64,000 bases of DNA. Source: Candidatus Omnitrophota bacterium (GTDB lineage Bacteria > Omnitrophota > Gorgyraeia > B26-G9). The stretch is taken from NCBI GenBank assembly GCA_043805415.1, contig JAZDHZ010000034.1, positions 101,478-165,477 of the forward strand, written 5' to 3'. The position numbers and the translations under genes were made by a program. The first letter of the stretch is position 1; each line of letters begins with the position of its first letter. This document shows positions 1-64,000 of the stretch, one piece after another. The notes under the pieces were generated by a model. That model was given only the letters and a program-made list of their open reading frames with translations. It was not told the origin of the DNA and made no database searches.

Positions 1-86
1 AGCAGGCGGGAGTTAATAGAATTAATAAAATATTTTTTAAGAAAAAAGCGGATAATTTCATTAAAAGTGTTTACAGAGAATATGAT

Positions 87-614
87 TTGCTAACTGATGA
101 TTATTTTAAAGAGGCAATCCAATGCGCTAAAAAAAATGAGCTGACATTATTAGAAAACAGAAAGTTGCAGGAGGAGGAATTTAGAAAACCATTTAATATC
201 CTTAAGCTGGGCCTAAAAAAATTTATAGTTGAAAGAAAAAGCATTATGCGGATAAAAGCTGAAATCATTGCCGATATTTTAGCAGCTATAGCTCAACCGG
301 ATATTTCTAATATTATTACGTATTATCATATTTTCTATAATAAATTAAATCTATGCAGGACTGTTTTAGCTGTAAAATTATATAAATCAGCTAAAGGAAG
401 CTTGCCGGATAGTTTAGCCTTGCTTGTGCCGGAGTATTTAGAAGAAATTCCCATGGATACCTATAATGACTTCAAGCCATTATCATATATTAAAACAGAA
501 AATACAGCTAAAATATACAGTATTGGACCGGACAGAAAAGATGATTCAGGAGCAATCGAGTTTAAAGAGGAGGATCTCTCTAAGGGAGGAGATATCCTGA
601 TTTCTGTTGAATGA
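87..614 (+). CDS. Hypothetical protein. The reading frame has no stop back to base 3, so the gene may begin upstream of the window (possible 3' end of a longer gene).
   Basis: ORF with TTG at 87. I checked the same frame back to position 3 and found no stop codon. No recognisable motifs. Confidence 0.35.
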   Translation: MLTDDYFKEAIQCAKKNELTLLENRKLQEEEFRKPFNILKLGLKKFIVERKSIMRIKAEIIADILAAIAQPDISNIITYYHIFYNKLNLCRTVLAVKLYKSAKGSLPDSLALLVPEYLEEIPMDTYNDFKPLSYIKTENTAKIYSIGPDRKDDSGAIEFKEEDLSKGGDILISVE

Positions 615-727
615 AAATAAAGAGAAACATTTCTGTAAAATTTTTAAATCAGGAAAACATGATCTTAAAAAACAGCCGGAGCAGTATTTACTTGTAGTTT
701 GATTAAGGAAAATAAATAGGAGAAAGC

Positions 728-1858
728 ATGAAAAATTGTCCAAAGTGCGCGAAAAAGTATGATGATTCATGCGAGGTGTGTCTTAATTGCAATGTGAAAT
801 TAGTCGATGTCAATGTCAGGCTTGCTCAGCTTGAAGCACAGGCCGATGCCCTGCGCCAAGAGGATCAAGGCATTGCTCGGGTGTCAGCAGTTGACCGCAA
901 CTCGTACCTTATCAGGAATGAGCTCAGAGAGATTCCAGCTGAGCTTGCCGGGAAGTTCTATTTCCAGGTTGAATCCCCGGTTGATCTGCCATGTGTCGGC
1001 GATTGGGTAACTGTGCGATATCACAGTAATGACACTGCGGCAATTATCCACGATGTGTTTCCGAGAAAGACCTTTCTCCGCCGTAAATCCGCTGGTGAAA
1101 AGGTGGATTTCCAGATGATTGGAGCCAACATTGATATTGCTTTCATTGTCCAGTCGTGCCATTTTGATTTTAACATGCAGAGAATGGATCGGTACCTGGT
1201 GATGGCAGCAGACGGGGGTGTTGAACCGATTGTTGTTCTTACTAAGACGGATTTGATTAGTTCCGAAGAACTGGAACACAAGCTTGTTGCCATTAAATCA
1301 AGCACCAGTACAGCCAGAGTCCTTGCTCTCAGCAATATCACGGGCAATGGTTTTGACGAATTTCAGCAGGTATTAGTTCCGGGAAAAACATATTGTCTTC
1401 TCGGTTCATCAGGAGTCGGCAAGACTACTCTGATCAACCGCTTGATTGGGCAGGACGCCTTTGACACAAAGGCAGTGAGTGGAACAGGAGAAGGTACGCA
1501 TACAACTGCGCGCCGCCAGCTTATTGTGCTTAAGCAAGGCTCCATGCTTATTGACACCCCAGGAATGCGGGAGCTGGGCCTTCTCGGTGCAGGCGCAGGG
1601 GTCAATCAAGGTTTTCAAGAAATCTTCCGGCTTTCGCTGGATTGTCGTTATCTGAATTGCGGCCATACCCATGAACCCGGTTGCGCGGTTCGAGCCGCGG
1701 TATCAAACGGGGGATTGAATGAAGAGCGCTATTCCAGCTTTATGAAGCTCAAGAAAGAGTCGGAGTTTCACGACATGTCTTACCTGGACAAACGGAAAAA
1801 GGACAGGGCATTCGGACGCTTTGTTAAGACCGCAAAAAAGAATATGAAAAATAAATGA
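728..1858 (+). CDS. rsgA: Ribosome small-subunit-dependent GTPase A (RsgA/YjeQ) with an extra N-terminal C4 zinc ribbon
   Basis: Walker A LLGSSGVGKTTLINRL and DTPGMRE; circularly permuted GTPase layout with a C-terminal zinc finger C..C.H.H..C (CRYLNCGHTHEPGCAV). N-terminus CPKCAKKYDDSCEVCLNC is an added zinc ribbon. AGGAGA RBS sits 6 nt upstream. Confidence 0.9.
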   Translation: MKNCPKCAKKYDDSCEVCLNCNVKLVDVNVRLAQLEAQADALRQEDQGIARVSAVDRNSYLIRNELREIPAELAGKFYFQVESPVDLPCVGDWVTVRYHSNDTAAIIHDVFPRKTFLRRKSAGEKVDFQMIGANIDIAFIVQSCHFDFNMQRMDRYLVMAADGGVEPIVVLTKTDLISSEELEHKLVAIKSSTSTARVLALSNITGNGFDEFQQVLVPGKTYCLLGSSGVGKTTLINRLIGQDAFDTKAVSGTGEGTHTTARRQLIVLKQGSMLIDTPGMRELGLLGAGAGVNQGFQEIFRLSLDCRYLNCGHTHEPGCAVRAAVSNGGLNEERYSSFMKLKKESEFHDMSYLDKRKKDRAFGRFVKTAKKNMKNK

Positions 1859-1925
1859 CGTGTGTCGAACAATCAGCTCCAGCGGACGCGCGCGGCTGAC
1901 CCATGTTTCTTAAACGAGAAAATAA

Positions 1926-2903
1926 ATGATGAAAACAAAAACAATTACAGTATTAGTAATGGCTTTTATCTTTGTTTCTGCAGGATTAGTTTTTCCTGAT
2001 TCTACCCAGGTAAAAGGAAAACCGCTTCCAGGTAAAATATTACTGATTGTGGGCCAGGACAACAAAACAATAGATGCGTATATTGAATCAACGGGAATAG
2101 TGCCCGGGGGATTCATGGGATATACTTCTATTCAGAAAATGGAAGGGCTCAATAGTCCTTCACCAGACTATGGGTCAGGTATTTTTTACGCGGATGAACT
2201 TATTCAAAAATACCCCAATACGGTTTTGCAGATCGGCTTATATATGGTAGATGGCCTGGAATCAACGTACCAGGGAGTATATGACGATAATATTAAAATA
2301 TTGGCAGATTGGTTGAAAAAAATAAATATCCCGGTATTCTTACGTATTGGCTATGAATGTGAAGGAATGCATAACCATTATGATCCCGAAAACTATAAGA
2401 AAGCTTACTGTTACTTGGTAGATAAATTGAAAGCTGCCGGCATTGGTAACGCGGTGTATGTATGGCATTTGCACGCGCACAGGACAGATACCAACCTTGA
2501 TCTTTGGTACCCGGGAAAAGATTATGTTGATTGGGTAGGTATTTCTTACTTCGCGCAAGACCCTAAAGCAATGGAACATGTAGTTAACTTCGCGAGAAAA
2601 GAGAATAAACCTGTGATGATTGCTGAATCTACCCCCTTAGGAGTAGGAACTATATGGGGAGAAATGTCCTGGAAAAGATGGTTTGAACGTTTTTTCCAGC
2701 TTATCGACGAATATGACATTAAAGCAGTCAGCTATATTAACAGCAATTGGGAAGAACAATCTATGTGGAAAGATCAAGGCTGGGGTGACGCGCGGATTCA
2801 AGCTAATTCCTATATAAAAGAACAGTGGCTCAAAGAAATCAGCAAAGATAAATATCTTAAATCATCCAAAGATTTATTTAGAAACCTGGGATTTGCTAAT
2901 TAA
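1926..2903 (+). CDS. Secreted glycoside hydrolase, clan GH-A TIM barrel, GH26-like (mannanase-like)
   Basis: N-terminal signal peptide. PVFLRIGYECEGM resembles the GH26 acid/base region (LRFAHEMN); MIAESTP resembles the nucleophile strand (ITE). Family assignment is tentative. Confidence 0.5.
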   Translation: MMKTKTITVLVMAFIFVSAGLVFPDSTQVKGKPLPGKILLIVGQDNKTIDAYIESTGIVPGGFMGYTSIQKMEGLNSPSPDYGSGIFYADELIQKYPNTVLQIGLYMVDGLESTYQGVYDDNIKILADWLKKINIPVFLRIGYECEGMHNHYDPENYKKAYCYLVDKLKAAGIGNAVYVWHLHAHRTDTNLDLWYPGKDYVDWVGISYFAQDPKAMEHVVNFARKENKPVMIAESTPLGVGTIWGEMSWKRWFERFFQLIDEYDIKAVSYINSNWEEQSMWKDQGWGDARIQANSYIKEQWLKEISKDKYLKSSKDLFRNLGFAN

Positions 2904-3056
2904 ATATCGAACAATTTTATCCGCCTGACTTTTTCCGCGTTTTCTTTGCTCCAAAAACAGAGAAGACTTGCTAACCCTAATCATTGGCATAAATTAGAGA
3001 AATAGTGTATAGTTAGGCAATATGTTTTGCGGATTACTTTAGAAAAAGCGGGAATC

Positions 3057-3809
3057 ATGGTTATGAAAAATATTGTTATAGGCTTTATTTTGCTGATTAG
3101 TGTGTGTGTTGGCAACTGCTTTGCCCTGGATGCTCTGTCTCCGCGTTTGAGTCTGGATAAAACTACTTTTCAGGGATACTTGCTTAAACCTCAATTGGAG
3201 CTGCTAAAAACCGCTCAGGAATTTACCGCGGAATCTCCGAGTCCGGCGGATAAACTGGGTAAAGTTATTTTTCGAGTAAATCTTAATGGAGAAAAACTAA
3301 TTGTCCGCAAGCGCGTAGAAGATTACGGCGATGAGGTGGAAGTTCATCATGCCTTGACCCGGGTAGAGGCCAAGGGCAGGGAAAAATACTTAGGACAATG
3401 CTGGTACACTATTGATGATGTTCAGGCTGTGTTGCAGGAATCCTATGATATGACTCCTGCTGTGCGGATTGAAGACAAAGACAAAGGCAAAGGATATGGC
3501 AGCGTGCTTTTTGCCGCGGTTATTGAAAACGCTGGGCAAAATGGAATTAATCGCTTTCTTATTTACCAGCCGACAACTTCTTTGTACGAAAAATTCGGAT
3601 TTGAGGAAATTGGTGATTATGGCCTGTCTTATAAAAACCTCAAGCCAGATGATCCATCCGCGTTTAGCATAGCGCGGGATTTGGCTGGGCAGCGCGGCAA
3701 ATTACTTAGTGTTGAAGGCATGTTTTTATTTGCCTTAAAAACCGCGCGGCAGCCGATAGCTAAGTTGCAGTTTGAGATAGTAAATGATGTTCTCGATGGT
3801 TCAGTCTGA
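3057..3809 (+). CDS. Secreted GNAT-family N-acetyltransferase-like protein
   Basis: Signal peptide then DALSPRLSL motif. GKGYGSVLFAAVIENAGQNGINRFLI matches the GNAT acetyl-CoA-binding motif A (Q/R-x-x-G-x-G/A). Confidence 0.45.
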   Translation: MVMKNIVIGFILLISVCVGNCFALDALSPRLSLDKTTFQGYLLKPQLELLKTAQEFTAESPSPADKLGKVIFRVNLNGEKLIVRKRVEDYGDEVEVHHALTRVEAKGREKYLGQCWYTIDDVQAVLQESYDMTPAVRIEDKDKGKGYGSVLFAAVIENAGQNGINRFLIYQPTTSLYEKFGFEEIGDYGLSYKNLKPDDPSAFSIARDLAGQRGKLLSVEGMFLFALKTARQPIAKLQFEIVNDVLDGSV

Positions 3810-3959
3810 TCCACGCCTTGTGCTGGTTCAAGCAGTAAGATATAATCAAAGTTTTCCTTCCGCGATGATTTTCCAAAGCAAAACAAGCCAGTTTCCTTTT
3901 ATCGGTTTTTAAGGTAAAATAAGATTAACCAGCGGAGAAGTCGGACGGGTCAAAAAAAT

Positions 3960-4424
3960 ATGCTGATGAACCTATACATTGACGGCGATGCTTTTCCCAA
4001 TAGTCTGAAGCAAATTTTATTTCGGGCGATTGAACGCTTTGCTTTGCCGACATTTGTAATCTCAAACAAGCGGATCAATATTGGAAATTCAAAGCACATA
4101 AATTATATTATTGTTGACGCTGGACCTGATGAAGCTGACCAGCGGATTGTGGAAATGGCTGAAGAAGGGGATCTGATCATTACCGCGGATATTCCTTTAG
4201 CTGACAAAGTGATAACAAAAAAAGCTTATGCCTTAGACCACCGCGGAAAGTTTTTCAGCGAGGATAATATCAAATACTATTTATCCATGCGTAATCTGAT
4301 GCAAGAGATCCGGGATAATGGGATGATGACTAAAGGCCCGGCGGCTTTTAGCCAAAAAGACGCGCATGAATTTGCTAATCAATTGAACCAATTTTTAATA
4401 GAGCAAAAACAGCTTAGGGGATAG
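3960..4424 (+). CDS. yaiI: UPF0178 / YaiI (DUF188) family protein
   Basis: Aligns along its length to YaiI: [23 protein letters not shown] ... [46 protein letters not shown] versus E. coli YaiI ...[46 protein letters not shown]. Confidence 0.75.
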   Translation: [154 protein letters not shown]

Positions 4425-4484
4425 AAGCTGGAAGAATAGAAATGTGCTAAGCATTGAATGTAATAATAATTGAAAGGGACAAAA

Positions 4485-5399
4485 ATGTCAGCAGAATGCG
4501 TGTATCCTCTGGACAATGAGACGCTTGAGTTATTTGCGGGAACACAGAATCCACAGGGTTTTAATCCTAATGCAGTTAAGATAAGACGGATTATGCAGAT
4601 TACCCGCGACTTGGCAAAAAAGCCTTTTGATCAGCTAAAGATTCTGGACTTAGCCTGCGGCCAGGGTGTTTATGCTATTGAAGCAGCATTGCGAGGCGCA
4701 AAGGTATTAGCCATTGATGCCAGAACTGAGCGGATGAACCAAGGAATAAAAATCGCGGAAAGTCTTAAACTTAAGAATCTTAAGTTTGAGCAGGTTGATG
4801 TCCGCGAGGTTAATCTTGCCTTAAAGGGAAGTTTTGATGTTGTGTTTTTCCTGGGGATTTTGTATCATCTTGATAAAAGCGATATATTTACTGTTTTAAA
4901 GAATATTTATGATATCTGCCAAGAGTTTATGATTATTGATACGCATATCTCCTTAAACGGAGAGCAGACAGTTGAGTATAAGGGACAGATATACTATGGT
5001 AAACAGGTGCGTGAGCATGATAATCGGGATTCAGCTGATATCCGGAGAAACAGATTATTATCTTCATTGGATAATGAAATGAGTTTCTGGTTTACCAAAC
5101 AGTCTTTATTTAAACTGCTTAATGATCTTGGGTTCACTAGTGTCTGTGAGTGCATGGTGCCGCTGGAACCGCTTAAGCCGCAAGATAGGATTTCGCTTAT
5201 TGCTTTTAAGGGAGAACCAGTAAAAATTTCCGCATATCCCTGGATCAATGGAAAAAGCGAGGATGAAATAAAGCGGATTCTCGCTGATGCGGAGGACATG
5301 TCTCGCGGGAAAAATAAAAAAACCGGGGTCAAAGGATTTATTAAATCCTTAATCAATGGGATATTGAATTGGTTTGGACTGGAGATTAGGCGGCTGTAA
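4485..5399 (+). CDS. Class I SAM-dependent methyltransferase
   Basis: Motif I ILDLACGQGVYAIEAA followed by KVLAIDAR and a DVVFF motif II-like acidic strand. I chose the ATG at 4485 (preceded by AAAGGGA) over the TTG at 4470. Confidence 0.6.
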   Translation: MSAECVYPLDNETLELFAGTQNPQGFNPNAVKIRRIMQITRDLAKKPFDQLKILDLACGQGVYAIEAALRGAKVLAIDARTERMNQGIKIAESLKLKNLKFEQVDVREVNLALKGSFDVVFFLGILYHLDKSDIFTVLKNIYDICQEFMIIDTHISLNGEQTVEYKGQIYYGKQVREHDNRDSADIRRNRLLSSLDNEMSFWFTKQSLFKLLNDLGFTSVCECMVPLEPLKPQDRISLIAFKGEPVKISAYPWINGKSEDEIKRILADAEDMSRGKNKKTGVKGFIKSLINGILNWFGLEIRRL

Positions 5400-5455
5400 G
5401 ATTGAATGGATCGCAACCCGCTGCAAAATAGCGTTGATCAAATATTATCTGAGCG

Positions 5456-5926
5456 GTGAGACCTTTGAGCTTGTCGGCATTTCAGAACCTTGCTCAGAAA
5501 ATCGGAATTAAAACCACGCGGCTGTGGATTAAAAAAATCAGCTATGGCAATCAGGATATATCCGCGGGAATCGACTGTTTCTGGCTTGCAGCCAAAGCTA
5601 GGAAGACGATTCTTATTTCGCCAATGGAACAGGCGCAGTTAATGTCTAGGCTTATTTCCGGGAACACGGCTTTTTCCGCTAAATCAATCGCTGTACTCAA
5701 GGAAATGATGCGAACTAAACAGACAGAACAGGGAACTGTTTATGGAAAAACCGGTTCTGGTGTAAATGAAACCGGCAGCTATGATTTGGGATGGTATGTT
5801 GGTTTTGTGGAAAACAAACAAAAAACATATGCCTTTGCTTGTCTGGTCAAAGGGGATAATCTTATGGGAAAAGACGCCAAAGAGATTGTGGAAACAGTTT
5901 TTTTCAACAAGGCTGATTATAAATAA
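5456..5926 (+). pseudogene. 3' remnant of a class D (OXA-like) beta-lactamase / BlaR1-sensor-type penicillin-binding domain; the N-terminal half with the STFK active-site serine is missing
   Basis: FQNLAQKIGIKTTRLWIKKISYGNQDISAGIDCFWL parallels OXA-10 [38 protein letters not shown] (YGN motif). KTGSG (KTG motif) and GWYVGFVE (W-x-x-G) are also present. The ORF begins at a GTG only 57 nt after the upstream gene stop, leaving no room for the first 110-130 residues. Confidence 0.6.
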
Positions 5927-6156
5927 TCGCGGAAAATATTGTTTCGCTGATTTTTAATATCTGCAAATATGGAAAAAAGATGTATTTTGATTAATAATTG
6001 TTTTATTATCCTTGCCTGAAAATACCCTGGAGTTAATAAAAACAGCAAAGAACAATAAACCCAGCCATGTTTTACTCTTATAATAAACCTAATACCTTAG
6101 TCATAACTAACTAAAAATAAAAGAGTAGTGTTTATTATAAAAAGCTCGCTAGTCCA

Positions 6157-6185
6157 TTGAAAAACATTGTTTTATGTGGTATACT
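6157..6185 (+). promoter_or_regulatory. Sigma70-type promoter for the giant amylomaltase-fusion gene
   Basis: TTGAAA at 6157-6162, 17-nt spacer, extended -10 TGgTATACT at 6177-6185. The gene starts about 70 nt downstream behind an AGGAG RBS. Confidence 0.55.
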
Positions 6186-6255
6186 TTCACGGTTTTTATA
6201 ATTTTTTATAACTCTAAATATGTCGGCTTGTTAGGTTAAGGTCAAAGGAGTAAAA

Positions 6256-9200
6256 ATGTTTTTTAGAAAAAGAAATAGTTATCGCGTTAAAATCACAACT
6301 TTTATTATTTTACAGTGTTTTATAATTATAAATAGTCAAAGTATTTTTGCCCAGGAACAGCGGATTGTTTTAAGCCGCCAGCAAACAAGTACTCTTTCTC
6401 CGCACTTAAGCATCGGAATGAACTTGATTCAAGCAATTTTTTCCGAAAAAAGTCAACAGCCGATTGCCGCATCCAATCTTCCCGGAACACTGATATCATT
6501 GCGTGATACCGGAAGTATCAAAGAATTATTAAGCGGCAAAGACGTATTTTTGAATGACCTTTGGGCTAGAAAAACCTTAGGAGTACCCACGGCAATCAGT
6601 AGCCTGCGCAGTGAAGATAATAATTTTGATTTATGGGATTGGGGAAAAGGGGACATGGGTGAATCCAGCCGCCAGCATATTTTATGGTTAGCCAAGAATG
6701 GCTTTTCCCGCTGGATGCGCTTACCTAACCGGAAAACCCGGGCTTTATTCGGAGACCCCAGCCCCTATGCTTCACGCAGCGCGTTTGCCGGGGAAGATTC
6801 GGATATTGCTGTGCCGGAAGTGGAGGAATTTATTAATTCAAAACAAGCGCAGGCTTGGTATGAGCAAAATAAAAACCGGATTAAGGATTTACATAATGCG
6901 AATAGAGTAAATGGAATGGAAGTAGCGAGATTGAAAAATGAGGCTTTGTGGCTGGCAATGGAGTATTTTAAAGAAAATCATTTAAATAAAAATACTTCGC
7001 GCGGTAAAGCTTTTGATAGTTTTTTAAATGATAAAGATAATGACTGGGTAAGTGAATACGCGGAATATATGGCCATAAGCGAATATTACTGGGATACAAA
7101 AAAAGCTGTTTTTTTTGAGATAAATGAAGATATCTGGTCAAACATCGACCAAAAATTAAAAGGCCTGGTGCATGACCTGAACGTGGCCATAAGCACTGAT
7201 AAAATTAAAGATGTCGGGCGTTTATATGAAATGATTGATGATTTTTTCGCGCAGTATTACCAGAATAGTATTGTGGCAAACGAAACCGATATCTTTAGAT
7301 TGAATATTTATCAGTCATTGCTGGACAAAATAAAACAGGGAATTTTAAAAGACCTTGTGCGGGGCAATATTAAATCGCTTGTTGAGGCAGATGAACCGGA
7401 ATGCGCGAAAATACTTTTGGATGGTTATGAGCGTTCCAAACAAGCGTTTCGCTATGATATCAAAGACGCGATTGGCCAGGAATGTATGGCTGACTGGAGA
7501 AATTGGGACAATGCCGGATTGGTGGAGCGCGATCCTATTGTTTTAGCCCAATTCCGGGAAAAACTGGAAGATAAAATATTGTTTCATAAGTACGCGCAGT
7601 TTATTTTTAATGAGCAGGAAAAAAACATGAAAGAATTTGCCAACAGCAATGGCATTGCCATAGAAGGAGATATTCCTTTTTATGTGTCAACCATAAGCTG
7701 TGAAACCTGGGTGTATAAAGATAAGATATTCCGGCTTGATCCGAAAAACCGCTATCAGCAGATGGCTGACAGCGGAGCGCCGCCAGACCAGTATGACCGC
7801 GAATACGGACAAAACTGGGGCGGGACTCCTTATTATATAAATGCGGCGTTTAAGCAATTTTTCTATAAACGCACAAAACATGAATTAAAGAACGCGGATG
7901 GTATCAGGATTGATCACTTCCGGGCGCTTAATGATTTCTGGGTAATTCCTCATGGCAAGCTTGGCCGGGACGGTAAGTTTGAAGATGGGCCAAAAGATGA
8001 ATTATTGCAGCCTTTGCTTAATCTGGCATTGGGACAGTTTAAACGTTTTTTTGCCGAAGATCTGGGCTCATATCTGGAAGGAGTCTGGGATCTGATGCGG
8101 GATAATGAAGTTAAGGGCTTTCGGGTAGCGATATTCGGCCATGGTGATGATGATGACATAGTTCATCGGCAATATTCCGGGCAGATTGCTTTTTCCGGCA
8201 CGCATGATACTCAGACCTGGTTTGGCGCTTGGAATCAATGGGATAGTGTTAAACGGAGAATATTCCTGGACAGGTTTACGCATGATGATATTCCGGAGAT
8301 TTGGCAGCGCTTAACATCTGAACAGAGAAAAGGGTTTTTAAAATACCTTAATTATTTAGTAAAGCAGTTAAAAGCAGATACAGCAAACATAAACAAACAT
8401 AGCGAGTTTCAATCTGAAAGCAAAGATTTTTTCACAGAGAATAATTTTAAAACGCAGTTGAAAAAAGTCCGCGTTATTACAAGGAGTTTGGTTGATCTTG
8501 AAGAATTGCCATTTGGCGTGCAAACCGCTGTTTTCGGAATCCTGGCTTTTTCCGAAGCAGATACAGTATTTCTGCCGATGCAGGATATATTCCGGCAGGG
8601 TGAAGAGTTTCGGATAAATGTTCCGGGCAGGCCCGGAGATTGGGGCTACCGCCATCCTTATACCGGACAGGAATTGAATAAAGCAATAAATGAAGAAATA
8701 AAAAAAGCTGATGAATTAATGCGGCTGCTGGCGCAAACTTCCGGCCGGGATGTTAGCGTGCCTTTGTACAAAAAAGGCCAAGGCGTGCATATTCTGGGTG
8801 TTTCTCCGGGTGTTAATGCCAAGAAGATGTGCAAACCAGGCGAGGAGTTTATTATCTGGGCGGCAGTACAGGGTGATAAACCAGCTAAGGTTAATCTGCT
8901 GACAAATATGCCTGAGCATAATGGCGCGTATCCTAAAGAACAGGCAGTGGCCATGGAATTAGTAAAAGAATTAAAGAGCGGAACCTATCTTTATGGAGTA
9001 AGAATAAGAGCAACACAGCCAGGCAAATGGGGAGTCGCGGTTGAGGCGGATAATGTAAGAGCCGGAGAGGTTAAGGAGAATACCAGTCTGGTTGTAAGCG
9101 CTTTGGATAAAATAGCGCCTTTGGCTAAAGAACAAGAAGCTGTGCTGCGGATCGCGGCCGGGATTTCCAAGGAAAAACTGCAAAGGATTTTAAATGAGTT

Positions 9201-11184
9201 GAATCCTGATTTGGCGCAGGCCCTGCGGCAGGCATTAAAAAATTATCAGGTAGAATATGCCGGTAATGATGAGGAAAAAATCATTAATCCCAGCGGACTG
9301 GATAAAGATTTATTATATGCGAATGTGAATTTAATCCGCGAAAAATTACTTAACCTTGATTACCAACAGTTAATCAAGGAAAATTATCCTGCTTTGAATA
9401 ATAAACTTATTGCTGAGTATATGAACAGGTCGGGATGGTATTCCGCGGCAGTGCCAAATAAAATAGCGCAGACTTTGCTTAATATCGCGGTTTTACCTGG
9501 AAATCCAGAGTCTGTTATGGAAAGTCTTACCACTATTCTTGGCCACGACAACACTATTAGCGGGGAAAAGCGGGTATTATTAGATCAGGCGTTTGCCAAT
9601 GCCGCCGCGATTGCTCATGACTCGGTATTTAGAAAAGGAGATTTGTTTGTCTTAAACAAGTTTAATGATCCTGAAGCTAATCAGAAGGTGCTGTCTTTTG
9701 CCCGGTATATGGGAAATGGCAGAAAGGCGATGGTAATCAGTAATTTCAATGACTCGCGCATTAACGGAACCCTTTTGCTCAATCAGCATAATTTTGACAA
9801 AATATTTAATATCTCCAGCACTCCAGGCAGTTATTATGCTTTGATTGACAGGGTAAGCGGAGAAATATACCTGCGTGAAGGAAAAGATTTGATCGCGCAT
9901 GGTTTGTATTTTGATCTTCCGGCTCAGTCCACGCATGTTTTTATGGTTCAGAGTTTACAGGATAATACAGCCAATGTTTTGCGGTCTAAATGTAATTATT
10001 ATAATGGCAAATCTCTGCCGCTGGAAGAAATTCTTTCGCTATTAAATAATTTTGGGCTGACTTTGGATTTTCCCTGTGTGGGAAAAACAGCGCGGGCTTT
10101 TGTTCTCCAGGGTCTTTTAAACAATGTTCCGGCAAATCAATTGATCCAGGCTTTTAAAAACAATCCGGAAATCAAGATAATCGAATTTGGGTTAAACCCG
10201 GCGGAAATCGCCGCTGAGATTAGCAAATTAGCGCAAGAGTATCAAGCTGATAAGCAAGTTCAGGCTTTATGCCAGGGCCTGCGGTTTTTAAATCAAAGAG
10301 GAGCATTAAATGAAATAAATCTTGTCCTGGTTTTAAATCAGGACAAAACATCAGTTGAGGCTGTTCAGTATTTTGATCATGGTTCAAAAAGCAGGAAAAG
10401 TTATTTGTATGTTAATTTGTCGCGGCTGAATCTGGATTCAAATAATAATTCTGAAACTAAACTTTCCGCCGCGTTAATAATCGGCGCGCGGATATCACGC
10501 CAAGGGTCGATCGCGGATTATGAATTAAGCCGAACCCTTAAAGCATTTTTAGCGCTTTGGGCGCGAGACGACGCGACTTTGCCAGGGTTAATCGACAGTG
10601 AACACAAAAGGATAAAAGGCATGTTGGAATATCTTGAAACAAATCTTAATTCAGTAATAGATGAATGGAAGCTGCCGTTTCATTATAACCTGGGACATGA
10701 TACGCTGTTAAGCCACTCTTTAAGGCGCGTAGTCATGGATTTGTTTTTAAAACAAAATACTGATAATCAAGTCAGTTTAGCCACTGTGCATAATTTTGCT
10801 TATTTCTTGGCGTATTATTTGGCTGATTCCGGACAGGCAGATAAGCTTCGCGATATTTTGCTTCAAGGATTTTCTGGAAAAAAAGCATCTTTTTATGAAC
10901 AATATTTTCTTACCAGCTTTATCTCCGGAGCACTGGTTTTAAGGGACAGCAGCATAGACGCGATTTTTATTGATTTACTGGAAAATCCTTTGCCGCAAAC
11001 GGATCTTGCCTTGCGGGAAAAAATTATAAAAACAATGTGCGGTCTAAACCGTTTTGATTTAAAATTAAACAAAATCTCAGTCAAAGAGTTGGGGGCGGTT
11101 CTCCAATCCGGCAAAGCTATTGAATCACTTCCTGAGGCAACAGTCGCGATCAGGCAGTATCAGGCGATTGGACAGGCGATTTAA
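6256..11184 (+). CDS. malQ: Giant (1642 aa) secreted protein: complete GH77 4-alpha-glucanotransferase (amylomaltase) domain fused to a ~800-aa C-terminal extension of unknown function; member of the N-terminal-leader giant family
   Basis: GH77 signatures in order: IEGDIPFYVSTISCETWV (amylomaltase GDLPIYVA), SGAPPDQYDREYGQNWGGTPYY, DGIRIDHFRALNDFW (GGFRIDHFRGF), SGTHDTQTWFGAW (TGTHDNDT), PMQDIF...RINVPGRPGDWGYR (PMQD...MNIPGT). Leader MFFRKRNSYRVKITTFIILQCFIIINSQSIFAQ then STLSPHLSI. AGGAG RBS. Confidence 0.8.
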   Translation: MFFRKRNSYRVKITTFIILQCFIIINSQSIFAQEQRIVLSRQQTSTLSPHLSIGMNLIQAIFSEKSQQPIAASNLPGTLISLRDTGSIKELLSGKDVFLNDLWARKTLGVPTAISSLRSEDNNFDLWDWGKGDMGESSRQHILWLAKNGFSRWMRLPNRKTRALFGDPSPYASRSAFAGEDSDIAVPEVEEFINSKQAQAWYEQNKNRIKDLHNANRVNGMEVARLKNEALWLAMEYFKENHLNKNTSRGKAFDSFLNDKDNDWVSEYAEYMAISEYYWDTKKAVFFEINEDIWSNIDQKLKGLVHDLNVAISTDKIKDVGRLYEMIDDFFAQYYQNSIVANETDIFRLNIYQSLLDKIKQGILKDLVRGNIKSLVEADEPECAKILLDGYERSKQAFRYDIKDAIGQECMADWRNWDNAGLVERDPIVLAQFREKLEDKILFHKYAQFIFNEQEKNMKEFANSNGIAIEGDIPFYVSTISCETWVYKDKIFRLDPKNRYQQMADSGAPPDQYDREYGQNWGGTPYYINAAFKQFFYKRTKHELKNADGIRIDHFRALNDFWVIPHGKLGRDGKFEDGPKDELLQPLLNLALGQFKRFFAEDLGSYLEGVWDLMRDNEVKGFRVAIFGHGDDDDIVHRQYSGQIAFSGTHDTQTWFGAWNQWDSVKRRIFLDRFTHDDIPEIWQRLTSEQRKGFLKYLNYLVKQLKADTANINKHSEFQSESKDFFTENNFKTQLKKVRVITRSLVDLEELPFGVQTAVFGILAFSEADTVFLPMQDIFRQGEEFRINVPGRPGDWGYRHPYTGQELNKAINEEIKKADELMRLLAQTSGRDVSVPLYKKGQGVHILGVSPGVNAKKMCKPGEEFIIWAAVQGDKPAKVNLLTNMPEHNGAYPKEQAVAMELVKELKSGTYLYGVRIRATQPGKWGVAVEADNVRAGEVKENTSLVVSALDKIAPLAKEQEAVLRIAAGISKEKLQRILNELNPDLAQALRQALKNYQVEYAGNDEEKIINPSGLDKDLLYANVNLIREKLLNLDYQQLIKENYPALNNKLIAEYMNRSGWYSAAVPNKIAQTLLNIAVLPGNPESVMESLTTILGHDNTISGEKRVLLDQAFANAAAIAHDSVFRKGDLFVLNKFNDPEANQKVLSFARYMGNGRKAMVISNFNDSRINGTLLLNQHNFDKIFNISSTPGSYYALIDRVSGEIYLREGKDLIAHGLYFDLPAQSTHVFMVQSLQDNTANVLRSKCNYYNGKSLPLEEILSLLNNFGLTLDFPCVGKTARAFVLQGLLNNVPANQLIQAFKNNPEIKIIEFGLNPAEIAAEISKLAQEYQADKQVQALCQGLRFLNQRGALNEINLVLVLNQDKTSVEAVQYFDHGSKSRKSYLYVNLSRLNLDSNNNSETKLSAALIIGARISRQGSIADYELSRTLKAFLALWARDDATLPGLIDSEHKRIKGMLEYLETNLNSVIDEWKLPFHYNLGHDTLLSHSLRRVVMDLFLKQNTDNQVSLATVHNFAYFLAYYLADSGQADKLRDILLQGFSGKKASFYEQYFLTSFISGALVLRDSSIDAIFIDLLENPLPQTDLALREKIIKTMCGLNRFDLKLNKISVKELGAVLQSGKAIESLPEATVAIRQYQAIGQAI

Positions 11185-11185
11185 T

Positions 11186-14100
11186 ATGTCAGGAATTTTT
11201 AAAACTAAAATTTTAAATAGATTTCTCTGTCTGGTTATTTTGCAGATATTTCTTGTTTCCAATTTTTCCTGGGCCGCGGATGATTTGCGCGCGAATGATT
11301 TAGTTTATTCCAGCGCAACGCTTTCTCCTTCGCTTCAAATCAGCGCTGATGCGCTAAAACAATATTTTGCCCAATCCTTTGATTTAAAAACCGCGGCAAA
11401 TATAGATCCGGTTATAAAAGATATTTGCTTAGAGCTGTATAAGGCCAAGGATAAAACCACAAAAATAGAAGTTCTGGCCCTTGAGCAAGGCTATAGAGTA
11501 AAGATCAGGACTCAGAGCAATACGCCGCTTGTTTTACATTGGGGGTTTAATAATTGGCAAAAGCCTTTTAAGGAAATCTGGCCCCAGGCAGAGAATATCC
11601 GCACTTATTTTGATGAGCAGACCAAAGCAATGCGGACCATAGTCGAGGCTTCAGCTGAGGGAGATTATGTTTTTAATATTGATATCCCCTGGGAATTAGT
11701 TTCAGGAATAAACAATATTGATTTCACCTTCTTTTGCCCAGAAACCAAAGAATATAAGAAAGCAATTGAAAATAAGGATTATGTTGTGCCGGTTTCTAAT
11801 GTCTTGAACCTGGCCTTGGCGCGCTTGGCTGAAAATGCCGGGGCAGATGATCCTGAAAAAAAGCACGATCTGCTTAATTTGATAAACAAAAGGCTGGCTG
11901 CGGCCAAAGATTCAGCGGAAATAGATGAAAACAATATTCCTTTGTTTTATGACGCGCATGAAAATATTATTACCCAGATTGTGAAAAACAAAGCAGGAAT
12001 CAGAATTGATTTCTGGGTTGTAAGTAATGAGCCGCTGGTTTTACATTGGGGAATAAATGATTGGCAGTTGCCGCCAAAAAGCATTTGGCCGGACCGGACA
12101 TTATATAAAACCCGGGCTTATGAAAAAAAAGCAGTGCAAACTCAGATGCATTTGGCTTCTAAAGACGGTTTGTACCAGACCTCGATTTACATCCCTAACC
12201 AGAATTTAAAAGAAGTTAAAAACATCAAGTACAATGTACATTATCCAAATAATGGGTATTGGGATAATAATAATGAAGAGGATTATAGTTTATCGCTGCA
12301 AGCCCAGGATCTTATAGCCGCTTTGCTGCCTTACGCGACAGGCAGATTCGCTGCCCACATAAACGCCAAACAAGCTCGCGGCTTGTTAAAGAACATGGCG
12401 TTTTTCTACGCTGAGAATATGAATTACACTGATTTGTTAAAGCTTTTTCAGGGGATGGAAGGCATTGCCCCTGGGGATGATCTTGAAAAAAAAGATGTTT
12501 TGGGATTAATCCTTATTGCCAAATTAATGAACGAAGGCGCGGTTTGGGATAGTGACAAAGCTAAGATTATTATCAGTAAACAAAAGATCAGCGCCGCGAT
12601 AGCGGAGTTGATTGATAAACTTGACCCCTTAAGTGTGCAGTGGGCATTATATATATTCGGACTGCTTGACCCTTCCTGGGTCTCAATCCTTACGCATCAG
12701 CTTGATTATAAGCAGATATACCAGGATGTGCAAAACAGCAAGATCAAAGACCTGCCGAAATTTATCCAAGGGATAATCAACAGTTATGATGATTTGGAAG
12801 GAGCGCCGCAGGTTCTTTCCGCTGAGAGTATTGATGAAACCTGCCTGATCATAAAATTGAAATTCAATGATCAGATCATCAGTACAAAATGGGGCTATCC
12901 GACAAAACAGCAAAAGTATTATTATCAAAATGGGATTTTTGAACTAAGAGATTTCGGGGGAAATGAATTTTCGCCGGTAGGCCGTAAGCTTTCGCGTTAT
13001 GTGGATAAAGAAGTGATAAAAACCCAGATCTCCAGGCTGCGTGGCAAAGGCAAAAAGGCGATTGTTGACGGAATTTCCTGGCAGTCTCCGGAAGCGCTTA
13101 ATTCGGATAATTATATGTATTATCATCATAGTCTGCTGGAAAAAGACGCGGATGTCAGGAATTTATTGCTTTCCCGTGGTTCTTCCACGATCTTAGAACT
13201 TCCGGACGGGAAAAAAGCCTGGGTATTTCATCGGCCTGATTCATCAGATCAGCTTTCGCCTAATCTTAAATTCGGAACAAAGGCAGCGGAATACTGGAGA
13301 AATTATTGGCTGGAGTATTATAAATATTTTATCAATGAATTTGACGTGGATGGATTCAGGGTGGATTTACCCGGAGAGTTGAATCATCATGGAGATTATT
13401 CGGTATTTAAGAGTGTTTGTTTTGATATAGTGCGGTACGCGGCGGCAAAAGGCAAAAAAATATATTTTATTTTAGAAACATATCATGGGTACGCGAATAT
13501 CTGGGGCTGGGATGAGTTTTCCGCGTTAAATCATGATCCGCAGATAGCGCAATACGGCTATAAACCTTTCCGCTGTTATTATAAGCCGGTAATGACCAGT
13601 ATTTACCGCGGCAGCGCGTTTGATCTAAGAGCTGCTTTTGAACGCATAGCCGGCAGTGTTCAGGAATTGGTTATTTCAATTACTAATTTTGACGAGAAAA
13701 AAGCCGAGGATATTATTCCTGAAAAACAAAGGCTTAAGCGTTATATGGAGCTTTTGTATAATTTTGCCCGCGCGGGATTTGATGTAATGATTTATTTACG
13801 GGATTTAGGTCTGGGCGATATTTTGCCGATGTGCGGCGGAGATCGGGTTCTCTGGGGCGGAAAGCTGAGGGTTGTGGCGCATAAGCCGGCTACTCCGCGT
13901 CAGTTTCGGCAGAGATTGGAGCAAAGCACAGGCGATTTGCTTGAACAATCTCCTTTATATCAGGCGTTTAAAAAATCGCCGCAAAGCCCCTTATCGCGGC
14001 TGTTCTTCCGCGGCAATAAGTTAGTTTTTTATCAGCCGGGAAAAACTCCGGAAGTGTTTGATCTGGATAAGATGGCTAAGCCTGCTCCACCGGTAAAAGT

Positions 14101-15142
14101 TATGGACAGTGAGGAGGATATAAATATTTGGCTGCAGCAGCAGGTTTATTCATTAACAAATAATGAGCCGCAAACCCAAGCCTTAAGAGAAATTGAAAAT
14201 ACTTTAAAACGATTTAAGCATAGTGCAAGTGCAATGGCGGGAAAAGCTGTTTTGGCTCTGGTCTGTTCTGAGACTAAGAATTTCGCGGTTTGGGATCAGG
14301 CAAAAGGCCAAACTCAATGCCTGCGCATGCCGGTAAATAAAGTATTGGCCATAAAAAATGACCATGCTTTTGTTGTGGATATTAAACAAGCTGGCAAAAG
14401 CGAATCCCGCAGAATCCCGGCGCTGCAAATCAAGCAAAGCGGCAAATATTTGGCAATGGTTTTTGGCTTGGCTCCGGGTAAATACAGGTTTAATTTTTTG
14501 TGGCAGGAAAAACATGAAAACCAGGGCTGGGAAGAAGGCAATGGCTATGAGCTTGAAGTCAGTTCTCCGAAGACCGGGCAACCAGAGCTGGCGGTCTATA
14601 TCCCGCGTTTATCCGCTGAATATTTAAGGGATTGGGATGAAATGTTTTATCAGGCAAAAGATGCTGGCCGCAATCTGCTGACCGGAGATATGCTTACAAA
14701 GGGAATGCTTGAAAATATAGAATCCTCGATTGATTTTACCCTGCGTTATGAGTATGGCCGGGAGATTTTAGAACAAATTAAAGACAAAAAGAAAAAGCAG
14801 GTTTTCAATATTTTATATAATCAAATTTCGCAAAACCCGCGAGGCCGATACAGTTTACTGCATCATCACCATGAAAAAGATTTTTTTAAATTAGCGGAAA
14901 CTGTGCTTGAGAGTATCCCGGGTTTAGCAAGACCAGAGGCAGCCCCAATATGGCAATATTTGGACGCGCTCAAACAAGCGGATAATCCTGACCAAGGAGA
15001 ACAAAGCCAAATAGCCGTAAATATAAAACTGCTTGGTTTTATGTCTGGTTTGTTCGCGCAGATCGAAGCCCTGTCCGCGGCTAAACCCCTTGAGCTTTGG
15101 CTTAATATTGAAGCGGAGTTTTTGATTGGACAGGCAATATAG
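11186..15142 (+). CDS. Giant (~1319 aa) secreted alpha-glucan-active protein: two CBM25-like starch-binding modules plus a GH13-like catalytic signature; N-terminal-leader giant family
   Basis: ATG 1 nt after the upstream TAA (coupled). Leader MSGIFKTKILNRFLCLVILQIFLVSNFSWA then ATLSPSLQI. Repeated LVLHWGFNNWQKP / LVLHWGINDWQLPP (CBM25-type HWGxNxW). DVDGFRVDLPGE (GH13 region II GFRxD), ILETYHG (region III Glu) and ALNHDPQ (region IV NHD). The GH13 assignment is tentative. Confidence 0.6.
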   Translation: MSGIFKTKILNRFLCLVILQIFLVSNFSWAADDLRANDLVYSSATLSPSLQISADALKQYFAQSFDLKTAANIDPVIKDICLELYKAKDKTTKIEVLALEQGYRVKIRTQSNTPLVLHWGFNNWQKPFKEIWPQAENIRTYFDEQTKAMRTIVEASAEGDYVFNIDIPWELVSGINNIDFTFFCPETKEYKKAIENKDYVVPVSNVLNLALARLAENAGADDPEKKHDLLNLINKRLAAAKDSAEIDENNIPLFYDAHENIITQIVKNKAGIRIDFWVVSNEPLVLHWGINDWQLPPKSIWPDRTLYKTRAYEKKAVQTQMHLASKDGLYQTSIYIPNQNLKEVKNIKYNVHYPNNGYWDNNNEEDYSLSLQAQDLIAALLPYATGRFAAHINAKQARGLLKNMAFFYAENMNYTDLLKLFQGMEGIAPGDDLEKKDVLGLILIAKLMNEGAVWDSDKAKIIISKQKISAAIAELIDKLDPLSVQWALYIFGLLDPSWVSILTHQLDYKQIYQDVQNSKIKDLPKFIQGIINSYDDLEGAPQVLSAESIDETCLIIKLKFNDQIISTKWGYPTKQQKYYYQNGIFELRDFGGNEFSPVGRKLSRYVDKEVIKTQISRLRGKGKKAIVDGISWQSPEALNSDNYMYYHHSLLEKDADVRNLLLSRGSSTILELPDGKKAWVFHRPDSSDQLSPNLKFGTKAAEYWRNYWLEYYKYFINEFDVDGFRVDLPGELNHHGDYSVFKSVCFDIVRYAAAKGKKIYFILETYHGYANIWGWDEFSALNHDPQIAQYGYKPFRCYYKPVMTSIYRGSAFDLRAAFERIAGSVQELVISITNFDEKKAEDIIPEKQRLKRYMELLYNFARAGFDVMIYLRDLGLGDILPMCGGDRVLWGGKLRVVAHKPATPRQFRQRLEQSTGDLLEQSPLYQAFKKSPQSPLSRLFFRGNKLVFYQPGKTPEVFDLDKMAKPAPPVKVMDSEEDINIWLQQQVYSLTNNEPQTQALREIENTLKRFKHSASAMAGKAVLALVCSETKNFAVWDQAKGQTQCLRMPVNKVLAIKNDHAFVVDIKQAGKSESRRIPALQIKQSGKYLAMVFGLAPGKYRFNFLWQEKHENQGWEEGNGYELEVSSPKTGQPELAVYIPRLSAEYLRDWDEMFYQAKDAGRNLLTGDMLTKGMLENIESSIDFTLRYEYGREILEQIKDKKKKQVFNILYNQISQNPRGRYSLLHHHHEKDFFKLAETVLESIPGLARPEAAPIWQYLDALKQADNPDQGEQSQIAVNIKLLGFMSGLFAQIEALSAAKPLELWLNIEAEFLIGQAI

Positions 15143-15160
15143 ACTTAGGTTTGTTTTTGT

Positions 15161-15189
15161 TTGCATTCCGCGCTAGAACTATTTATAAT
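15161..15189 (+). promoter_or_regulatory. Sigma70-type promoter
   Basis: TTGCAT at 15161-15166, 17-nt spacer, TATAAT at 15184-15189. The ATG at 15197 follows closely (short or absent leader). Confidence 0.5.
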
Positions 15190-15196
15190 AGTAAAC

Positions 15197-15937
15197 ATGT
15201 CAAATTCTTCTGAGAAAAAACTGATTCCTTTTCCGATTTTAATCATCTCGATTTCCGTCGGGGTGCTGGGCGTGCTCCTGGCTTTTGATCTGCCGCCGGT
15301 GAGCGCTTATGAGCGGCAGCTGCTAAAAGACTTGATCCTGATCCTGCTATTTATAATCTTTTCCTATTTTATTCTGCGCGCACCAATTAAAAAAATCAGA
15401 GAAAAAATTTTTACAATCGTAAATAATAAGCTTTTTGATTCAAAGAAAATCACGGCCTTAATTCCCGAGGATTTTGCTCAGGAGATAGTCAAAGAAAAAG
15501 GATTCGCGTTTTGCTATCCAAAGACTTGGTTTCTTACCGCTGCCTGCGAACCTGGTTTGTATAAAGAAGCCAGAGAACAGCTGCTTGAGCCGGGGATCAG
15601 CGGAACAAGAAATTTTAATATTTCTTATCATGATATCCGGCTTGCTCCGGACCTGGAGAAAATGTTTAAAGCGATTATTAATGCCGTGCTCGAGGTTTTA
15701 AAATCCTCGAAGCTTGAGTTTAAGCAGAGCTTTAAGAATGATCAATTTCTCGGCATGCGCTATAAAGTAGTTTATCGAAATGCGCAAGGATTAGACTTGG
15801 CTTGCTACCAAGTGGTGCTTACAAACCAGCATAAGCGGAATATGCTGATCTTTACCTTTACTTCCCAGACAAATGATTTTGATAAATCAAAGCCTTTATT
15901 TGATAAAATCGCCGGTCTGGCAAAAATCTTCGATTAA
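15197..15937 (+). CDS. Hypothetical membrane protein
   Basis: ORF with two predicted TM helices near the N-terminus (ILIISISVGVLGVLLAF; LILILLFIIFSYFIL). No recognisable motifs. Confidence 0.4.
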   Translation: MSNSSEKKLIPFPILIISISVGVLGVLLAFDLPPVSAYERQLLKDLILILLFIIFSYFILRAPIKKIREKIFTIVNNKLFDSKKITALIPEDFAQEIVKEKGFAFCYPKTWFLTAACEPGLYKEAREQLLEPGISGTRNFNISYHDIRLAPDLEKMFKAIINAVLEVLKSSKLEFKQSFKNDQFLGMRYKVVYRNAQGLDLACYQVVLTNQHKRNMLIFTFTSQTNDFDKSKPLFDKIAGLAKIFD

Positions 15938-16038
15938 ATTTAAATCCGCGGGAACTTTTTGTTTAAAAATTTGTCTAACTATATACAGAGGAAATGAGCC
16001 GGATTAAGGTCAGAGTTTAAGAATTAAAGGAGGCAAAG

Positions 16039-17487
16039 ATGAAGAAAATTCTGGTTTTATTAAGCTTTTGTTTATTGGTTAATCTGAACGCGAATGCGAT
16101 TGCTTTGGCTGGCGAAGAGACAAGCACGGCTTTAGATCAAAAACAAGTGGCGATTACGATTTACAATAATAACCTGGGCTTAGTTAAAGATGTGCGGGAG
16201 ATTAAATTAAGTTCCGGCGTGCATGATCTGAAATTCATGGATGTGGCCAGTCAAATCAGGCCGGTGACAGTGAATATAAAATCATTATCCGCGCCGGATA
16301 AACTCTCTGTGCTTGAGCAGAATTATGAATATGATCTATTGAACGCGCAAAAACTTTTGGATAAATATGTGGGCAAACAGGTAAAACTATTGGATAAAAA
16401 TTATTATACCGGTAAAGAAGAAATAGTAACCGCCGAGCTTTTAAGTAATAATGGTTCGCCAATATACAAAATTAATAATGAGATCCAGGTTAATCCTTTG
16501 GGCCGGATAATTCTCCCGGAGATTCCGGATAACTTAATTGCCAAGCCCACGCTGATCTGGATGTTGAAAAACAGCAATCCCAAGCAGCAGGATATTGAAG
16601 CCTCGTATTTGACTAATGGGATTAACTGGAAGGCTGACTATATCGCGGTGATTAATCAGGATAATACAATCGCGGATTTAAGCGGCTGGGTTACGATTGA
16701 GAATAATAGCGGAGCAACATATAAAAATGCTCAGATAAAACTGGTTGCCGGAGATGTAAACCGGGTGCAGGAAGATCGGGGTTATGCTGGCCGGGCAAAG
16801 GCAAGCAGGATGATGGAACAAGACGCGGTGAAAAGCTTTGCCGAAGAAGCGTTTTTCGAATATCATTTATATACATTGCAAAGACAATCGACAATTAAAG
16901 ATAATCAAACCAAGCAGCTCGAATTATTAAAAGCAATGGATATTCCGATCAATGAAAAATTGATTTATTATGGAGCGGATTATTATTTCCGCAACCAGTA
17001 TACCGGACAGGCGCAGTCAAAGGAAAAAATCGGGGTGTTTTTGGAAATTGAAAATAAGCAGAAAAATAATTTAGGCATGCCGCTTCCGGCCGGAGTTATC
17101 CGCGCTTATAAAAAAGATAAAGAAGGCAGTCTGCAATTTATCGGAGAAGATAAAATCGATCATACTCCTAAAGATGAGAAAATCACAATTAAAATGGGCG
17201 ATGCTTTTGATGTAGTTGGAGAAAGAAAACAGCTGGAGTATCGGATTCTTTCAAAAAACGCCGCGCAGCGTTTTGATACAGAGCAGCAATGGCAGATCAA
17301 GCTGCGCAATCACAAGGAAAAACCAGTGGAAGTGGAAGTTGTTGAGCCGATTCCCGGAGACTGGCAAATAGTTAATGCTTCGGAAAAATATATTAAAACC
17401 GAAGCCAATACCATTAAATTTGTGGTAAAATTAAATAAAGATGAAGAAAAAACAATTGATTATCAAGTAAAAATCAGATACTGGTAA
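16039..17487 (+). CDS. Secreted DUF4139/DUF4140-family protein (TIGR02231-like)
   Basis: Signal peptide. N-terminal VAITIYNNNLGLVKDVREIKLSSGVHDLKF resembles the DUF4140 start (VTVY..GA.V.R). AAGGAGG RBS. Confidence 0.45.
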   Translation: MKKILVLLSFCLLVNLNANAIALAGEETSTALDQKQVAITIYNNNLGLVKDVREIKLSSGVHDLKFMDVASQIRPVTVNIKSLSAPDKLSVLEQNYEYDLLNAQKLLDKYVGKQVKLLDKNYYTGKEEIVTAELLSNNGSPIYKINNEIQVNPLGRIILPEIPDNLIAKPTLIWMLKNSNPKQQDIEASYLTNGINWKADYIAVINQDNTIADLSGWVTIENNSGATYKNAQIKLVAGDVNRVQEDRGYAGRAKASRMMEQDAVKSFAEEAFFEYHLYTLQRQSTIKDNQTKQLELLKAMDIPINEKLIYYGADYYFRNQYTGQAQSKEKIGVFLEIENKQKNNLGMPLPAGVIRAYKKDKEGSLQFIGEDKIDHTPKDEKITIKMGDAFDVVGERKQLEYRILSKNAAQRFDTEQQWQIKLRNHKEKPVEVEVVEPIPGDWQIVNASEKYIKTEANTIKFVVKLNKDEEKTIDYQVKIRYW

Positions 17488-17497
17488 GAAAACGTAG

Positions 17498-17517
17498 GGC
17501 CACGGCGTGACGTGGCC
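17498..17517 (+). terminator. GC-rich 7-bp hairpin GGCCACG-GCGTGA-CGTGGCC just after the DUF4139 gene stop; no U-tract, so possibly a protein-binding palindrome rather than an intrinsic terminator
   Basis: Perfect inverted repeat visible in the sequence; unusually GC-rich for this AT-rich window. Confidence 0.3.
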
Positions 17518-17590
17518 GTATCATTAACCATAATTATTATATCCGTACCCACCATATATTGTGTTTAAAAAGTTTTTTTTAGCAAATATG

Positions 17591-17619
17591 TTGCATATAT
17601 TGCGTTAATCTGATATAAT
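17591..17619 (+). promoter_or_regulatory. Sigma70-type promoter for smc
   Basis: TTGCAT at 17591-17596, 17-nt spacer, extended -10 TGATATAAT at 17611-17619. Confidence 0.55.
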
Positions 17620-17668
17620 TTTTCCATGCAAGGGATTGCCCCTGCTTAAGATAATATAGGGATATAAA

Positions 17669-20600
17669 ATGTATTTTAAAAAGCTCGAACTCTTTGGATT
17701 TAAATCTTTCGTTGATAAAACAACTCTTATTTTTGAACCAGGCGTAACCGCGATTGTTGGCCCCAATGGTACAGGAAAAAGTAATATTTCTGACGCGATT
17801 AAATGGGTATTGGGAGAACAAAGTGCCAAGTCTATGCGTGGGGCAAAGATGGAAGATGTTATTTTTAATGGCACAGAAACCCGCCCTCCGGTAAATATGT
17901 CAGAAGTTTCGCTGACGCTTTCTAATGAAGAAAGAGTTTTGGCGATTGATTATGATGAAGTAACTGTAACCAGAAGGCTTTATCGCTCAGGAGAAAGTGA
18001 GTATCTTCTTAATAAAACCCCGGTTAGGTTAAGAGATATAAATGAACTATTAATGGGCACTGGCATAGGCACGGAATCGTATTCTTTGCTCGAGCAGGGC
18101 CGGATTGACGCGATTATTAGTTCCAAGCCGGAAGAACGCAGAGTGGTGTTTGAAGAAGCCAGCGGCATTACCAGATATAAGAAACAAAAAAATGAGGCAA
18201 TGCGCAAGCTGCAGGCAACAGAAGAAAACCTTTTACGGGTTAATGATATAATTGTAGAGGTTAATCGTCAGTTAAATTCCATAGCGCGTCAGGTAAGTAA
18301 AGCGCGCCGCTTTCAGGAAAATTTTGATGAACTTAAAACATTAGATACGCAGTATACATACCTTCAATATAAACAGCTTAAGGAAAAAAATGATTTACTT
18401 GCCAGTGAAGAGACTGCTTTTCATGCTGAGCAGGCGGGATTAGAAAAAGAGCTTGCTGTTTTTTCTGAAGAGTTTGACGCCTTAAAAGTAACCCTTTCTG
18501 AAGTGGAACATAATTACAGTCACTTGAACAATCAATTTGTCAGGACTACTTCGCAGATTGAGCAGAATGTTCACGCTGTGTCCATTAATAATGAACGCAT
18601 CCAGGAATTCAGCCAAAGAGTGCGGGATTATAACCGCGATCTGGAAAACTCCCAAAAGAAAATCAAAGAACTGCAGGAGCAGATAAACCAACTGCAAATC
18701 CGGATTTCCGCTTTTTCCGACGAGAAAAGCGCGAAAGAACTTAATTTAAATTTACGCCAGACAACAATCGCGGAAATTGAAAACCAAATAAAACTCGCGC
18801 AAAAATCCGGAGAAGAAAACCGGATCGTGGCGGTAAAATTACTCAGTGAACACGCGCAGATTAAAAATGAACTGGCCAAGCTTTCGGCGAATATCAGCAA
18901 TGCTAACGCGCGCTTATTGCGGCTTAATCAGGAAAAAGCGAAAACTAATCAGGAACGCGAGAAGATTGACGCGGAATTAAAAAGCAAAATAGCGGAAGTT
19001 GAAAATTTAAGAGGTAAGGTTAATAAAGAAGAAGGCGACGCTCAGAATCTTAAAAATAATTATGAAGAGCTTAATACTCAGATAAAAGAGCTGGAAGTAA
19101 ATATCCAAGACAGCAAGCAAGCTTTAGTCGGCTGTAAATCCCAGCTGGAAATGCTGGAAAGATTGAGCAAGGAATACGAATGGTTTTCCAGCTCAGTGAA
19201 ATCATTTATGCTCCAAAAAGAAAACTATCCCGAAGCTTTTGCCGGAGTCCATGATGTACTGGTAAATCTTATGGAGGTAAAGCCGGGATATGAAGTTTGC
19301 GTGGAAACCGCGCTAGCCGAATACTTGCAGGCCGTTGTTGTTGATAGCCGACAAGTGGCTTTAAGGCTGAGAGAATTTCTTAATCAGCATAATATCGGCA
19401 GAATTCGGTTTATTACTCTGGATTCAATTCCGCAAATAGCTAATCAGCAGTCTCAGATTGAAAATACAAAGAATTTTTTAGAAGTAATTACCTGCGATGA
19501 TAAATACGCGAAAGTTTTAGCGTTTCTGGTTAAGAACACTTTTATTTTACAAGAAAATATTTTTGACAATCCGTCAAATCCTTTGACTAATATCAAAGAT
19601 ACGCTGAGTGCTGAGCCAGATGCTTCTGGCTTGCTTGAAGCTGAGCTTTTGTTTTCTTTTAAAACAAACGCGGCCAATAGCGTTAAAATAGTCGGCGATT
19701 TTAATCGATGGAATGCTTCTTTTGACAGTGATCTGGAACGCAAAGACACGGAGCTTTGGCAAAAGGTTCTAAAGCTCGCGCCAGGACGCTATACTTATAA
19801 GCTGGTGGTTGATGGCCAATGGATCATTGACCCGAACAATCCGCTTAAAGAAATAGATGTAAACGGACATGAAAACTCAGTTATCGAAGTGCTGGCAAAA
19901 TCCCAGGATGCTTTGGTTGCTGAGGCTGATAAGCCGGCGGCATTTGATTTTAATTTTCTGGAAACGCTGGTGAGTATGAGCGGCGAGCTGCATTCAACCG
20001 CGGGATTAATCAGCCGGCCGGTTGCTGACCAGACAACAGGCCTGTTTTATCAAAAAGCAAAAATAAGGCAGCTTAAGCAGGAAAGTGTCGGCCTGGAACA
20101 AGCCGTAGTTAAATATAAACAAGAAATCGACACTAAAATCCAGCAGCTTAAGTTTGTGGAAACAGAATTTACTCAATTAAATGATGCTTTGCACGAAGAA
20201 AAGATTAGTCTGGCGAATCGGGACTCGGAAAAATCCAGTATTGAAATAAACCGGAAAAAACTTGTGGATGAGCTTTTAGTCATTGATCTGGAAATTGATG
20301 AAACAACTCTTGATGTTCAGGAGTTTGAAGAAAAAGAAGCGGCTAAGAGAGCTAGGCTGAGCATTGTGGATCAGGAAATAGTCGGCAATGAACAGACAAT
20401 GGCAAGTAATCATCAATTGATCGGGATAAAAAACAAGGAGCGGGAAGAGCTTTTAGTTATTATCGCGGAAATGAAAACAGAATTTTCTTTGCTCAATGAA
20501 CAGGAAGAATCTTTAAATCAGAGTTTTTCAATGCTGTATAATACGCTCAAAGAATTAACCCTGAACTCGGAAGAATTTGTCCGGTATAAGGATGAGAGTA

Positions 20601-21625
20601 TAAAGCGGATCGAGGCGCTGACGATTCAGGTAAGTGAACTGAATAAATCCACGCTTGTCCTTGAGCAGGAAAAAGAAGAAATCGGCATGTCTTTAGAAGA
20701 ATTTAAAGAAAAACGCGGTCAATTATTAAGTAAATTTGAAGATATCCAGAATAAAATAAAAGAAAAAGAAAACCGATTAAATTATACCAAGAATCGGATT
20801 CGCGATATTGATGTTAAAAAAGTCGAGATGAATTTTAAAACCGAGTCATTGGTAAATTCAGCGAGGCAGGCTTATAAAATCGAACTGGAAACCCTGGAAC
20901 TTGAATTGCCGGAAGATATAGACTGGCAGGCGCGGAAAGAACAGATCGATGGTTTAAAAAATAAGATTGACCGGATTGGGGCAGTTAATCTGGCGGCAGT
21001 AGAAGAAGAGGAAGAATTAAGACAGCGCGCTGACTTTCTTAATAGTCAAAGCGAGGATTTGTTCGCGGCTAAGCAGACATTAATGCAGGCAATCCAAAAA
21101 ATCAACCGCACAACTAAAGCGCTTTTTCTCGAGACTTTTGAGAAATCAAAAATCGCTTTTAAAGAGTATTTCAAGCTTTTATTCAGCGGCGGCGACGCGC
21201 AGCTTCTGCTTACCGAGGGAAAAGATGTTTTAGAATGCGGGGTGGAAATCGTGGTGCGGCCTCCAGGCAAAAGACTGCAAAGCATAACCCTGCTTTCCGG
21301 AGGCGAGAAAACGCTTACGGCAATTGCCTTATTGTTCGCGATTTTTAAGATTAAGCCAACACCGTTTTGCGTATTAGATGAAATGGATGCCCCCTTAGAC
21401 GAATCGAATATTGATCGGTTCACCCGGGTTTTACAGGAATTTTTGAAAAGCTCACAATTCATAATTATTACCCATAATAAAAAGACTATTTCCATGGCGG
21501 ATGTTATGTATGGGGTAACAATGGAGCAGCCGGGTATTTCTCGGCTGGTGAGTGTGAAATTCAGCGAATTTAAAGACTCGGATAAATTAAAACAAGAGCT
21601 TATTCCTGAAGAAGCTATAATCTAG
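17669..21625 (+). CDS. smc: Chromosome partition protein SMC carrying an inserted AMPK-beta/CBM48-type carbohydrate-binding module after the hinge
   Basis: N-terminal head MYFKKLELFGFKSFVDKTTLIFEPGVTAIVGPNGTGKSNISDAIKWVLGEQS (Walker A). Long coiled coils. Hinge near VHDVLVNLMEVKPGYEVCVETALAEYLQAVVVDS. C-terminal signature LLSGGEKTLTAIALLFAIFKIKPTPFCVLDEMDAPLD (ABC signature plus Walker B). At 1318 aa it is about 120 aa longer than typical, owing to the insert at roughly 19650-19890. Confidence 0.9.
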   Translation: MYFKKLELFGFKSFVDKTTLIFEPGVTAIVGPNGTGKSNISDAIKWVLGEQSAKSMRGAKMEDVIFNGTETRPPVNMSEVSLTLSNEERVLAIDYDEVTVTRRLYRSGESEYLLNKTPVRLRDINELLMGTGIGTESYSLLEQGRIDAIISSKPEERRVVFEEASGITRYKKQKNEAMRKLQATEENLLRVNDIIVEVNRQLNSIARQVSKARRFQENFDELKTLDTQYTYLQYKQLKEKNDLLASEETAFHAEQAGLEKELAVFSEEFDALKVTLSEVEHNYSHLNNQFVRTTSQIEQNVHAVSINNERIQEFSQRVRDYNRDLENSQKKIKELQEQINQLQIRISAFSDEKSAKELNLNLRQTTIAEIENQIKLAQKSGEENRIVAVKLLSEHAQIKNELAKLSANISNANARLLRLNQEKAKTNQEREKIDAELKSKIAEVENLRGKVNKEEGDAQNLKNNYEELNTQIKELEVNIQDSKQALVGCKSQLEMLERLSKEYEWFSSSVKSFMLQKENYPEAFAGVHDVLVNLMEVKPGYEVCVETALAEYLQAVVVDSRQVALRLREFLNQHNIGRIRFITLDSIPQIANQQSQIENTKNFLEVITCDDKYAKVLAFLVKNTFILQENIFDNPSNPLTNIKDTLSAEPDASGLLEAELLFSFKTNAANSVKIVGDFNRWNASFDSDLERKDTELWQKVLKLAPGRYTYKLVVDGQWIIDPNNPLKEIDVNGHENSVIEVLAKSQDALVAEADKPAAFDFNFLETLVSMSGELHSTAGLISRPVADQTTGLFYQKAKIRQLKQESVGLEQAVVKYKQEIDTKIQQLKFVETEFTQLNDALHEEKISLANRDSEKSSIEINRKKLVDELLVIDLEIDETTLDVQEFEEKEAAKRARLSIVDQEIVGNEQTMASNHQLIGIKNKEREELLVIIAEMKTEFSLLNEQEESLNQSFSMLYNTLKELTLNSEEFVRYKDESIKRIEALTIQVSELNKSTLVLEQEKEEIGMSLEEFKEKRGQLLSKFEDIQNKIKEKENRLNYTKNRIRDIDVKKVEMNFKTESLVNSARQAYKIELETLELELPEDIDWQARKEQIDGLKNKIDRIGAVNLAAVEEEEELRQRADFLNSQSEDLFAAKQTLMQAIQKINRTTKALFLETFEKSKIAFKEYFKLLFSGGDAQLLLTEGKDVLECGVEIVVRPPGKRLQSITLLSGGEKTLTAIALLFAIFKIKPTPFCVLDEMDAPLDESNIDRFTRVLQEFLKSSQFIIITHNKKTISMADVMYGVTMEQPGISRLVSVKFSEFKDSDKLKQELIPEEAII

Positions 21626-21657
21626 CCGATTATTTGATTATCCCCGCGAACCGCGAA

Positions 21658-22851
21658 TCAGATAAATTCTGTGCTGAACATGCACACCCGATTTCTTCCG
21701 GTTTCTTTAGCTACATACAGAGCCTTATCAGCAAAAGCAATTAAATCATCTTTGTTCGAGGCATCCTGGGGAAAACTGGCGACTCCGATACTGATCGTGA
21801 TTCTTTTGGAAGGTTGTCCCTCTTTATAATGGCAAGGGTGAGCGGCAGTTAATTTTCTTATTCGCTCAGCAGAGGAATAAGCTTTTTCTTTAAATGTTTC
21901 CGGCAGAATAATCGCGAATTCCTCTCCGCCATAGCGGGCGACCAGATCAACTTCCCGGCAGGTGGACTGGAGAATTTCCGAGATTTCCTGCAATAATTTA
22001 TCTCCGGCCAAATGCCCCAGGCTATCATTAAATTTCTTAAAATGATCGATATCGATCATTAATAAGCTGACATGGCGGTTAAACCGGTTTGCTCTTTTAA
22101 CTTCTTCCGCTAATTGGTGCTGAAAATATCCATAGTTCCAAAGACTTGTCAGGCGGTCGGTGTTGGATAAGATAAGGGTTTTTTCAAATTCCTGAGAGTT
22201 GCCGATTGCCAGTCCGGCATTATTGGCAAACATAGTCAGTTTCCAGATATCATCTTTGGTAAGATCTCTTTTGGAATAGAAATTATCAACCAGCATTACT
22301 CCGAGAACCCGGTTTTTTGCCATTAAAGGAATCGTCAGACCGTATTCCATATTAAATAAGGAGATGATCGGGTCGTTTTTTTAAATTTGTTTTTTATACG
22401 TAGGGGTTATTATCTCAAACTGTTTTTTCTGAAGCACTGTTTGGGCTAAAATTCCCGAACTTGGATTAATCGGCAGCTTGATATTTTTAACATTATTATT
22501 AAAATGCGAATCCTGTTTGCGGCCGAATTCTTTATAATCTTTTAACAGCTCCTCAAGAGTTTTATGCGTGTTTTCAATAAACTCCCAAATATTTTTCGCG
22601 TCAGCTTCTGAATCAGGGCCAATACCCATCCGGCCTTCCAGGATATTTTCTTTCTCATTAACCAGAAAAACCATAGCCCGGTTAAACCCCAGGCCTTCGC
22701 CGGAAGTAACACTGGTAAGAATAATGTATAAAATTTCATCCAGCCTGAGAGTCGAGCTCATGGCCATGCTGATTTCATAAAGCATCAGCAGTTCGGCGTG
22801 ATATTTATCTTGTAGGTTTTTCGGTGTTTCTTCGATTGACATAGCCTTCAT
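21658..22851 (-). pseudogene. GAF-GGDEF diguanylate cyclase gene interrupted by one in-frame TAA (plus-strand TTA at 22381-22383) inside the GAF domain
   Basis: The two minus-strand ORFs (22381-22851 and 21658-22350) are in the same frame (723 nt apart, divisible by 3). Read through the TAA, the protein is ...PTYKKQI*KNDPIISLFNMEYGLTIPLMAKNRVLGVML..., one continuous GAF domain followed by an intact GGDEF domain (RYGGEEFAIILPET; DIDHFKKFNDSLGHLAGDKLL). Confidence 0.65.
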
Positions 22852-23060
22852 TGTATAATTAGTGTCTTTAGTTTGTCAATCTCTTAGTTAGAAAATCGAT
22901 TAACTGAAATTAAGCTTTAAACTATTAAAAAAGAATAATTTAAATTTTCGCTTAAACTGTGTAAAATGTAAGCAGGTCAAGGCAGTTTATGCCCGGGCTG
23001 ATAAAGGAATCAATCTTAAGATCATAAGCTGGTTTAACTTTGTTTTGATTGGGGGAATGA

Positions 23061-24440
23061 GTGGTTAAGAAAAAAATAAATTCAGCAGGCATAATATGCG
23101 TGGTTTTTGTATTTCTCGCTTTACTTTTTGCTGCTTCTGGTTTTTGTGAGACTGAAGCGGAGTTTAAAGCTTTGATAAAAGAGTATGAGCAGAAATACGC
23201 TTATGATCCTTATGATGAAAATATTAAAAAACAATTAAGCGTTTTATATCATAATTACGCGATGGAGCTGGCTAATGAGGGTTTATGGGATGAAGCGATA
23301 GAACATGAAAAAAGAGCATTGGATATTGAGCCGGAGATCGCGAGCATAAAGAATGCTCTGGCGTATATGTACAATTGCCGGGGTTTGGAGCGGAAAGACG
23401 AAGGCTTGTATGATAAAGCGATTAGCGATTTAAAATCAGCGATAGAGTATAGCCCAGAAGAGCTGGTGCTTAAAAAAAATATCGCGGCAATTTATTTGGG
23501 CTGGGCTTATCAGTTTTTTGAAAACAATGAATATTCCAATGCTGAACGGATGCTGCTTCAGGTGCAGCATTATGATGATCAGAATCCATATCTCTATGTT
23601 GTCAGGGGAGACATTGCTTATACCCGGGATAGCTATTTTGCTACGCGTGATAATTGGCAGAAAGCTTTAAAGTTAAATCCCAGCCTTTATCAGGTTAGGA
23701 TGAAGCTGGAAAAACTGGAAAAGGAACAGGATGTGGAGAGAAATTTTAGTGTTCGGGAATTTGAGAACTTTAAATTAAAATTTGAAGGCATTGCCAGTGA
23801 GGGCTTAGCGGATAAAGCGGCGGAAATATTAAGAAATGCTTATAAGCAAGTGGGTAAAGACTTTGATCTTTATCCTCGGGCAACTGTTCCGGTTATTATT
23901 TATCCTTTTGTTAAGCTGAAAAAACTCGATTATTTTCCAGATTGGGCAGCTGGTACCTATGACGGGAAAATCAGGTTTGGCGAAGATTTAGGCAAAGACC
24001 CATTGCTGATGCAGGGAGTTTTATATCATGAATATACGCATGTTATTGTCAGGATGCTGGGCGGGGATAATGTTCCGCTCTGGTTAAATGAAGGCTTAGC
24101 GGAATATGAGGCAAAACAATTTAAAACCGCGCTTGTCAATAAATCAAGAAAAGAATTAATATCCAAGGCCATTGAAAAAGGAACAATCTTCCCTTTAGAT
24201 AAATTAGGAACAATGGATTTAAGTAAATTATCCTATCTTGCTCCGCACAGGATCGAGCTGGTTTATGCCCAGTCCGAGGCTTTTGTCCAGTATATTATTA
24301 ATCGCTCATCGCTTTATGACATAAAAAAGCTTTTGCAGGAGCTGGGCAAAGGCACGAATATTTATAAAGCGGTTAAAGATGTGCTGTATGTTGAAGTAGA
24401 GGTTTTGGAAAGAGACTGGAAAAATGAATATCAAAAATAA
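23061..24440 (+). CDS. Secreted TPR-repeat protein with an HExxH putative zinc-metallopeptidase motif
   Basis: Signal peptide. TPR-like repeats (YHNYAMELANEGLWDEAIEHEKRALDIEP...). LYHEYTHVIV contains HEYTH (HExxH). GTG start with GGGGGA upstream. Confidence 0.45.
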   Translation: MVKKKINSAGIICVVFVFLALLFAASGFCETEAEFKALIKEYEQKYAYDPYDENIKKQLSVLYHNYAMELANEGLWDEAIEHEKRALDIEPEIASIKNALAYMYNCRGLERKDEGLYDKAISDLKSAIEYSPEELVLKKNIAAIYLGWAYQFFENNEYSNAERMLLQVQHYDDQNPYLYVVRGDIAYTRDSYFATRDNWQKALKLNPSLYQVRMKLEKLEKEQDVERNFSVREFENFKLKFEGIASEGLADKAAEILRNAYKQVGKDFDLYPRATVPVIIYPFVKLKKLDYFPDWAAGTYDGKIRFGEDLGKDPLLMQGVLYHEYTHVIVRMLGGDNVPLWLNEGLAEYEAKQFKTALVNKSRKELISKAIEKGTIFPLDKLGTMDLSKLSYLAPHRIELVYAQSEAFVQYIINRSSLYDIKKLLQELGKGTNIYKAVKDVLYVEVEVLERDWKNEYQK

Positions 24441-24466
24441 AATGAAATAAGTTTAAAGGATTTTTT

Positions 24467-25600
24467 ATGCAGCCTATTGGTATCTATGTCCACATTCCCT
24501 TTTGTGTTAAAAAATGCGGTTATTGCGGCTTTAATTCTCTGGTTGCCAACAGCGCCGGGCAAATAAAAGCATATCTTAAGGCTTTATTCCTGGATATTCA
24601 ATTATCCGCTAAAAACCGGCAAGCCTTTGCGGTGGAAAGTATTTATATCGGAGGCGGGACGCCTTCTATATTAGAGGCAAAAGACATTGCTCATATCATA
24701 GCTGAAATTAAACAGTGTTTTCCGGTAGCAAGAGAATCAGAGATTACAATTGAGGTAAATCCGGCCAGTGTATCCAGGCAAAAGCTTCTCGAGTATAAAA
24801 AATCCGGGATTAATCGGATCAGCATGGGAGTCCAATCGTTTAAACCTAAGAATTTAAAATTTCTCGGCAGAGCGCACAGCGCTTTGGATGTGTTCAAGGC
24901 GCTTAAAATGCTTAAAAACCTGGAATTTAATAATATCAGTATTGACCTGATTTATGGCTTACCGGATCAGTCTTTAAAAGACTGGGAGGATGATTTAAAT
25001 CAATTCATTGATTGCGAGCTGAGTCATTTATCGCTGTATGATTTAACCATTGAAAAGGGAACGCCTTTTTATGAAATTAAAAATACGCTGTTGATCGCGG
25101 ATAATGATTTGCAGGCTTTAATGTATAAGAAAGCAGATGGTTTATTAAAAAAAAACCAGTTTAACCATTATGAGATTTCCAGTTTCGCTAAAAAAGGCAG
25201 GCAGTCAAAACACAATCTGATATATTGGAATAACTTAGATTATATTGGCTTGGGAGCAGGCGCTTATTCATATATTAATCGCCAGAGGTTTAGCAAAGCA
25301 AATGATCTTTATCTTTATGAACAGCAGGCAAAAAAAAACAAGTTTGAGCATTATGATTCAGAAAAGCTTAGTTTGGTAAAGCTGATGCAAGAAACATTAA
25401 TCCTCAGGCTAAGGCTGTTAAAAGGCTTTAGGCTTAAGGATATAGAGAATAAGCTGAATCATAAGATCAGGCAGGATAGTATGAACATTTTAAATGAATT
25501 TGTTAGGCAGGGCTTTATTTTGCTTCATAATAATCACTATAAACTGAGCAAAAAAGGTTTATTGCAATATGATACTATTGCCAGTGAACTATTATCATAG
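24467..25600 (+). CDS. hemW: Radical SAM heme chaperone HemW (HemN-like, oxygen-independent coproporphyrinogen oxidase family)
   Basis: IGIYVHIPFCVKKCGYCGFNS carries the CxxxCxxC radical-SAM cluster motif at the canonical HemW position; HemN C-terminal domain follows. Confidence 0.8.
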   Translation: MQPIGIYVHIPFCVKKCGYCGFNSLVANSAGQIKAYLKALFLDIQLSAKNRQAFAVESIYIGGGTPSILEAKDIAHIIAEIKQCFPVARESEITIEVNPASVSRQKLLEYKKSGINRISMGVQSFKPKNLKFLGRAHSALDVFKALKMLKNLEFNNISIDLIYGLPDQSLKDWEDDLNQFIDCELSHLSLYDLTIEKGTPFYEIKNTLLIADNDLQALMYKKADGLLKKNQFNHYEISSFAKKGRQSKHNLIYWNNLDYIGLGAGAYSYINRQRFSKANDLYLYEQQAKKNKFEHYDSEKLSLVKLMQETLILRLRLLKGFRLKDIENKLNHKIRQDSMNILNEFVRQGFILLHNNHYKLSKKGLLQYDTIASELLS

Positions 25601-25806
25601 AGCAAATAAATTCCAAATGACAAATGTCAAATGACAAAAATTGAAAGCAGAGAACAGAAACCGAGGGATGATCCTCCTTTGCCAAGGCTATGGAGGACAG
25701 ATGGACGATTGATGTGTTAGGATGAAGGACGAAAGAGCAGAAACAGAGAGTAGAAATTTGTTATTGTCCTTGTGTCTTGTGACTTTGTGTCTTGAGTCTA
25801 AATTGC

Positions 25807-25835
25807 TTGATATTTTTTTTGGTTCATGGTATAAA
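25807..25835 (+). promoter_or_regulatory. Promoter for tRNA-Leu
   Basis: TTGATA at 25807-25812, 17-nt spacer, TGgTATAAA at 25827-25835. The tRNA starts about 19 nt downstream. Confidence 0.5.
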
Positions 25836-25853
25836 TAGAACACTCAATATTTT

Positions 25854-25939
25854 GCGGGGATGGTGGAATGGCAGACACGCTAGCTTGAGGGGCTAGTGGG
25901 AGCAATCTCGTGAGGGTTCAAATCCCTCTCTCCGCACCA
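25854..25939 (+). tRNA. tRNA-Leu (anticodon GAG), type II with long variable arm, CCA encoded
   Basis: Acceptor GCGGGGA/TCTCCGC. Anticodon stem CTAGC/GCTAG with loop TTGAGGG (anticodon GAG). Long variable arm. T-arm GGTTCAAATCC. 3' ACCA. Confidence 0.85.
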
Positions 25940-25940
25940 A

Positions 25941-25966
25941 AAAACTCCTGAAATGGAGTTTTTTTG
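25941..25966 (+). terminator. Intrinsic terminator after tRNA-Leu
   Basis: AACTCC-TGAAAT-GGAGTT hairpin followed by TTTTTTT. Confidence 0.6.
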
Positions 25967-26013
25967 CTATTTATGATGATTTTTTCCTCGAAGCAAGTTT
26001 TTTTAAAAAATTC

Positions 26014-26042
26014 TTTGCCAGCCTTGTAATTTAAAAAAACCT
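26014..26042 (+). promoter_or_regulatory. Sigma70-type promoter driving structured leader A and the 26245 gene
   Basis: TTGTAA at 26014-26019, 17-nt spacer, TGgTATACT at 26034-26042. Confidence 0.5.
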
Positions 26043-26109
26043 ATGGTATACTTGCACTCCGTTGTAGCTGAATCTCAATATGTAACTATTAGTTAAAATG
26101 AAATATTAA

Positions 26110-26193
26110 GGGAATGCGAAGTTGAAACGTTCTTATTTATTAAGGCGTTTACGAAGACCCCTACTTCCCCCGTTCTTCGCATTCCTTTTTTTT
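26110..26193 (+). ncRNA. Structured leader RNA element, copy A (outer stem GGGAAUGCGAAG/CUUCGCAUUCC, conserved CCCCUACUUCCCC core, U8 tail); candidate cis-regulatory attenuator or riboswitch-like element
   Basis: Outer inverted repeat plus U-tract. Paralogous to 27177-27258 with compensatory changes in the stem. Lies between a promoter and the start codon of a secreted-protein gene. Confidence 0.4.
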
Positions 26194-26244
26194 ATTTGTT
26201 TGAGATCTAACACATTTAAACCAAAGTATTTATCCAGATAAGCT

Positions 26245-27012
26245 ATGAAAAATCCGCTGCATAACAAAATAATCTGTATGGTTTGCTTATTTATTGCAAT
26301 CAGCAATACTGCTTTACCGGTTTTTGCTTTGAATAATCCGGAATCAAGCCGAAAATATTGCCTTTCCCCGTTTTTACGTATAATCAATTCTGATTTTCAA
26401 TCCAGATTTGAGAGTCTAAACTCTGACTTATTAGACAATAATTTAAACATGCCAGGGGATCTGAAAAGCCGCGCGCTGGTAGTTGGCAGGACAAGCATAA
26501 TTTTTAATAACAAAGAAATGAGCTTTTTTGAATTAACAAAAAGCCTAAACCTTTTACTTGCCAATGATCGATTTACTTACTTTGCCAGAATTGAAAAAGA
26601 TATGGTTAAATATGCGGCATTAAGCACTGTAGAGCAGCTTTTACTTGCTTTAAAGCAGTCAGAATTATCAGAATATGCTGAGCAAATTGATATTATTCTG
26701 GCAATTTTGCATCTTTCCGCTGAAGACGCGGCAATTATCCTTAGCGGCATTGAACCTTTGCAGCAAAAATCAATTACTAATCTTACTGATAAGGCCTGGA
26801 CGAATAAATTCAGAATGAAACGATTCAGCTTAACCATGGGCTATGAGCTTGATATTGCTAAAGCTTGGTATGTTAAAACATTGGAAACAGAGGCTGAGGA
26901 AAGACAGTGGTGGCATGCTATGTGCCGCAATTCAATGCCTATGAATATGTTTAAGGGTTTGAATGCTGATTTGCAGAAAAAAAATCATGGCTTAATTGAT
27001 GCTTCAATTTAA
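26245..27012 (+). CDS. Hypothetical secreted protein (LSP-motif family)
   Basis: Signal peptide MKNPLHNKIICMVCLFIAISNTALPVFA then CLSPFLRI motif. No other recognisable motifs. Confidence 0.45.
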   Translation: MKNPLHNKIICMVCLFIAISNTALPVFALNNPESSRKYCLSPFLRIINSDFQSRFESLNSDLLDNNLNMPGDLKSRALVVGRTSIIFNNKEMSFFELTKSLNLLLANDRFTYFARIEKDMVKYAALSTVEQLLLALKQSELSEYAEQIDIILAILHLSAEDAAIILSGIEPLQQKSITNLTDKAWTNKFRMKRFSLTMGYELDIAKAWYVKTLETEAEERQWWHAMCRNSMPMNMFKGLNADLQKKNHGLIDASI

Positions 27013-27045
27013 TTCTATTCATGGCTTAAAAAAATCCTCTGAACA

Positions 27046-27074
27046 TTGAAATTCCTGGAATAATATGGTATAAT
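27046..27074 (+). promoter_or_regulatory. Near-consensus sigma70 promoter driving leader micro-ORF, structured leader B and the 27275 gene
   Basis: TTGAAA at 27046-27051, 17-nt spacer, TGgTATAAT at 27066-27074. Confidence 0.55.
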
Positions 27075-27176
27075 TCTAATGAAGTAAGGAAGTTATGGAA
27101 AAACGGGGGTTTTGGGGCTTTTTTATCGTCTAAAATTAAACAATTTTAAAAAGTAATTTAAAACTATATGTAAAAT

Positions 27177-27258
27177 AGGGATACGAAGACCAGAATCGCC
27201 TTATCCCCTAAGGTGATTATTGGCCCCTACTTCCCCTGTCTTCGTATCCCTATTTTTT
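27177..27258 (+). ncRNA. Structured leader RNA element, copy B (outer stem AGGGAUACGAAGAC/GUCUUCGUAUCCCU, same CCCCUACUUCCCC core, U-tail) ending 5 nt before the RBS of the 27275 gene
   Basis: See copy A. The terminator-like hairpin plus U-run is immediately followed by the AGGAAGG RBS and ATG. Confidence 0.4.
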
Positions 27259-27274
27259 AAAAAGGAAGGTTTAA

Positions 27275-28969
27275 ATGCATTGTATTTTTTTAAAAAACTT
27301 AGCAAGAGGATTGTTAGTTAATACTGGTTTGCTTGGTTTGCTGGTATTAGCGCAGCTGGTATTACCAGCAAGTTATTTGCACGCGCAGCAAAGCACTAGT
27401 TTTCTCAGCACCAAGATAGAAACATTGGAAGGCCCGAAGCTAAAGAAAACCGCCAAAGTAGAGCAAGTACTGAGGAACCTGGATATTCCCGCGGAATTAG
27501 GGTTTATTAAAGAAATCCACGTGCCCAAGACTCCGACAGAAAAAATGATCATCAATATCCAGGATCTGCATTGTAATTATAAAGCCCAGAAAAACATAGC
27601 CGGCATACTTGAATATTTAACCCAGACCTATGGCTTAAAACTAATCAGCGTAGAAGGCGGATCCGGGAAAATTGATACCAGTTTTTATCAGGATTTACCG
27701 GATGAAAAAATCAAAGAACAAGTCGCGGATTATTTTTTACGCGAAGCCAGAATAAACGGCACAGAATACTTTGCCATTACCACTGATCGGTTGATCCGCT
27801 TATATGGAGCGGAAGATGAAAAATACTATGATAAAAACCTGGACGCGTTTATGCGGGCCCTGCCGGCAAGGGAAATTATTCTGGAGACAATCGCTGTATT
27901 AGAAAATGATCTGAACATTCTAAAAAACAAAAGCTATAATAAAAAGCTCAGAGAACTTGATGATCATATCGTGGCCTATGACAATGGAGAAATGGGATTT
28001 GAAGACTATATCCAATACATATCCAGATTATCCGCGGAACAAAACGTAAAGCAGGAATTTGACCAGGTAAACCAGCTGGTAGAAAGCATTAAATTCAAAG
28101 ACTCGATAAGCATAGAAAAAGCCGAAGCCCAGAGAAAAGAACTGATTGATCATCTGACCAGTAATTTGTCTCGATACGAGATGGAAGAATTTTTAAAAGC
28201 AACCGTAGAATATAAAGCAAAAACCATGGACAATCTGACCTATCACAGCACCTTGCAGAAACTATACAATCAAATGGATAAAAAGAGCCTGACTTTAGAT
28301 CGGAAATGGCCGGATTTAAATGGATACATTGAATACTTAAAAAGACATGAGACCTTGGATAAATTCGCTTTATTTACCCAGATCGACAAACTAGTGGAAC
28401 GGATAAAAAACAGTTTATATACCAGCTATACGCAAAAGACATTAGATTATAATTTAAAGATCGTCAGACTAGCCAGAAGCTTATTTTCCACCAAGCTGCT
28501 GAATAAAGATCTAACTTTAGTCAGCAAATACCACACAGACTTTAATGCTAAAAAGATGAAGACATATATTCAAAAAGAAGCCAAGCGGTTAAAGCTTGAT
28601 TTAGCTATACCGGATGATGAGCGGTTAAAGCAAATGGAAGAGACTTTACCGGCAGTAGAAGATTTTTATCGCTATGCTTCGAAGCGCAATGATATCCTGG
28701 CCAATAATACTTTGGACGGCATGGCTAAAGAAAACGAAGACATCGGAATCCTGATCACCGGAGGATTTCATACTGATGGTATAACCGATTACTTAAAAGA
28801 CAAAAGAATAACTTATATTGTAATCGTGCCCAAGATCGAAGAGCTGGAAACAGATGATACCCGCTATATTAATGCTTTGCAGGGCAAGAAAACGCCGTTT
28901 GAGGAAATGATTGAAAAAGAAGATAAATCAGCAGTAACTCCAGAAACTGCTGATTCAGCAACCCCTTGA
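27275..28969 (+). CDS. Hypothetical secreted protein (564 aa)
   Basis: Signal peptide LLGLLVLAQLVLPASYLHAQQ. AGGAAGG RBS 6 nt upstream. No recognisable catalytic motifs. Confidence 0.5.
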   Translation: MHCIFLKNLARGLLVNTGLLGLLVLAQLVLPASYLHAQQSTSFLSTKIETLEGPKLKKTAKVEQVLRNLDIPAELGFIKEIHVPKTPTEKMIINIQDLHCNYKAQKNIAGILEYLTQTYGLKLISVEGGSGKIDTSFYQDLPDEKIKEQVADYFLREARINGTEYFAITTDRLIRLYGAEDEKYYDKNLDAFMRALPAREIILETIAVLENDLNILKNKSYNKKLRELDDHIVAYDNGEMGFEDYIQYISRLSAEQNVKQEFDQVNQLVESIKFKDSISIEKAEAQRKELIDHLTSNLSRYEMEEFLKATVEYKAKTMDNLTYHSTLQKLYNQMDKKSLTLDRKWPDLNGYIEYLKRHETLDKFALFTQIDKLVERIKNSLYTSYTQKTLDYNLKIVRLARSLFSTKLLNKDLTLVSKYHTDFNAKKMKTYIQKEAKRLKLDLAIPDDERLKQMEETLPAVEDFYRYASKRNDILANNTLDGMAKENEDIGILITGGFHTDGITDYLKDKRITYIVIVPKIEELETDDTRYINALQGKKTPFEEMIEKEDKSAVTPETADSATP

Positions 28970-29257
28970 TTTATTTTTTAAGGCTTATGAATATATCTTT
29001 ATATTTAGCAGTAAGTTAAGCGTTTTAAGCTAAAGAGTAAATACTGGCGGGAAATTTAATAATGTGGTATAATTTACCAGCTTTTTTACGGTTTTATAAT
29101 AGTGCAAGTAATTGAATATTAAAAATTAACAGCATTTTATTGCTGAAATAGTGATTATTTTATATTGCTACTTGTAGTGATTCTAAAAAAAAATAGAATG
29201 ACGAAAAGGTAGTGATTTATTCATTTTTATTTATTTACTTACCAAAAGCAAGGGAAA

Positions 29258-32200
29258 ATGAATTATAAACAGAAATCAAAATTCAGGCTGATATTTAGAG
29301 TCATTGCCAGCGTGCTTTTACAGGCATTTTTATTTACAAATTTTGCCTGGTGCGGTGCTGATCAGTTTATTCAAGGCAATACTGTTTGCGCGCCGGCAAT
29401 TAGCAGTACAACTATTTCTCCCGCGATCCAAGTCACTGAAGCTTCAATTCAAACTCTTTTTGTTCAATCCGCCGCGTTCCAAATGGGCAAAAGAGCAGAG
29501 TTTAAAGGCCTTGATTCTTTAAAGCAGGCAGAAGTGGAAAATGCTTTAGGCGATAAATTTAGTTTAAGCCTGAATCTAAAAGGAAAGCTAAACACCGCGT
29601 CAGTTATTCAAAATATCGAAAAAAGAACAGATATCAAAGCGGATTATAAGAAGATCCTAAACGCGATGATCCTTGAATTCGGCAAACTGGATGTTAAGTT
29701 CTATTCATATGAGACATTAGTTGAGGACTTGTTCGGGTTTGCTTCTGCTGGCAATAAGATGATCGCGATTCATTCCTCGGTATTCAGTAATCCGATTGCT
29801 CAGACGCATGAAATCGGGGAATTCTTAGCGCAAGCAGGAATGCTGAATTTTTCGCTTGGCCAGGATGACCAGCTATTGATCAGCTTAAATGGCAGTTTAA
29901 TCGGCAGGATAAAATTATCGGAAGATGCTTTGGCAATCGCGAAGAAAGATCCGTCCAGTAACCATTATTTGCTGCGGGCTTTTCAACGGGAGGTTTTTCA
30001 GGATAAGGATCGGGCTTTAACCGCTGGGATTAAAAACAAGCAGGGGGATTTATCTTCCGCGATGAAAATTTTTCTTAAAACCATAAATGCTGAGACTGGA
30101 AACAAAGTTGAAGCAAGTATGTCTTTGTCTAAACTTAATGACCCGATGTTCGAGGCGCTGTTTAAAGATATTGAGTTTAATCGGTTTTCCGAAAACGATG
30201 CGGCAAAATTAAAGATAGCGATACTATTGCAGAATAACATTGCTATTGAGCCTATTGCTGAACCCTTGCTTCAAGAGTGCGGGATGCTGAATAAGGAATC
30301 CGCTGATCTTTATGAAACCATATTCCCGGCTGCGGGAACTCCTGGTTTTAGCCCAAAAAAATTATTCGCGAAAGAAAATGTTAATCCGGATAATCTGCAT
30401 CTTATCTTTGAATTAGCTAAGCGCTATAGTCCGATTAAAGCGTTTAGCGATAAGTTAGACAGAATCTACCGCGAGCTTGCCTTATACACATTGCCGGTAA
30501 GTCCGGGAGCAAGATATCATATATCTTTGCTTAAAGATCTAAACAGTATTTTATTGTCCGGAGGACGGATTAAAGAATCAAAGCACTCGCTTAGCGGTCA
30601 GGGTGTTTATTTCTTTGAAATGGGAAATTCCGGCTTAGTCAATGCGCAGACACGCTTAGCTGAGTTTTTCCCTTTTATCTCCAGCTCGCCGCATGATCTG
30701 GCAGATGCGGATTATGTGGTTAAGGCGTTCAGGCAAAAGATTGCCCGAGACGCGAAAGATAATGCCCGGATATTCCCGGTTGTAATCCAGGTTGCTGAGG
30801 ATATCCCGGCTGAAGCTGCGATGGGCTGGGCTTTTCGTGAGGATTATAAAAAGGCGGGAAAGCTTATCCGCGATGAACTTAATGCCCAAGAGTATGAATT
30901 TTTAATCAACCTGAATTATTTATATCTTAGCGAGAACCAAGCGGTTAAAAACCATTTGCTCGCGAAAAATATTATTAGAGAAGAAAACGGGATAATCAGG
31001 CTGGTTGATGCTTCGCGGGCGATTCAGGATGAAAACAAAAAGAATACGGGTTGGGCCAGAATGAGATTTGCTGACTTGCGTTATGAAGTGATCAATCTTT
31101 CCTACACAAAGCTGGATAGTGATATCCAGAAGCTTAGCGCCAAGATGGCTCAATTACTCCAGAATCTTCTCGCTGATAAAATGAGCGTATCTTCGGTTGT
31201 GGATACAGGCTCATCAAATCGCGGGCTTACTGTGGAAAATCCGGATTTTGATTTTCTGATTAAAATTAATTCCCCAGAGGATTTTACGGCAATTGTTAAG
31301 CTGCTGCTTGATGAAAAAATATTAGAAAATTTTCTCAAGGAGCATAAAGCTGCTTTTGAAGCGATCTATGGCGATAAGTCCGTGAGTATTGTCACCGAAC
31401 AGCCGCATGCCGTAGGCAAAGGCAATTTATATTTGTTTCCGTTTAAATTTGTCGCGGCTAACCGGATTGTCGGCGGGGTTGATTTTAATTTTTCCAAGCT
31501 TTCAGCGGGAAAAGCCGAGACTTTGAGCTATCACGAGACAGCGCGGCAGCAGCTGCAAGCCATACTGGATAAAGTTCCCGAAGCAGAACAAAAACAGCTT
31601 TCCCGCTATCTTGCCGGAGAAATTAAAACCCTTAAAAAATTAATTATAAATCAGGGTTTATATAAAGATAAGGATACAAAACGAAATAGATTTATCGGCG
31701 TGGCAGTAGAACAAATGATCTACAATCTCAGCGATTATCTGTCTATGCCAAGCAATATTTCCACTGCTGAAATTAAGAGCATATTTTCAATAAAAACCGC
31801 GCTTTATTTAATCAGCCGGATGGAAAGCGAAAGATTAAATGGTCTGTCATTTTCTCTGTATCAAAGAGCAAATGGAAGCGGGTTTTCTAATCAATCGGTA
31901 AAATACGATTTAAGGGATAATGAAAAATCAGTTATCCCTAAAGTTGGGACGGCTTTTGCCGGTTTTAAAGAGTTTTCAGAAGCGGAAAATGCCGGAGTGA
32001 AAAATAAAATTAAAGGATTAATAACTGATTTTATTAGCCGGCCGGGGAATAAGGTAAAAATTATTGAGTTTTTTGCCAGGTACAATAATGAAGTTGACGC
32101 GGCGATTGCTTTAGGTCAGGCGAAACCTTTTAGTAACTGGGAATTTTTTGAAAGATGGGAATTCACGCACCGGTTTTTTACTCTGCATAAAACAGAGATT

Positions 32201-32560
32201 GATATATTCGCGATAGATAAGACTGATATGTCTCAGGACGCGAAGCTGAAAATAGCGGAAATGATCAACGGATTAAAAGCCGGGATAACTGAGTCAATGG
32301 GTGTGAGTGAAGATAAAATTACCGGTCGGGAAATCACGCGGTGGTTTAAAACTCCTTCTTCGCGGAATAAGCAGCTGAGAGATTTTTATTTTCAATATGG
32401 GGCAATAACAGCAGAACCTATATCCATCCTGGGTTTTGCTGGGTTTTTAATGAATATTCCGGCATTGCGTTCGGCAGCTGATGCTGAGCGAAAAGCGGCG
32501 CCTTTAAGCGGTATTATAAACCGCAAGCCGCTCGAACAATTAGTCGGACAGTCAATATGA
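29258..32560 (+). CDS. Giant-family secreted protein (1100 aa) with a Pol-beta-type nucleotidyltransferase motif
   Basis: Leader MNYKQKSKFRLIFRVIASVLLQAFLFTNFAWC then TTISPAIQV. VVDTGSSNRGLTVENPDFDFLIK (about 31195-31260) matches hG[GS]-x10-DhDh of the minimal nucleotidyltransferase fold. AAGGGA RBS. Extended -10 TGTGGTATAAT at about 29064-29074. Confidence 0.6.
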   Translation: MNYKQKSKFRLIFRVIASVLLQAFLFTNFAWCGADQFIQGNTVCAPAISSTTISPAIQVTEASIQTLFVQSAAFQMGKRAEFKGLDSLKQAEVENALGDKFSLSLNLKGKLNTASVIQNIEKRTDIKADYKKILNAMILEFGKLDVKFYSYETLVEDLFGFASAGNKMIAIHSSVFSNPIAQTHEIGEFLAQAGMLNFSLGQDDQLLISLNGSLIGRIKLSEDALAIAKKDPSSNHYLLRAFQREVFQDKDRALTAGIKNKQGDLSSAMKIFLKTINAETGNKVEASMSLSKLNDPMFEALFKDIEFNRFSENDAAKLKIAILLQNNIAIEPIAEPLLQECGMLNKESADLYETIFPAAGTPGFSPKKLFAKENVNPDNLHLIFELAKRYSPIKAFSDKLDRIYRELALYTLPVSPGARYHISLLKDLNSILLSGGRIKESKHSLSGQGVYFFEMGNSGLVNAQTRLAEFFPFISSSPHDLADADYVVKAFRQKIARDAKDNARIFPVVIQVAEDIPAEAAMGWAFREDYKKAGKLIRDELNAQEYEFLINLNYLYLSENQAVKNHLLAKNIIREENGIIRLVDASRAIQDENKKNTGWARMRFADLRYEVINLSYTKLDSDIQKLSAKMAQLLQNLLADKMSVSSVVDTGSSNRGLTVENPDFDFLIKINSPEDFTAIVKLLLDEKILENFLKEHKAAFEAIYGDKSVSIVTEQPHAVGKGNLYLFPFKFVAANRIVGGVDFNFSKLSAGKAETLSYHETARQQLQAILDKVPEAEQKQLSRYLAGEIKTLKKLIINQGLYKDKDTKRNRFIGVAVEQMIYNLSDYLSMPSNISTAEIKSIFSIKTALYLISRMESERLNGLSFSLYQRANGSGFSNQSVKYDLRDNEKSVIPKVGTAFAGFKEFSEAENAGVKNKIKGLITDFISRPGNKVKIIEFFARYNNEVDAAIALGQAKPFSNWEFFERWEFTHRFFTLHKTEIDIFAIDKTDMSQDAKLKIAEMINGLKAGITESMGVSEDKITGREITRWFKTPSSRNKQLRDFYFQYGAITAEPISILGFAGFLMNIPALRSAADAERKAAPLSGIINRKPLEQLVGQSI

Positions 32561-32602
32561 ATATTCTCTAGGGCAATATGATTGGGTAAATGGAACAAGA
32601 TA

Positions 32603-35600
32603 ATGAATTATAAAAAATCAAAATTCAGGCTAATCTTTAGAATAATCTCATTAGTGCTTATCCAGGCATTTCTGGTGCTTGATTTTGCCTGGGCAATAGG
32701 CGGAGAATTTCCTATTGCTGATAAAATTTCTCAGGCTGCTACGCTTGCCCCGAAAATTAGTTTAAACACTCAGGAAGTCTGGGATGCTTATGTTTACAGT
32801 TCGCAAAATTCAGCTAAGATCAATGAACTTTCCTTACCTTCTGATCAGCCGATGGTTAATATTCCCAACCAATCTCCCCTGATCAGCCGGAGAGCGTTTT
32901 TCAAAACTGTTGGGCAAAAGGTTATTGGGGCTGCCGCGGTATTAACCGGAGCGGATCTGATATTGTCGGCGCCGGCAGAAGCCAGAGACTTAACCGTGGC
33001 TTTAAGCGATTTAGTGATCAATTTTGATAAAGGGGTTGCTGAAGCGGAGTTAAATAAATATATCGCGATTATTGAAGCTCAGGGTTTTAAAGAGTTATAC
33101 AGTTTAGAAAAAAAACAAGCGCAGACATTAATCAGAATTAAGGGGTTATTCCCGCTGAACGCGGAAAAATTATCTTACGCGCTTAATGCTCAGGCTAAAG
33201 CCAGAGGTCTGGCCAAAGGGTTTGTGGTCACAGCTAGTGACGCGAGCTGGAAGCAATCGCTTACTTATCGGAGCATGCAGGCTTTTGCGAATAAAGTAGC
33301 GCGTCTTTCAGCCAGCCTGGGATTCGGGGAGATCGATTCTCCGCAGCTTATTGGGCTTTATGAGGGGATTACCTGGGTTGAGAGTAAATTTAACCAATGG
33401 GAAACCGATGCCCAGGGCAGAATCAGACCAGTAAGGTCATATACCAATGCTATCGGAGTTACCCAGGTTATAGAATCTCAGGCTGTTAAGCAGATTGCCA
33501 GGTGGATAGTAACGCATAAGGGTGGAATATCCCGCTACGCGGAAATCATGAATGAGCTGGAAAGAATGATTTCCTCTGATAGTGAAAAGCTAAAGAAATC
33601 ACTCAAGGCGAATAAGAAATTCGGGGAAGAAGCCGAAGCCCTGAAACAGTTTAATGTCTATGCTGATTTCGCGGCTTATAAAAATGCCGGATCAGATATT
33701 GAAAAACAAAAACAGATAATTCAACGAATTCACAGAAAGATCAATAGTAATCCTAAGCTTATCGGCGTGAATTTATATTACGCGCTTGCTGTTTGGCAGT
33801 ATTTACAAAACAGGAATAATCTGCGAGCGGGAGTTACCGCTGAGCTTGCCGAATCAATGGGGCAAACCGGACAAGGGCTGACCAGAAAAAATCTTCCGCT
33901 TATTGAATCCGGTTCCGGGGCATATCAGCCAATGGATCTGGAAAAAGCCGGCTTGCAGTTTGAGAGTGATTATTTCCGCTTAAATCTGCTTTATCAAATG
34001 ATTAATCCCGAGAAGATTGCTGAGCTTTTGCAAGGCGCGGAAAGTAAAATATTAGTCAACACCATGGAATACTTATCGCGGCAGATGATGACAAAAATAG
34101 GCAACCAAAAGCTTGGCTATACTTATCTTACGCTGAACTGGGATCGATACCGCCGCCTGGAACTAAGGAAAAATAAAAATAATCAATATGAGTTTACCGA
34201 AAGGCCTTTAAGTTATTTTCAAAATAAGCCTAATGGTTTTTCCGTGAGTCTTGCCGCGGCAGCTTCATATAATTCCGGGACTGGCAGTGTGGACGATGCT
34301 TTGCTGAATTTTGGTAATGCCGTAGACGCGAATAATCTTCCCTTATGGATTAAAAATATGATCGGAGCCAATCCCCAAAATATTCGGGAGCCGATAAATT
34401 ATTTAAGGGTTTTTCTGGAAGATAAGTTTAATAATACCGGAGATCTCTCGGCCCAAGAGCAAAAAATTAAAAACGAGCTTATTGCCGAACGCTATAAACG
34501 CGTTTATAAAATCCAAGACCGATTGCTGGAAAAAAGAGCTTTAATCCACAAAAACAAGGTTCGGATATACGCGGCTTATCGGCGCGATGATGGTTTTGAT
34601 TATAAGCTGGCTGCCTGGGTTGCCCAGATCGCGGGCAGTGATTATGTGGATAGTTTTTTAAGAACCCATGGATTGGATAAAAAATGGCAAGAGGAAATTC
34701 TTAAATCTTCCCAGACACTTGATATTTTAGCACCGGCTTTGGCAGATGTGAATTCGCCGGGATATGCTGCCGCGGTAAATATCCGGCGGTATTTAGATTC
34801 AAAACAGCTGGCTTCTTTGGCTAAGCGGCAAGAAGCCTTTAAGTCTAAAGAACAGGCCCGGATCGCGAGAATTGAACTGGCTAAACAAATATCTAAGGAA
34901 AAACAATGGCAGAAAACCCTGGAGGGAATGACCAGCTGGGCAATGCGTTCCACGGTCGGGGTTGCTTCGCTTGGCGCGGCCGGCGCGATTGCCTGGATTA
35001 TAAACCGCAGGGTCAAGCTGGGTAAAAAACCAGTGCCTTCGCTTATCTATCGGCTGCCATTGCAGGGTTTTTGGATTCTGGGATTTGTTACTGTCCGGCT
35101 GTTCGCGATAGTTGGAAAAATTCTGTTTGGAACCGGTAAATATGTATTCAGCTTTTTTGCTAAAGCAAAACCGCGGATAAATAAACCAAGAAGCGCGCTT
35201 CTTGCCGATCAAAAGGTAGTTAGAAATAACCGGGTTAAACAAGCGGAAAACAGATATAAAAATAAGAACCGCTTTTTTTCAATAGCTAATTTAAAAAAAC
35301 TGATTCTGGGATCAATCTTACTGGCAATAATTGCCTGGCCTTTTGCTTCCCCGGCTTTTTCTCACGCGTCGCAAAAGCAGGCACAAGCTCCTCCGGCAAT
35401 TAGTTTAAGCCAAGAATTTAAAAAAGGCTTAATTGAAATCAGTAAGAAAAGTGACCATAAGCAGCTGAATGCTCAGGGCGAGCTTACCACAATAAAAGCT
35501 AATTTAAAAAAGAATCTTGAATTCAGCAATAGCAAAGCCCGGGAAAGGGTAGAGCAGATCAATCAGTTAGCGGAAAGAAATTGGCAAAAAGCGTATGTTA

Positions 35601-38600
35601 ATGGCGAATTAGATGAATACATAACAAAAAGAGGGCAGTCAGAAGATGCTCTTGCGATTGGCAAGGCGCTGTTTATTTTGCAAAGCGCTGCTCCGGAAAT
35701 TTATCAAGGTTTAAAAAAATATAATGCTTCTATATATCTGGCAGAGATCCCCTTCTATGGTTACGCGCGCGGTTCACGAGTATTTGGGCTTGGCGGCAAA
35801 CCAATGGTATTTGTAAATAAAGATTTTCTGAATAATCCTTTCAAAATCGCGCTTGTTTTATCTCACGAAGGTCATCACGCGATTCTTTTGCCCAAAGATT
35901 TACTGGAATCCGCGCTGCGGTATAATTTTTTTACTTTTATCAGGGATGTATTGTACAGTATTCCCCAGGGGGAAAAAGAAGCTTTCGAGATCCAGGCGGG
36001 AGTGGCCAGAGTTTTTTATATTGAGCCGATAAAAGGAAATATGTCTTATGACCCGCTTGATGTGGAAATTGCTTATGGTAGTCAGAAATGGCAAATAGTT
36101 GGGTTGGATATTTTAGGTACCGGCTTGTTCAATGTTATTCCTTTGATTGCCGGATGGTTAATCCTAAAGTTTTTTATGAATAGCAGCCGCGCTGGAAAAA
36201 GCCGAGATTATCAAAGATCAGGCAGCGGGGGATTGTCTAATCTGATAAACAGCAATTCAAGAAATAACAAGCGTCTGATTAGAAAAGGACGCGGTAAACG
36301 CAAAGGGAATTTCTTTTGGTCAATTATTTTAATCCCTTTGCTTGCTTTTCAATTCAGCAGTTTTCTTAGTCCCGCGATTACTCAAGCAAGTGATGTTTTT
36401 ATCCAGCCTCAGGAGAAAACAGAAATAACCGAGTATAAAAATGAACAGATTATAAATCCGATCCTTGGCACTGATCTTAAAGTAAACTCCCATTTTGGCC
36501 CACAGGAAGGAAAGCATAATAACGCGTTAGCTGATTGGTCCGAGGCGGTGATCAGAGGAGTTATTCAGCCCAACGCGGATATAATCCATGTTGATTTTCA
36601 TGCTGATGATTCCGGCGCGGTAATGGACGCGGATATGCTGGCCTTGAACGAAGTTAAGAATTTAAAAACTTCTCAGGAAAAAATCCAGGCAGTGCGGGAT
36701 ATCGCGGCTCATCTGAGAATAGATTCGTTTTATTACCCGGCTTATTTAACCGGACCAACCGGTCAATCAATATTGGGCACAACCTTTTGGGTTCGTCCGG
36801 AAGCAGAATGGCAGGGCGCGGCGAAAGAGCAATATATTGTCAGTGCTCCCTATGGAACGTTCCCCACGGATCATCCTGAGAAATATCCAAATGACAAGAG
36901 GATCAAAAGGTATGAGCTTAATGCCGATGATTTATCTTTAGTCGGGAAAAATGCTCAGTTAAAAAATGGGTTTATTCTGGACATTGATCTGGATTATTTT
37001 ACTTTGCATCGGGAAGATATGAATTGGGTTTATATGCGGGAGCTGCTTGAAAGAAAAGATGAAGCTTCTCAGAAATTAGCAAAGTCGATTCTTAAGACAG
37101 TCCACTATCAGCCGACCAGGCAGCAGCTGCAAAAAAATATTGATTTGTTTATTGACCAGCTCGCGAAGCTGCATGAACGCGGTATAGACCCGGGAATCAT
37201 TTCTGTTTTTGAATCACCGAATTTTACAGCTTATGCTGATGCTAAATGGGTAAATGACCAGTTAGTAAAGGGGTTCAAAGCTATTTACGGCAAAGGCTCT
37301 GCTTTAGCCGCGAAAGACCAGAAACCAAAGAGCGCGGCAAGCTCTGGCTGGAAAAAAATCTCAATCATGGGATTGGTGTCTGTAATCTCCGCGTCTTTTG
37401 CTAATTTGTTTTCCGTGGCTAATCTCTGGGCCATGGAAAATGGAGCGGATAAGGCTTTTGCTTCCTCTGATTTTAAATCAATAGTAACCTACCTTATCAC
37501 AATCGCCTTAATTGGCTTTTTAGTTAAATCGGGATTAAAAGCGCTTAGTTTAGCTAAACAAAAAAACGCGGAACAGCAGGCCGCGGTGATTGTTCCCAGC
37601 CAGGCGGCTTTGGATAAATTAAAAAAATTAGACACTGACATCAGCGCTTTATTTGCTCAAGGGAAAACTCAGGTTATTATCGCCTTTGACGGTCCCTCCG
37701 GCGCGGGCAAGACAACATTGGCTAATTATATTAAGGCAGTTGGTATTGCCGGAATACAGCCATCTGAAATACAGGTATTGTCGCGTGATGATTACGCGGT
37801 TGGCGGTGATTATAATGAGGCGAATATCGTGATTTTAGAAAAAATCTGGCATCGCGGAAAATTAGTTATTGTTGAGGGCAATGGAATCCAGTGGGCCAGT
37901 GCGGTATTAGCAGCAGATGCCGCGTATGCTAATCCGGATATATTTGTTAAAATAACCGCTGCTGAACAGCTGCGCAAACAAAGGCTATTAGAAAAAGGCT
38001 TGTCAGAGTCAGCGGCAAGTGAGCGGATTAGAACAGCATCTGGTCCTGATTCCGGTTTGTTTGATATTATTATTCAAGATCCTTATATCGAGGTTAACAG
38101 CTTGCGCAAGTCCGCGGAATATATAAAGGCTGAGAGCATATTGCGTTCATATCCTAATGACTCCGGCCTTGCTTTAATTCGTGAATTTGTCTTAGATCAA
38201 ATGCTTAGTTCTGATCGGCGCGGTATTATTGTTTATCATAATGAGCGCCATCTTAATGAGTTGTTTGAGTTTTTTGATGCAATATCAAAGCATTTACCGT
38301 TTAAAAATAAAGCCAGCGCCGAGCGTTTGATCCGCATGGCGATTTATCTGCATGATCTGGGCTACTTTTATTCAGAAGATGGATTGCTTATTCCTGGGCA
38401 TGAACAAAGAAGTAAAGATGAGGTTCTTGAATTTGTTAAGAAAAATCCCGGAATATTGTCCGCGGTTGAAGTCCAGTCGATTATGTATCTGATTGATAAA
38501 ACGCAGCTTAAAACCGGTGACGCGATTAAAAATGAAATCAGCGATGATAATAAAACCTATGACTTGCTGGATCGAATTAATAACGCGCAAGAATCAGGTT

Positions 38601-41542
38601 TAACTGCTGAGGATCAACAGTTTTTAGCAAGTTTTATGGAAAAAAACTTTCCGGACGCGAATCCGCGGAATCCGCGAGACCGGCAGCTGGTGCTGGATAC
38701 TATTTTGGGTGGCAAAGCCTTGGCTTTAGCGGATATCTGGGGCCAGGACCAGACATATCTTTATCAGGTTGCTTTATTAAGTCAGGAATTCCGTTATGAT
38801 AAACAGATAATGCTGAATAATAATGATCCTAACGCAGCCAAAAGCCCGGCAGCTATGAGCAATCTGGAACAGGTCGGGGGAAGCAGCGGATTCCAAAGCT
38901 TTGCTCAAGACATGAGGTTTGTTTTCTTTTTAAATAGCGCGGATTATCCGATGCTGGGCATGCAGCAGTATCTTGACGCGGAACAAAAGGAAAAACAAGC
39001 AAAAGGGGAAAAAGAAAAAGCGCTTATTGACCGCAGAACAGCGATGATTGAAAAGAGCAATCAGGTTCAATCTTTAACCAATGTTTTGACCAGCGGAGTT
39101 GATGAAAACCTTAATATCATCGGCCTGGCTAAAGACACTGATCAGCTTCCTCAGGTTATAGCTTTAAAAGAATTTATCGATGAAGGCCTTGGATTAGGCA
39201 TATACGATGACGCGCAAAAAGCGCAGTTAATCTCGGAAATAAACAGCAGAAACGGACTGATTTTCCGGGGAATAGACAATCAGTTTGATCTAGCGGTAGA
39301 CGCTGCTTACATCGCGGAGCTTGCTCCGACTGTTGATGATATATTAATCAGTTCAAAATTTGCTGAAATTTTAAGTGAGCAGGAATTAGCGGAATTGACT
39401 TCTTCCTGGGAGATTAAGAAGTTTTCTCCTGGTCAAGCGATTGTCCAACAGGATATTCCTGATGCGCAAGGGGTTTTTCTGATCCTATCCGGAAATCTGG
39501 ATGTTTTTGTCAATGGATATCATGTGGGGGAAATTCCTCAGGGTGAGCTGTTTGGGGAAATGTCAGTGCTTGATAGTGCTTTGCGCAGCGCCACTGTAAG
39601 AGTTTCTCAGCTTGCCAGCCAGCAGGCGGTAATCGCGGAAATACCAGCGCCTGTATTCACTAAATTATTCGGGGCAAACCGACAGCTGAAACAAAAGATT
39701 AAAGCCCTGATTCAGACAAGAAAAGAAAATTCGCGAAAGGTTTTGGACGCGGAAGAAGAAAAAGATGATGAAGTAAAATTAAAACATAAATTTGAAAGCG
39801 GCCAGCTGGATACAGTGGTTTTTGTTGATGTTGATCTGATGCGTTTAACCAATCAGTATGTTGCCAAGAAAAATGTGAATGTTTTGCTTGATGTTCTGGA
39901 AACAGAATTTGAAAAAGTGATAAAAGCTCTGGGCGCTGAAAATGCCGTAAGCCTGCGCCGCGGAGGAGATGAATTTATTCTGGCAATTAATTCCCGCGAA
40001 AATAAGCAGCAAGCGATTGATATTGCCGCAAAACTTAAAAATAATGTTCAGAGCGCGAAATTTTCGCTTGCTTCAATCGGAACTGACAGGCTTTCTCAGG
40101 AAAGAATCGCGGAAATCGAAAGTTTTGGATGCGGCATAGACACGATCGGTAAGCATAATATTATAATTGTTGGGCAGAAAACAGGCGGTAAAACAGGCCG
40201 GGCTTGTGTGCAGGAATTTCTCGATACAGTCAATGCCATTAGCAGCTTAAAAAATCCGGAAAACCCGGAAGCGGAAGTTTTAAGCATTCAAAGCTCTTGG
40301 CTGGACCAGCCGGCTGTTAACAATGAAGTTAGTTTTACCTTGTCAATCGGCTTGGCAAATGTATCTGAAATTGACAATGTGCCTGGATCTAATCTTTATG
40401 AAAAAGCGCGCAACTTCGCGGCGCAAAGAAAAGATAAATCAAAAGAAATATTTAAAAAACTCGGAGATGGACATATTGAAGCTGTTTCCAGTTTCGCGCC
40501 CTTGGGCGTGGCTGGGGAGAGTATTCTTTTGACTGAGCAAGCAATTGCTGAGCACGCAGATTTCGAACAGCTGCAGGCTGAAGCTAATCGCCTGGAAGCT
40601 GAGCAAATGGAAGCTGAGCAAATCCCGACAGGCATCAGGCATAAGTTTGCCGAAGGTGAGGAGGTATTGTATTTTTCTTCAGAAAATGCCGCGCGGAGTC
40701 ATCTTAACGCGATGCGAGACAATCAGGAACTTAATGCGGCGATTGCTTTTTCGCTGCAAGGATTGGGTTATTATGATCAGGAAGGAAAGATTGATCAATA
40801 TAAAGCGGAATACTACACTTCCCCTGGGGCAGTTAAAGATAATCGGATAGATATCCGTGATTTTAAAGTGGTTAATGAAGCGCATGGCTATGTGGCGGGT
40901 GATGAAATTATCGCGCGCCTGCGCATCGGCGCGATGCGCTTTGCCAGGTTATTTGAGAACTTTGATCTGGTATTTGCCCGCGGCCCTCCGGCAGGACCAA
41001 ATGGATTTCTTATTCCAAAAACAAAACAAGCCGCTGAAATGAACCCAACAGAAGTGCAGGTAATGTTTGTTGAATATATGCGGCAAATAAGAGATTATTT
41101 TAATAAACCGAATGAATCGGCTGTAAAAGTCGGGCAGTTAAGAGTTGTTTGGGATCGAGTTAGCCAAGAGGATAAAAATATCGGAAATGTGATCGAGCGG
41201 ATTAGTCAGACACGCGCGGTTTATGAACAAAAAACTAAACCGAAAAAAGGCAGAAACATGGTTTTAAGATATGATCCTAGTATCCCGGATAAGTGGAGCT
41301 CATTAGCGGAACTTAATGCCCCGGATGCTGTCGCGCAGCTTGAGAATCTTAAAATTATATGGCAGCAAAATAAGCAGCAGTTAGATGCTTTTGCTAATTC
41401 CCGGAAAGTTAGCGGAACCCTGAGACTTGGCACAAAGATTGATTCCATAGATCCTGGATTGCGCGGACCTGCGTTTTCTCTGCAAGGTGATAATCTTAAT
41501 CAGCAATCAAAAAATATCTCTCTTCTGGAACAAGCGATTTAA
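32603..41542 (+). CDS. Giant-family mosaic membrane/secreted protein (~2979 aa): SLT-like lytic transglycosylase, HExxH, uridine-kinase/PRK-like P-loop, HD phosphohydrolase, cNMP-binding, GGDEF, degenerate GGDEF
   Basis: Leader MNYKKSKFRLIFRIISLVLIQAFLVLDFAWA then ATLAPKISL. Internal Tat-like ISRRAFFKTVG...ILSAPAEA (~32883). SLT-like GITWVESKFN...NAIGVTQVIESQA (~33300-33560). SHEGHHAIL (~35866). IIAFDGPSGAGKTTLANYI...QVLSRDDY (~37690). HD: YHNERHLNELF...IYLHDLGY (~38230-38560). cNMP: ELFGEMSVLDSALRSATV (~39380-39720). GGDEF: VVFVDVDLMRLTNQYV...SLRRGGDEFILAI (~39790-40280). Second GGDEF-like DIRDFKVVNEAHGYVAGDEIIARL lacks the GGDEF residues (~40830-41050). Several TM helices. Confidence 0.7.
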   Translation: MNYKKSKFRLIFRIISLVLIQAFLVLDFAWAIGGEFPIADKISQAATLAPKISLNTQEVWDAYVYSSQNSAKINELSLPSDQPMVNIPNQSPLISRRAFFKTVGQKVIGAAAVLTGADLILSAPAEARDLTVALSDLVINFDKGVAEAELNKYIAIIEAQGFKELYSLEKKQAQTLIRIKGLFPLNAEKLSYALNAQAKARGLAKGFVVTASDASWKQSLTYRSMQAFANKVARLSASLGFGEIDSPQLIGLYEGITWVESKFNQWETDAQGRIRPVRSYTNAIGVTQVIESQAVKQIARWIVTHKGGISRYAEIMNELERMISSDSEKLKKSLKANKKFGEEAEALKQFNVYADFAAYKNAGSDIEKQKQIIQRIHRKINSNPKLIGVNLYYALAVWQYLQNRNNLRAGVTAELAESMGQTGQGLTRKNLPLIESGSGAYQPMDLEKAGLQFESDYFRLNLLYQMINPEKIAELLQGAESKILVNTMEYLSRQMMTKIGNQKLGYTYLTLNWDRYRRLELRKNKNNQYEFTERPLSYFQNKPNGFSVSLAAAASYNSGTGSVDDALLNFGNAVDANNLPLWIKNMIGANPQNIREPINYLRVFLEDKFNNTGDLSAQEQKIKNELIAERYKRVYKIQDRLLEKRALIHKNKVRIYAAYRRDDGFDYKLAAWVAQIAGSDYVDSFLRTHGLDKKWQEEILKSSQTLDILAPALADVNSPGYAAAVNIRRYLDSKQLASLAKRQEAFKSKEQARIARIELAKQISKEKQWQKTLEGMTSWAMRSTVGVASLGAAGAIAWIINRRVKLGKKPVPSLIYRLPLQGFWILGFVTVRLFAIVGKILFGTGKYVFSFFAKAKPRINKPRSALLADQKVVRNNRVKQAENRYKNKNRFFSIANLKKLILGSILLAIIAWPFASPAFSHASQKQAQAPPAISLSQEFKKGLIEISKKSDHKQLNAQGELTTIKANLKKNLEFSNSKARERVEQINQLAERNWQKAYVNGELDEYITKRGQSEDALAIGKALFILQSAAPEIYQGLKKYNASIYLAEIPFYGYARGSRVFGLGGKPMVFVNKDFLNNPFKIALVLSHEGHHAILLPKDLLESALRYNFFTFIRDVLYSIPQGEKEAFEIQAGVARVFYIEPIKGNMSYDPLDVEIAYGSQKWQIVGLDILGTGLFNVIPLIAGWLILKFFMNSSRAGKSRDYQRSGSGGLSNLINSNSRNNKRLIRKGRGKRKGNFFWSIILIPLLAFQFSSFLSPAITQASDVFIQPQEKTEITEYKNEQIINPILGTDLKVNSHFGPQEGKHNNALADWSEAVIRGVIQPNADIIHVDFHADDSGAVMDADMLALNEVKNLKTSQEKIQAVRDIAAHLRIDSFYYPAYLTGPTGQSILGTTFWVRPEAEWQGAAKEQYIVSAPYGTFPTDHPEKYPNDKRIKRYELNADDLSLVGKNAQLKNGFILDIDLDYFTLHREDMNWVYMRELLERKDEASQKLAKSILKTVHYQPTRQQLQKNIDLFIDQLAKLHERGIDPGIISVFESPNFTAYADAKWVNDQLVKGFKAIYGKGSALAAKDQKPKSAASSGWKKISIMGLVSVISASFANLFSVANLWAMENGADKAFASSDFKSIVTYLITIALIGFLVKSGLKALSLAKQKNAEQQAAVIVPSQAALDKLKKLDTDISALFAQGKTQVIIAFDGPSGAGKTTLANYIKAVGIAGIQPSEIQVLSRDDYAVGGDYNEANIVILEKIWHRGKLVIVEGNGIQWASAVLAADAAYANPDIFVKITAAEQLRKQRLLEKGLSESAASERIRTASGPDSGLFDIIIQDPYIEVNSLRKSAEYIKAESILRSYPNDSGLALIREFVLDQMLSSDRRGIIVYHNERHLNELFEFFDAISKHLPFKNKASAERLIRMAIYLHDLGYFYSEDGLLIPGHEQRSKDEVLEFVKKNPGILSAVEVQSIMYLIDKTQLKTGDAIKNEISDDNKTYDLLDRINNAQESGLTAEDQQFLASFMEKNFPDANPRNPRDRQLVLDTILGGKALALADIWGQDQTYLYQVALLSQEFRYDKQIMLNNNDPNAAKSPAAMSNLEQVGGSSGFQSFAQDMRFVFFLNSADYPMLGMQQYLDAEQKEKQAKGEKEKALIDRRTAMIEKSNQVQSLTNVLTSGVDENLNIIGLAKDTDQLPQVIALKEFIDEGLGLGIYDDAQKAQLISEINSRNGLIFRGIDNQFDLAVDAAYIAELAPTVDDILISSKFAEILSEQELAELTSSWEIKKFSPGQAIVQQDIPDAQGVFLILSGNLDVFVNGYHVGEIPQGELFGEMSVLDSALRSATVRVSQLASQQAVIAEIPAPVFTKLFGANRQLKQKIKALIQTRKENSRKVLDAEEEKDDEVKLKHKFESGQLDTVVFVDVDLMRLTNQYVAKKNVNVLLDVLETEFEKVIKALGAENAVSLRRGGDEFILAINSRENKQQAIDIAAKLKNNVQSAKFSLASIGTDRLSQERIAEIESFGCGIDTIGKHNIIIVGQKTGGKTGRACVQEFLDTVNAISSLKNPENPEAEVLSIQSSWLDQPAVNNEVSFTLSIGLANVSEIDNVPGSNLYEKARNFAAQRKDKSKEIFKKLGDGHIEAVSSFAPLGVAGESILLTEQAIAEHADFEQLQAEANRLEAEQMEAEQIPTGIRHKFAEGEEVLYFSSENAARSHLNAMRDNQELNAAIAFSLQGLGYYDQEGKIDQYKAEYYTSPGAVKDNRIDIRDFKVVNEAHGYVAGDEIIARLRIGAMRFARLFENFDLVFARGPPAGPNGFLIPKTKQAAEMNPTEVQVMFVEYMRQIRDYFNKPNESAVKVGQLRVVWDRVSQEDKNIGNVIERISQTRAVYEQKTKPKKGRNMVLRYDPSIPDKWSSLAELNAPDAVAQLENLKIIWQQNKQQLDAFANSRKVSGTLRLGTKIDSIDPGLRGPAFSLQGDNLNQQSKNISLLEQAI

Positions 41543-41728
41543 ATTATTCCTAATTTATAAGTAATTACTTGCCAAGCACTTACAATCCTGGAAAACCCTG
41601 CGCCAAAACCCCTGATTTGCTTGTAAAACCATAAGCTTTATGGTATACTTAAAACCTTTTTAAATTAATACAAAAGTGTGTAACATCTTTATTTACTATT
41701 AGTTAATGTTTAATGCGAGGAGTTGATT

Positions 41729-43429
41729 TTGAACTTAAAATTTCTTAAATGCGCAATGATTTTATTTATGGTTTTTCTCCTGAATACAAAAAATTGCTTT
41801 GCTGATTTGCTTTCTGAATCTTTTCTTAGCCCGGTATCAAATATTGATCTGGGATCATTGCAAAAAACATTTACCTATTTAGTAAATGAGCAAACTTATT
41901 CAGAATATAAAGCAATCTTTGAAATCAATGATCAGGATAAACCGCGGCGCGATCTTAAAGCGCGGGATTTAGAAGATTTTTTACAAGTCATAACCGATAT
42001 TCGCTTGATCCTGGAAATGTTTTCCCAGGGAAATGCGTTTAAAGGAATTATGAACCAGGCAGATAAAGAAACAATAGATGATTTCCTGAGCAATCATCCG
42101 GATGAGATTGAGCTGCTGAAAGATTCAGGAATTAAACCTGTTCTTAGCGCTATCCTTGAGCGCGCTTTGGCGCAGCTGGCTGCAAGGCAAAGAGCGGTCC
42201 CGTCTTTGGCTGAAACCATGTATAAGGAATTAATTTTTAGATTAAAAACAAAGCTGGAAACAGCCGCGGGAATGCTTAAGACAGGCATGCCGATTAAATC
42301 AATCAATTTTAATCAGGAAATACTTTCCTATCTAAAACCAGAAACCCTTAACCGGATAATCGAAAACATTAACTGGCAAAATCAAGACCCTGATGATTAT
42401 AGCGGGCAAAGAAAGATTATTTTAAACCTGGATAAACCAATTGTTTTGGAAAACGGTAAAATAATCAACTCAATTGAAATCAAAGGAGTTGTTTACCGAA
42501 AAGATGAGGTTGCGGTTACTCCTTTACAGGAGAGGTTTAACACAATAAAAGTTCCAAGATTAGACAAAAACAATCTAACTGCTTTGAAAAAAAGAGTACA
42601 TTTAAAAGGCGGAATGCCTTTTGCCGCGGCTAAAAGAGAATATATGATTTTAGAAAAACTTTACGCGCAAGGTAATTACCAGTATGATTATCCCATCGGA
42701 TACGGCAGGTATAAGAATTATACGTTCCAGGGCAAACAATTTGGATTTATCATCACAGGTGTGGAAAATTCAAGGCGAACAAGAATGGGCGACTGGTTTT
42801 TTGATAACTATCAGGAGATTTTTGATTTACTCACGATTGATAAAGTCAGATTCGCTAATTTAGCAGTAGAACTCTTTGAGGTTCATGAAACTTTTCTCAG
42901 GCATTATGGCCGGGAGTTGCGGAGGTTTCATGACAGCGGATTTTATCATGGTTATCCGCATACTTTAAATGTAAGCTGGGATAAAGAATTTAAAAATATC
43001 GTGCTTAATGATTTTGAAGCCAGCAAGCTGATTTCCCATTTGCCTGTTGAAAAAAGAGTTGGCTACCGATTGATAGATCTAAGCTCGGCTTATGCCCATT
43101 TTATTTACTTTCTTACCAATGATCGGGATTTAATGGAACTAGCGGCGTTTTCCGAAGGCATGAATCATCTGAATAATCCTTTTCGCTATTTTCTTCAGGG
43201 GTATTTTGGCAATGATTTGCCAAATTTTAATTTTGATGGTTTTATGAGTGAAGCTATTTATCCGGCGGTTGTGTCCGGGGTAGATGTGATTAATGACCTG
43301 GATCAGGATATTGTGAGTAAACTTTTGAATATTGAAGGCGCGGATTATAAGCGAGTTAAGTATATTGATCAAATTGTTTTTGATGCGCAGGGCTTTGTAA
43401 ATGAACTTGCCTGTCAAGAAGCGATCTAG
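41729..43429 (+). CDS. Hypothetical secreted protein (LSP-motif family)
   Basis: GAGGAG RBS 6 nt before the TTG at 41729 (alternative starts at 41723 or 41756). Signal peptide ...FLLNTKNCFA then FLSPVSNI. No recognisable catalytic motifs. Confidence 0.45.
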   Translation: MNLKFLKCAMILFMVFLLNTKNCFADLLSESFLSPVSNIDLGSLQKTFTYLVNEQTYSEYKAIFEINDQDKPRRDLKARDLEDFLQVITDIRLILEMFSQGNAFKGIMNQADKETIDDFLSNHPDEIELLKDSGIKPVLSAILERALAQLAARQRAVPSLAETMYKELIFRLKTKLETAAGMLKTGMPIKSINFNQEILSYLKPETLNRIIENINWQNQDPDDYSGQRKIILNLDKPIVLENGKIINSIEIKGVVYRKDEVAVTPLQERFNTIKVPRLDKNNLTALKKRVHLKGGMPFAAAKREYMILEKLYAQGNYQYDYPIGYGRYKNYTFQGKQFGFIITGVENSRRTRMGDWFFDNYQEIFDLLTIDKVRFANLAVELFEVHETFLRHYGRELRRFHDSGFYHGYPHTLNVSWDKEFKNIVLNDFEASKLISHLPVEKRVGYRLIDLSSAYAHFIYFLTNDRDLMELAAFSEGMNHLNNPFRYFLQGYFGNDLPNFNFDGFMSEAIYPAVVSGVDVINDLDQDIVSKLLNIEGADYKRVKYIDQIVFDAQGFVNELACQEAI

Positions 43430-43625
43430 GCTCAAATATTAAAATTTTTAAAAAAATTGTAATCTTTATACTTATTCAAAAGAGGTTGTTTTTTTTAGTG
43501 GCTGTTCTGCCGCGGGTAGTGAGCTTATTGAGTTTTTTGTGGCTCAATCAATATAGTCGAAGTATTTATCTTGCCTTGTTGTTTCTCCCTTGCTAAAATG
43601 ATATTTATCAAGGAGGACACTAAAA

Positions 43626-45791
43626 ATGCCTTTATATAATTCCCAGCAAAAAGTACAATCCGGAATGCCTTTGGGCGGTATCGGCGCCGGCAAATTCGAA
43701 ATCACGCCTTATGGGACCATTGATTATATAACCTATCAAAATAACTGGAGCCGGCCGATAGCCAATCAAAGTAATAAAGCCCAAGGTAAGGCTCTGGGAA
43801 TTACGGGTTTTCACTTTGCCTTATATGTTAATACGCAGGCAGCGGCGATCTGCAAGCTTCTGCAAACCGAACCCATCAGCGCTTATAATACAATTCAAGC
43901 CATAGATTTCTTTGGAAAGTTTCCCTTGGCGCGGCTGGTATATAAAGACGATAATCTGCCGGTGGACATATCGCTGACTGTTTATTCCCATCTTATTCCC
44001 GGGGATATTAAAAACTCCAGCTTGCCAGGGGCGGTGTTTGAATTTGATCTTAGCAATAAACTGGATAAAAATATTGAAGTGGCAATAATGTTTATCGGCC
44101 GAAATCTTGTTTCAAGAAATTCCGTGGGCAGAATTAATAATTTTAAGCAGGAACATGATTTGGCTGGTCTGGAGTTTACCCACACAAAACCTTTAAGCCA
44201 TGATGAACAAGCTGGAGATACTTTTATCTGTTTGCCCAAAGACATTGGTAAAATCAGTTTTTTAAGCGGCTGGAACATGCAAAAGGAAAACTTTATTTTT
44301 GAGCCAAAAGTCGGGCTGGATGCTTTGGATTATTTTAGCAGTCATGGCAGATTGCCGAATATTAAAATGAAAGAACCGACCCAAAGCCAGAGCATTGAAT
44401 TAGGCGGGGCATTAGCAGTTAGTTTTAATTTAGCGGCGCGGCAGAATAAAAAAGTTCCGTTTATTTATTCTTGGCATTTCCCCCAGCATTTTCAAGGCCA
44501 TGTTTATGAAAAGTATTTTAAAAAAAGCCGCGATGTCGCGGTATATATTAATCGCAACAAAGATGAGCTTTTTAAAAAAACCGCTTGCCTGCCGAATATA
44601 TTGGAGCGCATGGGCTTAGAAGACTGGCTGTCTGACGCCTTATTAAATAATCTATATACCTTGTTTTCTTCGAGCTGGCTTACCCGCAAAGCTGACTTTA
44701 CCATGTATGAGGCCCCGATAATCTGTCCTTTAATGGGTACGCTGGATGTTTATTTTTACGCTTCAACGGCAATTGGTTTATTGTTTCCTTCATTAGATAA
44801 AAAAGCATTGAGTTTATTTAAACAGCATATTCGTAAATCAGGATATGTGCCGCATGATATTGGTTTAGAGCGGATTGATCTTCCTTCTAATGGGACTACG
44901 ATGGTATTGTGGAAAGATTTAAATCCCAAGTTTATTCTTTCCTGTTACCGCGCTTTCTGCGAGACAAAGGACCTTAAGTTTTTAAAAGAAGTTTATCCGG
45001 TTATGAAAAAAGCCTTTGAATATAGTTTAAAACTGGATAAAGACGGAGATGGTTTGCCGGATAATGAAGGTTTTGACACCACCTTTGATACTTGGGGATT
45101 TAAAGGCGCCAGTGCTTATAATGGCGGAGTGTTTCTGGTCAGCCTTTTGGCTTTAAGACGCGTGGCTGAGCAGTTTAATGATAAAAAACTGGCGAAAAGA
45201 TGCATTGATCTATTTAGCAAAGGAAGAAAGAGTTTTGAGCAAAAACTCTGGAACGGCAAATATTATATTACTGCCAAAAGCGCGGAGCAAAGTTATGAAT
45301 CCTGCATTCTTGGCCAGCTGACGGGCCAATGGTACGCTTATTTACTCGGCCTGGGCAGAATTTTCCCTGAAGAAAATATTAAAAGCGCGATAAAGTGGAT
45401 TTTAAAATTAAATGAAAAAGATTCAAAATACGGCGCGACCAATTCAGTATTTATGGATAAAAAAAGAGATCTGGAATCTTATCACTCCCAGAATATCTGG
45501 CCTGGAGTGTGTTATTCTTTTGCTGCTTTAGCCATATATGAGGGATTTGTTAAAGAAGGTTTGAAATTAACTAAAAAAGTCTGGAATACAATATCAGTAA
45601 AAAATAAAAATCCCTGGAACCAGTCGGATGTGATTATTGCTAAAGACGGCAGTTATGGTTTTGGCGATTATTATATGCGCAATTCAGTTATTTGGGCTGT
45701 GCTGATTGCTTTGGCTGAGAATAATCCCGCAGTTGCCAGCGGAATAGCTGAGATCCGGAAAATGGTTCAGTCTTCAGAGCCAAAAGGATAG
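43626..45791 (+). CDS. GH116-family (GBA2/glucosylceramidase-type) glycoside hydrolase-like protein
   Basis: N-terminal GMPLGGIGAGKFEITPYG matches the conserved GIPLGGIGxG of the GH116 N-domain. Large (alpha/alpha)6-type C-terminal region. Good AAGGAGG RBS. Confidence 0.55.
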   Translation: MPLYNSQQKVQSGMPLGGIGAGKFEITPYGTIDYITYQNNWSRPIANQSNKAQGKALGITGFHFALYVNTQAAAICKLLQTEPISAYNTIQAIDFFGKFPLARLVYKDDNLPVDISLTVYSHLIPGDIKNSSLPGAVFEFDLSNKLDKNIEVAIMFIGRNLVSRNSVGRINNFKQEHDLAGLEFTHTKPLSHDEQAGDTFICLPKDIGKISFLSGWNMQKENFIFEPKVGLDALDYFSSHGRLPNIKMKEPTQSQSIELGGALAVSFNLAARQNKKVPFIYSWHFPQHFQGHVYEKYFKKSRDVAVYINRNKDELFKKTACLPNILERMGLEDWLSDALLNNLYTLFSSSWLTRKADFTMYEAPIICPLMGTLDVYFYASTAIGLLFPSLDKKALSLFKQHIRKSGYVPHDIGLERIDLPSNGTTMVLWKDLNPKFILSCYRAFCETKDLKFLKEVYPVMKKAFEYSLKLDKDGDGLPDNEGFDTTFDTWGFKGASAYNGGVFLVSLLALRRVAEQFNDKKLAKRCIDLFSKGRKSFEQKLWNGKYYITAKSAEQSYESCILGQLTGQWYAYLLGLGRIFPEENIKSAIKWILKLNEKDSKYGATNSVFMDKKRDLESYHSQNIWPGVCYSFAALAIYEGFVKEGLKLTKKVWNTISVKNKNPWNQSDVIIAKDGSYGFGDYYMRNSVIWAVLIALAENNPAVASGIAEIRKMVQSSEPKG

Positions 45792-45798
45792 AAAACTT

Positions 45799-46215
45799 AT
45801 GCGCCGGTTCAGAGTTCCCGATAGCTTATCAATGCTTACGGTTTTTATTTATAAATATCCGCTGTTTTGTTTGTTTGTGTTTTTAAGCGTGGTTTTAATG
45901 CTCATAACCATGGCCTTATCTTTTGGCGCGATAAATTATAAATGGGAAAAACGCTGCGCCAGAATGCTGATTTTTTGCATGATTCCGGTTTGCAGCTGGA
46001 TGGCGTATTTTCTTCAGCCGGTTTTCTCTCCTTGGTTAATTACTGCGCTGCTCTGGCTGATTTTTCCTTTGAGTTTTCTTAAAAACAAAATCAAAGCCAA
46101 AATAGAAAAAAATATTCAGGTTTCTAAAATAAAAGGCTGGGTATGCAAGCAGTGTAAAACTGTTAATGAAGATCTGTTTCTGGTTTGCAAAAAATGTAAA
46201 GTTCCTAAGCAATAA
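45799..46215 (+). CDS. Small membrane protein with a C-terminal CxxC...CxxC zinc ribbon
   Basis: Three hydrophobic helices then WVCKQCKTVNEDLFLVCKKCKV. Confidence 0.4.
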   Translation: MRRFRVPDSLSMLTVFIYKYPLFCLFVFLSVVLMLITMALSFGAINYKWEKRCARMLIFCMIPVCSWMAYFLQPVFSPWLITALLWLIFPLSFLKNKIKAKIEKNIQVSKIKGWVCKQCKTVNEDLFLVCKKCKVPKQ

Positions 46216-46238
46216 CTTGTTTGTCAGCAGTGAAGTAA

Positions 46239-46267
46239 TTGCAAACATATCGCTACTGTGGTATAAT
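46239..46267 (+). promoter_or_regulatory. Sigma70 promoter for smpB; predicted transcript start lies at or within 1-2 nt of the smpB ATG (leaderless or near-leaderless)
   Basis: TTGCAA at 46239-46244, 17-nt spacer, TGgTATAAT at 46259-46267. The ATG at 46276 is only 8 nt after the -10, and there is no SD sequence. Confidence 0.5.
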
Positions 46268-46275
46268 CCTCGTCT

Positions 46276-46731
46276 ATGGAAAAAAAAATCATTGCGTCTA
46301 ATAAGCGGGCAGCGCATCGCTATGAGATTATTGAAAAAATCGAAGCTGGCATTGAATTGCAAGGCACAGAGGTTAAATCACTCAGAGCCAATCAGGTTGA
46401 CTTAAAAGACAGCTTTGCCAGAATTGACGGCGGACAGATTTTTTTGCATAGTTTATACTTAAGTCCCTATGAAAAAGCAAGTTATAATAATGCTGATCCC
46501 AAAAGAGTCAGAAAGCTTTTACTGCATAAAAAGCAGATTACCAAGCTGTTTGCGAAAATGCGGGAAAAAGGCTATACTTTAATAGCTTTGAATATTTACT
46601 TTAATGATAAAGGCCGGGCAAAAGTCGAACTGGCTTTGGCCAAAGGCCGCAAATTGTACGATCAGCGGGAAAAGATTAAAGATAAAGAAACTGAACAGCG
46701 TTTGCGCAAGATAAGCAGCATTCGGAAATAA
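46276..46731 (+). CDS. smpB: SsrA-binding protein SmpB
   Basis: IASNKRAAHRYEIIEKIEAGIELQGTEVKSL...LLLHKKQITKL...ALNIYFNDKGRAKVELALAKGRK are typical SmpB motifs. Lies immediately upstream of the tmRNA. Confidence 0.9.
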   Translation: MEKKIIASNKRAAHRYEIIEKIEAGIELQGTEVKSLRANQVDLKDSFARIDGGQIFLHSLYLSPYEKASYNNADPKRVRKLLLHKKQITKLFAKMREKGYTLIALNIYFNDKGRAKVELALAKGRKLYDQREKIKDKETEQRLRKISSIRK

Positions 46732-46820
46732 ATGGCTAATGGTCAATGGTCGATAGTCAATAGTTTTTACTTTAAACTATAAGCCATAAGCTATTAGCTA
46801 TCGACTTTTTTTTAGATTGG

Positions 46821-47251
46821 GGGGTGAAGGGTTTCGACTTATGTGGATGTTATAAGGGCAGCATGTCGAGGTGGTCGGGAGGCCTCGTTAAACACCTGGC
46901 AAAATAATAAATGCTGAAACTAAAGTTCCAGTAAGTGTAGATGCACTTCTTGAGAGAATTGGATCGGGCATTGCTCATCCGACTTTCACAGGATTTGTAC
47001 CTGCAGCAGTGTTACTTTAATAAAATAAAGTAACCCGTTTTTTGGCCTTTTGTCTGGGGGGTCAGAGAACGTCATTTACAGGCTCGCTTTACCTGGTTGG
47101 TTTTTGACAGGTAAGGTTAAACACTCAAAAGCTGCCTGTTTAAGTACCTCGCCTATTGGGGATTTAAACAGAAAGATAAACAATAGGCTAAACATGTAGA
47201 TACTCTTATTTGTCGCTTAAGGACGCGAGTTCGATTCTCGCCACCTCCACC
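46821..47251 (+). ncRNA. ssrA: tmRNA (ssrA), standard one-piece
   Basis: 5' GGGGGUGAAGGGUUUCGAC pairs with 3' ...GGACGCGAGUUCGAUUCUCGCCACCUCCACCA (tRNA-Ala-like acceptor with G3-U, T-arm GGTTCGATTCC, CCA). Internal tag reading frame ends ...PAAVLL followed by UAAUAA. The resume codon could not be fixed by eye. Confidence 0.8.
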
Positions 47252-47258
47252 AAATAAA

Positions 47259-47297
47259 CAAAAACCTCTGTTCTGAGAAATCAGGGCAGGGGTTTTT
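47259..47297 (+). terminator. Intrinsic terminator (repeat copy 1) after ssrA
   Basis: CCUCUGUUCUGA-GAAA-UCAGGGCAGGGG then UUUUUU. A 12-bp stem with three G-U pairs, so it is stable only in the plus-strand RNA. Confidence 0.6.
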
Positions 47298-47469
47298 TGT
47301 GTGCGGAGATCAGGGAGATTTCTCCTGTTTTAAGAGAATAAATTTGGTTTTTAATCAGCAGAGATTAATCGTTTTAACGGTTTTTTTATTTAGCTTTTTT
47401 AAATAAAAAGAGTATAATTATAATGTGGAAAATTTAATTTAAACTTAAACAGTCAAAAAGGGGGGGGGT

Positions 47470-47886
47470 ATGAACAAAATTAAGGCAAAGCTTATTCTGG
47501 GTATTTGTGTTTGTTTTCTTCTGTTTGCGGCCTCAGTGGTTAAAGCCGAAGAGGGATCAACAATTGTTAATCAGCTGAGCAATGAACTGCAGCATGAAGG
47601 TAAGATTACGTCTGATGAGGCAAAGGCGCTAGAGCCTTCGATTCAAGAGATGATTGAAAAAGGGGAAAGTAAGCAAGAAATAAAAACTTTTATTGCTCAG
47701 GCAGTAGCCCAGGCTCATGCCCAAGGACTTAAAGGCAAAGATTTGGCAGCTAAAGTTCATGTTGCAATTCAGGAGCGCAAAATGCAGAGGACTGAAGCTA
47801 AAACAGCGGCTAAAGATAAAAGTAGTAAAACGGACGGAGCAACTAAAGGAAAAAGCAGCAAAAAGAATAGTAAAGGAAAAAAATAG
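47470..47886 (+). CDS. Small secreted lysine-rich hypothetical protein
   Basis: Signal peptide. C-terminus KSSKTDGATKGKSSKKNSKGKK. A G9 tract lies immediately upstream. Confidence 0.4.
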   Translation: MNKIKAKLILGICVCFLLFAASVVKAEEGSTIVNQLSNELQHEGKITSDEAKALEPSIQEMIEKGESKQEIKTFIAQAVAQAHAQGLKGKDLAAKVHVAIQERKMQRTEAKTAAKDKSSKTDGATKGKSSKKNSKGKK

Positions 47887-47936
47887 TTTAAATAGTTAGA
47901 GATTGTTCTGGAAACGCTTATGCTTGCGGAGGAATT

Positions 47937-48470
47937 GTGAAGTATTTACTAGTTTGTGTTTTTTTTGTTTGCTTTGTCTGCGGCTGCGCCGGAGCAATAC
48001 AACCGTATATACTTTATTCCGATGCCGGGGTATCGCCGGAAGACATTGTGGTATTAACATCAAAAAACAATGCTGAGGTTAAAGAATTAGTTTGCCAAAA
48101 AATAGGATCATCTGCTGGGCAGCTAATCTCTATGGCGGTTGTTAAATCTGTCGATGGAGAGACCGGAGATTCTACGTTGCCGTATATGGGGCAGGTTTTT
48201 AACAGTGGGTTTAATTGTCAGTTTGAAATTCAATTAATGCCTGGGAAGCATCAATTAGTAGTATTGCCGAATTGTTATCTGGCAAGCGGAAGAGATTCCG
48301 TGCCTATGACTATCAATGCCCTTGCCGGTCATCACTATTTTATCGGGAATATTCTCGAGATTCTTCAAGTTCCGAGCCTGGGTGTACGCGGAAAATACCG
48401 CTGGCGGCCGTTTATTGTTGATATGACAACAAATGAAATGGTCAGTCTTTATCCATTTATATCTCACTAA
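47937..48470 (+). CDS. Hypothetical secreted protein or lipoprotein
   Basis: GTG start 5 nt after GGAGG. N-terminus LLVCVFFVCFVCGCAGA is signal-peptide or lipobox-like. Confidence 0.4.
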   Translation: MKYLLVCVFFVCFVCGCAGAIQPYILYSDAGVSPEDIVVLTSKNNAEVKELVCQKIGSSAGQLISMAVVKSVDGETGDSTLPYMGQVFNSGFNCQFEIQLMPGKHQLVVLPNCYLASGRDSVPMTINALAGHHYFIGNILEILQVPSLGVRGKYRWRPFIVDMTTNEMVSLYPFISH

Positions 48471-48520
48471 TCAGTGGGGTATAAGGCAGCACAATACTTA
48501 ATTAACCGATTATGCTTTTT

Positions 48521-48567
48521 AAACTAAACCTTTGTTCTGATAATTTATCAGGGCAGGGGTTTTTTTG
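48521..48567 (+). terminator. Intrinsic terminator (repeat copy 2)
   Basis: AAACUAAACCUUUGUUCUGA-UAAUUUA-UCAGGGCAGGGG then U7. Confidence 0.6.
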
Positions 48568-48990
48568 TTTTGGGCGGGGATTATCGCAAAAATAATAGCA
48601 GTATTTCGAGACCTTTTTAGGGAGCCAATTAAAAATCCAAACTTTTTATGCTTACTTTCTGTAATATGATGTGGGTATAATGTATCTTAAGTGGACTATG
48701 GAAATAGTTCGGATATTAGAGGCAATTGAGGTAGTTAATTAGAATTAATGTCCCAATACCTGATCTTACCCTGTTAAGTAATTAAGTATTGTGTCCCCTT
48801 ATATGATGTTAACGTTGTAAATTATTGAATTATATGGTATATTTTACAGTCCAAGTTGAGGCTAATTAATAAAGTTATTATAAATATAAGAACAGGTTAT
48901 AGCATTTAATTGCTGGTTTGGACTTTAAAGATATAAGTTGTTTTCTCAAAACTTATTAGACGAAATTAATTTTTTCTGGAATAGGCAGGT

Positions 48991-51357
48991 ATGAGAAAGT
49001 TTAAAAATATTTTCATAAAGGTACTTATAGCAGCGTTTCTGTTGCAGACGCCATCTGCTTTTGCGTTGAAAAGTGCCCAAGACAGTGTATGTGCCAACGC
49101 GGGTACAGTTTTTCTGGCGCCTTATCTGACCATTGATGCCACATCAATTCAAACGAGTGCCTCCAAACTATATGATTTTTCCCAACAGGCTGCTTTACAA
49201 CCTGTTCTCGAAACTCTTACAGATAATTTCGGATGGCCGGAAGAGATTGCTGTTTCTGTTAGCCAGCGAGTGGCGTTTACACTCAGTCAAACAGAGACAT
49301 CAGTAGATTATCGGCCGGATATTGCCATTATTGCTACCGCGACTACGTCAGATCAACAGTATATCCGTTATGTTTTTCCGTTAAACCAGGAAAATTCTAT
49401 TAGCGTGGTTGATCAAGACATGAGGATAATCCGTTTTGTCTGGAATGGAAACGAGTTATCAATCGCGGAAATTGGAACAGGGGATCGAGGAACTGTGCGC
49501 TATGCGGATCAACAGATGCTTTTATCGCTTAAGGATCACATTAAAGATAGAATGGAAGAACTGCTTAAAAGAGATTCTGTAACATTAGAAGACTTGCAAG
49601 AATTATTGTGGATGGACCCCCTAACTTTTTTAAAAGACCAAGACTATGAGCCGCGACCCTTAGAAAACGACGAAATATTTTTTCTCATGAAGCGTTTAAA
49701 CGATTTATTCTTTGAATTGAAGGTTGATGATCCATGGGTTCTTCCCAAGATTAACGATCCTAATGCTTTGGCGGCAGATGATCCGTATCACCTGTTAACC
49801 TCCAGACGACGTGTCCAGATTGATGAGCGTGTTGTTGATCATGGAATTTTGTTTGAAGCAATGAAGTTAGAAGCTGATGAGTTTGCTCTGTTTCTCGCTC
49901 GGGATGCGATGAGCGCGCATGAATTTATCACCCATCTGCAAACCTTACAAGGCAACTCACAAGCCCTGTCAGGATTAGTTTATCAGCCAGGGCTTCGCAG
50001 CGCGTTTCAAACTGATTTTGACAAGAAACATAAGCGGACAGCATATGTGGATGAGGAAAGTTTAGAACATACCATGAGAAGAATAACCCAGGCTTTTCAG
50101 GGCACTTTGCAAAAATTGGGAAAGCCTGTTCAGAGAATAACCCGAGGCGAGGCTGATAATAAAGAATTTAACGCTGATGAATACAATGAGTTTTATTCGC
50201 TTTTTAAGCAGAAAATAATCGAGCTGATTAATTCCGAAGAGCATGTTCGCAAAGAATCGGAACTTATATTGAACCAGATAAAAAGAGCGATTCATGGAGA
50301 TTTTAAGAAGATCCGGGTTATTGATTTGGATGCGACAGGGAAAACAGCGCTTTATGTAAGAGCGGTTATTGAGTATTATGCTGAGAAGGGAGAGCTTGAT
50401 GTGGAGAGCGCTGAAGTATTTATCGGCAACGGACGTGGAAGCTCGGTAAATGTTCCCAAGGTGCGTCAAGGCGCGACAGACCCTCAGGTGAGTTTTGTTG
50501 ATTTGAACTGGCCATTTATTGCTGAGCAAAGAGATGCTGCTACGGGAATGGTTAACTTTAGAGTTACTAAGTCTCGCTATCGCTTCCTTGAGCTTACGTA
50601 TCAGAGTTTGCGTTTGTACAATGAAGCAATCAGTTTTTTTGAAAACGGGCAGAAAGGCTCAGTGTCCAGGCTTTCAAAGAAAGAGAATGCGAAGGCGTCC
50701 AAAGCTAAACCAAATAATATACTGGATATGACAAAGTATGAATTTTTAAACCAGTATCAGAGAAACGGGTTTTTCCGTCCAGGGTTTTATGGAAGCAAAC
50801 GATTGGCAATTGAAGCGCGGCTCAATGAGTGGTTTGGAAAAGGTAATTGGCAGGAGCGTTATGCGATCAATGGGAATCTTAGTACTAAGGATGAGATGCT
50901 TGTGTTTTATGAAGATGCCTATGTCGCGTATTTACGGGATAATAGTCCTCTAGCCACTTGGTTGGAAGAAACAGCAATCGACGTATTTGATAATAGTACA
51001 TCTAATCTGGATAGCAGGATGGATTATTCCATTCAGGAAACGACAAGCAACCATTACCAGGATATTGCTATACGCAGAGCATTTGATCGTTTAGGCAAAA
51101 GTTTTGGAGGTTCTGAACTGATTCAAGTTCGCGGAAAGGATTCGAAAGGGGCTAAATTAAGTCCAGGGGTGGTACCTTTTAATAAGCCGTATCTGCTTTT
51201 CAATCCTCCGCTCAAAGGTTGGTGGAACAAAGGTTCTATCGAAGAATTTTTGCAAAGCTCAAAAGTTATTGTTATCCTGCCGGCTACCTTTAATATTGAA
51301 ATAAAAAGTGCTGTTCAATACAGCAGAGAGCAGTTTGTTATCGAGCATTCGATATAA
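48991..51357 (+). CDS. Hypothetical secreted protein (788 aa; LSP-motif family)
   Basis: Leader MRKFKNIFIKVLIAAFLLQTPSAFA then FLAPYLTI. No recognisable catalytic motifs. Confidence 0.45.
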   Translation: MRKFKNIFIKVLIAAFLLQTPSAFALKSAQDSVCANAGTVFLAPYLTIDATSIQTSASKLYDFSQQAALQPVLETLTDNFGWPEEIAVSVSQRVAFTLSQTETSVDYRPDIAIIATATTSDQQYIRYVFPLNQENSISVVDQDMRIIRFVWNGNELSIAEIGTGDRGTVRYADQQMLLSLKDHIKDRMEELLKRDSVTLEDLQELLWMDPLTFLKDQDYEPRPLENDEIFFLMKRLNDLFFELKVDDPWVLPKINDPNALAADDPYHLLTSRRRVQIDERVVDHGILFEAMKLEADEFALFLARDAMSAHEFITHLQTLQGNSQALSGLVYQPGLRSAFQTDFDKKHKRTAYVDEESLEHTMRRITQAFQGTLQKLGKPVQRITRGEADNKEFNADEYNEFYSLFKQKIIELINSEEHVRKESELILNQIKRAIHGDFKKIRVIDLDATGKTALYVRAVIEYYAEKGELDVESAEVFIGNGRGSSVNVPKVRQGATDPQVSFVDLNWPFIAEQRDAATGMVNFRVTKSRYRFLELTYQSLRLYNEAISFFENGQKGSVSRLSKKENAKASKAKPNNILDMTKYEFLNQYQRNGFFRPGFYGSKRLAIEARLNEWFGKGNWQERYAINGNLSTKDEMLVFYEDAYVAYLRDNSPLATWLEETAIDVFDNSTSNLDSRMDYSIQETTSNHYQDIAIRRAFDRLGKSFGGSELIQVRGKDSKGAKLSPGVVPFNKPYLLFNPPLKGWWNKGSIEEFLQSSKVIVILPATFNIEIKSAVQYSREQFVIEHSI

Positions 51358-51457
51358 CAAGCCATGACTGAGCCTGGATGCAGTTGCTTGAGACTATTTT
51401 GTTTATGTGTAATCCCCTTTTTGCTTAAGTAATAATCGCTAACTTTCTTTGGATATA

Positions 51458-51493
51458 GCCCCAGTTACCTATCGTAGCTGGGGATTTTTATTT
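51458..51493 (+). terminator. Intrinsic terminator after the 788-aa gene
   Basis: GCCCCAG...CTGGGGA hairpin followed by TTTTTATTT. Confidence 0.45.
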
Positions 51494-51737
51494 GTTTAAT
51501 AATTAAAGTATAATGAGTTATAATATATTTATTATAGATTGAAAAATTTTGGATATTTGGGTCACTTGAGAAAGGAATCGAAAATTAAAACTTCCTGAAT
51601 AAGGAAATGCGCTAAAGCATTTTTTGAGTAAATATGCCTATTTAACGTTGGATATGAGAATTGAAAATATAGGCGGATTTTGACTCGTGCGGTTTTAGTG
51701 TTTGTGATGTATTCGGGAATATTATTGGGAAATAAAT

Positions 51738-52823
51738 ATGATTAAATTAAAAATAAAATTTAGCATATTGCTTTTAGCTTTATGCCTTGTGTTTATCATC
51801 GGCTCTAAGGTTAACGCGGCGGATAACACTCCTTTTGGTGTCGGCACATTCCTTTCTTGGAACCATGAGTGGAATAATTATATGTACAATAATGAAGAGG
51901 AAGTAGATAAGGCTGTAGCGATCCTAAAAAAGCTCGGAGTTTCCATTATTAGAAATGAATTCTCTTGGAATGAAATAGAATCAAATCAAGGGGTTTTTAA
52001 CTTTGAGCGATATGATTATATTGTAAAGGTCTGCCAGGAGAAGGACATTGAAATATTAGCTATATTAGGATTTTCAGCTCCATGGACAGGAAAACAGTGG
52101 AATGATGCTCCGACCGATGAAACAGCATTCCTGAATTATGTGAAGGTTGTTGTGCGACGCTATAAAAATTCAATAAAATATTGGGAATTTTGGAATGAGC
52201 CGGATACAAACCTATACTGGAATCCGCAGGACAAAATGAAAACATATACACAAATGCTAAAGAAAGTGTATAAAACTATTAAAGAAATTGATCCCTCCGC
52301 CGTAGTTGTTTTAGGTGGATTAGCAAACAGTCCCTATTTTTCCTTAAAGAATGTATTGAAAAATGACGGGGCTGACTACTTTGACATTGTTAATATCCAT
52401 CCCTATGTAAGCCCGAATAATGGCGAGGGGATAAAGCAGGTGAGATCTTTACTGAATAGTATAGATAAGGAACTAGTTAAACGTAATCTTAATAAAAAGA
52501 TCTGGATAACCGAAATAGCATGTCCTGGCATAGACCAATCCAGCGCAAGCAAATGGTGGCTTGGTGAATCTCAAAATGAGCAGCAACAAGCTCAATTTTT
52601 AAATGAAGTCTATTCTTTAATAGATACGCATAAAAATGTAGAAAAAATATTTTGGTCAATGTTTCGGGATACAGATCATTTTAAGGATGGGGTTGATTAT
52701 TTTGGATTGCTGTCTTGGGATTATGGCCCCAAGACAGCATATTTTGCCTATAAGCAGCTGATTGATGATGCTTATAAAAAAAGTGAAACAGGTCTTACCC
52801 CGAATAATAAAATATATAAATAG
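51738..52823 (+). CDS. Secreted glycoside hydrolase, clan GH-A (GH5-like)
   Basis: Signal peptide. WEFWNEPD (NEP acid/base) and KIWITEIACPG (TE nucleophile) at the spacing typical of GH5/GH39-type TIM barrels. Confidence 0.55.
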   Translation: MIKLKIKFSILLLALCLVFIIGSKVNAADNTPFGVGTFLSWNHEWNNYMYNNEEEVDKAVAILKKLGVSIIRNEFSWNEIESNQGVFNFERYDYIVKVCQEKDIEILAILGFSAPWTGKQWNDAPTDETAFLNYVKVVVRRYKNSIKYWEFWNEPDTNLYWNPQDKMKTYTQMLKKVYKTIKEIDPSAVVVLGGLANSPYFSLKNVLKNDGADYFDIVNIHPYVSPNNGEGIKQVRSLLNSIDKELVKRNLNKKIWITEIACPGIDQSSASKWWLGESQNEQQQAQFLNEVYSLIDTHKNVEKIFWSMFRDTDHFKDGVDYFGLLSWDYGPKTAYFAYKQLIDDAYKKSETGLTPNNKIYK

Positions 52824-52907
52824 TCAAATCCTCTTGCCTGGATATACGGGGGCACAATTGAAAATGCATGGATGCAATCCTTAATTATCCAATCATGTTT
52901 TTTTAAC

Positions 52908-52951
52908 AAACTAAAACCTCTGTTCTGAGAATTTATCAGGGCAGGGGTTTT
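52908..52951 (+). terminator. Intrinsic terminator (repeat copy 3)
   Basis: AAACUAAAACCUCUGUUCUGA-GAAUUUA-UCAGGGCAGGGG then UUUUCUGGUUUU. Confidence 0.6.
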
Positions 52952-53146
52952 CTGGTTTTAGGCTTCAGAAAGTTAATTAGCCGGATTATTTGCTTTTTTA
53001 GCTGAATTCAGGTATATTTTTGGTAGTTTTTGTTAGGCTGATTTTGCTGTTTATCGTTAATTTTCAAATGGTTGCGTTCCTGGCAGCTGTTTATACGCTA
53101 ATTTTCAGACATATCCGCCTTATTCATAATTAAGAAAGCAAAAAAA

Positions 53147-55489
53147 ATGATTTATCAAATAAGAAAATTTATTTTATTGCTCCGATTTATATGCCTAATC
53201 CTGGGACAGTTATTGCTGATTAATGGCTTTGCCTGGGCAGGGCAGATGAATACTTTGTCTCCGGTAGCAGTTGTAAGCAATGCTAATTTTAAAAAAGCTT
53301 TTGATGATAATTTAGACGAGATATACGCGCTTAATAATAAAATTAAAAGCATCAAACAGGTTTATAGCATGATCACGGAATTAGATGCTTATCCGGGTTT
53401 TACCCGAATGCTTGATTCAGATGATGGATACAGAGATATCGGCATTTTTCTGGTTTCTGATCTTGATGAGGTAAATAAAATTATAAACATATTGCCAGTA
53501 GATAAACATTCTGAGGTTTGTGAGCTGGGCAGCGGCATTGGTAATGTCAGTGCTTTATTTGCCGCCAGAGGGGCAAATGTAATTGGTTATGAAATTGACC
53601 AAAAGCTGGTATGGTTAAGTAATAATATAGCGCAAATTGATTTAAAAGATATTCTTGCTCCGGAAAGAATAAAGTTTGAGCGCGCGAATTTTTTAAGCAA
53701 GGATCTTTCTAAATTTGACATTATATTCTATTACTGGAACAGCATGGTTTCTGAATATAAAGATGAGCTGCAGAATAAAATTTTAAAAGAACTTAAGCCC
53801 GGTGCTTTATTGGTATTGTTCGGGGTGAGCAAGGATAAAGCATATTTCTCGGGATTAAAAGAGATGACTGGCTTACCGGGCTATGAATCAATAAGCGCGT
53901 ATGCCAAGGTATATGCGCAGCCGGATAAACCTATTGCCCAAACCAATGAACAATCAAAGCTGCAATCATTTCGCGATGATTTAGATTCGCCGGATACAGA
54001 GGCGCGTTTGCAGGCAGCGCTTGCTTTAGCGCAAAGCAAGCATGCTGATGATAAAGCATACGCGATTATTAAGGAATCAGCAATTAATAAAAACTTAACG
54101 CTGAATGAAAGAATAAGAGCGGCGAGATTCTTAAGCGATTCAGACCGGATGGAATATGCCGGGCAGCTTATAAGCGATGAACAACAGTTTGCCAGAATAG
54201 AACGCGACGATAAAAAAGACTTTGACAGTTTGGAGCTATCAGCGGCAAGTCTAGAGCAAGTTCAAGGGCAAATAAAAATGATATCAGGCATAGATAAGCA
54301 AGTTGCTGATGAACTTATGCTCAAGGCGGGTAAACTTGCTTTTTTAAGTGAGGAGCTTTCCCGGCTTAGTAACGCGATAAGATATTTTGAGGGAAATTGG
54401 CATGCGCTTTTAGAGGAAAAACTGGATAGCGAATATGGCTATGCCAAAGAAGTAAATGAGGCAATGATCGCGGACGATATGCTAGGGGTTGAGCTTTTTA
54501 ATGCCGTAGATTATGTAAAAGCTTATTTGGTTTGCCAAAAGTTAATATCCCGGCTTAGAGATAAAGGGATAATAGTTATGGGCGGAGATAGAGAATGGTT
54601 TTTGCTTGAGGCTTTTCAGTATATTTTTAAGAGAAATTATACAATGGAACAAGCAGAAAAGATGCTGGAAAATAAATGGGAAGTATCAACAGCGGCAATA
54701 AGAGCAAAAGAAATATTTAAAGATTTAATAACAATTGGCCTTAGCCCGAGTGGGTTTATGTCAGAAGTGAAAATAGGATTTTTCGCTAATACGGCGCAGC
54801 AGTTCATCTATCGGGGTTATGACGACGCGAATCATCTTGAATACGCGCCCGGCCCGAATTATGATGCCAGAAATATTTCCATTGGAGTGGAGAACAATAT
54901 TGGTTCAGTAAATGCCATGCACATTAATCTTGGGGTGCCCTGGGCCTCAAAATATATCTGGGCATCATATTTGGCATTGCATAATTTTATTGATTCAAAT
55001 ACTATGGCCAAAGGTTATTATGATTATTTTTATGATCAGCAAATCAAAGACAGCAGTCAATTATTCCCCGGCCAGCGCAGGGTTTCTTATATCGGGGTTT
55101 GGACCGAAGACCTTGATGATCTGGATTCAATAATCGAGACTTTTGTGCCCTTGAGCATTGGTTTAAATAATTATATGTCAAAAGAAAATCCGGAAATAGC
55201 GGAAATCTGGAAAACTTTTAGAATCGAATTTGAAGAGATTATAAATTCGCAAAATGATCAACAGTTAAAAACGGAATTTTTTGAACAAGCCAGGATGGTA
55301 AGATTCGTGGAATTGATATCGGAAAAAAATCGCGGCAATATTTTTTACCAGCAAGTTGAAAATCTTATTCAAAAAACAATCAAACAAATTAATCATAATC
55401 TCGCGAATCAAAACAAGAATCAGGCTTTAATCAAACATTCCCCGGAATTTCTTCAATTTCCAGAAACCGCGGTACTTAATTCAATTTAG
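53147..55489 (+). CDS. Giant-family protein (780 aa) with a SAM-methyltransferase fold motif and HEAT/PBS-lyase-like repeats
   Basis: Leader MIYQIRKFILLLRFICLILGQLLLINGFAWA then NTLSPVAVV. VCELGSGIGNVSALFAARGANVIGYEID (MTase motif I). LDSPDTEARLQAALALAQSK...ERIRAARFLSDSDR (HEAT-like). Confidence 0.5.
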   Translation: MIYQIRKFILLLRFICLILGQLLLINGFAWAGQMNTLSPVAVVSNANFKKAFDDNLDEIYALNNKIKSIKQVYSMITELDAYPGFTRMLDSDDGYRDIGIFLVSDLDEVNKIINILPVDKHSEVCELGSGIGNVSALFAARGANVIGYEIDQKLVWLSNNIAQIDLKDILAPERIKFERANFLSKDLSKFDIIFYYWNSMVSEYKDELQNKILKELKPGALLVLFGVSKDKAYFSGLKEMTGLPGYESISAYAKVYAQPDKPIAQTNEQSKLQSFRDDLDSPDTEARLQAALALAQSKHADDKAYAIIKESAINKNLTLNERIRAARFLSDSDRMEYAGQLISDEQQFARIERDDKKDFDSLELSAASLEQVQGQIKMISGIDKQVADELMLKAGKLAFLSEELSRLSNAIRYFEGNWHALLEEKLDSEYGYAKEVNEAMIADDMLGVELFNAVDYVKAYLVCQKLISRLRDKGIIVMGGDREWFLLEAFQYIFKRNYTMEQAEKMLENKWEVSTAAIRAKEIFKDLITIGLSPSGFMSEVKIGFFANTAQQFIYRGYDDANHLEYAPGPNYDARNISIGVENNIGSVNAMHINLGVPWASKYIWASYLALHNFIDSNTMAKGYYDYFYDQQIKDSSQLFPGQRRVSYIGVWTEDLDDLDSIIETFVPLSIGLNNYMSKENPEIAEIWKTFRIEFEEIINSQNDQQLKTEFFEQARMVRFVELISEKNRGNIFYQQVENLIQKTIKQINHNLANQNKNQALIKHSPEFLQFPETAVLNSI

Positions 55490-55737
55490 CAGAAAGATTA
55501 TAAAGGATAATAACCGCGAGCTTGTTGTTAACCTAAATGGATATATTTTTTTTAGTGTAAATATCGCCTATTTTAAACAGGGAATATGGTGAGCAAAGAG
55601 TAAATTAAGTGCGGGAAATAAGGGGAAATCCCGGTTTATTTGCGCGATGTTTGTTTTCTACTGGAGAATAATAAGTTTGCATGATATAATACATTTTACA
55701 TAATAAAACTATGACAGATAATTAGTGAGCAGGATTT

Positions 55738-56805
55738 ATGCTTTTTAAGAAGAAAATAGAGATAATATTATTAGTAGTGCTTTTTTGTGTTTTATCAGGA
55801 TGTGCTGGTTCTCAAAAGGGGCTAAGGTTAAACAAGGACAAATATCGATCTATTGCTCAGGTTTGTGCTGATATTAATTTAACCTGGGATTGGGACGGTT
55901 TTTCCAATATTATCACTGTTAAAAATCTTAAAGTCAGCGCTAAGTTGTATCCGGGCAGCAGCTTAGTTCTCTATGATAATCAAGTATGTGATTTAAAAAG
56001 CCCGGTAATAATAGACCAGGGTATAATCAAGGTGCCAGCGTCTTTTGCTAGGTTGTTTGCTGGAAAAGTAGTGCCTTATAGAGAAACAAAAGCAAAGCCA
56101 AGCAATTTCAGTATTCGGAAAATTGTAATTGATCCTGGCCATGGATCCCAAGACCCCGGAGCGATTGGGACCAAAGGAATTCAGGAAAAAGATATTGTCC
56201 TGGATATTGCCCTGCGTTTAAAAAAAGAACTGGTTGCTGATGGAATGGAAGTTGTCTTAACCCGGCAAACAGATGTTTTTCATGCTTTGGAAAAAAGGGC
56301 GGAAATCGCTAATCAGGCAAAAGCGGATTTTTTTATCAGCATCCATGCTAATGCCGCGGAAGCAAAATCCGCCAATGGCTTTGAGGCCTACTTTTTATCA
56401 ACAGCTTATGATGATTTTAGCAAAGCCGTGCAGATCAGGGAAAACGCGGTTATTAAATATGAAGAAAACGCGGATTATAATAAAGCCGATGACTTAAATG
56501 CCACGCTTTGGGATATGATCTTGTCGGAAAATAGAATCGAGTCAATTGAAATGGCAAACTCGATTGCCGAAGAATTAAGAAAAAGCTTAAAGTTAAGAAC
56601 CCGCTTTGTAAAAGGCGCGAAGTTTTTAGTGTTAAAAGGAACGCGGATGCCGGCGGTATTACTGGAAGCCGGGTATTTGAGTAATCCGGAAGAAGGGGCG
56701 AAATTAAATAACCCTTATTATCGTCAGATGCTTGCTGAGTCAATTGCTCAGGGAATTATAAGTTATAAAAAAATGTTTGAACTAAGTGATGGGTTTAGCA
56801 GATGA
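55738..56805 (+). CDS. amiC: N-acetylmuramoyl-L-alanine amidase (Amidase_3, AmiC-like) lipoprotein
   Basis: Lipobox LSGCAG. Catalytic domain IVIDPGHGSQDPGAIG...FFISIHANA...LLEAGYLSN is typical of the zinc amidase family. Confidence 0.8.
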   Translation: MLFKKKIEIILLVVLFCVLSGCAGSQKGLRLNKDKYRSIAQVCADINLTWDWDGFSNIITVKNLKVSAKLYPGSSLVLYDNQVCDLKSPVIIDQGIIKVPASFARLFAGKVVPYRETKAKPSNFSIRKIVIDPGHGSQDPGAIGTKGIQEKDIVLDIALRLKKELVADGMEVVLTRQTDVFHALEKRAEIANQAKADFFISIHANAAEAKSANGFEAYFLSTAYDDFSKAVQIRENAVIKYEENADYNKADDLNATLWDMILSENRIESIEMANSIAEELRKSLKLRTRFVKGAKFLVLKGTRMPAVLLEAGYLSNPEEGAKLNNPYYRQMLAESIAQGIISYKKMFELSDGFSR

Positions 56806-57611
56806 ATGATCCAAGGCCAATTGGAATTTTTGATTCAGGAATGGGCGGGTTGACTGTGGTTAAAGAAGTCATGCGCAATCTTCCCAATGAAAAGATTGTT
56901 TATTTCGGCGATACAGCGCGGGTGCCTTATGGTCCGAAATCCAAAGAAACAGTTATCCGCTTTTCGATTGAAAATATTTTATTTTTGCTGAAAAATAATG
57001 TAAAACTGATTATTGTCGCCTGTAATACCGCCTCGAGCGTAGCTTTATCGGCTATAGAGAAAAACTTTAAAGTGCCGATAATGGGAGTAATCGAGCCCGG
57101 GGTCAGTGAAGCAATCCGGATAACGAAAAATAAACGCATTGGGATCATCGGCACAAAAACCACGGTTAATAGTCTGGCTTATGAAAAACAAATAAAAAAA
57201 ATTGACCCCAGGATCAAAGTTTATAGCAGCGCCTGTCCTTTATTTGTGCCTTTGGTTGAAGAAGGCTGGCTTAAGACAAAGATCACCAAAGAGATTGTGG
57301 CTAAGTACTTATTGCCGCTTAAAAACAAAAATATTGATACAATTGTTCTGGGATGCACGCATTATCCCTTGCTTAAACCAGTGATAAAAGATGTTTTAGG
57401 GCCAAACGTTAAGCTGATTGACTCAGCAAGACAAGTAGCTTATCAAGCAAAATACATTCTTGAAACCCAGGGTTTATTAACAACTAAAAAAAATACTAAG
57501 CAACCCAATGTTTATTTTTATGTCAGTGATGAACCTGACAATTTTGCCCATCAGGGTCAAAAATTCCTTGGTTTTGCCTTGAAAAATGTAAGGAAGGTAG
57601 CTAATGTTTGA
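56802..57611 (+). CDS. murI: Glutamate racemase
   Basis: IGIFDSGMGGLTVVKEV, VYFGDTARVPYG, IIVACNTAS (Cys1), VLGCTHYPLL (Cys2). 4-nt overlap with the amidase gene. Confidence 0.85.
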   Translation: MNDPRPIGIFDSGMGGLTVVKEVMRNLPNEKIVYFGDTARVPYGPKSKETVIRFSIENILFLLKNNVKLIIVACNTASSVALSAIEKNFKVPIMGVIEPGVSEAIRITKNKRIGIIGTKTTVNSLAYEKQIKKIDPRIKVYSSACPLFVPLVEEGWLKTKITKEIVAKYLLPLKNKNIDTIVLGCTHYPLLKPVIKDVLGPNVKLIDSARQVAYQAKYILETQGLLTTKKNTKQPNVYFYVSDEPDNFAHQGQKFLGFALKNVRKVANV

Positions 57612-57972
57612 AATCAGCGTGATTATGGATTTTAGCGCGGCGCATAATTTAAGAGATTATAAAGGCAAGTGTGAGAATCTGCATGGACATAACTGGCAGG
57701 TAGAAGCGGTTTTTGCCGCAGAACAGCTGGCTAAAGGCGATATGGTAATGGATTTTAATGCGGCAAAGAAAATGCTGAAAAAGCTGCTGCAGTATTTTGA
57801 CCATGGCTATATTAATGAAACTGAATATTTTAAAAAATATAACCCGACTTCGGAAAACATTGCCAAATTTATTTTTCAAACTCTGGTTAAAAAAGTAAAA
57901 AAATATAAATGTATTGTTAAGCAAGTTAGCGTTTGGGAAAGCCCGCGGAGTAAAGCAACATACTACGAGTAA
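57604..57972 (+). CDS. queD: 6-carboxy-5,6,7,8-tetrahydropterin synthase
   Basis: MFEISVIMDFSAAHNLRDYKGKCENLHGHNWQVEAVF (Cys...HxH zinc triad, PTPS fold); size 122 aa. Confidence 0.85.
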   Translation: MFEISVIMDFSAAHNLRDYKGKCENLHGHNWQVEAVFAAEQLAKGDMVMDFNAAKKMLKKLLQYFDHGYINETEYFKKYNPTSENIAKFIFQTLVKKVKKYKCIVKQVSVWESPRSKATYYE

Positions 57973-58002
57973 TGGGGATTACTCGTAAATGACAAATTAC
58001 AA

Positions 58003-58692
58003 ATGACAAATTACAAATTCAAAAAAAACAGAAAAAAGAAGGCTGTTGTTCTATTGTCCGGAGGATTGGATTCTTCGGTCAGCTTGTATTATGCCTTAAG
58101 TAAAGGTTATGAGGCGCATTGCCTGACTTTTGATTATGGCCAAAGGCATAAAAAAGAGATTGAGTTAGCGCGGCAAATCGCCAAAAAAGCGAAAAGTAAA
58201 TGGCAGCTGGTAAAAATCGCGTTGCCCTGGAAAGGCTCATCTTTACTGGATCGAAAACAAAAGATTCCCCAGCAGAGAAAAATTGACGCGGCAGTGCCAT
58301 CGACTTATGTTCCGGCAAGAAATATTATTTTCTTAAGTTTTGCCGCCTCTTTTGCTGAGAGCGTAAATGCCCAGGCGATTTTTATCGGCGCAAATGAAAT
58401 TGATTATTCCGGTTATCCTGATTGCCGGGAGGAATTTTTAAATGCTTTTTCCCTGGCTTTGGAAAAAGGCACAAAATGCGGAATACAGGGATTTAAGACG
58501 AGAATTCGCGCTCCCCTGGTTAAAAAGAATAAACAGCAGATTGTGAAATTAGCTGTGCGTTTAGGAGTGCCGCTGGAATTAACCTGGTCTTGTTATCTGG
58601 GCGGTAAAAAACCCTGCGGCGTGTGTGACAGTTGCCGTTTGCGGCAAAAGGGTTTTGCCCAAGCAAAAACGAAAGACCCGGCAGGATGTTAA
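58003..58692 (+). CDS. queC: 7-cyano-7-deazaguanine synthase
   Basis: AVVLLSGGLDSSV PP-loop and C-terminal Zn site CGVCDSCRLR. Confidence 0.85.
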   Translation: MTNYKFKKNRKKKAVVLLSGGLDSSVSLYYALSKGYEAHCLTFDYGQRHKKEIELARQIAKKAKSKWQLVKIALPWKGSSLLDRKQKIPQQRKIDAAVPSTYVPARNIIFLSFAASFAESVNAQAIFIGANEIDYSGYPDCREEFLNAFSLALEKGTKCGIQGFKTRIRAPLVKKNKQQIVKLAVRLGVPLELTWSCYLGGKKPCGVCDSCRLRQKGFAQAKTKDPAGC

Positions 58693-59366
58693 AAGCTAAA
58701 ATATCGGAAATATTTTTTAGTCTTCAGGGCGAAGGGATTTACGCCGGCACGGCGCATGTTTTTATCCGGTTTTTCGGCTGTAATATTAAGTGTCGATATT
58801 GCGACACAAATAAAAACAGTTTTAAAGAATATAGTGTTGCCCAACTGATTGCCCGGGTCCGGAAACTAGTAAAAGAGCATAAGGCAAAGTATATTACCCT
58901 AACCGGCGGCGAACCGCTTTTACAAGCTGATTTCATTAATCGGTTTTTAATTAAATCGCAATCAAATAAAACTCGGATTTATCTGGAAACAAATGGGCTG
59001 CTGTGTTCTGAGTTTTTAAAAATAAAAAATCAGGTTGATCTTGTGGCAATGGATTTTAAGCTGCCTGGGGCAACCGGGCTGAGTGATTTTTGGGCTGAGC
59101 ATGAGCGGTTTTTAAAATTATGCAAACCAAAGTCGGTATTTATTAAAGCAGTTATCAGTCTGAAAACAAAAGCAGCGGAAATAAAAAAAGCAGCGGAATT
59201 AATCAGCCAGGTAAATAAGGATATAGTTTTGGTATTACAGCCAAATCATGATGAATTATCTCCTGAGCTGATAAAAAAAGCCATGCTTTGGCAAACAAAT
59301 AGCCAGCAGTATTTAACTGATGTCAGAGTAATTCCGCAGATGCATAAACTTATAGGAGTCCGTTAA
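58686..59366 (+). CDS. queE: 7-carboxy-7-deazaguanine synthase (radical SAM)
   Basis: ISEIFFSLQGEGIYAGTAHVFIRFFGCNIKCRYCDT (CxxxCxxC with the QueE-type N-terminus). I chose the ATG at 58686, which overlaps the queC stop by 7 nt. Confidence 0.85.
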   Translation: MLKAKISEIFFSLQGEGIYAGTAHVFIRFFGCNIKCRYCDTNKNSFKEYSVAQLIARVRKLVKEHKAKYITLTGGEPLLQADFINRFLIKSQSNKTRIYLETNGLLCSEFLKIKNQVDLVAMDFKLPGATGLSDFWAEHERFLKLCKPKSVFIKAVISLKTKAAEIKKAAELISQVNKDIVLVLQPNHDELSPELIKKAMLWQTNSQQYLTDVRVIPQMHKLIGVR

Positions 59367-59779
59367 TGAAAAAGCAAACACAAAAGAAAAGCTTGTATGA
59401 GAATCTGCAAAAAGACATTCGCGACTTAAAACTGCCGGATATTGAAGTTTGGCAGAATATGTACGCGGATAAAGATTATTTGATTCAAATGGATGTGCCG
59501 GAATTTACCTGTATCTGTCCCAAAACCGGATTGCCGGATTTTGCTAAGATCACGATCGCGTACACTCCGGATAAATCCTGTCTTGAGTTAAAATCATTCA
59601 AGCTGTATATTAATGCCTATCGTGATGTCGGGATTTTTCATGAACATGTGGTTAACAAGATCTTAGATGATTTAGTCATAGCTTGTAAACCCCGTTCAAT
59701 CAGCGTTAAGGGTGAATTTAATCTCCGCGGGGGAATTAAAACCAGTGTCTCGGCTGAGTATAAAACAAGGAAAAAATAA
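59366..59779 (+). CDS. queF: NADPH-dependent 7-cyano-7-deazaguanine reductase (YkvM-type, single domain)
   Basis: EFTCICPKTGLPDFAKITIAYTPDKSCLELKSFKLYINAYRD carries the QueF motif with catalytic Cys and E(S/L)K(S/A)hK(L/Y). Confidence 0.85.
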   Translation: MKKQTQKKSLYENLQKDIRDLKLPDIEVWQNMYADKDYLIQMDVPEFTCICPKTGLPDFAKITIAYTPDKSCLELKSFKLYINAYRDVGIFHEHVVNKILDDLVIACKPRSISVKGEFNLRGGIKTSVSAEYKTRKK

Positions 59780-59783
59780 TAGG

Positions 59784-60623
59784 ATGAGAAAAATATCATC
59801 TGAATTAATTAAAAATAAAGTGACAAAACTGGCTATTGAGGCAAATACCAAATTGCGTTCAGACGTATTGGTATTGCTTAAAAAAGCATTATTAAAAGAA
59901 GACCGGGCTTTATCCAAAAAAGCGATTGCCGCGATTATTGAAAATGCCAGGATTGCTTTAAGCCGGAAATTGGCGATTTGCCAGGATACCGGCATGCCGG
60001 TAGTATTTGTCGAAATGGGAAGCAATGTTTATATTAAAGATAATATTAATCAGCTTATCACTCAAGGCATAAGCCTGGGCTATAAGCAGGGCGGCTTAAG
60101 GGCATCGATTCAAAAAGATCCGATATTCAGACAAAGTAAATTAGCTTATGACCCGATTATTACGCATATTGATATTGTAAAAGGGGATAAACTTAAAATA
60201 ACTGTTTTGCCTAAAGGATTTGGCAGCGAAAATAAAGCGCAGGTTAAAATGCTCAATCCCACTGCTTCTATCGCGGAGATTGAGGATTTTATTGTTCAGG
60301 CTGTGAAAGTTGCCGGAGCTGGAGCTTGTCCGCCTTATATTATCGGCGTGGGCATTGGCGGCACTCAGGATTATGCTTGTTTGCTGGCAAAAAAAGCATT
60401 ATTAAAACCAATTACAGCTAGAAACAGGAATAAAGAATTAGCGGGATTAGAGCAAAGCTTACTTGAAAAAATCAATAAACTTGATATCGGGCCATTTGGC
60501 TTTGGGGGTAAGGCAACCGCGCTTAAAGTAAATATTTTAACTTATCCCACGCATATAGCAGGATTGCCGGTCAGCGTTAATATCAGCTGTCATGCTTTGC
60601 GCAGCGCGAGTATTATTATTTAA
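59784..60623 (+). CDS. fumA: Fe-S hydro-lyase, tartrate/fumarate family, alpha subunit (class I fumarate hydratase N-terminal-type)
   Basis: CQDTGMPVVFVEMG matches the class I fumarase / TtdA alpha region. I chose the ATG at 59784 after the queF stop. Confidence 0.7.
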   Translation: MRKISSELIKNKVTKLAIEANTKLRSDVLVLLKKALLKEDRALSKKAIAAIIENARIALSRKLAICQDTGMPVVFVEMGSNVYIKDNINQLITQGISLGYKQGGLRASIQKDPIFRQSKLAYDPIITHIDIVKGDKLKITVLPKGFGSENKAQVKMLNPTASIAEIEDFIVQAVKVAGAGACPPYIIGVGIGGTQDYACLLAKKALLKPITARNRNKELAGLEQSLLEKINKLDIGPFGFGGKATALKVNILTYPTHIAGLPVSVNISCHALRSASIII

Positions 60624-60647
60624 ATTAAAAAACTGATATAGGATAAA

Positions 60648-61178
60648 ATGAATAAATTAAATGTAAGTTTAACCAAAGAAAGCATAAAAGACCTGGTTGT
60701 CGGTCAGGAAATTCTGTACACTGGAGTTTTATATACAGCCCGCGATCAGGCGCATAAGCGTTTGATTGAGCTGATTGATACAGGTAAAAAACTCCCTTTT
60801 GATATTCAGGATAAAATAATTTATTACTGCGGTCCGACTCTTGGCCTGAAAGGCCAGATAGTGGGTTCCTGCGGGCCGACAACTTCCAGCCGCATGGATA
60901 TGTTTACTCCCAGGCTTTTGGAAAACGGATTATTAGCCACTGTGGGCAAAGGAGAGCGGTCGCTTGAGGTTATTAACGCGATCAAAAAAAACAAGTCAGT
61001 TTATTTTTCCACTTATGCCGGCTGCGGCGCGCTTTTAGCTCAATATGTGATAAAAAAACAGCTGGTTTGTTTTAAAGACTTAGGCGCGGAAGCTGTTTTC
61101 GCGTTTACGGTCAAAGATTTTCCATTAATTGTGGCCATTGATTCCAAGGGGGGTAATATTTATGCCAAGAACAGCTAA
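60648..61178 (+). CDS. fumB: Fe-S hydro-lyase, tartrate/fumarate family, beta subunit
   Basis: [18 protein letters not shown] matches the conserved beta-subunit start (GxIYTARDAAHK). Confidence 0.7.
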
Positions 61179-61896
61179 AAAAAAGCCGGATGCTTTGCGC
61201 AAGGTTTGCATTACCCGAAATTATATGAAATATGCCGAGGGTTCCTGTTTGATTGAAGTCGGCAATACAAAAGTTATCTGCACTGCTTCGGTTGAAGATA
61301 AAGTGCCGGCTTTTTTGCGGGATAAAGGTACCGGCTGGATAACTGCCGAGTACTCAATGCTGCCCAGATCCTGTCTTACCCGCAGTCCGCGGGAATCAAG
61401 CAAAGGCAAGGTCGGCGGCCGGACGCATGAAATTCAGCGCTTGATCGGCAGATCGCTGCGCACAGTAGTTGATTTAAAAAAATTAGGAGAACGCACGATT
61501 TGGATTGATTGTGATGTTATTCAAGCAGACGGCGGCACACGCACAGCCAGTATTACCGGCAGTTTTGTCGCGCTGGTAGATGCTTTATACGCTTTGCAGA
61601 AAGCAGGCAAAATACAGTTATTTCCAGTAAAGAAATATGTCGCGGCAACTAGTGTCGGGATTGTTGCCGGAACGCCGACATTAGACCTTGATTATGAGCA
61701 GGATTCTAACGCTGATGTGGATATGAATGTTGTCATGACCTCATCCGGAGAATTCATCGAACTGCAGGGAACAGCAGAGCGCGTGCCGTTTAATCAAAAG
61801 CAGCTTATCCAATTAACCAAACTGGCGAAAAAAGGCATTGATAAACTGATCAAGCTGCAGAAAAAAGCCTTGGATGATTTACCATTTAACATATAG
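61162..61896 (+). CDS. rph: Ribonuclease PH
   Basis: [35 protein letters not shown]...[16 protein letters not shown]...[19 protein letters not shown] is typical of RNase PH. The ATG at 61162 overlaps the upstream gene by 17 nt. Confidence 0.85.
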
Positions 61897-62083
61897 AATA
61901 ATTATTAATGACAAGTTATGAATTATGAGTTTAAAAATAAAGAAGGTAAAAGTATTCAGCATATATAAAAAATTAAAAAACGCGCAAACACGATAACTCT
62001 AAAACTTTTTGTTATCAATTTGACTATAGACTATTAGCTATTAACTGTGATCTGGCAACCGGTGAACTGGAGAACTCTTAGAA

Positions 62084-62713
62084 ATGGAAGTTATCGTATC
62101 AACGAGAAATAAAAATAAGTTTCAGGAAATAAGCAAGATCTTATCTGATGCCAAGATCAAAGCGCTTAACTTGCAAGGATTTCCGCTTGCGCCTAAAAGA
62201 ATAAAAGAAGACGGCGATACTTTTAGCGCTAATGCTTGTATCAAAGCTTTAAAAATTGCCCGCAGTACCAAGCGGTTAACCGTGGCAGATGATTCGGGTT
62301 TGGAAGTAAAATCCTTAGCCGGCGCTCCCGGGGTTTATTCCGCGAGATTTTCCGGACAAGGGGCTACCTATCAATCAAATAATACTAAATTGCTGAAACT
62401 TTTAAACCATTTGCCGAATAAAAAGGACCGCAAGGCCAGGTTTGTCTGCGCTGTGGCGATTGCCGATGCTAAGGGGATTATTGCTGTAGTCGAAGGAATT
62501 TGCCCTGGCTATATCGCTCTGGAAGAAAAAGGGACAAAAGGATTTGGCTATGATCCATTGTTTGAAGTCAGCCGATATAAAAAAACATTCGCTCAATTGA
62601 GTCCTAAGCTTAAAAACCAAATAAGCCATCGGGCAAAAGCGTTTGCCAAAGCAAAAAAAGTTGTTCTGAGATATATCAATAAAGCTCAAAGAACAAATAA
62701 AATTTTTACTTAG
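62084..62713 (+). CDS. rdgB: Non-canonical purine NTP pyrophosphatase (RdgB/Ham1)
   Basis: VIVSTRNKNKFQEISKIL..., ADDSGLEV, GFGYDPLFE, SHRAKAF motifs. Classic rph-rdgB pair. Confidence 0.85.
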   Translation: MEVIVSTRNKNKFQEISKILSDAKIKALNLQGFPLAPKRIKEDGDTFSANACIKALKIARSTKRLTVADDSGLEVKSLAGAPGVYSARFSGQGATYQSNNTKLLKLLNHLPNKKDRKARFVCAVAIADAKGIIAVVEGICPGYIALEEKGTKGFGYDPLFEVSRYKKTFAQLSPKLKNQISHRAKAFAKAKKVVLRYINKAQRTNKIFT

Positions 62714-62730
62714 TCTGGAAAGGTGATTTC

Positions 62731-64000
62731 ATGAAACTGTATTACCGCTTATTAAAAAACTTTATTGGGCCGCACTTATTCACATTGGGGCTTTCGGTGC
62801 TGTTTATGTTTTTATCAGCTATTTTTGACAGCGCGTCCTTAACTATGCTCGTTCCTTTAAGTGATAAAGTTCTTGGACAAAATAAGATTGTTTTTGATAA
62901 GCCGCTGCCGGAGTTTTTGGCAAAAATTGTTGAACAGATAAATGAAACTCCTCCTTTAGAAATGCTGAATATAATTGTAGTTATAATTCTAGTGGTATTT
63001 ATCTTAAAGGGAATATTTTCTTTTGGCCGGACATATTTAGTAACTAAATTAAGTCAATTGGTTATTCGGGATATTAGAGATACGATTTACCGAAAAATAC
63101 AGAATTTTTCTCTGGATTATTTTACCCAAAGCGTTACCGGGCATTTGGTTTCCCGGATTACTTATGATGTTGATATTTTAAAAGGCACAATATCCGTTGG
63201 CTTGACAATGATCTACAATTGCCTGACCATGGTTTTTTTGGCAGCGATTGTATTTTATATAAATTGGAAATGGGCGCTGATGTCCGTGGCGCTTGTGCCT
63301 TTAGTTGCTTGGCCAATTGTTAGCATCGGACGGATGATAAAGAAAATCAGTACGCAAGCGCAGGAAAAAATGGGAGATTTAAATCGGAAATTATTTGAAA
63401 CAATTTCCGGAGTGAGAATTGTAAAAGCTTTTTCCATGGAAGATAAGGAAATTATTAAAGTCGGTAATCATAATCTTTCTTTTTATAAAATAATGATGAG
63501 ACTGGAAAAAAGGTCTCAAATCCTTGGGCCGTTTACTGAATTTATCGGTGCCTGTGGCGGTCTGGCTTTTCTTTATTATGGAGGCAGGAGTGTTATTAAC
63601 GGCAATATGTCTTTTGGAATTTTTGTGCTTTTTCTTACTGCTTTATTGTCATTAATTAAGCCGTTTAGGCGATTAAGTGAAATCCACAGCATAAATCAAC
63701 AGGGCTTGGCAGCGGCAAAAAGGGTTTTTGATGTTTTAGATTCGCCGATAAAAGTAGCGGAAGCTAAAAACGCGATCAAATTGCCGGGGTTTAAAAAGGA
63801 TTTGGTGTTTACCAACGTGAGTTTTGGTTATGACGAAACAATGATTTTAAATCAGATTAATTTAACCGTAAGCAAAGGTGATATTATTGGCTTGGTGGGA
63901 GCCAGCGGTGTGGGAAAAACTACTTTAGTTAATTTAATCCCCAGATTCTATGACCCGACTCAAGGTTCAATAAAGCTGGATGGAATAGACATAAAGGATG
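62731..64000 (+). CDS. msbA: ABC exporter, fused permease-ATPase (MsbA/lipid A exporter-like); 3' end lies outside the window
   Basis: Six-TM ABC-exporter N-domain, then Walker A GASGVGKTTLVNLIPRFYDP at the window edge. The ORF is open to the end of the window. AAAGGTGA RBS. Confidence 0.7.
   Translation, partial: MKLYYRLLKNFIGPHLFTLGLSVLFMFLSAIFDSASLTMLVPLSDKVLGQNKIVFDKPLPEFLAKIVEQINETPPLEMLNIIVVIILVVFILKGIFSFGRTYLVTKLSQLVIRDIRDTIYRKIQNFSLDYFTQSVTGHLVSRITYDVDILKGTISVGLTMIYNCLTMVFLAAIVFYINWKWALMSVALVPLVAWPIVSIGRMIKKISTQAQEKMGDLNRKLFETISGVRIVKAFSMEDKEIIKVGNHNLSFYKIMMRLEKRSQILGPFTEFIGACGGLAFLYYGGRSVINGNMSFGIFVLFLTALLSLIKPFRRLSEIHSINQQGLAAAKRVFDVLDSPIKVAEAKNAIKLPGFKKDLVFTNVSFGYDETMILNQINLTVSKGDIIGLVGASGVGKTTLVNLIPRFYDPTQGSIKLDGIDIKD

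Follow-up and report, generated by a model that had tools for sequence, protein, structure and literature searches.

A two-part N-terminal module on large Omnitrophota proteins that looks like an undescribed protein-sorting signal

What does an N-terminus do that is shared by proteins with nothing else in common? The question arises in a stretch of 64,000 nucleotides (the window) from a Candidatus Omnitrophota MAG, where an earlier note had described five proteins with near-superimposable N-termini. All five ORFs, named below by their first nucleotide, are present, and the shared leader is confirmed, larger in extent than first noted. Their first 85 residues match one another by BLASTP (E values of 1e-14 to 5e-4), and past residue 85 no pairwise match occurs at E≤0.1. 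The earlier label of a paralogous family is misleading because relatedness is limited to the first ~65 residues; one conserved leader module on unrelated cargo is the description that holds. These ~65 N-terminal residues comprise two parts, a signal-peptide-like leader and an LSP box. The box is also found behind non-consensus signal peptides, in four window ORFs and in several in L001. The nine window genes with module or box (five with the shared leader, four with a plain signal peptide and an LSP box) together make up 45% of the window, and their cargo regions have no mutual similarity at E≤0.1. In the following list, arrows mark predicted cleavage.

6256..11184, + strand: module gene, 1642 aa, GH77 4-alpha-glucanotransferase cargo, single hydrophobic segment
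6256..6351, + strand: its leader, aa 1-32, predicted end ...SIFA↓Q, family HMM 43.8 bits
6388..6441, + strand: its LSP box, aa 45-62, STLSPHLSIGMNLIQAIF
11186..15142, + strand: module gene, 1318 aa, alpha-glucan-water-dikinase-type Ig-like N domain (Ig_N_CWD1) cargo, one hydrophobic segment only
11186..11275, + strand: its leader, aa 1-30, predicted site SWA↓A, family HMM 54.7 bits
11315..11368, + strand: its LSP box, aa 44-61, ATLSPSLQISADALKQYF
29258..32560, + strand: module gene, 1100 aa, without Pfam domain, no hydrophobic segment beyond the leader
29258..29353, + strand: its leader, aa 1-32, MNYKQKSKFRLIFRVIASVLLQAFLFTNFAWC, predicted signal peptidase I site AWC↓G, local family HMM 58.4 bits (small residues at -3 and -1 in the family logo)
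29408..29461, + strand: its LSP box, aa 51-68, TTISPAIQVTEASIQTLF
32603..41542, + strand: module gene, 2979 aa, multi-domain cargo
32603..32695, + strand: its leader, aa 1-31, MNYKKSKFRLIFRIISLVLIQAFLVLDFAWA, predicted site AWA↓I, local family HMM 75.9 bits
32738..32791, + strand: its LSP box, aa 46-63, ATLAPKISLNTQEVWDAY, an extended segment and then a helix in the AF2 model
53147..55489, + strand: module gene, 780 aa, weak SAM-methyltransferase-like cargo
53147..53239, + strand: its leader, aa 1-31, predicted site AWA↓G, family HMM 26.3 bits
53249..53302, + strand: its LSP box, aa 35-52, NTLSPVAVVSNANFKKAF
3057..3809, + strand: GNAT-like protein, 250 aa, generic signal peptide CFA↓L (weak Pfam matches, of which FR47 alone slightly exceeds its cutoff)
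3129..3179, + strand: its LSP box, DALSPRLSLDKTTFQGY
26245..27012, + strand: 255-aa protein without Pfam domain, generic signal peptide VFA↓L
26356..26409, + strand: its LSP box, YCLSPFLRIINSDFQSRF
41723..43429, + strand: 568-aa protein without Pfam domain, generic signal peptide CFA↓D
41819..41872, + strand: its degenerate LSP box, SFLSPVSNIDLGSLQKTF
48991..51357, + strand: 788-aa protein without Pfam domain, signal peptide ...AFA↓L
49108..49161, + strand: its LSP box, VFLAPYLTIDATSIQTSA

The leader consensus is a K/R-rich start followed by FKIIALvLIQAFLvlDfAW(A/C)GG. Its core, IIALvLIQAFLvl, is a hydrophobic stretch of ~13 residues with a near-invariant Gln; a polar Asp/Asn comes next, ahead of A-W-(A/C)↓G-G. 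A linker of variable sequence (12-16 aa in the consensus, just 3 aa in ORF 53147) leads to the LSP box, whose consensus is (S/D)-T-L-(S/A)-P-x-Φ-x-Φ-(N/D/S)-x3-Φ-(Q/K)-x2-(F/Y). In a logo of 134 cluster representatives, conservation reaches 92% for Q, 89% for F, 90% for D/N, and 88% for A/C at -1 in the leader, and 95% for L, 94% for S/A, and 96% for P in the box, values inflated by the selection of these sequences with the profile itself. The same logo has A/S/V/C at -3 and A/C/S at -1, and places the leader Q and the box P 24-30 residues apart. Conservation is position-specific, with Q, F, D/N, W, L-S-P, and F kept while adjoining positions and the linker vary freely, which indicates selection. 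Identity between the orthologs 32603 and P0005 is 74% in the module vs 52% elsewhere; between 29258 and P0002, conservation of the module does not exceed that of the cargo. The five TLSP-type motifs reported earlier all exist but had been assigned to the wrong ORFs; the correct ones are STLSPHLSI (6256), ATLSPSLQI (11186), TTISPAIQV (29258), ATLAPKISL (32603), and NTLSPVAVV (53147). Likewise, F(A/S)WA had been ascribed to every leader, but ORF 6256 has ...SIFA.

With its short hydrophobic core and small -3/-1 residues, the leader resembles cleaved signal peptides, and its A-W-(A/C)↓G-G end fits the signal peptidase I -3/-1 rule. Net flank charge is +4 on the N-terminal vs -1 on the C-terminal side in 132 of 133 members, so an N-in, C-out orientation is predicted. 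AF2, given an alignment of 76 sequences, models residues 3-32 confidently as a helix, followed by coil across the TLxP core and then a helix (pTM 0.35), the picture of a linear signal and not of a folded domain. The LSP box begins as an extended stretch and continues as an N-capped amphipathic helix.

How far does the module extend? A 67-position profile built from 11 N-termini was searched against 1.84e9 proteins and returned 170 clusters (each ≤50% identical) at E≤1e-3, nearly all aligned at target residues 1-65; every phylum-named match is from Omnitrophota. Within the window, an LSP-box regex matches eight times inside residues 21-80 of 35 proteins vs once in 16,159 other positions (Fisher p = 2.4e-7). 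The enrichment and the profile search together place the module above chance. When GTDB species genomes were scanned with a DNA pattern, 25 loci (26 matches) fell in MAGs labelled Omnitrophota or PVC, and every one of these loci has the full module; the 11 matches in other taxa, with ~13 expected by chance, all miss the LSP box. Members occur in at least 12 GTDB species genomes and in many samples. The module is restricted to one clade and is used by a subgroup of Omnitrophota. In keeping with the earlier picture of giant proteins, module-bearing proteins are mostly large (median 781 aa, maximum 7410 aa), and tandem arrays of four to six of their genes occur on metagenome contigs. The module is absent from the window's ordinary exported hydrolases and lipoproteins: a GH26 protein, a GH "catalytic core" enzyme, an amidase_3 lipoprotein, a Peptidase_MA/TPR protein, and a DUF4139 protein have a plain signal peptide and no LSP box.

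In line with the earlier note, which did not recognize it as a described signal, no Pfam-A or NCBIfam model matches it even at E≤10, the Omnitrophota giant-protein papers searched do not mention it, and it lacks the defining features of the known types tested, lipobox and double-glycine signals among them. A Tat signal was rejected, as only 8 of 133 leaders have a twin arginine; both have a basic n-region beside a hydrophobic core and cofactor-type enzyme cargo, but the module's core is strongly hydrophobic and its c-region acidic. YSIRK was rejected on a differing motif and the lack of a model match. Like YSIRK-G/S in staphylococci and streptococci, where a conserved sequence in a cleavable signal peptide marks an exported subset for a route or site, the module has a conserved motif in what looks like such a peptide; unlike YSIRK, whose motif is in the n-region, it has its motif in the h-region and a second box in the mature part, and there is no LPXTG partner signal. 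A prepilin signal was rejected for want of a G↓F-T-L-x-E motif or an N_methyl model match. PVC-superphylum families with a prepilin-type signal (e.g., DUF1559) are likewise lineage-expanded and share a hydrophobic N-terminal signal alone, but prepilin cleavage is at the N-terminal end of the helix and the module's predicted cleavage at the C-terminal end.

Accessory Sec (SecA2/SecY2) substrates of Gram-positive cocci combine a KxYKxGKxW-type signal peptide with an AST domain at the mature start (e.g., GspB). The module resembles them in its two-part design, in which a signal peptide with conserved, family-specific features precedes a second element (in accessory Sec a required one, within the first ~20 mature residues), and in its placement on very large proteins. 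However, there is no sequence relationship, the NCBIfam KxYKxGKxW model has no match at E≤10, no SecA2/SecY2-type genes were found beside module genes, Omnitrophota are diderm, and the cargo is enzymatic and diverse as opposed to serine-rich adhesins. Plasmodium PEXEL (RxLxE/Q/D), a protease site that licenses onward export, and oomycete RxLR-dEER likewise follow a signal peptide within a few tens of residues, in large, fast-diversifying, clustered families with unrelated cargo, from organisms thought to live off other cells; those systems are eukaryotic and ER-based with unrelated motifs. The Bacteroidota lipoprotein export signal (LES) and TonB boxes are short peptides at the N-termini of mature envelope proteins, where a partner in the periplasm or outer membrane reads them. 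Like them, the LSP box is a short linear element that would lie at the mature N-terminus and decide a second sorting step or dock by strand pairing; its alternating Φ-x-Φ pattern is that of a strand. However, a lipid anchor is lacking, with Cys present in just 14% of members (at -1, after Trp), and the consensus differs.

The cargo consists overwhelmingly of cytoplasm-type, nucleotide-cofactor enzymes. Pfam domains in 62 members include methyltransferases, GGDEF, AAA ATPases, GT1/GT4 glycosyltransferases, TreT, HD, PGM, and CBM48, and one member carries GalE+UDPGP+HAD. Among the earlier cargo labels, GH77, Ig_N_CWD1, and cNMP-binding were recovered, GGDEF in ORF 32603 (22.9 bits vs a cutoff of 23.8) and methyltransferase in ORF 53147 (best 24.4 bits vs 27) only below cutoff, and GH13 as a trace match. 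SLT was not found, HD was seen solely in a homologue, and HEAT and the NTase fold went undetected in these proteins by Pfam/NCBIfam. ORF 32603 combines UPF0489/peptide-arginase-like, P-loop kinase-like, cNMP-binding, and weak GGDEF domains with at least five additional hydrophobic segments. Some members carry an SRRxF(L/F)K motif inside the protein, past the module; ORF 32603 has SRRAFFK near aa 93. Residues 75-258 of ORF 29258 form a "QMGKRAEF...EDLFGFA...HYLLRAFQRE" domain, present in three copies in P0003. The neighboring gene is not a clear module carrier:

27275..28969, + strand: exported protein of the erythromycin-esterase/ChaN/TraB/TIKI superfamily

In five other genomes, homologues of this protein (62-84% identity) are encoded just upstream of module genes of the 32603 type, and P0003 and P0007 are fusions of the 27275-type domain with 29258- or 32603-like cargo.

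Our favored reading, at about even confidence, is that the module serves as a two-part N-terminal signal for export and sorting, specific to this clade. The leader, a Sec-type signal peptide of unusually fixed sequence, would carry the N-terminus through the inner membrane, N-in with the C-terminal side out, and would then probably be cleaved at AWA↓GG. After cleavage, the LSP box would lie exposed in the periplasm near the new N-terminus, where a dedicated partner shared by the family (a receptor, a chaperone, a protease, or an outer-membrane route) may read it and set a second step, whether retention, docking, or onward transport. The earlier note had spoken of a dedicated sorting or secretion signal; the conserved module stands, and the step to a dedicated signal is one that we infer, as ~40 module loci have no recurring neighboring cognate enzyme or translocon, peptidases and sortase-like enzymes included. 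"Secreted" does not suit all members, because more than half (76 of 133) carry further membrane-spanning segments, often a second at about aa 90-130. In these, the module may be merely the first helix of a membrane protein.

A less probable alternative is that the leader stays uncleaved as a permanent transmembrane helix whose Gln and Asp/Asn make helix-helix contacts in a membrane complex, with the LSP box as a short periplasmic element of a membrane-adjacent stalk. The module would then tether and organize enzymes at the inner membrane with no onward sorting, and two-helix members would form a hairpin that keeps the cargo cytoplasmic. Polar residues so conserved within a hydrophobic helix are unusual for a discarded peptide, the spacing between helix and box is constrained, and Omnitrophota giant-protein preprints describe mostly TM or SP+TM architectures. 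For multi-pass members, this would also reconcile a membrane location with cargo domains for SAM, NTP, NDP-sugar, and c-di-GMP, which are normally cytoplasmic and thus fit poorly with export. However, the hydrophobic core is just ~13 residues long and precedes a textbook A-x-A site, the box also follows very different generic signal peptides, and a second segment is absent from 55 of 133 members, among them four of the five original proteins, so that their cargo would still lie outside.

The cargo likewise favors an improbable reading in which the module is no export signal and its hydrophobic N-terminus keeps the enzymes on the cytoplasmic side, for example by inserting in reverse or only peripherally, or by directing them to a compartment or scaffold inside the cell, consistent with their cofactor needs; a giant-protein preprint itself doubts some of its predicted extracellular locations. 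The flank charges and the canonical n/h/c layout with an AxA site argue against it, as does a helix that is hydrophobic throughout, whereas known encapsulation peptides (BMC, encapsulin targeting) are amphipathic. It is equally doubtful that an ordinary signal peptide was recently copied as a 5' gene segment among tandem genes by duplication, recombination, or gene conversion, with similarity reflecting ancestry and no dedicated function. The tandem arrays agree with this, and the 29258 and 32603 leaders share 73% DNA identity over ~99 nt vs 45% over the next 300 nt, as local copying would leave. However, a spread over at least 170 clusters below 50% identity, the position-specific conservation, and the retention of the box behind unrelated signal peptides speak against it. 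Read as a two-part sorting signal, the module may help to locate the puzzling large proteins of Omnitrophota in the cell.

All five proteins of the window that the earlier note described, named by their start nucleotides 6256, 11186, 29258, 32603, and 53147, are present and begin where claimed. Their first ~70 residues align, and the 85-residue N-termini match one another pairwise in BLASTP at E-values of 1e-14 to 5e-4. The shared element is a module of ~65 residues with two parts, a signal-peptide-like helix (the leader) and a 'TLSP' motif (the LSP box). The downstream regions, here called cargo, are unrelated, as had been proposed. Without the first 85 residues, no pair among the nine motif-bearing proteins of the window matches at E≤0.1 (BLASTP). 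Two details of the earlier description needed correction. The motifs had been assigned to the wrong ORFs and belong as follows: STLSPHLSI in 6256, ATLSPSLQI in 11186, TTISPAIQV in 29258, ATLAPKISL in 32603, and NTLSPVAVV in 53147. The sequence F(A/S)WA, thought to occur in every leader, is not found in ORF 6256, whose hydrophobic region closes with SIFA.

In addition to the five, four window genes encode the box after an ordinary-looking signal peptide:

Window genes with an LSP box after an ordinary-looking signal peptide
3057-3809: GNAT-like; weak Pfam matches, of which FR47 alone narrowly exceeds its cutoff
26245-27012
41723-43429
48991-51357

Together, the nine genes cover 45% of the window (29,067 of 64,000 nt). 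Of the matches to a regular expression for the box among the 35 called proteins, 8 fall between residues 21 and 80, and a single one falls in the remaining 16,159 positions (Fisher p = 2.4e-7). The box is absent from the following window proteins expected to be exported, which have plain signal peptides or lipoboxes instead:

Exported-type window proteins without the box, by start nucleotide
1926: GH26
16039: DUF4139
23061: Peptidase_MA/TPR
51738: GH 'catalytic core' enzyme
55738: amidase_3 lipoprotein

The lipoproteins of the window (47937 and 55738) have ...GC motifs and no module, and the window's cytoplasmic housekeeping proteins lack a hydrophobic N-terminus. In a DNA alignment, the regions preceding the five genes show no common promoter or 5'-UTR element. 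Elsewhere in the window, a 156-aa ORF at 5456-5926 (+) matches just the C-terminal part of a penicillin-binding-protein transpeptidase domain and may be a gene fragment or have a miscalled start.

A profile of 67 positions was built from the nine window N-termini and the homologues P0002 and P0005, and was run exhaustively with hmmsearch against 1.84 billion cluster representatives. This search with an N-terminal HMM, which the earlier note had proposed, returned 170 clusters at E≤1e-3, 14 of them at E≤1e-10, nearly all aligned at target residues 1-65. A word-index homology search with a short N-terminal alignment found nothing, the index being too coarse for 70-residue queries. P0014 and P0035, which match through internal repeats, and P0016, which lacks a single aligned stretch, were excluded as N-terminal module matches. 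The N-termini of the profile matches are strikingly uniform. In the logo of 134 representatives, the leader reads F-[KR]-I-I-[AS]-L-[IV]-L-I-Q-A-F-L-x-x-[DN]-x-A-W-[AC]-G-G and is followed by a variable linker and the box, [SD]-T-L-[SA]-P-x-[LVI]-x-[IL]-[NDS]-x3-[FLI]-[QK]-x2-[FY]. The core Q and the box P lie 24-30 residues apart in most members, most often 29.

Conservation of module positions in the logo (134 representatives); the percentages are upper estimates because the profile itself selected the sequences
Core Q: 92%
F after Q-A: 89%
D/N: 90%
W: 66%
A/C at -1: 88%
Box L: 95%
Box S/A: 94%
Box P: 96%
Final F/Y: 85%

Despite this selection, the conserved and free positions of the logo contrast clearly. 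Member lengths range from fragments to 3711 aa (median 781), and a 7410-aa 'AAA family ATPase' (P0155) opens with the same leader.

All profile matches that carry a phylum name are assigned to Candidatus Omnitrophota/Omnitrophica. The taxonomic range was surveyed further with a degenerate DNA pattern for L-I-Q-A-F-L-x2-[DN]-x2-W-[ACGS], run over all GTDB r232 species genomes. This pattern has a per-protein sensitivity of ~24%, and ~13 chance matches are estimated from its information content. The scan gave 37 matches, and a local HMM built from 133 N-termini sorted true from chance matches. The complete module lies at the start of large ORFs in 22 of 22 loci from nine 'Candidatus Omnitrophota' MAGs. 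The other MAGs that carry it are one labelled 'PVC group' and two labelled 'uncultured Planctomycetia'. None of the 11 loci in unrelated taxa has it; in L014 and L039, the LIQAF stretch alone gives a weak match over a short length, with no LSP box. In JGI metagenomes, the same pattern recovered 36 stretches, 16 with the complete module. Module genes follow one another on metagenome contigs, with six in L065, where they fill nearly the entire 13.8-kb stretch (1-13789), and four each in L059 and L064. They cluster likewise in L001, L002, L004, and L006. The module is thus restricted to a subgroup of Omnitrophota, in which it is common and arranged in tandem. Since the GTDB r232 scan gave no match under Velamenicoccus, the strict consensus is, by this indirect route, probably absent from V. 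archaeovorus, provided its genome is among those scanned. In the window, a 63-codon ORF at 43405-43593 (+), just upstream of the GH116 gene at 43626, includes a stretch resembling the leader, KIFKKIVIFILIQ (local HMM E 0.016), which may be a decayed leader remnant.

The leader has the layout of a Sec-type signal peptide. Signals cleaved by signal peptidase I have a basic n-region, a hydrophobic h-region of ~7-15 residues, a polar c-region, and small residues at -3 and -1. Part 1 of the module consists of a basic n-region with K/R at the n/h border, a ~13-residue hydrophobic core (IIALvLIQAFLvl), a polar D/N, and A-W-(A/C)|G, and its logo has small residues at -3 and -1. Other signal types were considered and rejected. 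A Tat signal carries a twin arginine in S/T-R-R-x-F-L-K at the n/h border; RR occurs in 8 of 133 leaders and KK in 28, 77 have no basic pair, and TAT_signal gives no match on the leader. The lipobox of signal peptidase II substrates, L-(A/S)-(G/A)-C, always places Cys at +1; only 14% of members have Cys at the relevant position, and it is preceded by Trp. Type IV prepilins (class III) have a short basic leader, the motif G|(F/M)-T-L-x-E, and a hydrophobic helix past the cleavage site; the logo contains no G|FTLxE motif, and NCBIfam yields no N_methyl match at E≤10. YSIRK-G/S (TIGR01168) and KxYKxGKxW (TIGR03715) signal peptides are defined by the named motif within the n-region; these motifs are absent, and NCBIfam has no match to either among ten leaders at E≤10. 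Double-glycine leaders, processed by C39 peptidase/PCAT, are amphipathic and non-membrane, end in an invariant GG (or GA/GS) at -2/-1, and have conserved hydrophobic residues at -4, -7, and -12. The helix of the module is fully hydrophobic, and its two Gly are only 55% and 39% conserved. Among the five window proteins, GG occurs in one (AWAIGG), two residues beyond the consensus position.

More broadly, when ten leaders were compared over their first 80 residues with Pfam-A 2025 and NCBIfam 20.0, even a limit of E≤10 gave only scattered sub-threshold noise; the full-length proteins have no N-terminal match. 'LIQAFL' was not found in the literature searched. As far as these libraries show, the module is undescribed and is best classed among specialised N-terminal sorting signals. 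Among known bacterial systems, accessory-Sec is the closest analogue by function; there, a special signal peptide is paired with an AST element at the N-terminus of the mature protein. Overall, the nearest analogue is parasite host targeting, in which a signal peptide precedes PEXEL or RxLR. Both comparisons are analogies and do not imply membership.

The orientation of the leader is predicted from its flanks. The N-terminal flank has a net charge of +4 and the C-terminal flank of -1 in 132 of 133 members, and an N-in, C-out orientation is therefore predicted. AF2, run on a 76-sequence alignment, models a confident helix at residues 3-32 and a coil across the linker and the T-L-x-P-x-Φ-x-Φ core, with the next helix starting from the N/D/S position. 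On the strength of this helix-coil-helix arrangement and a pTM of 0.35, a folded N-terminal domain was rejected, and the module is read as a linear signal. By hydropathy, the leader is the sole hydrophobic segment in 55 of 133 members, including 6256, 11186, 29258, and 53147; 76 other members have further segments, often a second at ~aa 90-130. In single- and multi-segment members alike, the LSP box would lie on the periplasmic side, near the membrane or the new N-terminus. Because it also follows unrelated signal peptides, the box appears to be the more general element.

Given the leader layout, the charge bias, the predicted exposure of the box, and its generality, the best explanation is Sec export followed by recognition by a partner. 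Part 1 would direct Sec export, with probable cleavage, and a common periplasmic or outer-membrane partner would then recognise the exposed box and determine whether the protein is retained, docked, or transported onward. Within part 1, Q and D/N are unusually conserved, suggesting that the leader, too, may be read by something specific. The earlier proposal of a dedicated signal is supported in part, and the observation behind it is confirmed and extended.

Polar residues inside the helix and the existence of multi-pass members would also suit enzymes being organised at the inner membrane by an uncleaved anchor or hairpin. Against an anchor stand the AxA site, the shortness of the core, and the members with a single segment. 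The cargo, in turn, would be suited by retention in the cytoplasm, but the charge bias and the leader layout contradict it. A further alternative is that a 5' segment spread via duplication or gene conversion without a dedicated function. The leaders of the adjacent genes 29258 and 32603 (29258-29356 and 32603-32698) share 73% DNA identity across their first ~99 nt, against a background of 45% in the next 300 nt. Local copying therefore does occur, and here the pattern suggests copying or gene conversion confined to the leader. Yet copying cannot account for position-specific conservation over 170 clusters, and Sec export with recognition of the box by a partner remains the preferred reading.

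The cargo is diverse. GH77, the amylomaltase-type domain reported for 6256, is found by Pfam/NCBIfam, and 11186 carries an Ig-like domain of the alpha-glucan-water-dikinase type. For 32603, described as a mosaic, the cNMP-binding domain holds, whereas GGDEF falls just under its cutoff (22.9 bits vs 23.8); Pfam/NCBIfam also identify UPF0489/peptide-arginase-like and P-loop kinase-like domains. The methyltransferase ascribed to 53147 rests on weak matches, all under curated cutoffs (best, Methyltransf_31, 24.4 bits vs 27). The 29258 product, 100% identical to V1747_07845 (an NCBI hypothetical protein [Candidatus Omnitrophota bacterium]), has no Pfam domain. Its residues 75-258 (29480-30031) form a domain that starts from QMGKRAEF and contains EDLFGFA, NPIAxxHE, and HYLLRAFQRE; it has no Pfam match and occurs in three copies in the 1843-aa P0003. 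Across 62 members, Pfam cargo includes SAM methyltransferases, GGDEF, HEAT, AAA ATPases, GT1/GT4 glycosyltransferases, trehalose synthase, HD, PGM/PMM, and CBM48. In one member, GalE, UDP-glucose pyrophosphorylase, and a HAD hydrolase are fused. The cargo enzymes use SAM, NTPs, or NDP-sugars, and such activities are normally cytoplasmic. Two preprints on Omnitrophota giant proteins describe the same domain repertoire and doubt the predicted extracellular location of cytoplasm-type enzyme domains; neither mentions a conserved leader or box.

Several members have an internal Tat-like motif (SRRAFFK, SRREFFK, GRRTFLK, or SRRDFLL) 30-50 residues past the LSP box. It is followed by a mildly hydrophobic stretch in the 32603 protein (aa ~90-120, ~32870-32960), P0005, P0012, P0028, P0047, and P0081, the last with a sub-threshold Pfam TAT_signal match (E 0.012). 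In locus L079 (18364-19701), the module sits on a 445-aa multi-pass membrane protein, P0072. A weak precomputed match to Peptidase_A8 (LspA) did not reappear when hmmscan was applied at E≤0.1. On visual inspection, the protein's NxGxG and FNLAA look similar to LspA motifs, with substitutions at the catalytic Asp positions. At 17669-21625 (+), the window encodes an SMC chromosome-segregation protein with a glycogen-binding module inserted after the hinge at aa 667-744 (AMPK1_CBM, E 3e-13; weaker CBM_48, E 4e-4, just under cutoff). This pairing is odd, and the leader-tagged proteins of the same genome include several alpha-glucan enzymes.

A dedicated sorting signal of the sortase, exosortase, rhombosortase, or archaeosortase type would be expected to co-occur across genomes with a processing enzyme or translocon. 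A partner of the module was sought among 602 ORFs from 30 sources, taken from loci of 8-28 kb and clustered all-against-all. The clustered neighbourhoods yielded no recurrent signal-peptidase, sortase, or rhomboid-like partner of module genes. The sole non-module family found in more than three genomes is that of ORF 27275 (27275-28969, +), an exported protein with the EreA/ChaN/TraB/TIKI fold. Radical SAM/HemN, GH116, SmpB, and Peptidase_MA/TPR occur in three genomes each, reflecting conserved synteny, and three further module-gene contexts show nothing recurrent. The ORF 27275 family lies near module genes in one syntenic context in 6 genomes; in five genomes other than this one, homologues with 62-84% identity are directly upstream of 32603-type module genes. 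In P0003 its domain is joined to 29258-like repeats, and in P0007 to a 32603-like region. The structure model of ORF 27275 was built on a 3-sequence alignment. The protein is a lead, and a single syntenic context does not establish a role as reader of the box.

Omnitrophota are uncultured, very small bacteria with a presumed predatory or parasitic lifestyle (PMC10066038). The phylum is known for huge proteins of puzzling location and function. By analogy, it is conceivable, if unlikely, that the module is a bacterial counterpart of PEXEL/RxLR marking dozens of large effectors, which would undergo Sec export, recognition or trimming at the LSP box, and passage across the outer membrane into prey or host. 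The effectors would be the methyltransferases, GGDEF/cNMP proteins, AAA ATPases, glycosyltransferases, and glycogen/sugar-nucleotide enzymes, with nucleotide cofactors available in the prey or host, and the syntenic TIKI/TraB-like ORF 27275 protein would be a possible trimming enzyme. If true, this would explain export signals on cytoplasm-type enzymes in a phylum thought predatory or parasitic and provide a sequence rule to list effectors.

The leader, ~65 residues long and sharply defined, is carried by proteins of up to at least 7410 aa and belongs to a class whose genes take up 45% of this window. It provides an HMM or regular-expression rule by which this protein class can be searched for in any genome of the clade. 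It gives a testable handle on topology and sorting and a starting point towards identifying its reading machinery. Should the box act in second-step sorting or host targeting, it would represent a new bacterial protein-sorting route. The module defines a major, puzzling class of Omnitrophota proteins and makes their localisation testable.

Follow-up and report, generated by a model that had tools for sequence, protein, structure and literature searches.

A 2,979-residue mosaic protein of Candidatus Omnitrophota combines a lysozyme/SLT-like module with cyclic-nucleotide-binding and GGDEF domains

Omnitrophota are ultra-small bacteria without cultured members that probably depend on a host, and attack on other cells is the role proposed for their very large multi-pass proteins. 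Proteins of this kind are too big and too poorly annotated for study. The giants named Archaeovorins exceed 30,000 aa, have numerous transmembrane (TM) regions and for the most part carry divergent SecA-DEAD domains, with GGDEF domains in many and SLT domains less commonly (West-Roberts et al. 2023, bioRxiv 10.1101/2023.11.21.568195). Here we analyzed a protein of 2,979 aa encoded in a window of 64,000 nucleotides from a Candidatus Omnitrophota bacterium (GCA_043805415.1 JAZDHZ010000034.1:101478-165477). As in the Archaeovorins, poorly conserved modules are split by TM helices in a member of the same phylum; the present protein is ~10-50 times smaller, with ~8 hydrophobic segments. Unlike the Archaeovorins, it had no SecA-DEAD, HEAT or glycosyltransferase match in Pfam. 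The original prediction, made from the sequence alone, could match this domain order to no described architecture, a view not supported in light of the published giant multi-TM Omnitrophota proteins with GGDEF and SLT domains (10.1101/2023.11.21.568195); the protein belongs, as a compact representative, to the mosaic multi-pass proteins known from the phylum. Searches of that study and of a 2026 preprint with a catalogue of long Omnitrophota proteins (10.64898/2026.06.07.730766) yielded no passage on the N-terminal module family (N-module), the Tat-like signal or the leader/tail signature described below.

Transmembrane sensor diguanylate cyclases share with this protein the logic of an outside module, a TM segment and an inside GGDEF domain. 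However, the input here would be an apparently catalytic wall hydrolase instead of a ligand-binding domain, the GGDEF domain has an obligatory degenerate partner, an Asn replaces the Asp of the DosC GHxxGD motif, and the RxxD site is lacking. Bd1971 of Bdellovibrio is a cAMP-sensing phosphodiesterase and a cross-talk protein between cyclic nucleotides (cNMP) and c-di-GMP; proteins of that type place a cNMP-binding domain beside c-di-GMP enzymology, as is seen here. In comparison with Pycsar systems, composed of a PycC cyclase and an effector with a cNMP-binding domain and a killing domain of TIR or TM type, the cNMP-binding part alone matches.

One uninterrupted and conserved gene

32603..41542, + strand: whole gene, 2,979 aa, identical to NCBI MFH1062776.1

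The reading frame runs from an ATG at 32603 to a stop at 41540-41542 (the mechanical ORF opens at TTG 32582), exactly as the single ~2979-aa ORF at 32603-41542 had been described, and the NCBI entry is titled 'MAG: UPF0489 family protein [Candidatus Omnitrophota bacterium]'. Mis-assembly had been named as a point to check, and an artefact, either a chimeric assembly or sequencing errors causing read-through of separate genes, might be considered for a metagenome-assembled genome whose modules are found as separate genes in other genomes. However, the ortholog P0002, from an independent assembly (Logan SRR21677147), is 52% identical, collinear with aa 1-2932 (98% of the length) and uninterrupted, with the same module order and the same gene neighborhood at a syntenic locus. 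A chimera is excluded because this end-to-end collinear ortholog sits in the syntenic locus of a different assembly. Further genomes hold partial fusions in the same order, and the GC content (~0.42) is even along the entire ORF. The gene is real and conserved, and its explanation as an artefact is effectively refuted.

Export signals, envelope-type modules and topology

32603..32695, + strand: N-terminal K/R-rich hydrophobic leader MNYKKSKFRLIFRIISLVLIQAFLVLDFAWA (aa 1-31), similar to leaders in other ORFs
32741-32764, + strand: TLAPKISL motif, after the leader
32885..32983, + strand: internal Tat-like signal (aa 95-127), with SRRAFFK, a weakly hydrophobic h-region and SAPAEA
32990..34948, + strand: N-module (aa 130-782)
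33374-33391, + strand: N-module motif I, WVES (E260-S261)
33455-33484, + strand: N-module motif II, GVTQ (G285-Q288)
34256-34294, + strand: N-module motif III, SYNSG (Y556-N557-x-G559)
41522..41539, + strand: C-terminal tail ...LLEQAI, common to leader-bearing proteins

The 'family leader' of the original prediction is present at aa 1-31, and similar leaders open four further ORFs of the window (6256, 11183, 29258 and 53147) as well as the homologs P0002-P0013. The predicted internal Tat-like motif is also there: aa 95-127 contain the Tat consensus S/T-R-R-x-F-L-K with a weakly hydrophobic h-region and an AxA site, and 8 of 10 family members have a twin-arginine motif immediately ahead of this module (reading MDRRGFLK... 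in P0004/P0011). The signal is not located at the precursor N-terminus, as it begins at residue 95 behind the hydrophobic leader, and at residue ~1030 in P0004 and ~1935 in P0011.

Family-1 lytic transglycosylases such as Slt70, MltE and MltC have their catalytic Glu in an E-S motif, followed by a G-L-M-Q-like motif and an A-Y-N-x-G motif; they cleave MurNAc-GlcNAc bonds and form 1,6-anhydroMurNAc, and known lytic transglycosylases work outside the cytoplasm. The N-module comprises a small ferredoxin-like sub-domain and then a putative lysozyme/SLT-like core that keeps the E-S, G-x-x-Q and Y-N-x-G catalytic motifs, with E260-S261, G285-V-T-Q288 and Y556-N557-S-G559 invariant or nearly so in a 10-sequence alignment. 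It differs from the family-1 enzymes in a ~270-aa insertion that interrupts the core between motifs II and III, in being held by a C-terminal TM helix and in its fusion to signaling domains. Pfam SLT (PF01464, cutoff 21.3 bits) had no match in the 2,979-aa protein at E<=1, and the best scores in the family were 20.3 bits (P0016, model positions 13-48), 16.3 bits (P0002, 74-114) and 14.5 bits (P0012). The lysozyme-like SLT segment of the original prediction was borne out in its catalytic motifs, but not by a Pfam score above the cutoff in any member. In the AF2 model of the N-module, helix 117-133 carries the catalytic Glu at its C-terminal end and short strands come next, an arrangement also seen in lysozyme-type folds; Foldseek searches with the N-module were negative. 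Its motifs suggest a divergent lytic-transglycosylase-like module with a putative wall-cutting role. The family is tiny, with 19 representatives among 1.84 billion proteins, and is essentially restricted to Omnitrophota.

Downstream of the N-module, hydrophobic segments alternate with two further enzyme-like modules.

34949..35356, + strand: membrane region 1, hydrophobic aa 783-801, 820-852 and 900-918 (Kyte-Doolittle scan, flank charges)
35369..36082, + strand: HExxH module (aa 923-1160), putative gluzincin-type metallopeptidase
35864-35878, + strand: HEGHH (H1088-E-x-x-H1092)
35972-35995, + strand: invariant E-x-x-A-F (E1125), 32 residues past HExxH
36095..36367, + strand: membrane region 2, hydrophobic aa 1165-1183 and 1237-1255 on either side of a very basic loop
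36512..37012, + strand: UPF0489/peptide-arginase-like (ureohydrolase-fold) module (aa 1304-1470), by Pfam, NCBIfam and OspR
37364..37537, + strand: membrane region 3, hydrophobic aa 1588-1606 and 1627-1645 (hydrophobicity scan)
aa 885-922 (..FSHA/SQ), 1225-1262 (..ITQA/SD) and 1583-1612 (..NLWA/ME): signal-peptide-like segments

The predicted HExxH motif and the Glu downstream of it are invariant in three homologs of 36-49% identity (the 2,979-aa protein, P0002 and P0008), but the module had no Pfam match and gave spurious matches alone in PDB profile searches, so that no peptidase family profile or structure stands behind it. The arginase-like module at aa 1304-1470 was absent from the original prediction. 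It scored 31.1 bits against Pfam UPF0489 (PF12640, cutoff 27) as a segment alone and 25.3 bits in the whole-protein scan, and matched NCBIfam pept_arginase with E 6.6e-11; the NCBIfam FlmR/OhkR peptide-arginase model gave 42.2 bits against its cutoff of 350. The OspR structure 8brp was matched with E 3.7e-6, and all six of its binuclear-Mn ligands (H12, D39, H41, D43, D165 and D167; PMC10028609) align, in this order, with the putative metal ligands H1305, D1331-x-H1333-x-D1335 and D1462-x-D1464. The Mn ligands are thus common to this module and the peptide arginases (OspR, FlmR/OhkR), and the UPF0489 cutoff is passed here; in contrast to those enzymes, the module sits between TM segments of a giant protein and has no RiPP gene context. 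It is missing in P0008 and degenerate in the ortholog P0002.

The several TM helices of the original prediction correspond to ~8 hydrophobic segments in a Kyte-Doolittle scan with flank charges. Within membrane region 1 the loops between segments are strongly basic and the last segment ends in a signal-peptidase-like FSHA/SQ. In P0008 a clean positive-inside pattern was found, with the HExxH module predicted outside and the kinase-like module inside. The topology of the 2,979-aa protein is not self-consistent, as the hydrophobic leader comes before the Tat-like motif and three hydrophobic segments arrive with the arginase-like insertion, so that simple counting would place the nucleotide-dependent domains outside the cytoplasm. 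Topology is equally hard to assign for the giants of the two Omnitrophota studies, in which cytoplasm-type enzymes are predicted 'outside' (10.1101/2023.11.21.568195; 10.64898/2026.06.07.730766).

A membrane-tethered, mostly cytoplasmic multi-enzyme scaffold, in which the leader and hydrophobic segments would serve as anchors alone and the SLT-like, HExxH and arginase-like modules would have cytoplasmic substrates or be non-catalytic and take no part in envelope enzymology, appears quite unlikely. The leader also occurs on GH77, glucan-water-dikinase-like, SAM methyltransferase, P0005 GGDEF-pair and P0008 kinase-like proteins. Peptide-arginase maturases of ribosomally made peptides (RiPPs) are taken to act in the cytoplasm. 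The characterized peptide arginases are such maturases (PMC10028609), and 46% of Omnitrophota long proteins are 'TM-only' with their bulk predicted cytoplasmic, according to 10.64898/2026.06.07.730766. However, the conserved Tat-like signal immediately before the N-module speaks for export of that module, as does the positive-inside pattern in P0008 for the HExxH module, in keeping with the extracytoplasmic location of known lytic transglycosylases.

Three internal segments resemble signal peptides, each with a basic n-region, an h-region and an AxA-like end, and a single chain might be cut there into separate envelope enzymes and a membrane-anchored signaling protein, in which case fusion would serve co-expression and stoichiometry instead of allosteric coupling. 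Cleavage of giant proteins has been raised as a possibility (West-Roberts et al., 10.1101/2023.11.21.568195), and two loci hold the same modules as separate neighboring genes: in L014 an N-module gene is followed by a GGDEF-pair gene, and in L004 a gene with HExxH and kinase modules adjoins a GGDEF-pair gene. We nevertheless consider such a polyprotein unlikely, given that AxA-like sites are short and, where a TM helix ends, frequently fortuitous, and that two lineages at 52% identity both retain the unbroken 9-kb ORF.

Nucleotide-related domains of the C-terminal half

37583..38137, + strand: P-loop nucleoside/nucleotide-kinase-like module (aa 1661-1845), by sub-threshold HMMs and P0008
37691-37717, + strand: Walker A GPSGAGKTT (aa 1697-1705)
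37778-37795, + strand: LSRDDY of the kinase-like module
37862-37885, + strand: LVIVEG of the kinase-like module
38138..38992, + strand: predicted all-alpha domain (aa 1846-2130), assigned earlier as HD
38234-38251, + strand: YHNERH of the all-alpha domain
38345-38365, + strand: YLHDLGY of the all-alpha domain
39332..39742, + strand: cyclic-nucleotide-binding domain (aa 2244-2380), by Pfam, PKG and PADLOC
39551-39598, + strand: phosphate-binding cassette FGEMSVLDSALRSATV, conserved in P0002
39794..40477, + strand: GGDEF domain 1 (aa 2398-2625), with a ~75-aa insertion inside, by Pfam and the DosC profile
39821-39853, + strand: FVDVDLMRLTN (aa 2407-2417), the D-x-D...N element
39866-39889, + strand: invariant NVN (aa 2424-2426)
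39956-39976, + strand: RRGGDEF (aa 2452-2458)
40334-40357, + strand: FTLSIG of GGDEF domain 1
40775..41242, + strand: degenerate GGDEF-like region 2 (aa 2725-2880), partial Pfam match
40844-40909, + strand: RIDIRDFKVVNEAHGYVAGDEI within GGDEF-like region 2
40979-41005, + strand: RGPPAGP, at the spot where the GGDEF signature had been expected

The predicted uridine-kinase/PRK-like P-loop has its Walker A motif, but the Pfam score of the module is under threshold: AAA_18 (cutoff 29.4 bits) gave 22.1 bits here and 28.9 in P0008, and the nucleoside-kinase-type matches in NCBIfam (PRK06547, E 4.4e-6; PRK09270, E 3.7e-4) lay far under their own cutoffs. The module is 52% identical between the 2,979-aa protein and P0008, and P0002 lacks ~50 residues of it. 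Since the kinase-like module is shortened and the arginase-like module degenerate in P0002, not every module would be needed for the function shared by the two orthologs.

The segment at aa 1846-2130 had been assigned as an HD phosphohydrolase, and the 2,979-aa protein and P0002 read YHNE(R/H)H and LHDLG at the candidate ligand motifs. No Pfam or NCBIfam match at E<=1 was obtained for HD (PF01966) in this segment, the best E in PDB profile searches was 0.55 (phosphodiesterase 5h2q), and when the segment was aligned by hhalign to the HD domain of P0003, a genuine one, the probability was 0.4%. The AF2 model is all-alpha with a low pLDDT (47.9), and its Foldseek matches were meaningless. In P0014, the only other homolog of the segment (33% identity over 263 aa), the corresponding motifs read QYNASQ and MRDLG, with RD in place of HD and both upstream His missing. 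The HD identity is not supported by these results.

The cyclic-nucleotide-binding domain of the original prediction is bona fide. Pfam cNMP_binding (PF00027) matched aa 2272-2356 with 37 bits against a cutoff of 27.5, PKG structures matched with E 5.6e-13, and the phosphate-binding cassette with its Glu and Arg is present. The PADLOC PycTIR model (56.5 bits) and the PycTIR structure 8jsk (E 1.3e-6) might point to anti-phage defense of the Pycsar or CBASS kind. Such a role is very improbable, however, as the PycTIR match is limited to the cNMP-binding part (positions 28-151 of 288), no TIR domain, PycC-type cyclase or other defense match was found among the neighbors, and the locus is a syntenic chromosomal region amid housekeeping genes.

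GGDEF domain 1 has an intact motif, with RRGGDEF and FVDVDLMRLTN invariant in six members and aligned to DosC. Its Pfam GGDEF score (PF00990, cutoff 23.8 bits) is 22.9 bits at aa 2400-2489 in the 2,979-aa protein and 30.5, 30.4, 34.5 and 30.6 bits in P0002, P0005, P0006 and P0009, respectively, and the family profile matched DosC 4zve with E 2.3e-4. The Asp of the DosC GHxxGD motif, the guanine-contacting residue (D344 in PleD), corresponds to an invariant Asn here (the second N of NVN), and the product may therefore not be c-di-GMP. The RxxD inhibitory site, an optional feature five residues upstream of GGDEF that is known from PleD, is absent, the sequence reading AENA-VSLRR-GGDEF. A GGDEF domain had thus been rightly predicted, but with this substitution and no RxxD 'canonical' was too strong a term. 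For the second, degenerate GGDEF domain proposed in region 2, Pfam GGDEF gave a weak 25-residue partial match (model positions 38-62; 13.3-17.3 bits) in two of four members and NCBIfam GdpS gave E 0.0039; profile comparison with GGDEF domain 1 revealed no similarity. The original prediction suggested that this degenerate region could be an allosteric receptor. The two regions always occur together, next to one another, in six proteins.

Coupling, relatives and growth of the gene

The link between the N-module and the GGDEF pair recurs: three lineages have the two fused (the 2,979-aa protein, P0002 and P0009/L011), and one, L014, has them in neighboring genes. The joining of SLT-like, cNMP-binding and GGDEF domains across TM segments in one chain, as originally proposed, is a property of a conserved polypeptide, and the link has recurred independently. 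Other N-module proteins end in cNMP-binding and HATPase_c domains (P0015), HATPase_c (P0013), HD and GGDEF-like domains (P0003) or GGDEF (P0009), and such varied signaling ends are what one would expect if the N-module is a periplasmic input domain.

We tentatively favor, as possible though short of probable, a multi-pass inner-membrane fusion protein in which hydrolase modules facing the envelope are tied to a cyclic-nucleotide signaling cassette in the cytoplasm, for outside-in signaling. Gene fusion would have built this protein, in which the Tat-like signal stands ahead of the N-module and a TM anchor behind it. The N-module would bind and cleave peptidoglycan glycan strands, either of the cell's own wall or of an attached host or prey cell, and the HExxH and arginase-like modules, on that side of the membrane too, may have peptides or other envelope components as substrates. 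Substrate engagement would change the activity of the GGDEF pair, in which GGDEF domain 1 and its degenerate partner probably form an intramolecular pseudo-dimer, via the TM segments, and the adjacent cNMP-binding domain would tune it further. Envelope or cell-contact status would in this way be passed from outside to inside as a nucleotide second messenger, like in other TM sensor-GGDEF proteins.

The identical domain layout would also serve control in the opposite direction, in which the cytoplasmic cassette senses the nucleotide state and gates the envelope hydrolases through the TM segments, permitting wall cutting solely in a given physiological or attachment state. Here the cNMP-binding domain would itself be the input domain, and uncontrolled lytic transglycosylases endanger the cell. 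We regard this inside-out control as doubtful, however, since members of the N-module family freely exchange their cytoplasmic part, which can be GGDEF, HATPase_c, HD or an amidohydrolase-like region, a pattern that is more typical of one input with interchangeable outputs. A bolder form of the outside-in reading, which seems improbable to us, would make the N-module family a new class of signaling input: a catalytically competent, Tat-exported, lytic-transglycosylase-like enzyme directly driving swappable cytoplasmic outputs, with the GGDEF/degenerate-GGDEF pseudo-heterodimer, owing to the Asn at its base-contact position, making a non-c-di-GMP signal that the adjacent Pycsar-effector-like cNMP-binding domain reads. 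If true, wall cutting would be linked to a non-canonical cyclic nucleotide within one self-contained circuit that serves attachment to host or prey cells.

Should wall cleavage drive second-messenger output, as in the favored outside-in reading, it would represent a mode of cell-envelope or cell-contact sensing; we know of no earlier description of such coupling. If the two are uncoupled, the family is still of interest as a further, very divergent lineage of lytic transglycosylases. The 2,979-aa protein and its relatives of 1,000-2,000 aa follow the same logic as the very large proteins of the phylum, with envelope hydrolases and nucleotide signaling in one chain, at a tractable size, and the shortest form (N-module, TM and GGDEF pair; ~1,550 aa) would lend itself to expression and assay.

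That short form also bears on how the gene grew. In L011, an N-module with GGDEF pair occupies the syntenic site, which follows SMC, Peptidase_MA, HemN and tRNA-Leu, and the 2,979-aa gene is a short gene of this kind at the same chromosomal site with an insert of ~1,490 aa, which holds the HExxH, arginase-like, P-loop kinase-like, alpha-helical and cNMP-binding modules. The family offers a record of a mosaic gene growing step by step as modules were inserted at a single chromosomal site.

27275..28969, + strand: conserved partner gene ORF 27275 (564 aa), with the invariant motifs IQDxHxNxxAQ, EG and ILITGGFHTxGIT

The original prediction had suggested that the protein could form a pair with the upstream ORF 29258, described as an NTase-motif giant. 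ORF 29258 had no Pfam NTase match and is not conserved beside the relatives, so the pairing is not upheld; the consistently conserved neighbor is ORF 27275, which had no match in Pfam or PDB. In L002/L012 and L004 its orthologs (62-82% identity) directly precede the related gene, and in L001 the ortholog (84%) is separated from it by one gene, the same as in the window. In P0004 a region similar to ORF 27275 (29% identity) is even fused upstream of the N-module.

Gene continuity and origin by insertion

The predicted single open reading frame of about 2979 aa, here called the giant, was confirmed, with a GC content of ~0.42 that is flat along its whole length:

32603-41542, + strand: giant gene (ATG at 32603, stop at 41540-41542; 2,979 aa; mechanical ORF start, TTG at 32582)
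giant aa 1-31: leader
giant aa 95-127: internal Tat-like motif
giant aa 130-782: N-module, with a lysozyme/SLT-like core
giant aa 1304-1470 (36512-37012): UPF0489/peptide-arginase-like module, overlooked in the original prediction
giant aa 2398-2625 and 2725-2880: GGDEF domain 1 and degenerate GGDEF-like region 2 (the GGDEF pair)

The window, which carries genes for an SMC protein, a TPR/Peptidase_MA protein, a HemN-like radical-SAM enzyme, tRNA-Leu(GAG), GH116, SmpB and tmRNA, is ordinary bacterial chromosome. A protein search found the giant already public (MFH1062776.1, 'MAG: UPF0489 family protein [Candidatus Omnitrophota bacterium]'; contig of 169.5 kb). The homolog P0002 (2,855 aa), from the independent assembly Logan SRR21677147, aligned in one HSP to giant residues 1-2932 and keeps the module order over that span, so that the fusion order proved to be conserved in an ortholog. 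Its neighbourhood is also that of the window (Peptidase_MA/TPR, HemN, tRNA-Leu(GAG), an ortholog of ORF 27275, giant, GH116, a 138-aa gene and SmpB). Flanking genes are 74-94% identical between the two loci, whereas the giant is only 52% identical, with values for its 100-residue stretches between 19% and 80%. The giant is evolving much faster than the surrounding genes, with reading frame and module order kept. Because both were kept despite this fast divergence, in a collinear protein at a syntenic locus of an independent assembly, a chimeric assembly is ruled out.

In locus L011, the site syntenic with the window (SMC, 79% identity; Peptidase_MA, 80%; HemN, 64%; tRNA-Leu(GAG)) holds a 1,567-aa gene that corresponds to giant residues 1-895 followed by 2385-2930. 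Since this short gene equals the two ends of the giant at the same site, the window gene is the short gene plus ~1,490 inserted residues, a block comprising the HExxH module, UPF0489, the kinase-like module, an alpha-helical domain and the cNMP-binding domain. This reconstruction, as a module-insertion derivative of a shorter ancestor (given as 1.5-kb-class), is new. The interval between tRNA-Leu(GAG) and the giant (25854-32560) differs among syntenic genomes: it contains ORFs 26245, 27275 and 29258 in the window, genes of 683, 567 and 496 aa in L001 (the P0002 locus), and none in L011.

The N-module family and its outputs

A lysozyme-like SLT segment had been proposed for the N-module. Pfam and NCBIfam gave no match for the giant itself, and what stood of the proposal came from the family: in the homolog P0016 a weak Pfam SLT match (20.3 bits, cutoff 21.3) covered the model's N-terminal half, and in P0002 and P0012 weak matches at homologous positions covered its C-terminal half. 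Invariant or nearly invariant columns of a 10-sequence alignment include E260-S261, G285...Q288 (G-x-x-Q) and Y556/N557/G559 (Y-N-x-G), which we take to be the three conserved signatures of family-1 lytic transglycosylases. No lytic transglycosylase was found among PDB sequences with 4- and 10-sequence N-module profiles, nor by Foldseek against the PDB with a good AF2 model of the module.

Exhaustive HMMER searching of 1.84 billion proteins with the profile of the N-module retrieved only 19 representatives, and a scan of ~186,000 species genomes yielded 8 loci, six titled Omnitrophota and two 'uncultured Planctomycetia' in their records. The predicted internal Tat-like motif was borne out: eight of ten family members carry it directly ahead of the N-module. 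Its form in P0004 and P0011 is 'MDRRGFLK...', which at residues ~1030 and ~1935, respectively, resembles a former N-terminus that is now buried. The N-module defines a new, small and very divergent family that is probably lytic-transglycosylase-like and carries a putative embedded Tat signal. The cytoplasm-type regions that follow the N-module and its transmembrane anchor differ between family members.

Regions found after the N-module in family members
P0009 (locus L011): GGDEF pair
P0003 (locus L012): HD and GGDEF-like motif
P0015: cNMP-binding and HATPase_c
P0013: HATPase_c
P0010 (locus L010): UPF0489-like/amidohydrolase-like region

At locus L014, the gene of an N-module protein adjoins that of a GGDEF-pair protein, and at L004 a 623-aa gene, in which the HExxH module is fused straight to the kinase-like module, adjoins a 943-aa GGDEF-pair gene. 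The family's repeated coupling to signalling outputs is new. A wall-hydrolase-like module that is apparently exported and apparently catalytic recurs here with swappable outputs of this kind, a pattern typical of transmembrane sensors.

The only neighbour consistently kept near relatives of the giant is ORF 27275 (564 aa; 27275-28969), whose orthologs are separated by one gene in L001, as in the window, and lie immediately upstream in L002/L012 and L004. P0004 has a similar region fused ahead of its N-module, and its relative P0011 has the same N-terminus. The pattern of the invariant motifs of ORF 27275 (IQDxHxNxxAQ, EG and ILITGGFHTxGIT) may resemble that of the TraB/Tiki/ChaN-type 'GxxH' superfamily; neither Pfam nor a PDB profile search gave a match. 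Neither ORF 29258 nor ORF 41723 is conserved beside the giant's relatives, and the functional pair once proposed between the giant and ORF 29258, directly upstream, is rejected because only the leader of the latter matches anything in related loci.

Inserted modules and signalling domains

The predicted HExxH motif is invariant in the giant, P0002 and P0008, as is an E-x-x-A-F located 32 residues C-terminal of it, an arrangement that fits a putative gluzincin. Neither profile nor structure led to a family, with Pfam blank and no meaningful match in a PDB profile search. The UPF0489 segment scanned alone scored 31.1 bits (cutoff 27), and the module matched OspR (8brp) with an E-value of 3.7e-6, all six Mn ligands of OspR (PMC10028609) aligning to identical residues in the giant. 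It is the giant's least conserved part (19-25% identity to P0002); because it is missing from P0008 and has lost the metal ligands in P0002 (HVDFHADD to AMEMRAQD), it is a lineage-specific insertion. In the proposed P-loop kinase-like module, Walker A, LSRDDY and hhhhEG are conserved, and NCBIfam nucleoside/nucleotide-kinase models match (E 4e-6 to 4e-4); AAA_18 (cutoff 29.4) gave 22.1 bits for the giant and 28.9 for P0008, leaving the assignment plausible, below threshold. P0002 is without ~50 residues of this module.

The HD phosphohydrolase call was not supported. The region matched nothing in Pfam/NCBIfam or in PDB searches with 2- and 3-sequence profiles, and hhalign put its similarity to the genuine P0003 HD domain at 0.4% probability. 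AF2, given a 2-sequence alignment, produced an unusable model of the region (pLDDT 47.9), and Foldseek on it was meaningless. P0014, the only further homolog (33% identity over 263 aa), reads MRDLG for LHDLG and QYNASQ for YHNERH; a separate HD-like stretch elsewhere in it, 'FWMHDLTKD', resembles the Pfam-scored HD of P0003, and Pfam reports no HD match in P0014. Two insignificant signals, to 5h2q (YHNxxH aligned; E 0.55) and to PDE10 (E 1.4 on the poor model), both class-I cyclic-nucleotide phosphodiesterases, are a lead only. The corrected call is itself new.

The predicted cNMP-binding domain was well supported (37 bits, cutoff 27.5; PKG structures, E 5.6e-13) and is also present in P0002 and P0015. 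The PADLOC PycTIR model scored 56.5 bits on this part of the giant, and a defence system was rejected. In GGDEF domain 1, described as canonical, RRGGDEF and D-x-D...N are invariant; the Asp of the GHxxGD of DosC, which we take to be PleD D344, aligns with an invariant Asn, and the RxxD inhibitory site is absent. The domain scored 22.9 bits here (cutoff 23.8) and 30-34.5 bits in four relatives, a six-member family profile matched DosC (E 2.3e-4), and a ~75-aa insertion precedes the FTLSIG strand. The second, signature-lost GGDEF domain was recovered only in part: 25 residues match model positions 38-62 at 13-17 bits in two of four members, GdpS matches with an E-value of 0.004, and D-x-x-D-F-K-x-x-N-x-x-x-G-Y-x-x-G-D is kept, while hhalign found no profile similarity to domain 1. 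An invariant RGPPAGP occupies the position assigned to the lost signature. Region 2 accompanies domain 1 always (six proteins), and this apparently obligatory unit, with its putative base-contact residue altered, is new.

Topology, possible mechanism and other genes of the window

The predicted leader is real, with similar leaders on ORFs 6256, 11183, 29258 and 53147 and on most homologs, and the predicted transmembrane helices correspond to eight or nine hydrophobic segments. Our best reading is that the N-module would engage and cleave peptidoglycan, either of the cell itself or of a partner cell attached to it, that this engagement would pass via the membrane segments to the GGDEF pair, and that the adjacent cNMP-binding domain would give a second input; as one chain we hold it tentatively, at somewhat less than an even chance. 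The inserted HExxH and arginase-like modules may perform additional envelope chemistry in the window's lineage. The same domain order could run from the inside out, the cytoplasmic cassette controlling the hydrolases, which we consider unlikely. Equally doubtful is that cuts after translation, at three signal-peptide-like segments inside the giant, split it into separate proteins.

Topology is the main weakness of the sensor reading, because the hydrophobic leader lies N-terminal to the Tat-like motif, the UPF0489 insertion brings an odd number of hydrophobic segments, and the same leader occurs on proteins with cytoplasm-type domains (GH77, glucan-water-dikinase-like, SAM-methyltransferase, GGDEF and kinase-like). 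No consistent topology came out of hydrophobicity and the positive-inside rule. The giant might also be a mainly cytoplasmic tethered scaffold, the least probable of these alternatives. Similar ambiguity is reported in other Omnitrophota studies (West-Roberts et al., 2023, bioRxiv 10.1101/2023.11.21.568195; 2026 preprint 10.64898/2026.06.07.730766). The former describes giant multi-TM proteins, many with GGDEF and fewer with SLT domains, and the latter catalogues long proteins with signal-transduction modules. The kind of object is therefore known, although the original prediction could not match it to a described architecture; for an SLT-GGDEF fusion a literature search gave nothing specific besides the Archaeovorin preprint of West-Roberts et al.

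A C-terminal [A/S]-I-COOH tail ends 8 of 37 + strand ORFs in the window and none of its housekeeping ORFs.

Tailed ORFs of the window
6256-11184, +, GQAI
11183-15142, +, GQAI
26245-27012, +, DASI
29258-32560, +, GQSI
32603-41542, +, EQAI (giant)
41723-43429, +, QEAI
48991-51357, +, EHSI
53147-55489, +, LNSI

All eight have a hydrophobic N-terminal segment, in several a K/R-rich '..LIQAFLV.DFAWA' leader, and in seven an 'LSP/LAP-x-[LIVA]-x-[LIV]' motif follows 37-53 residues into the protein. The three features recur in homologs from other Omnitrophota, and several tailed proteins contain cytoplasm-type enzymes (GH77, glucan-water-dikinase-like, SAM methyltransferase, GGDEF pair). Together they may form a lineage-specific sorting, tethering or processing signal; term searches of the two preprints found no passage on it. 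Two very large leader-bearing proteins are adjacent at 6256-15142, one (1,642 aa) with a GH77 4-alpha-glucanotransferase domain and the other (1,319 aa) with an alpha-glucan water dikinase Ig-like N-terminal domain, both with large unannotated regions, which suggests a possible membrane-tethered alpha-glucan metabolism.

The tmRNA gene (46820-47252) adjoins smpB and has a long tag peptide by ARAGORN prediction, ALLERIGSGIAHPTFTGFVPAAVLL, whose ending may be atypical. The SMC protein (17669-21625; 1,318 aa) contains an AMPK1_CBM/CBM48 glycogen-binding module (aa 667-744; 50 bits, cutoff 26.8) just past the hinge (aa 525-627), which is unusual for SMC; its L011 ortholog is of equal length and 79% identical.
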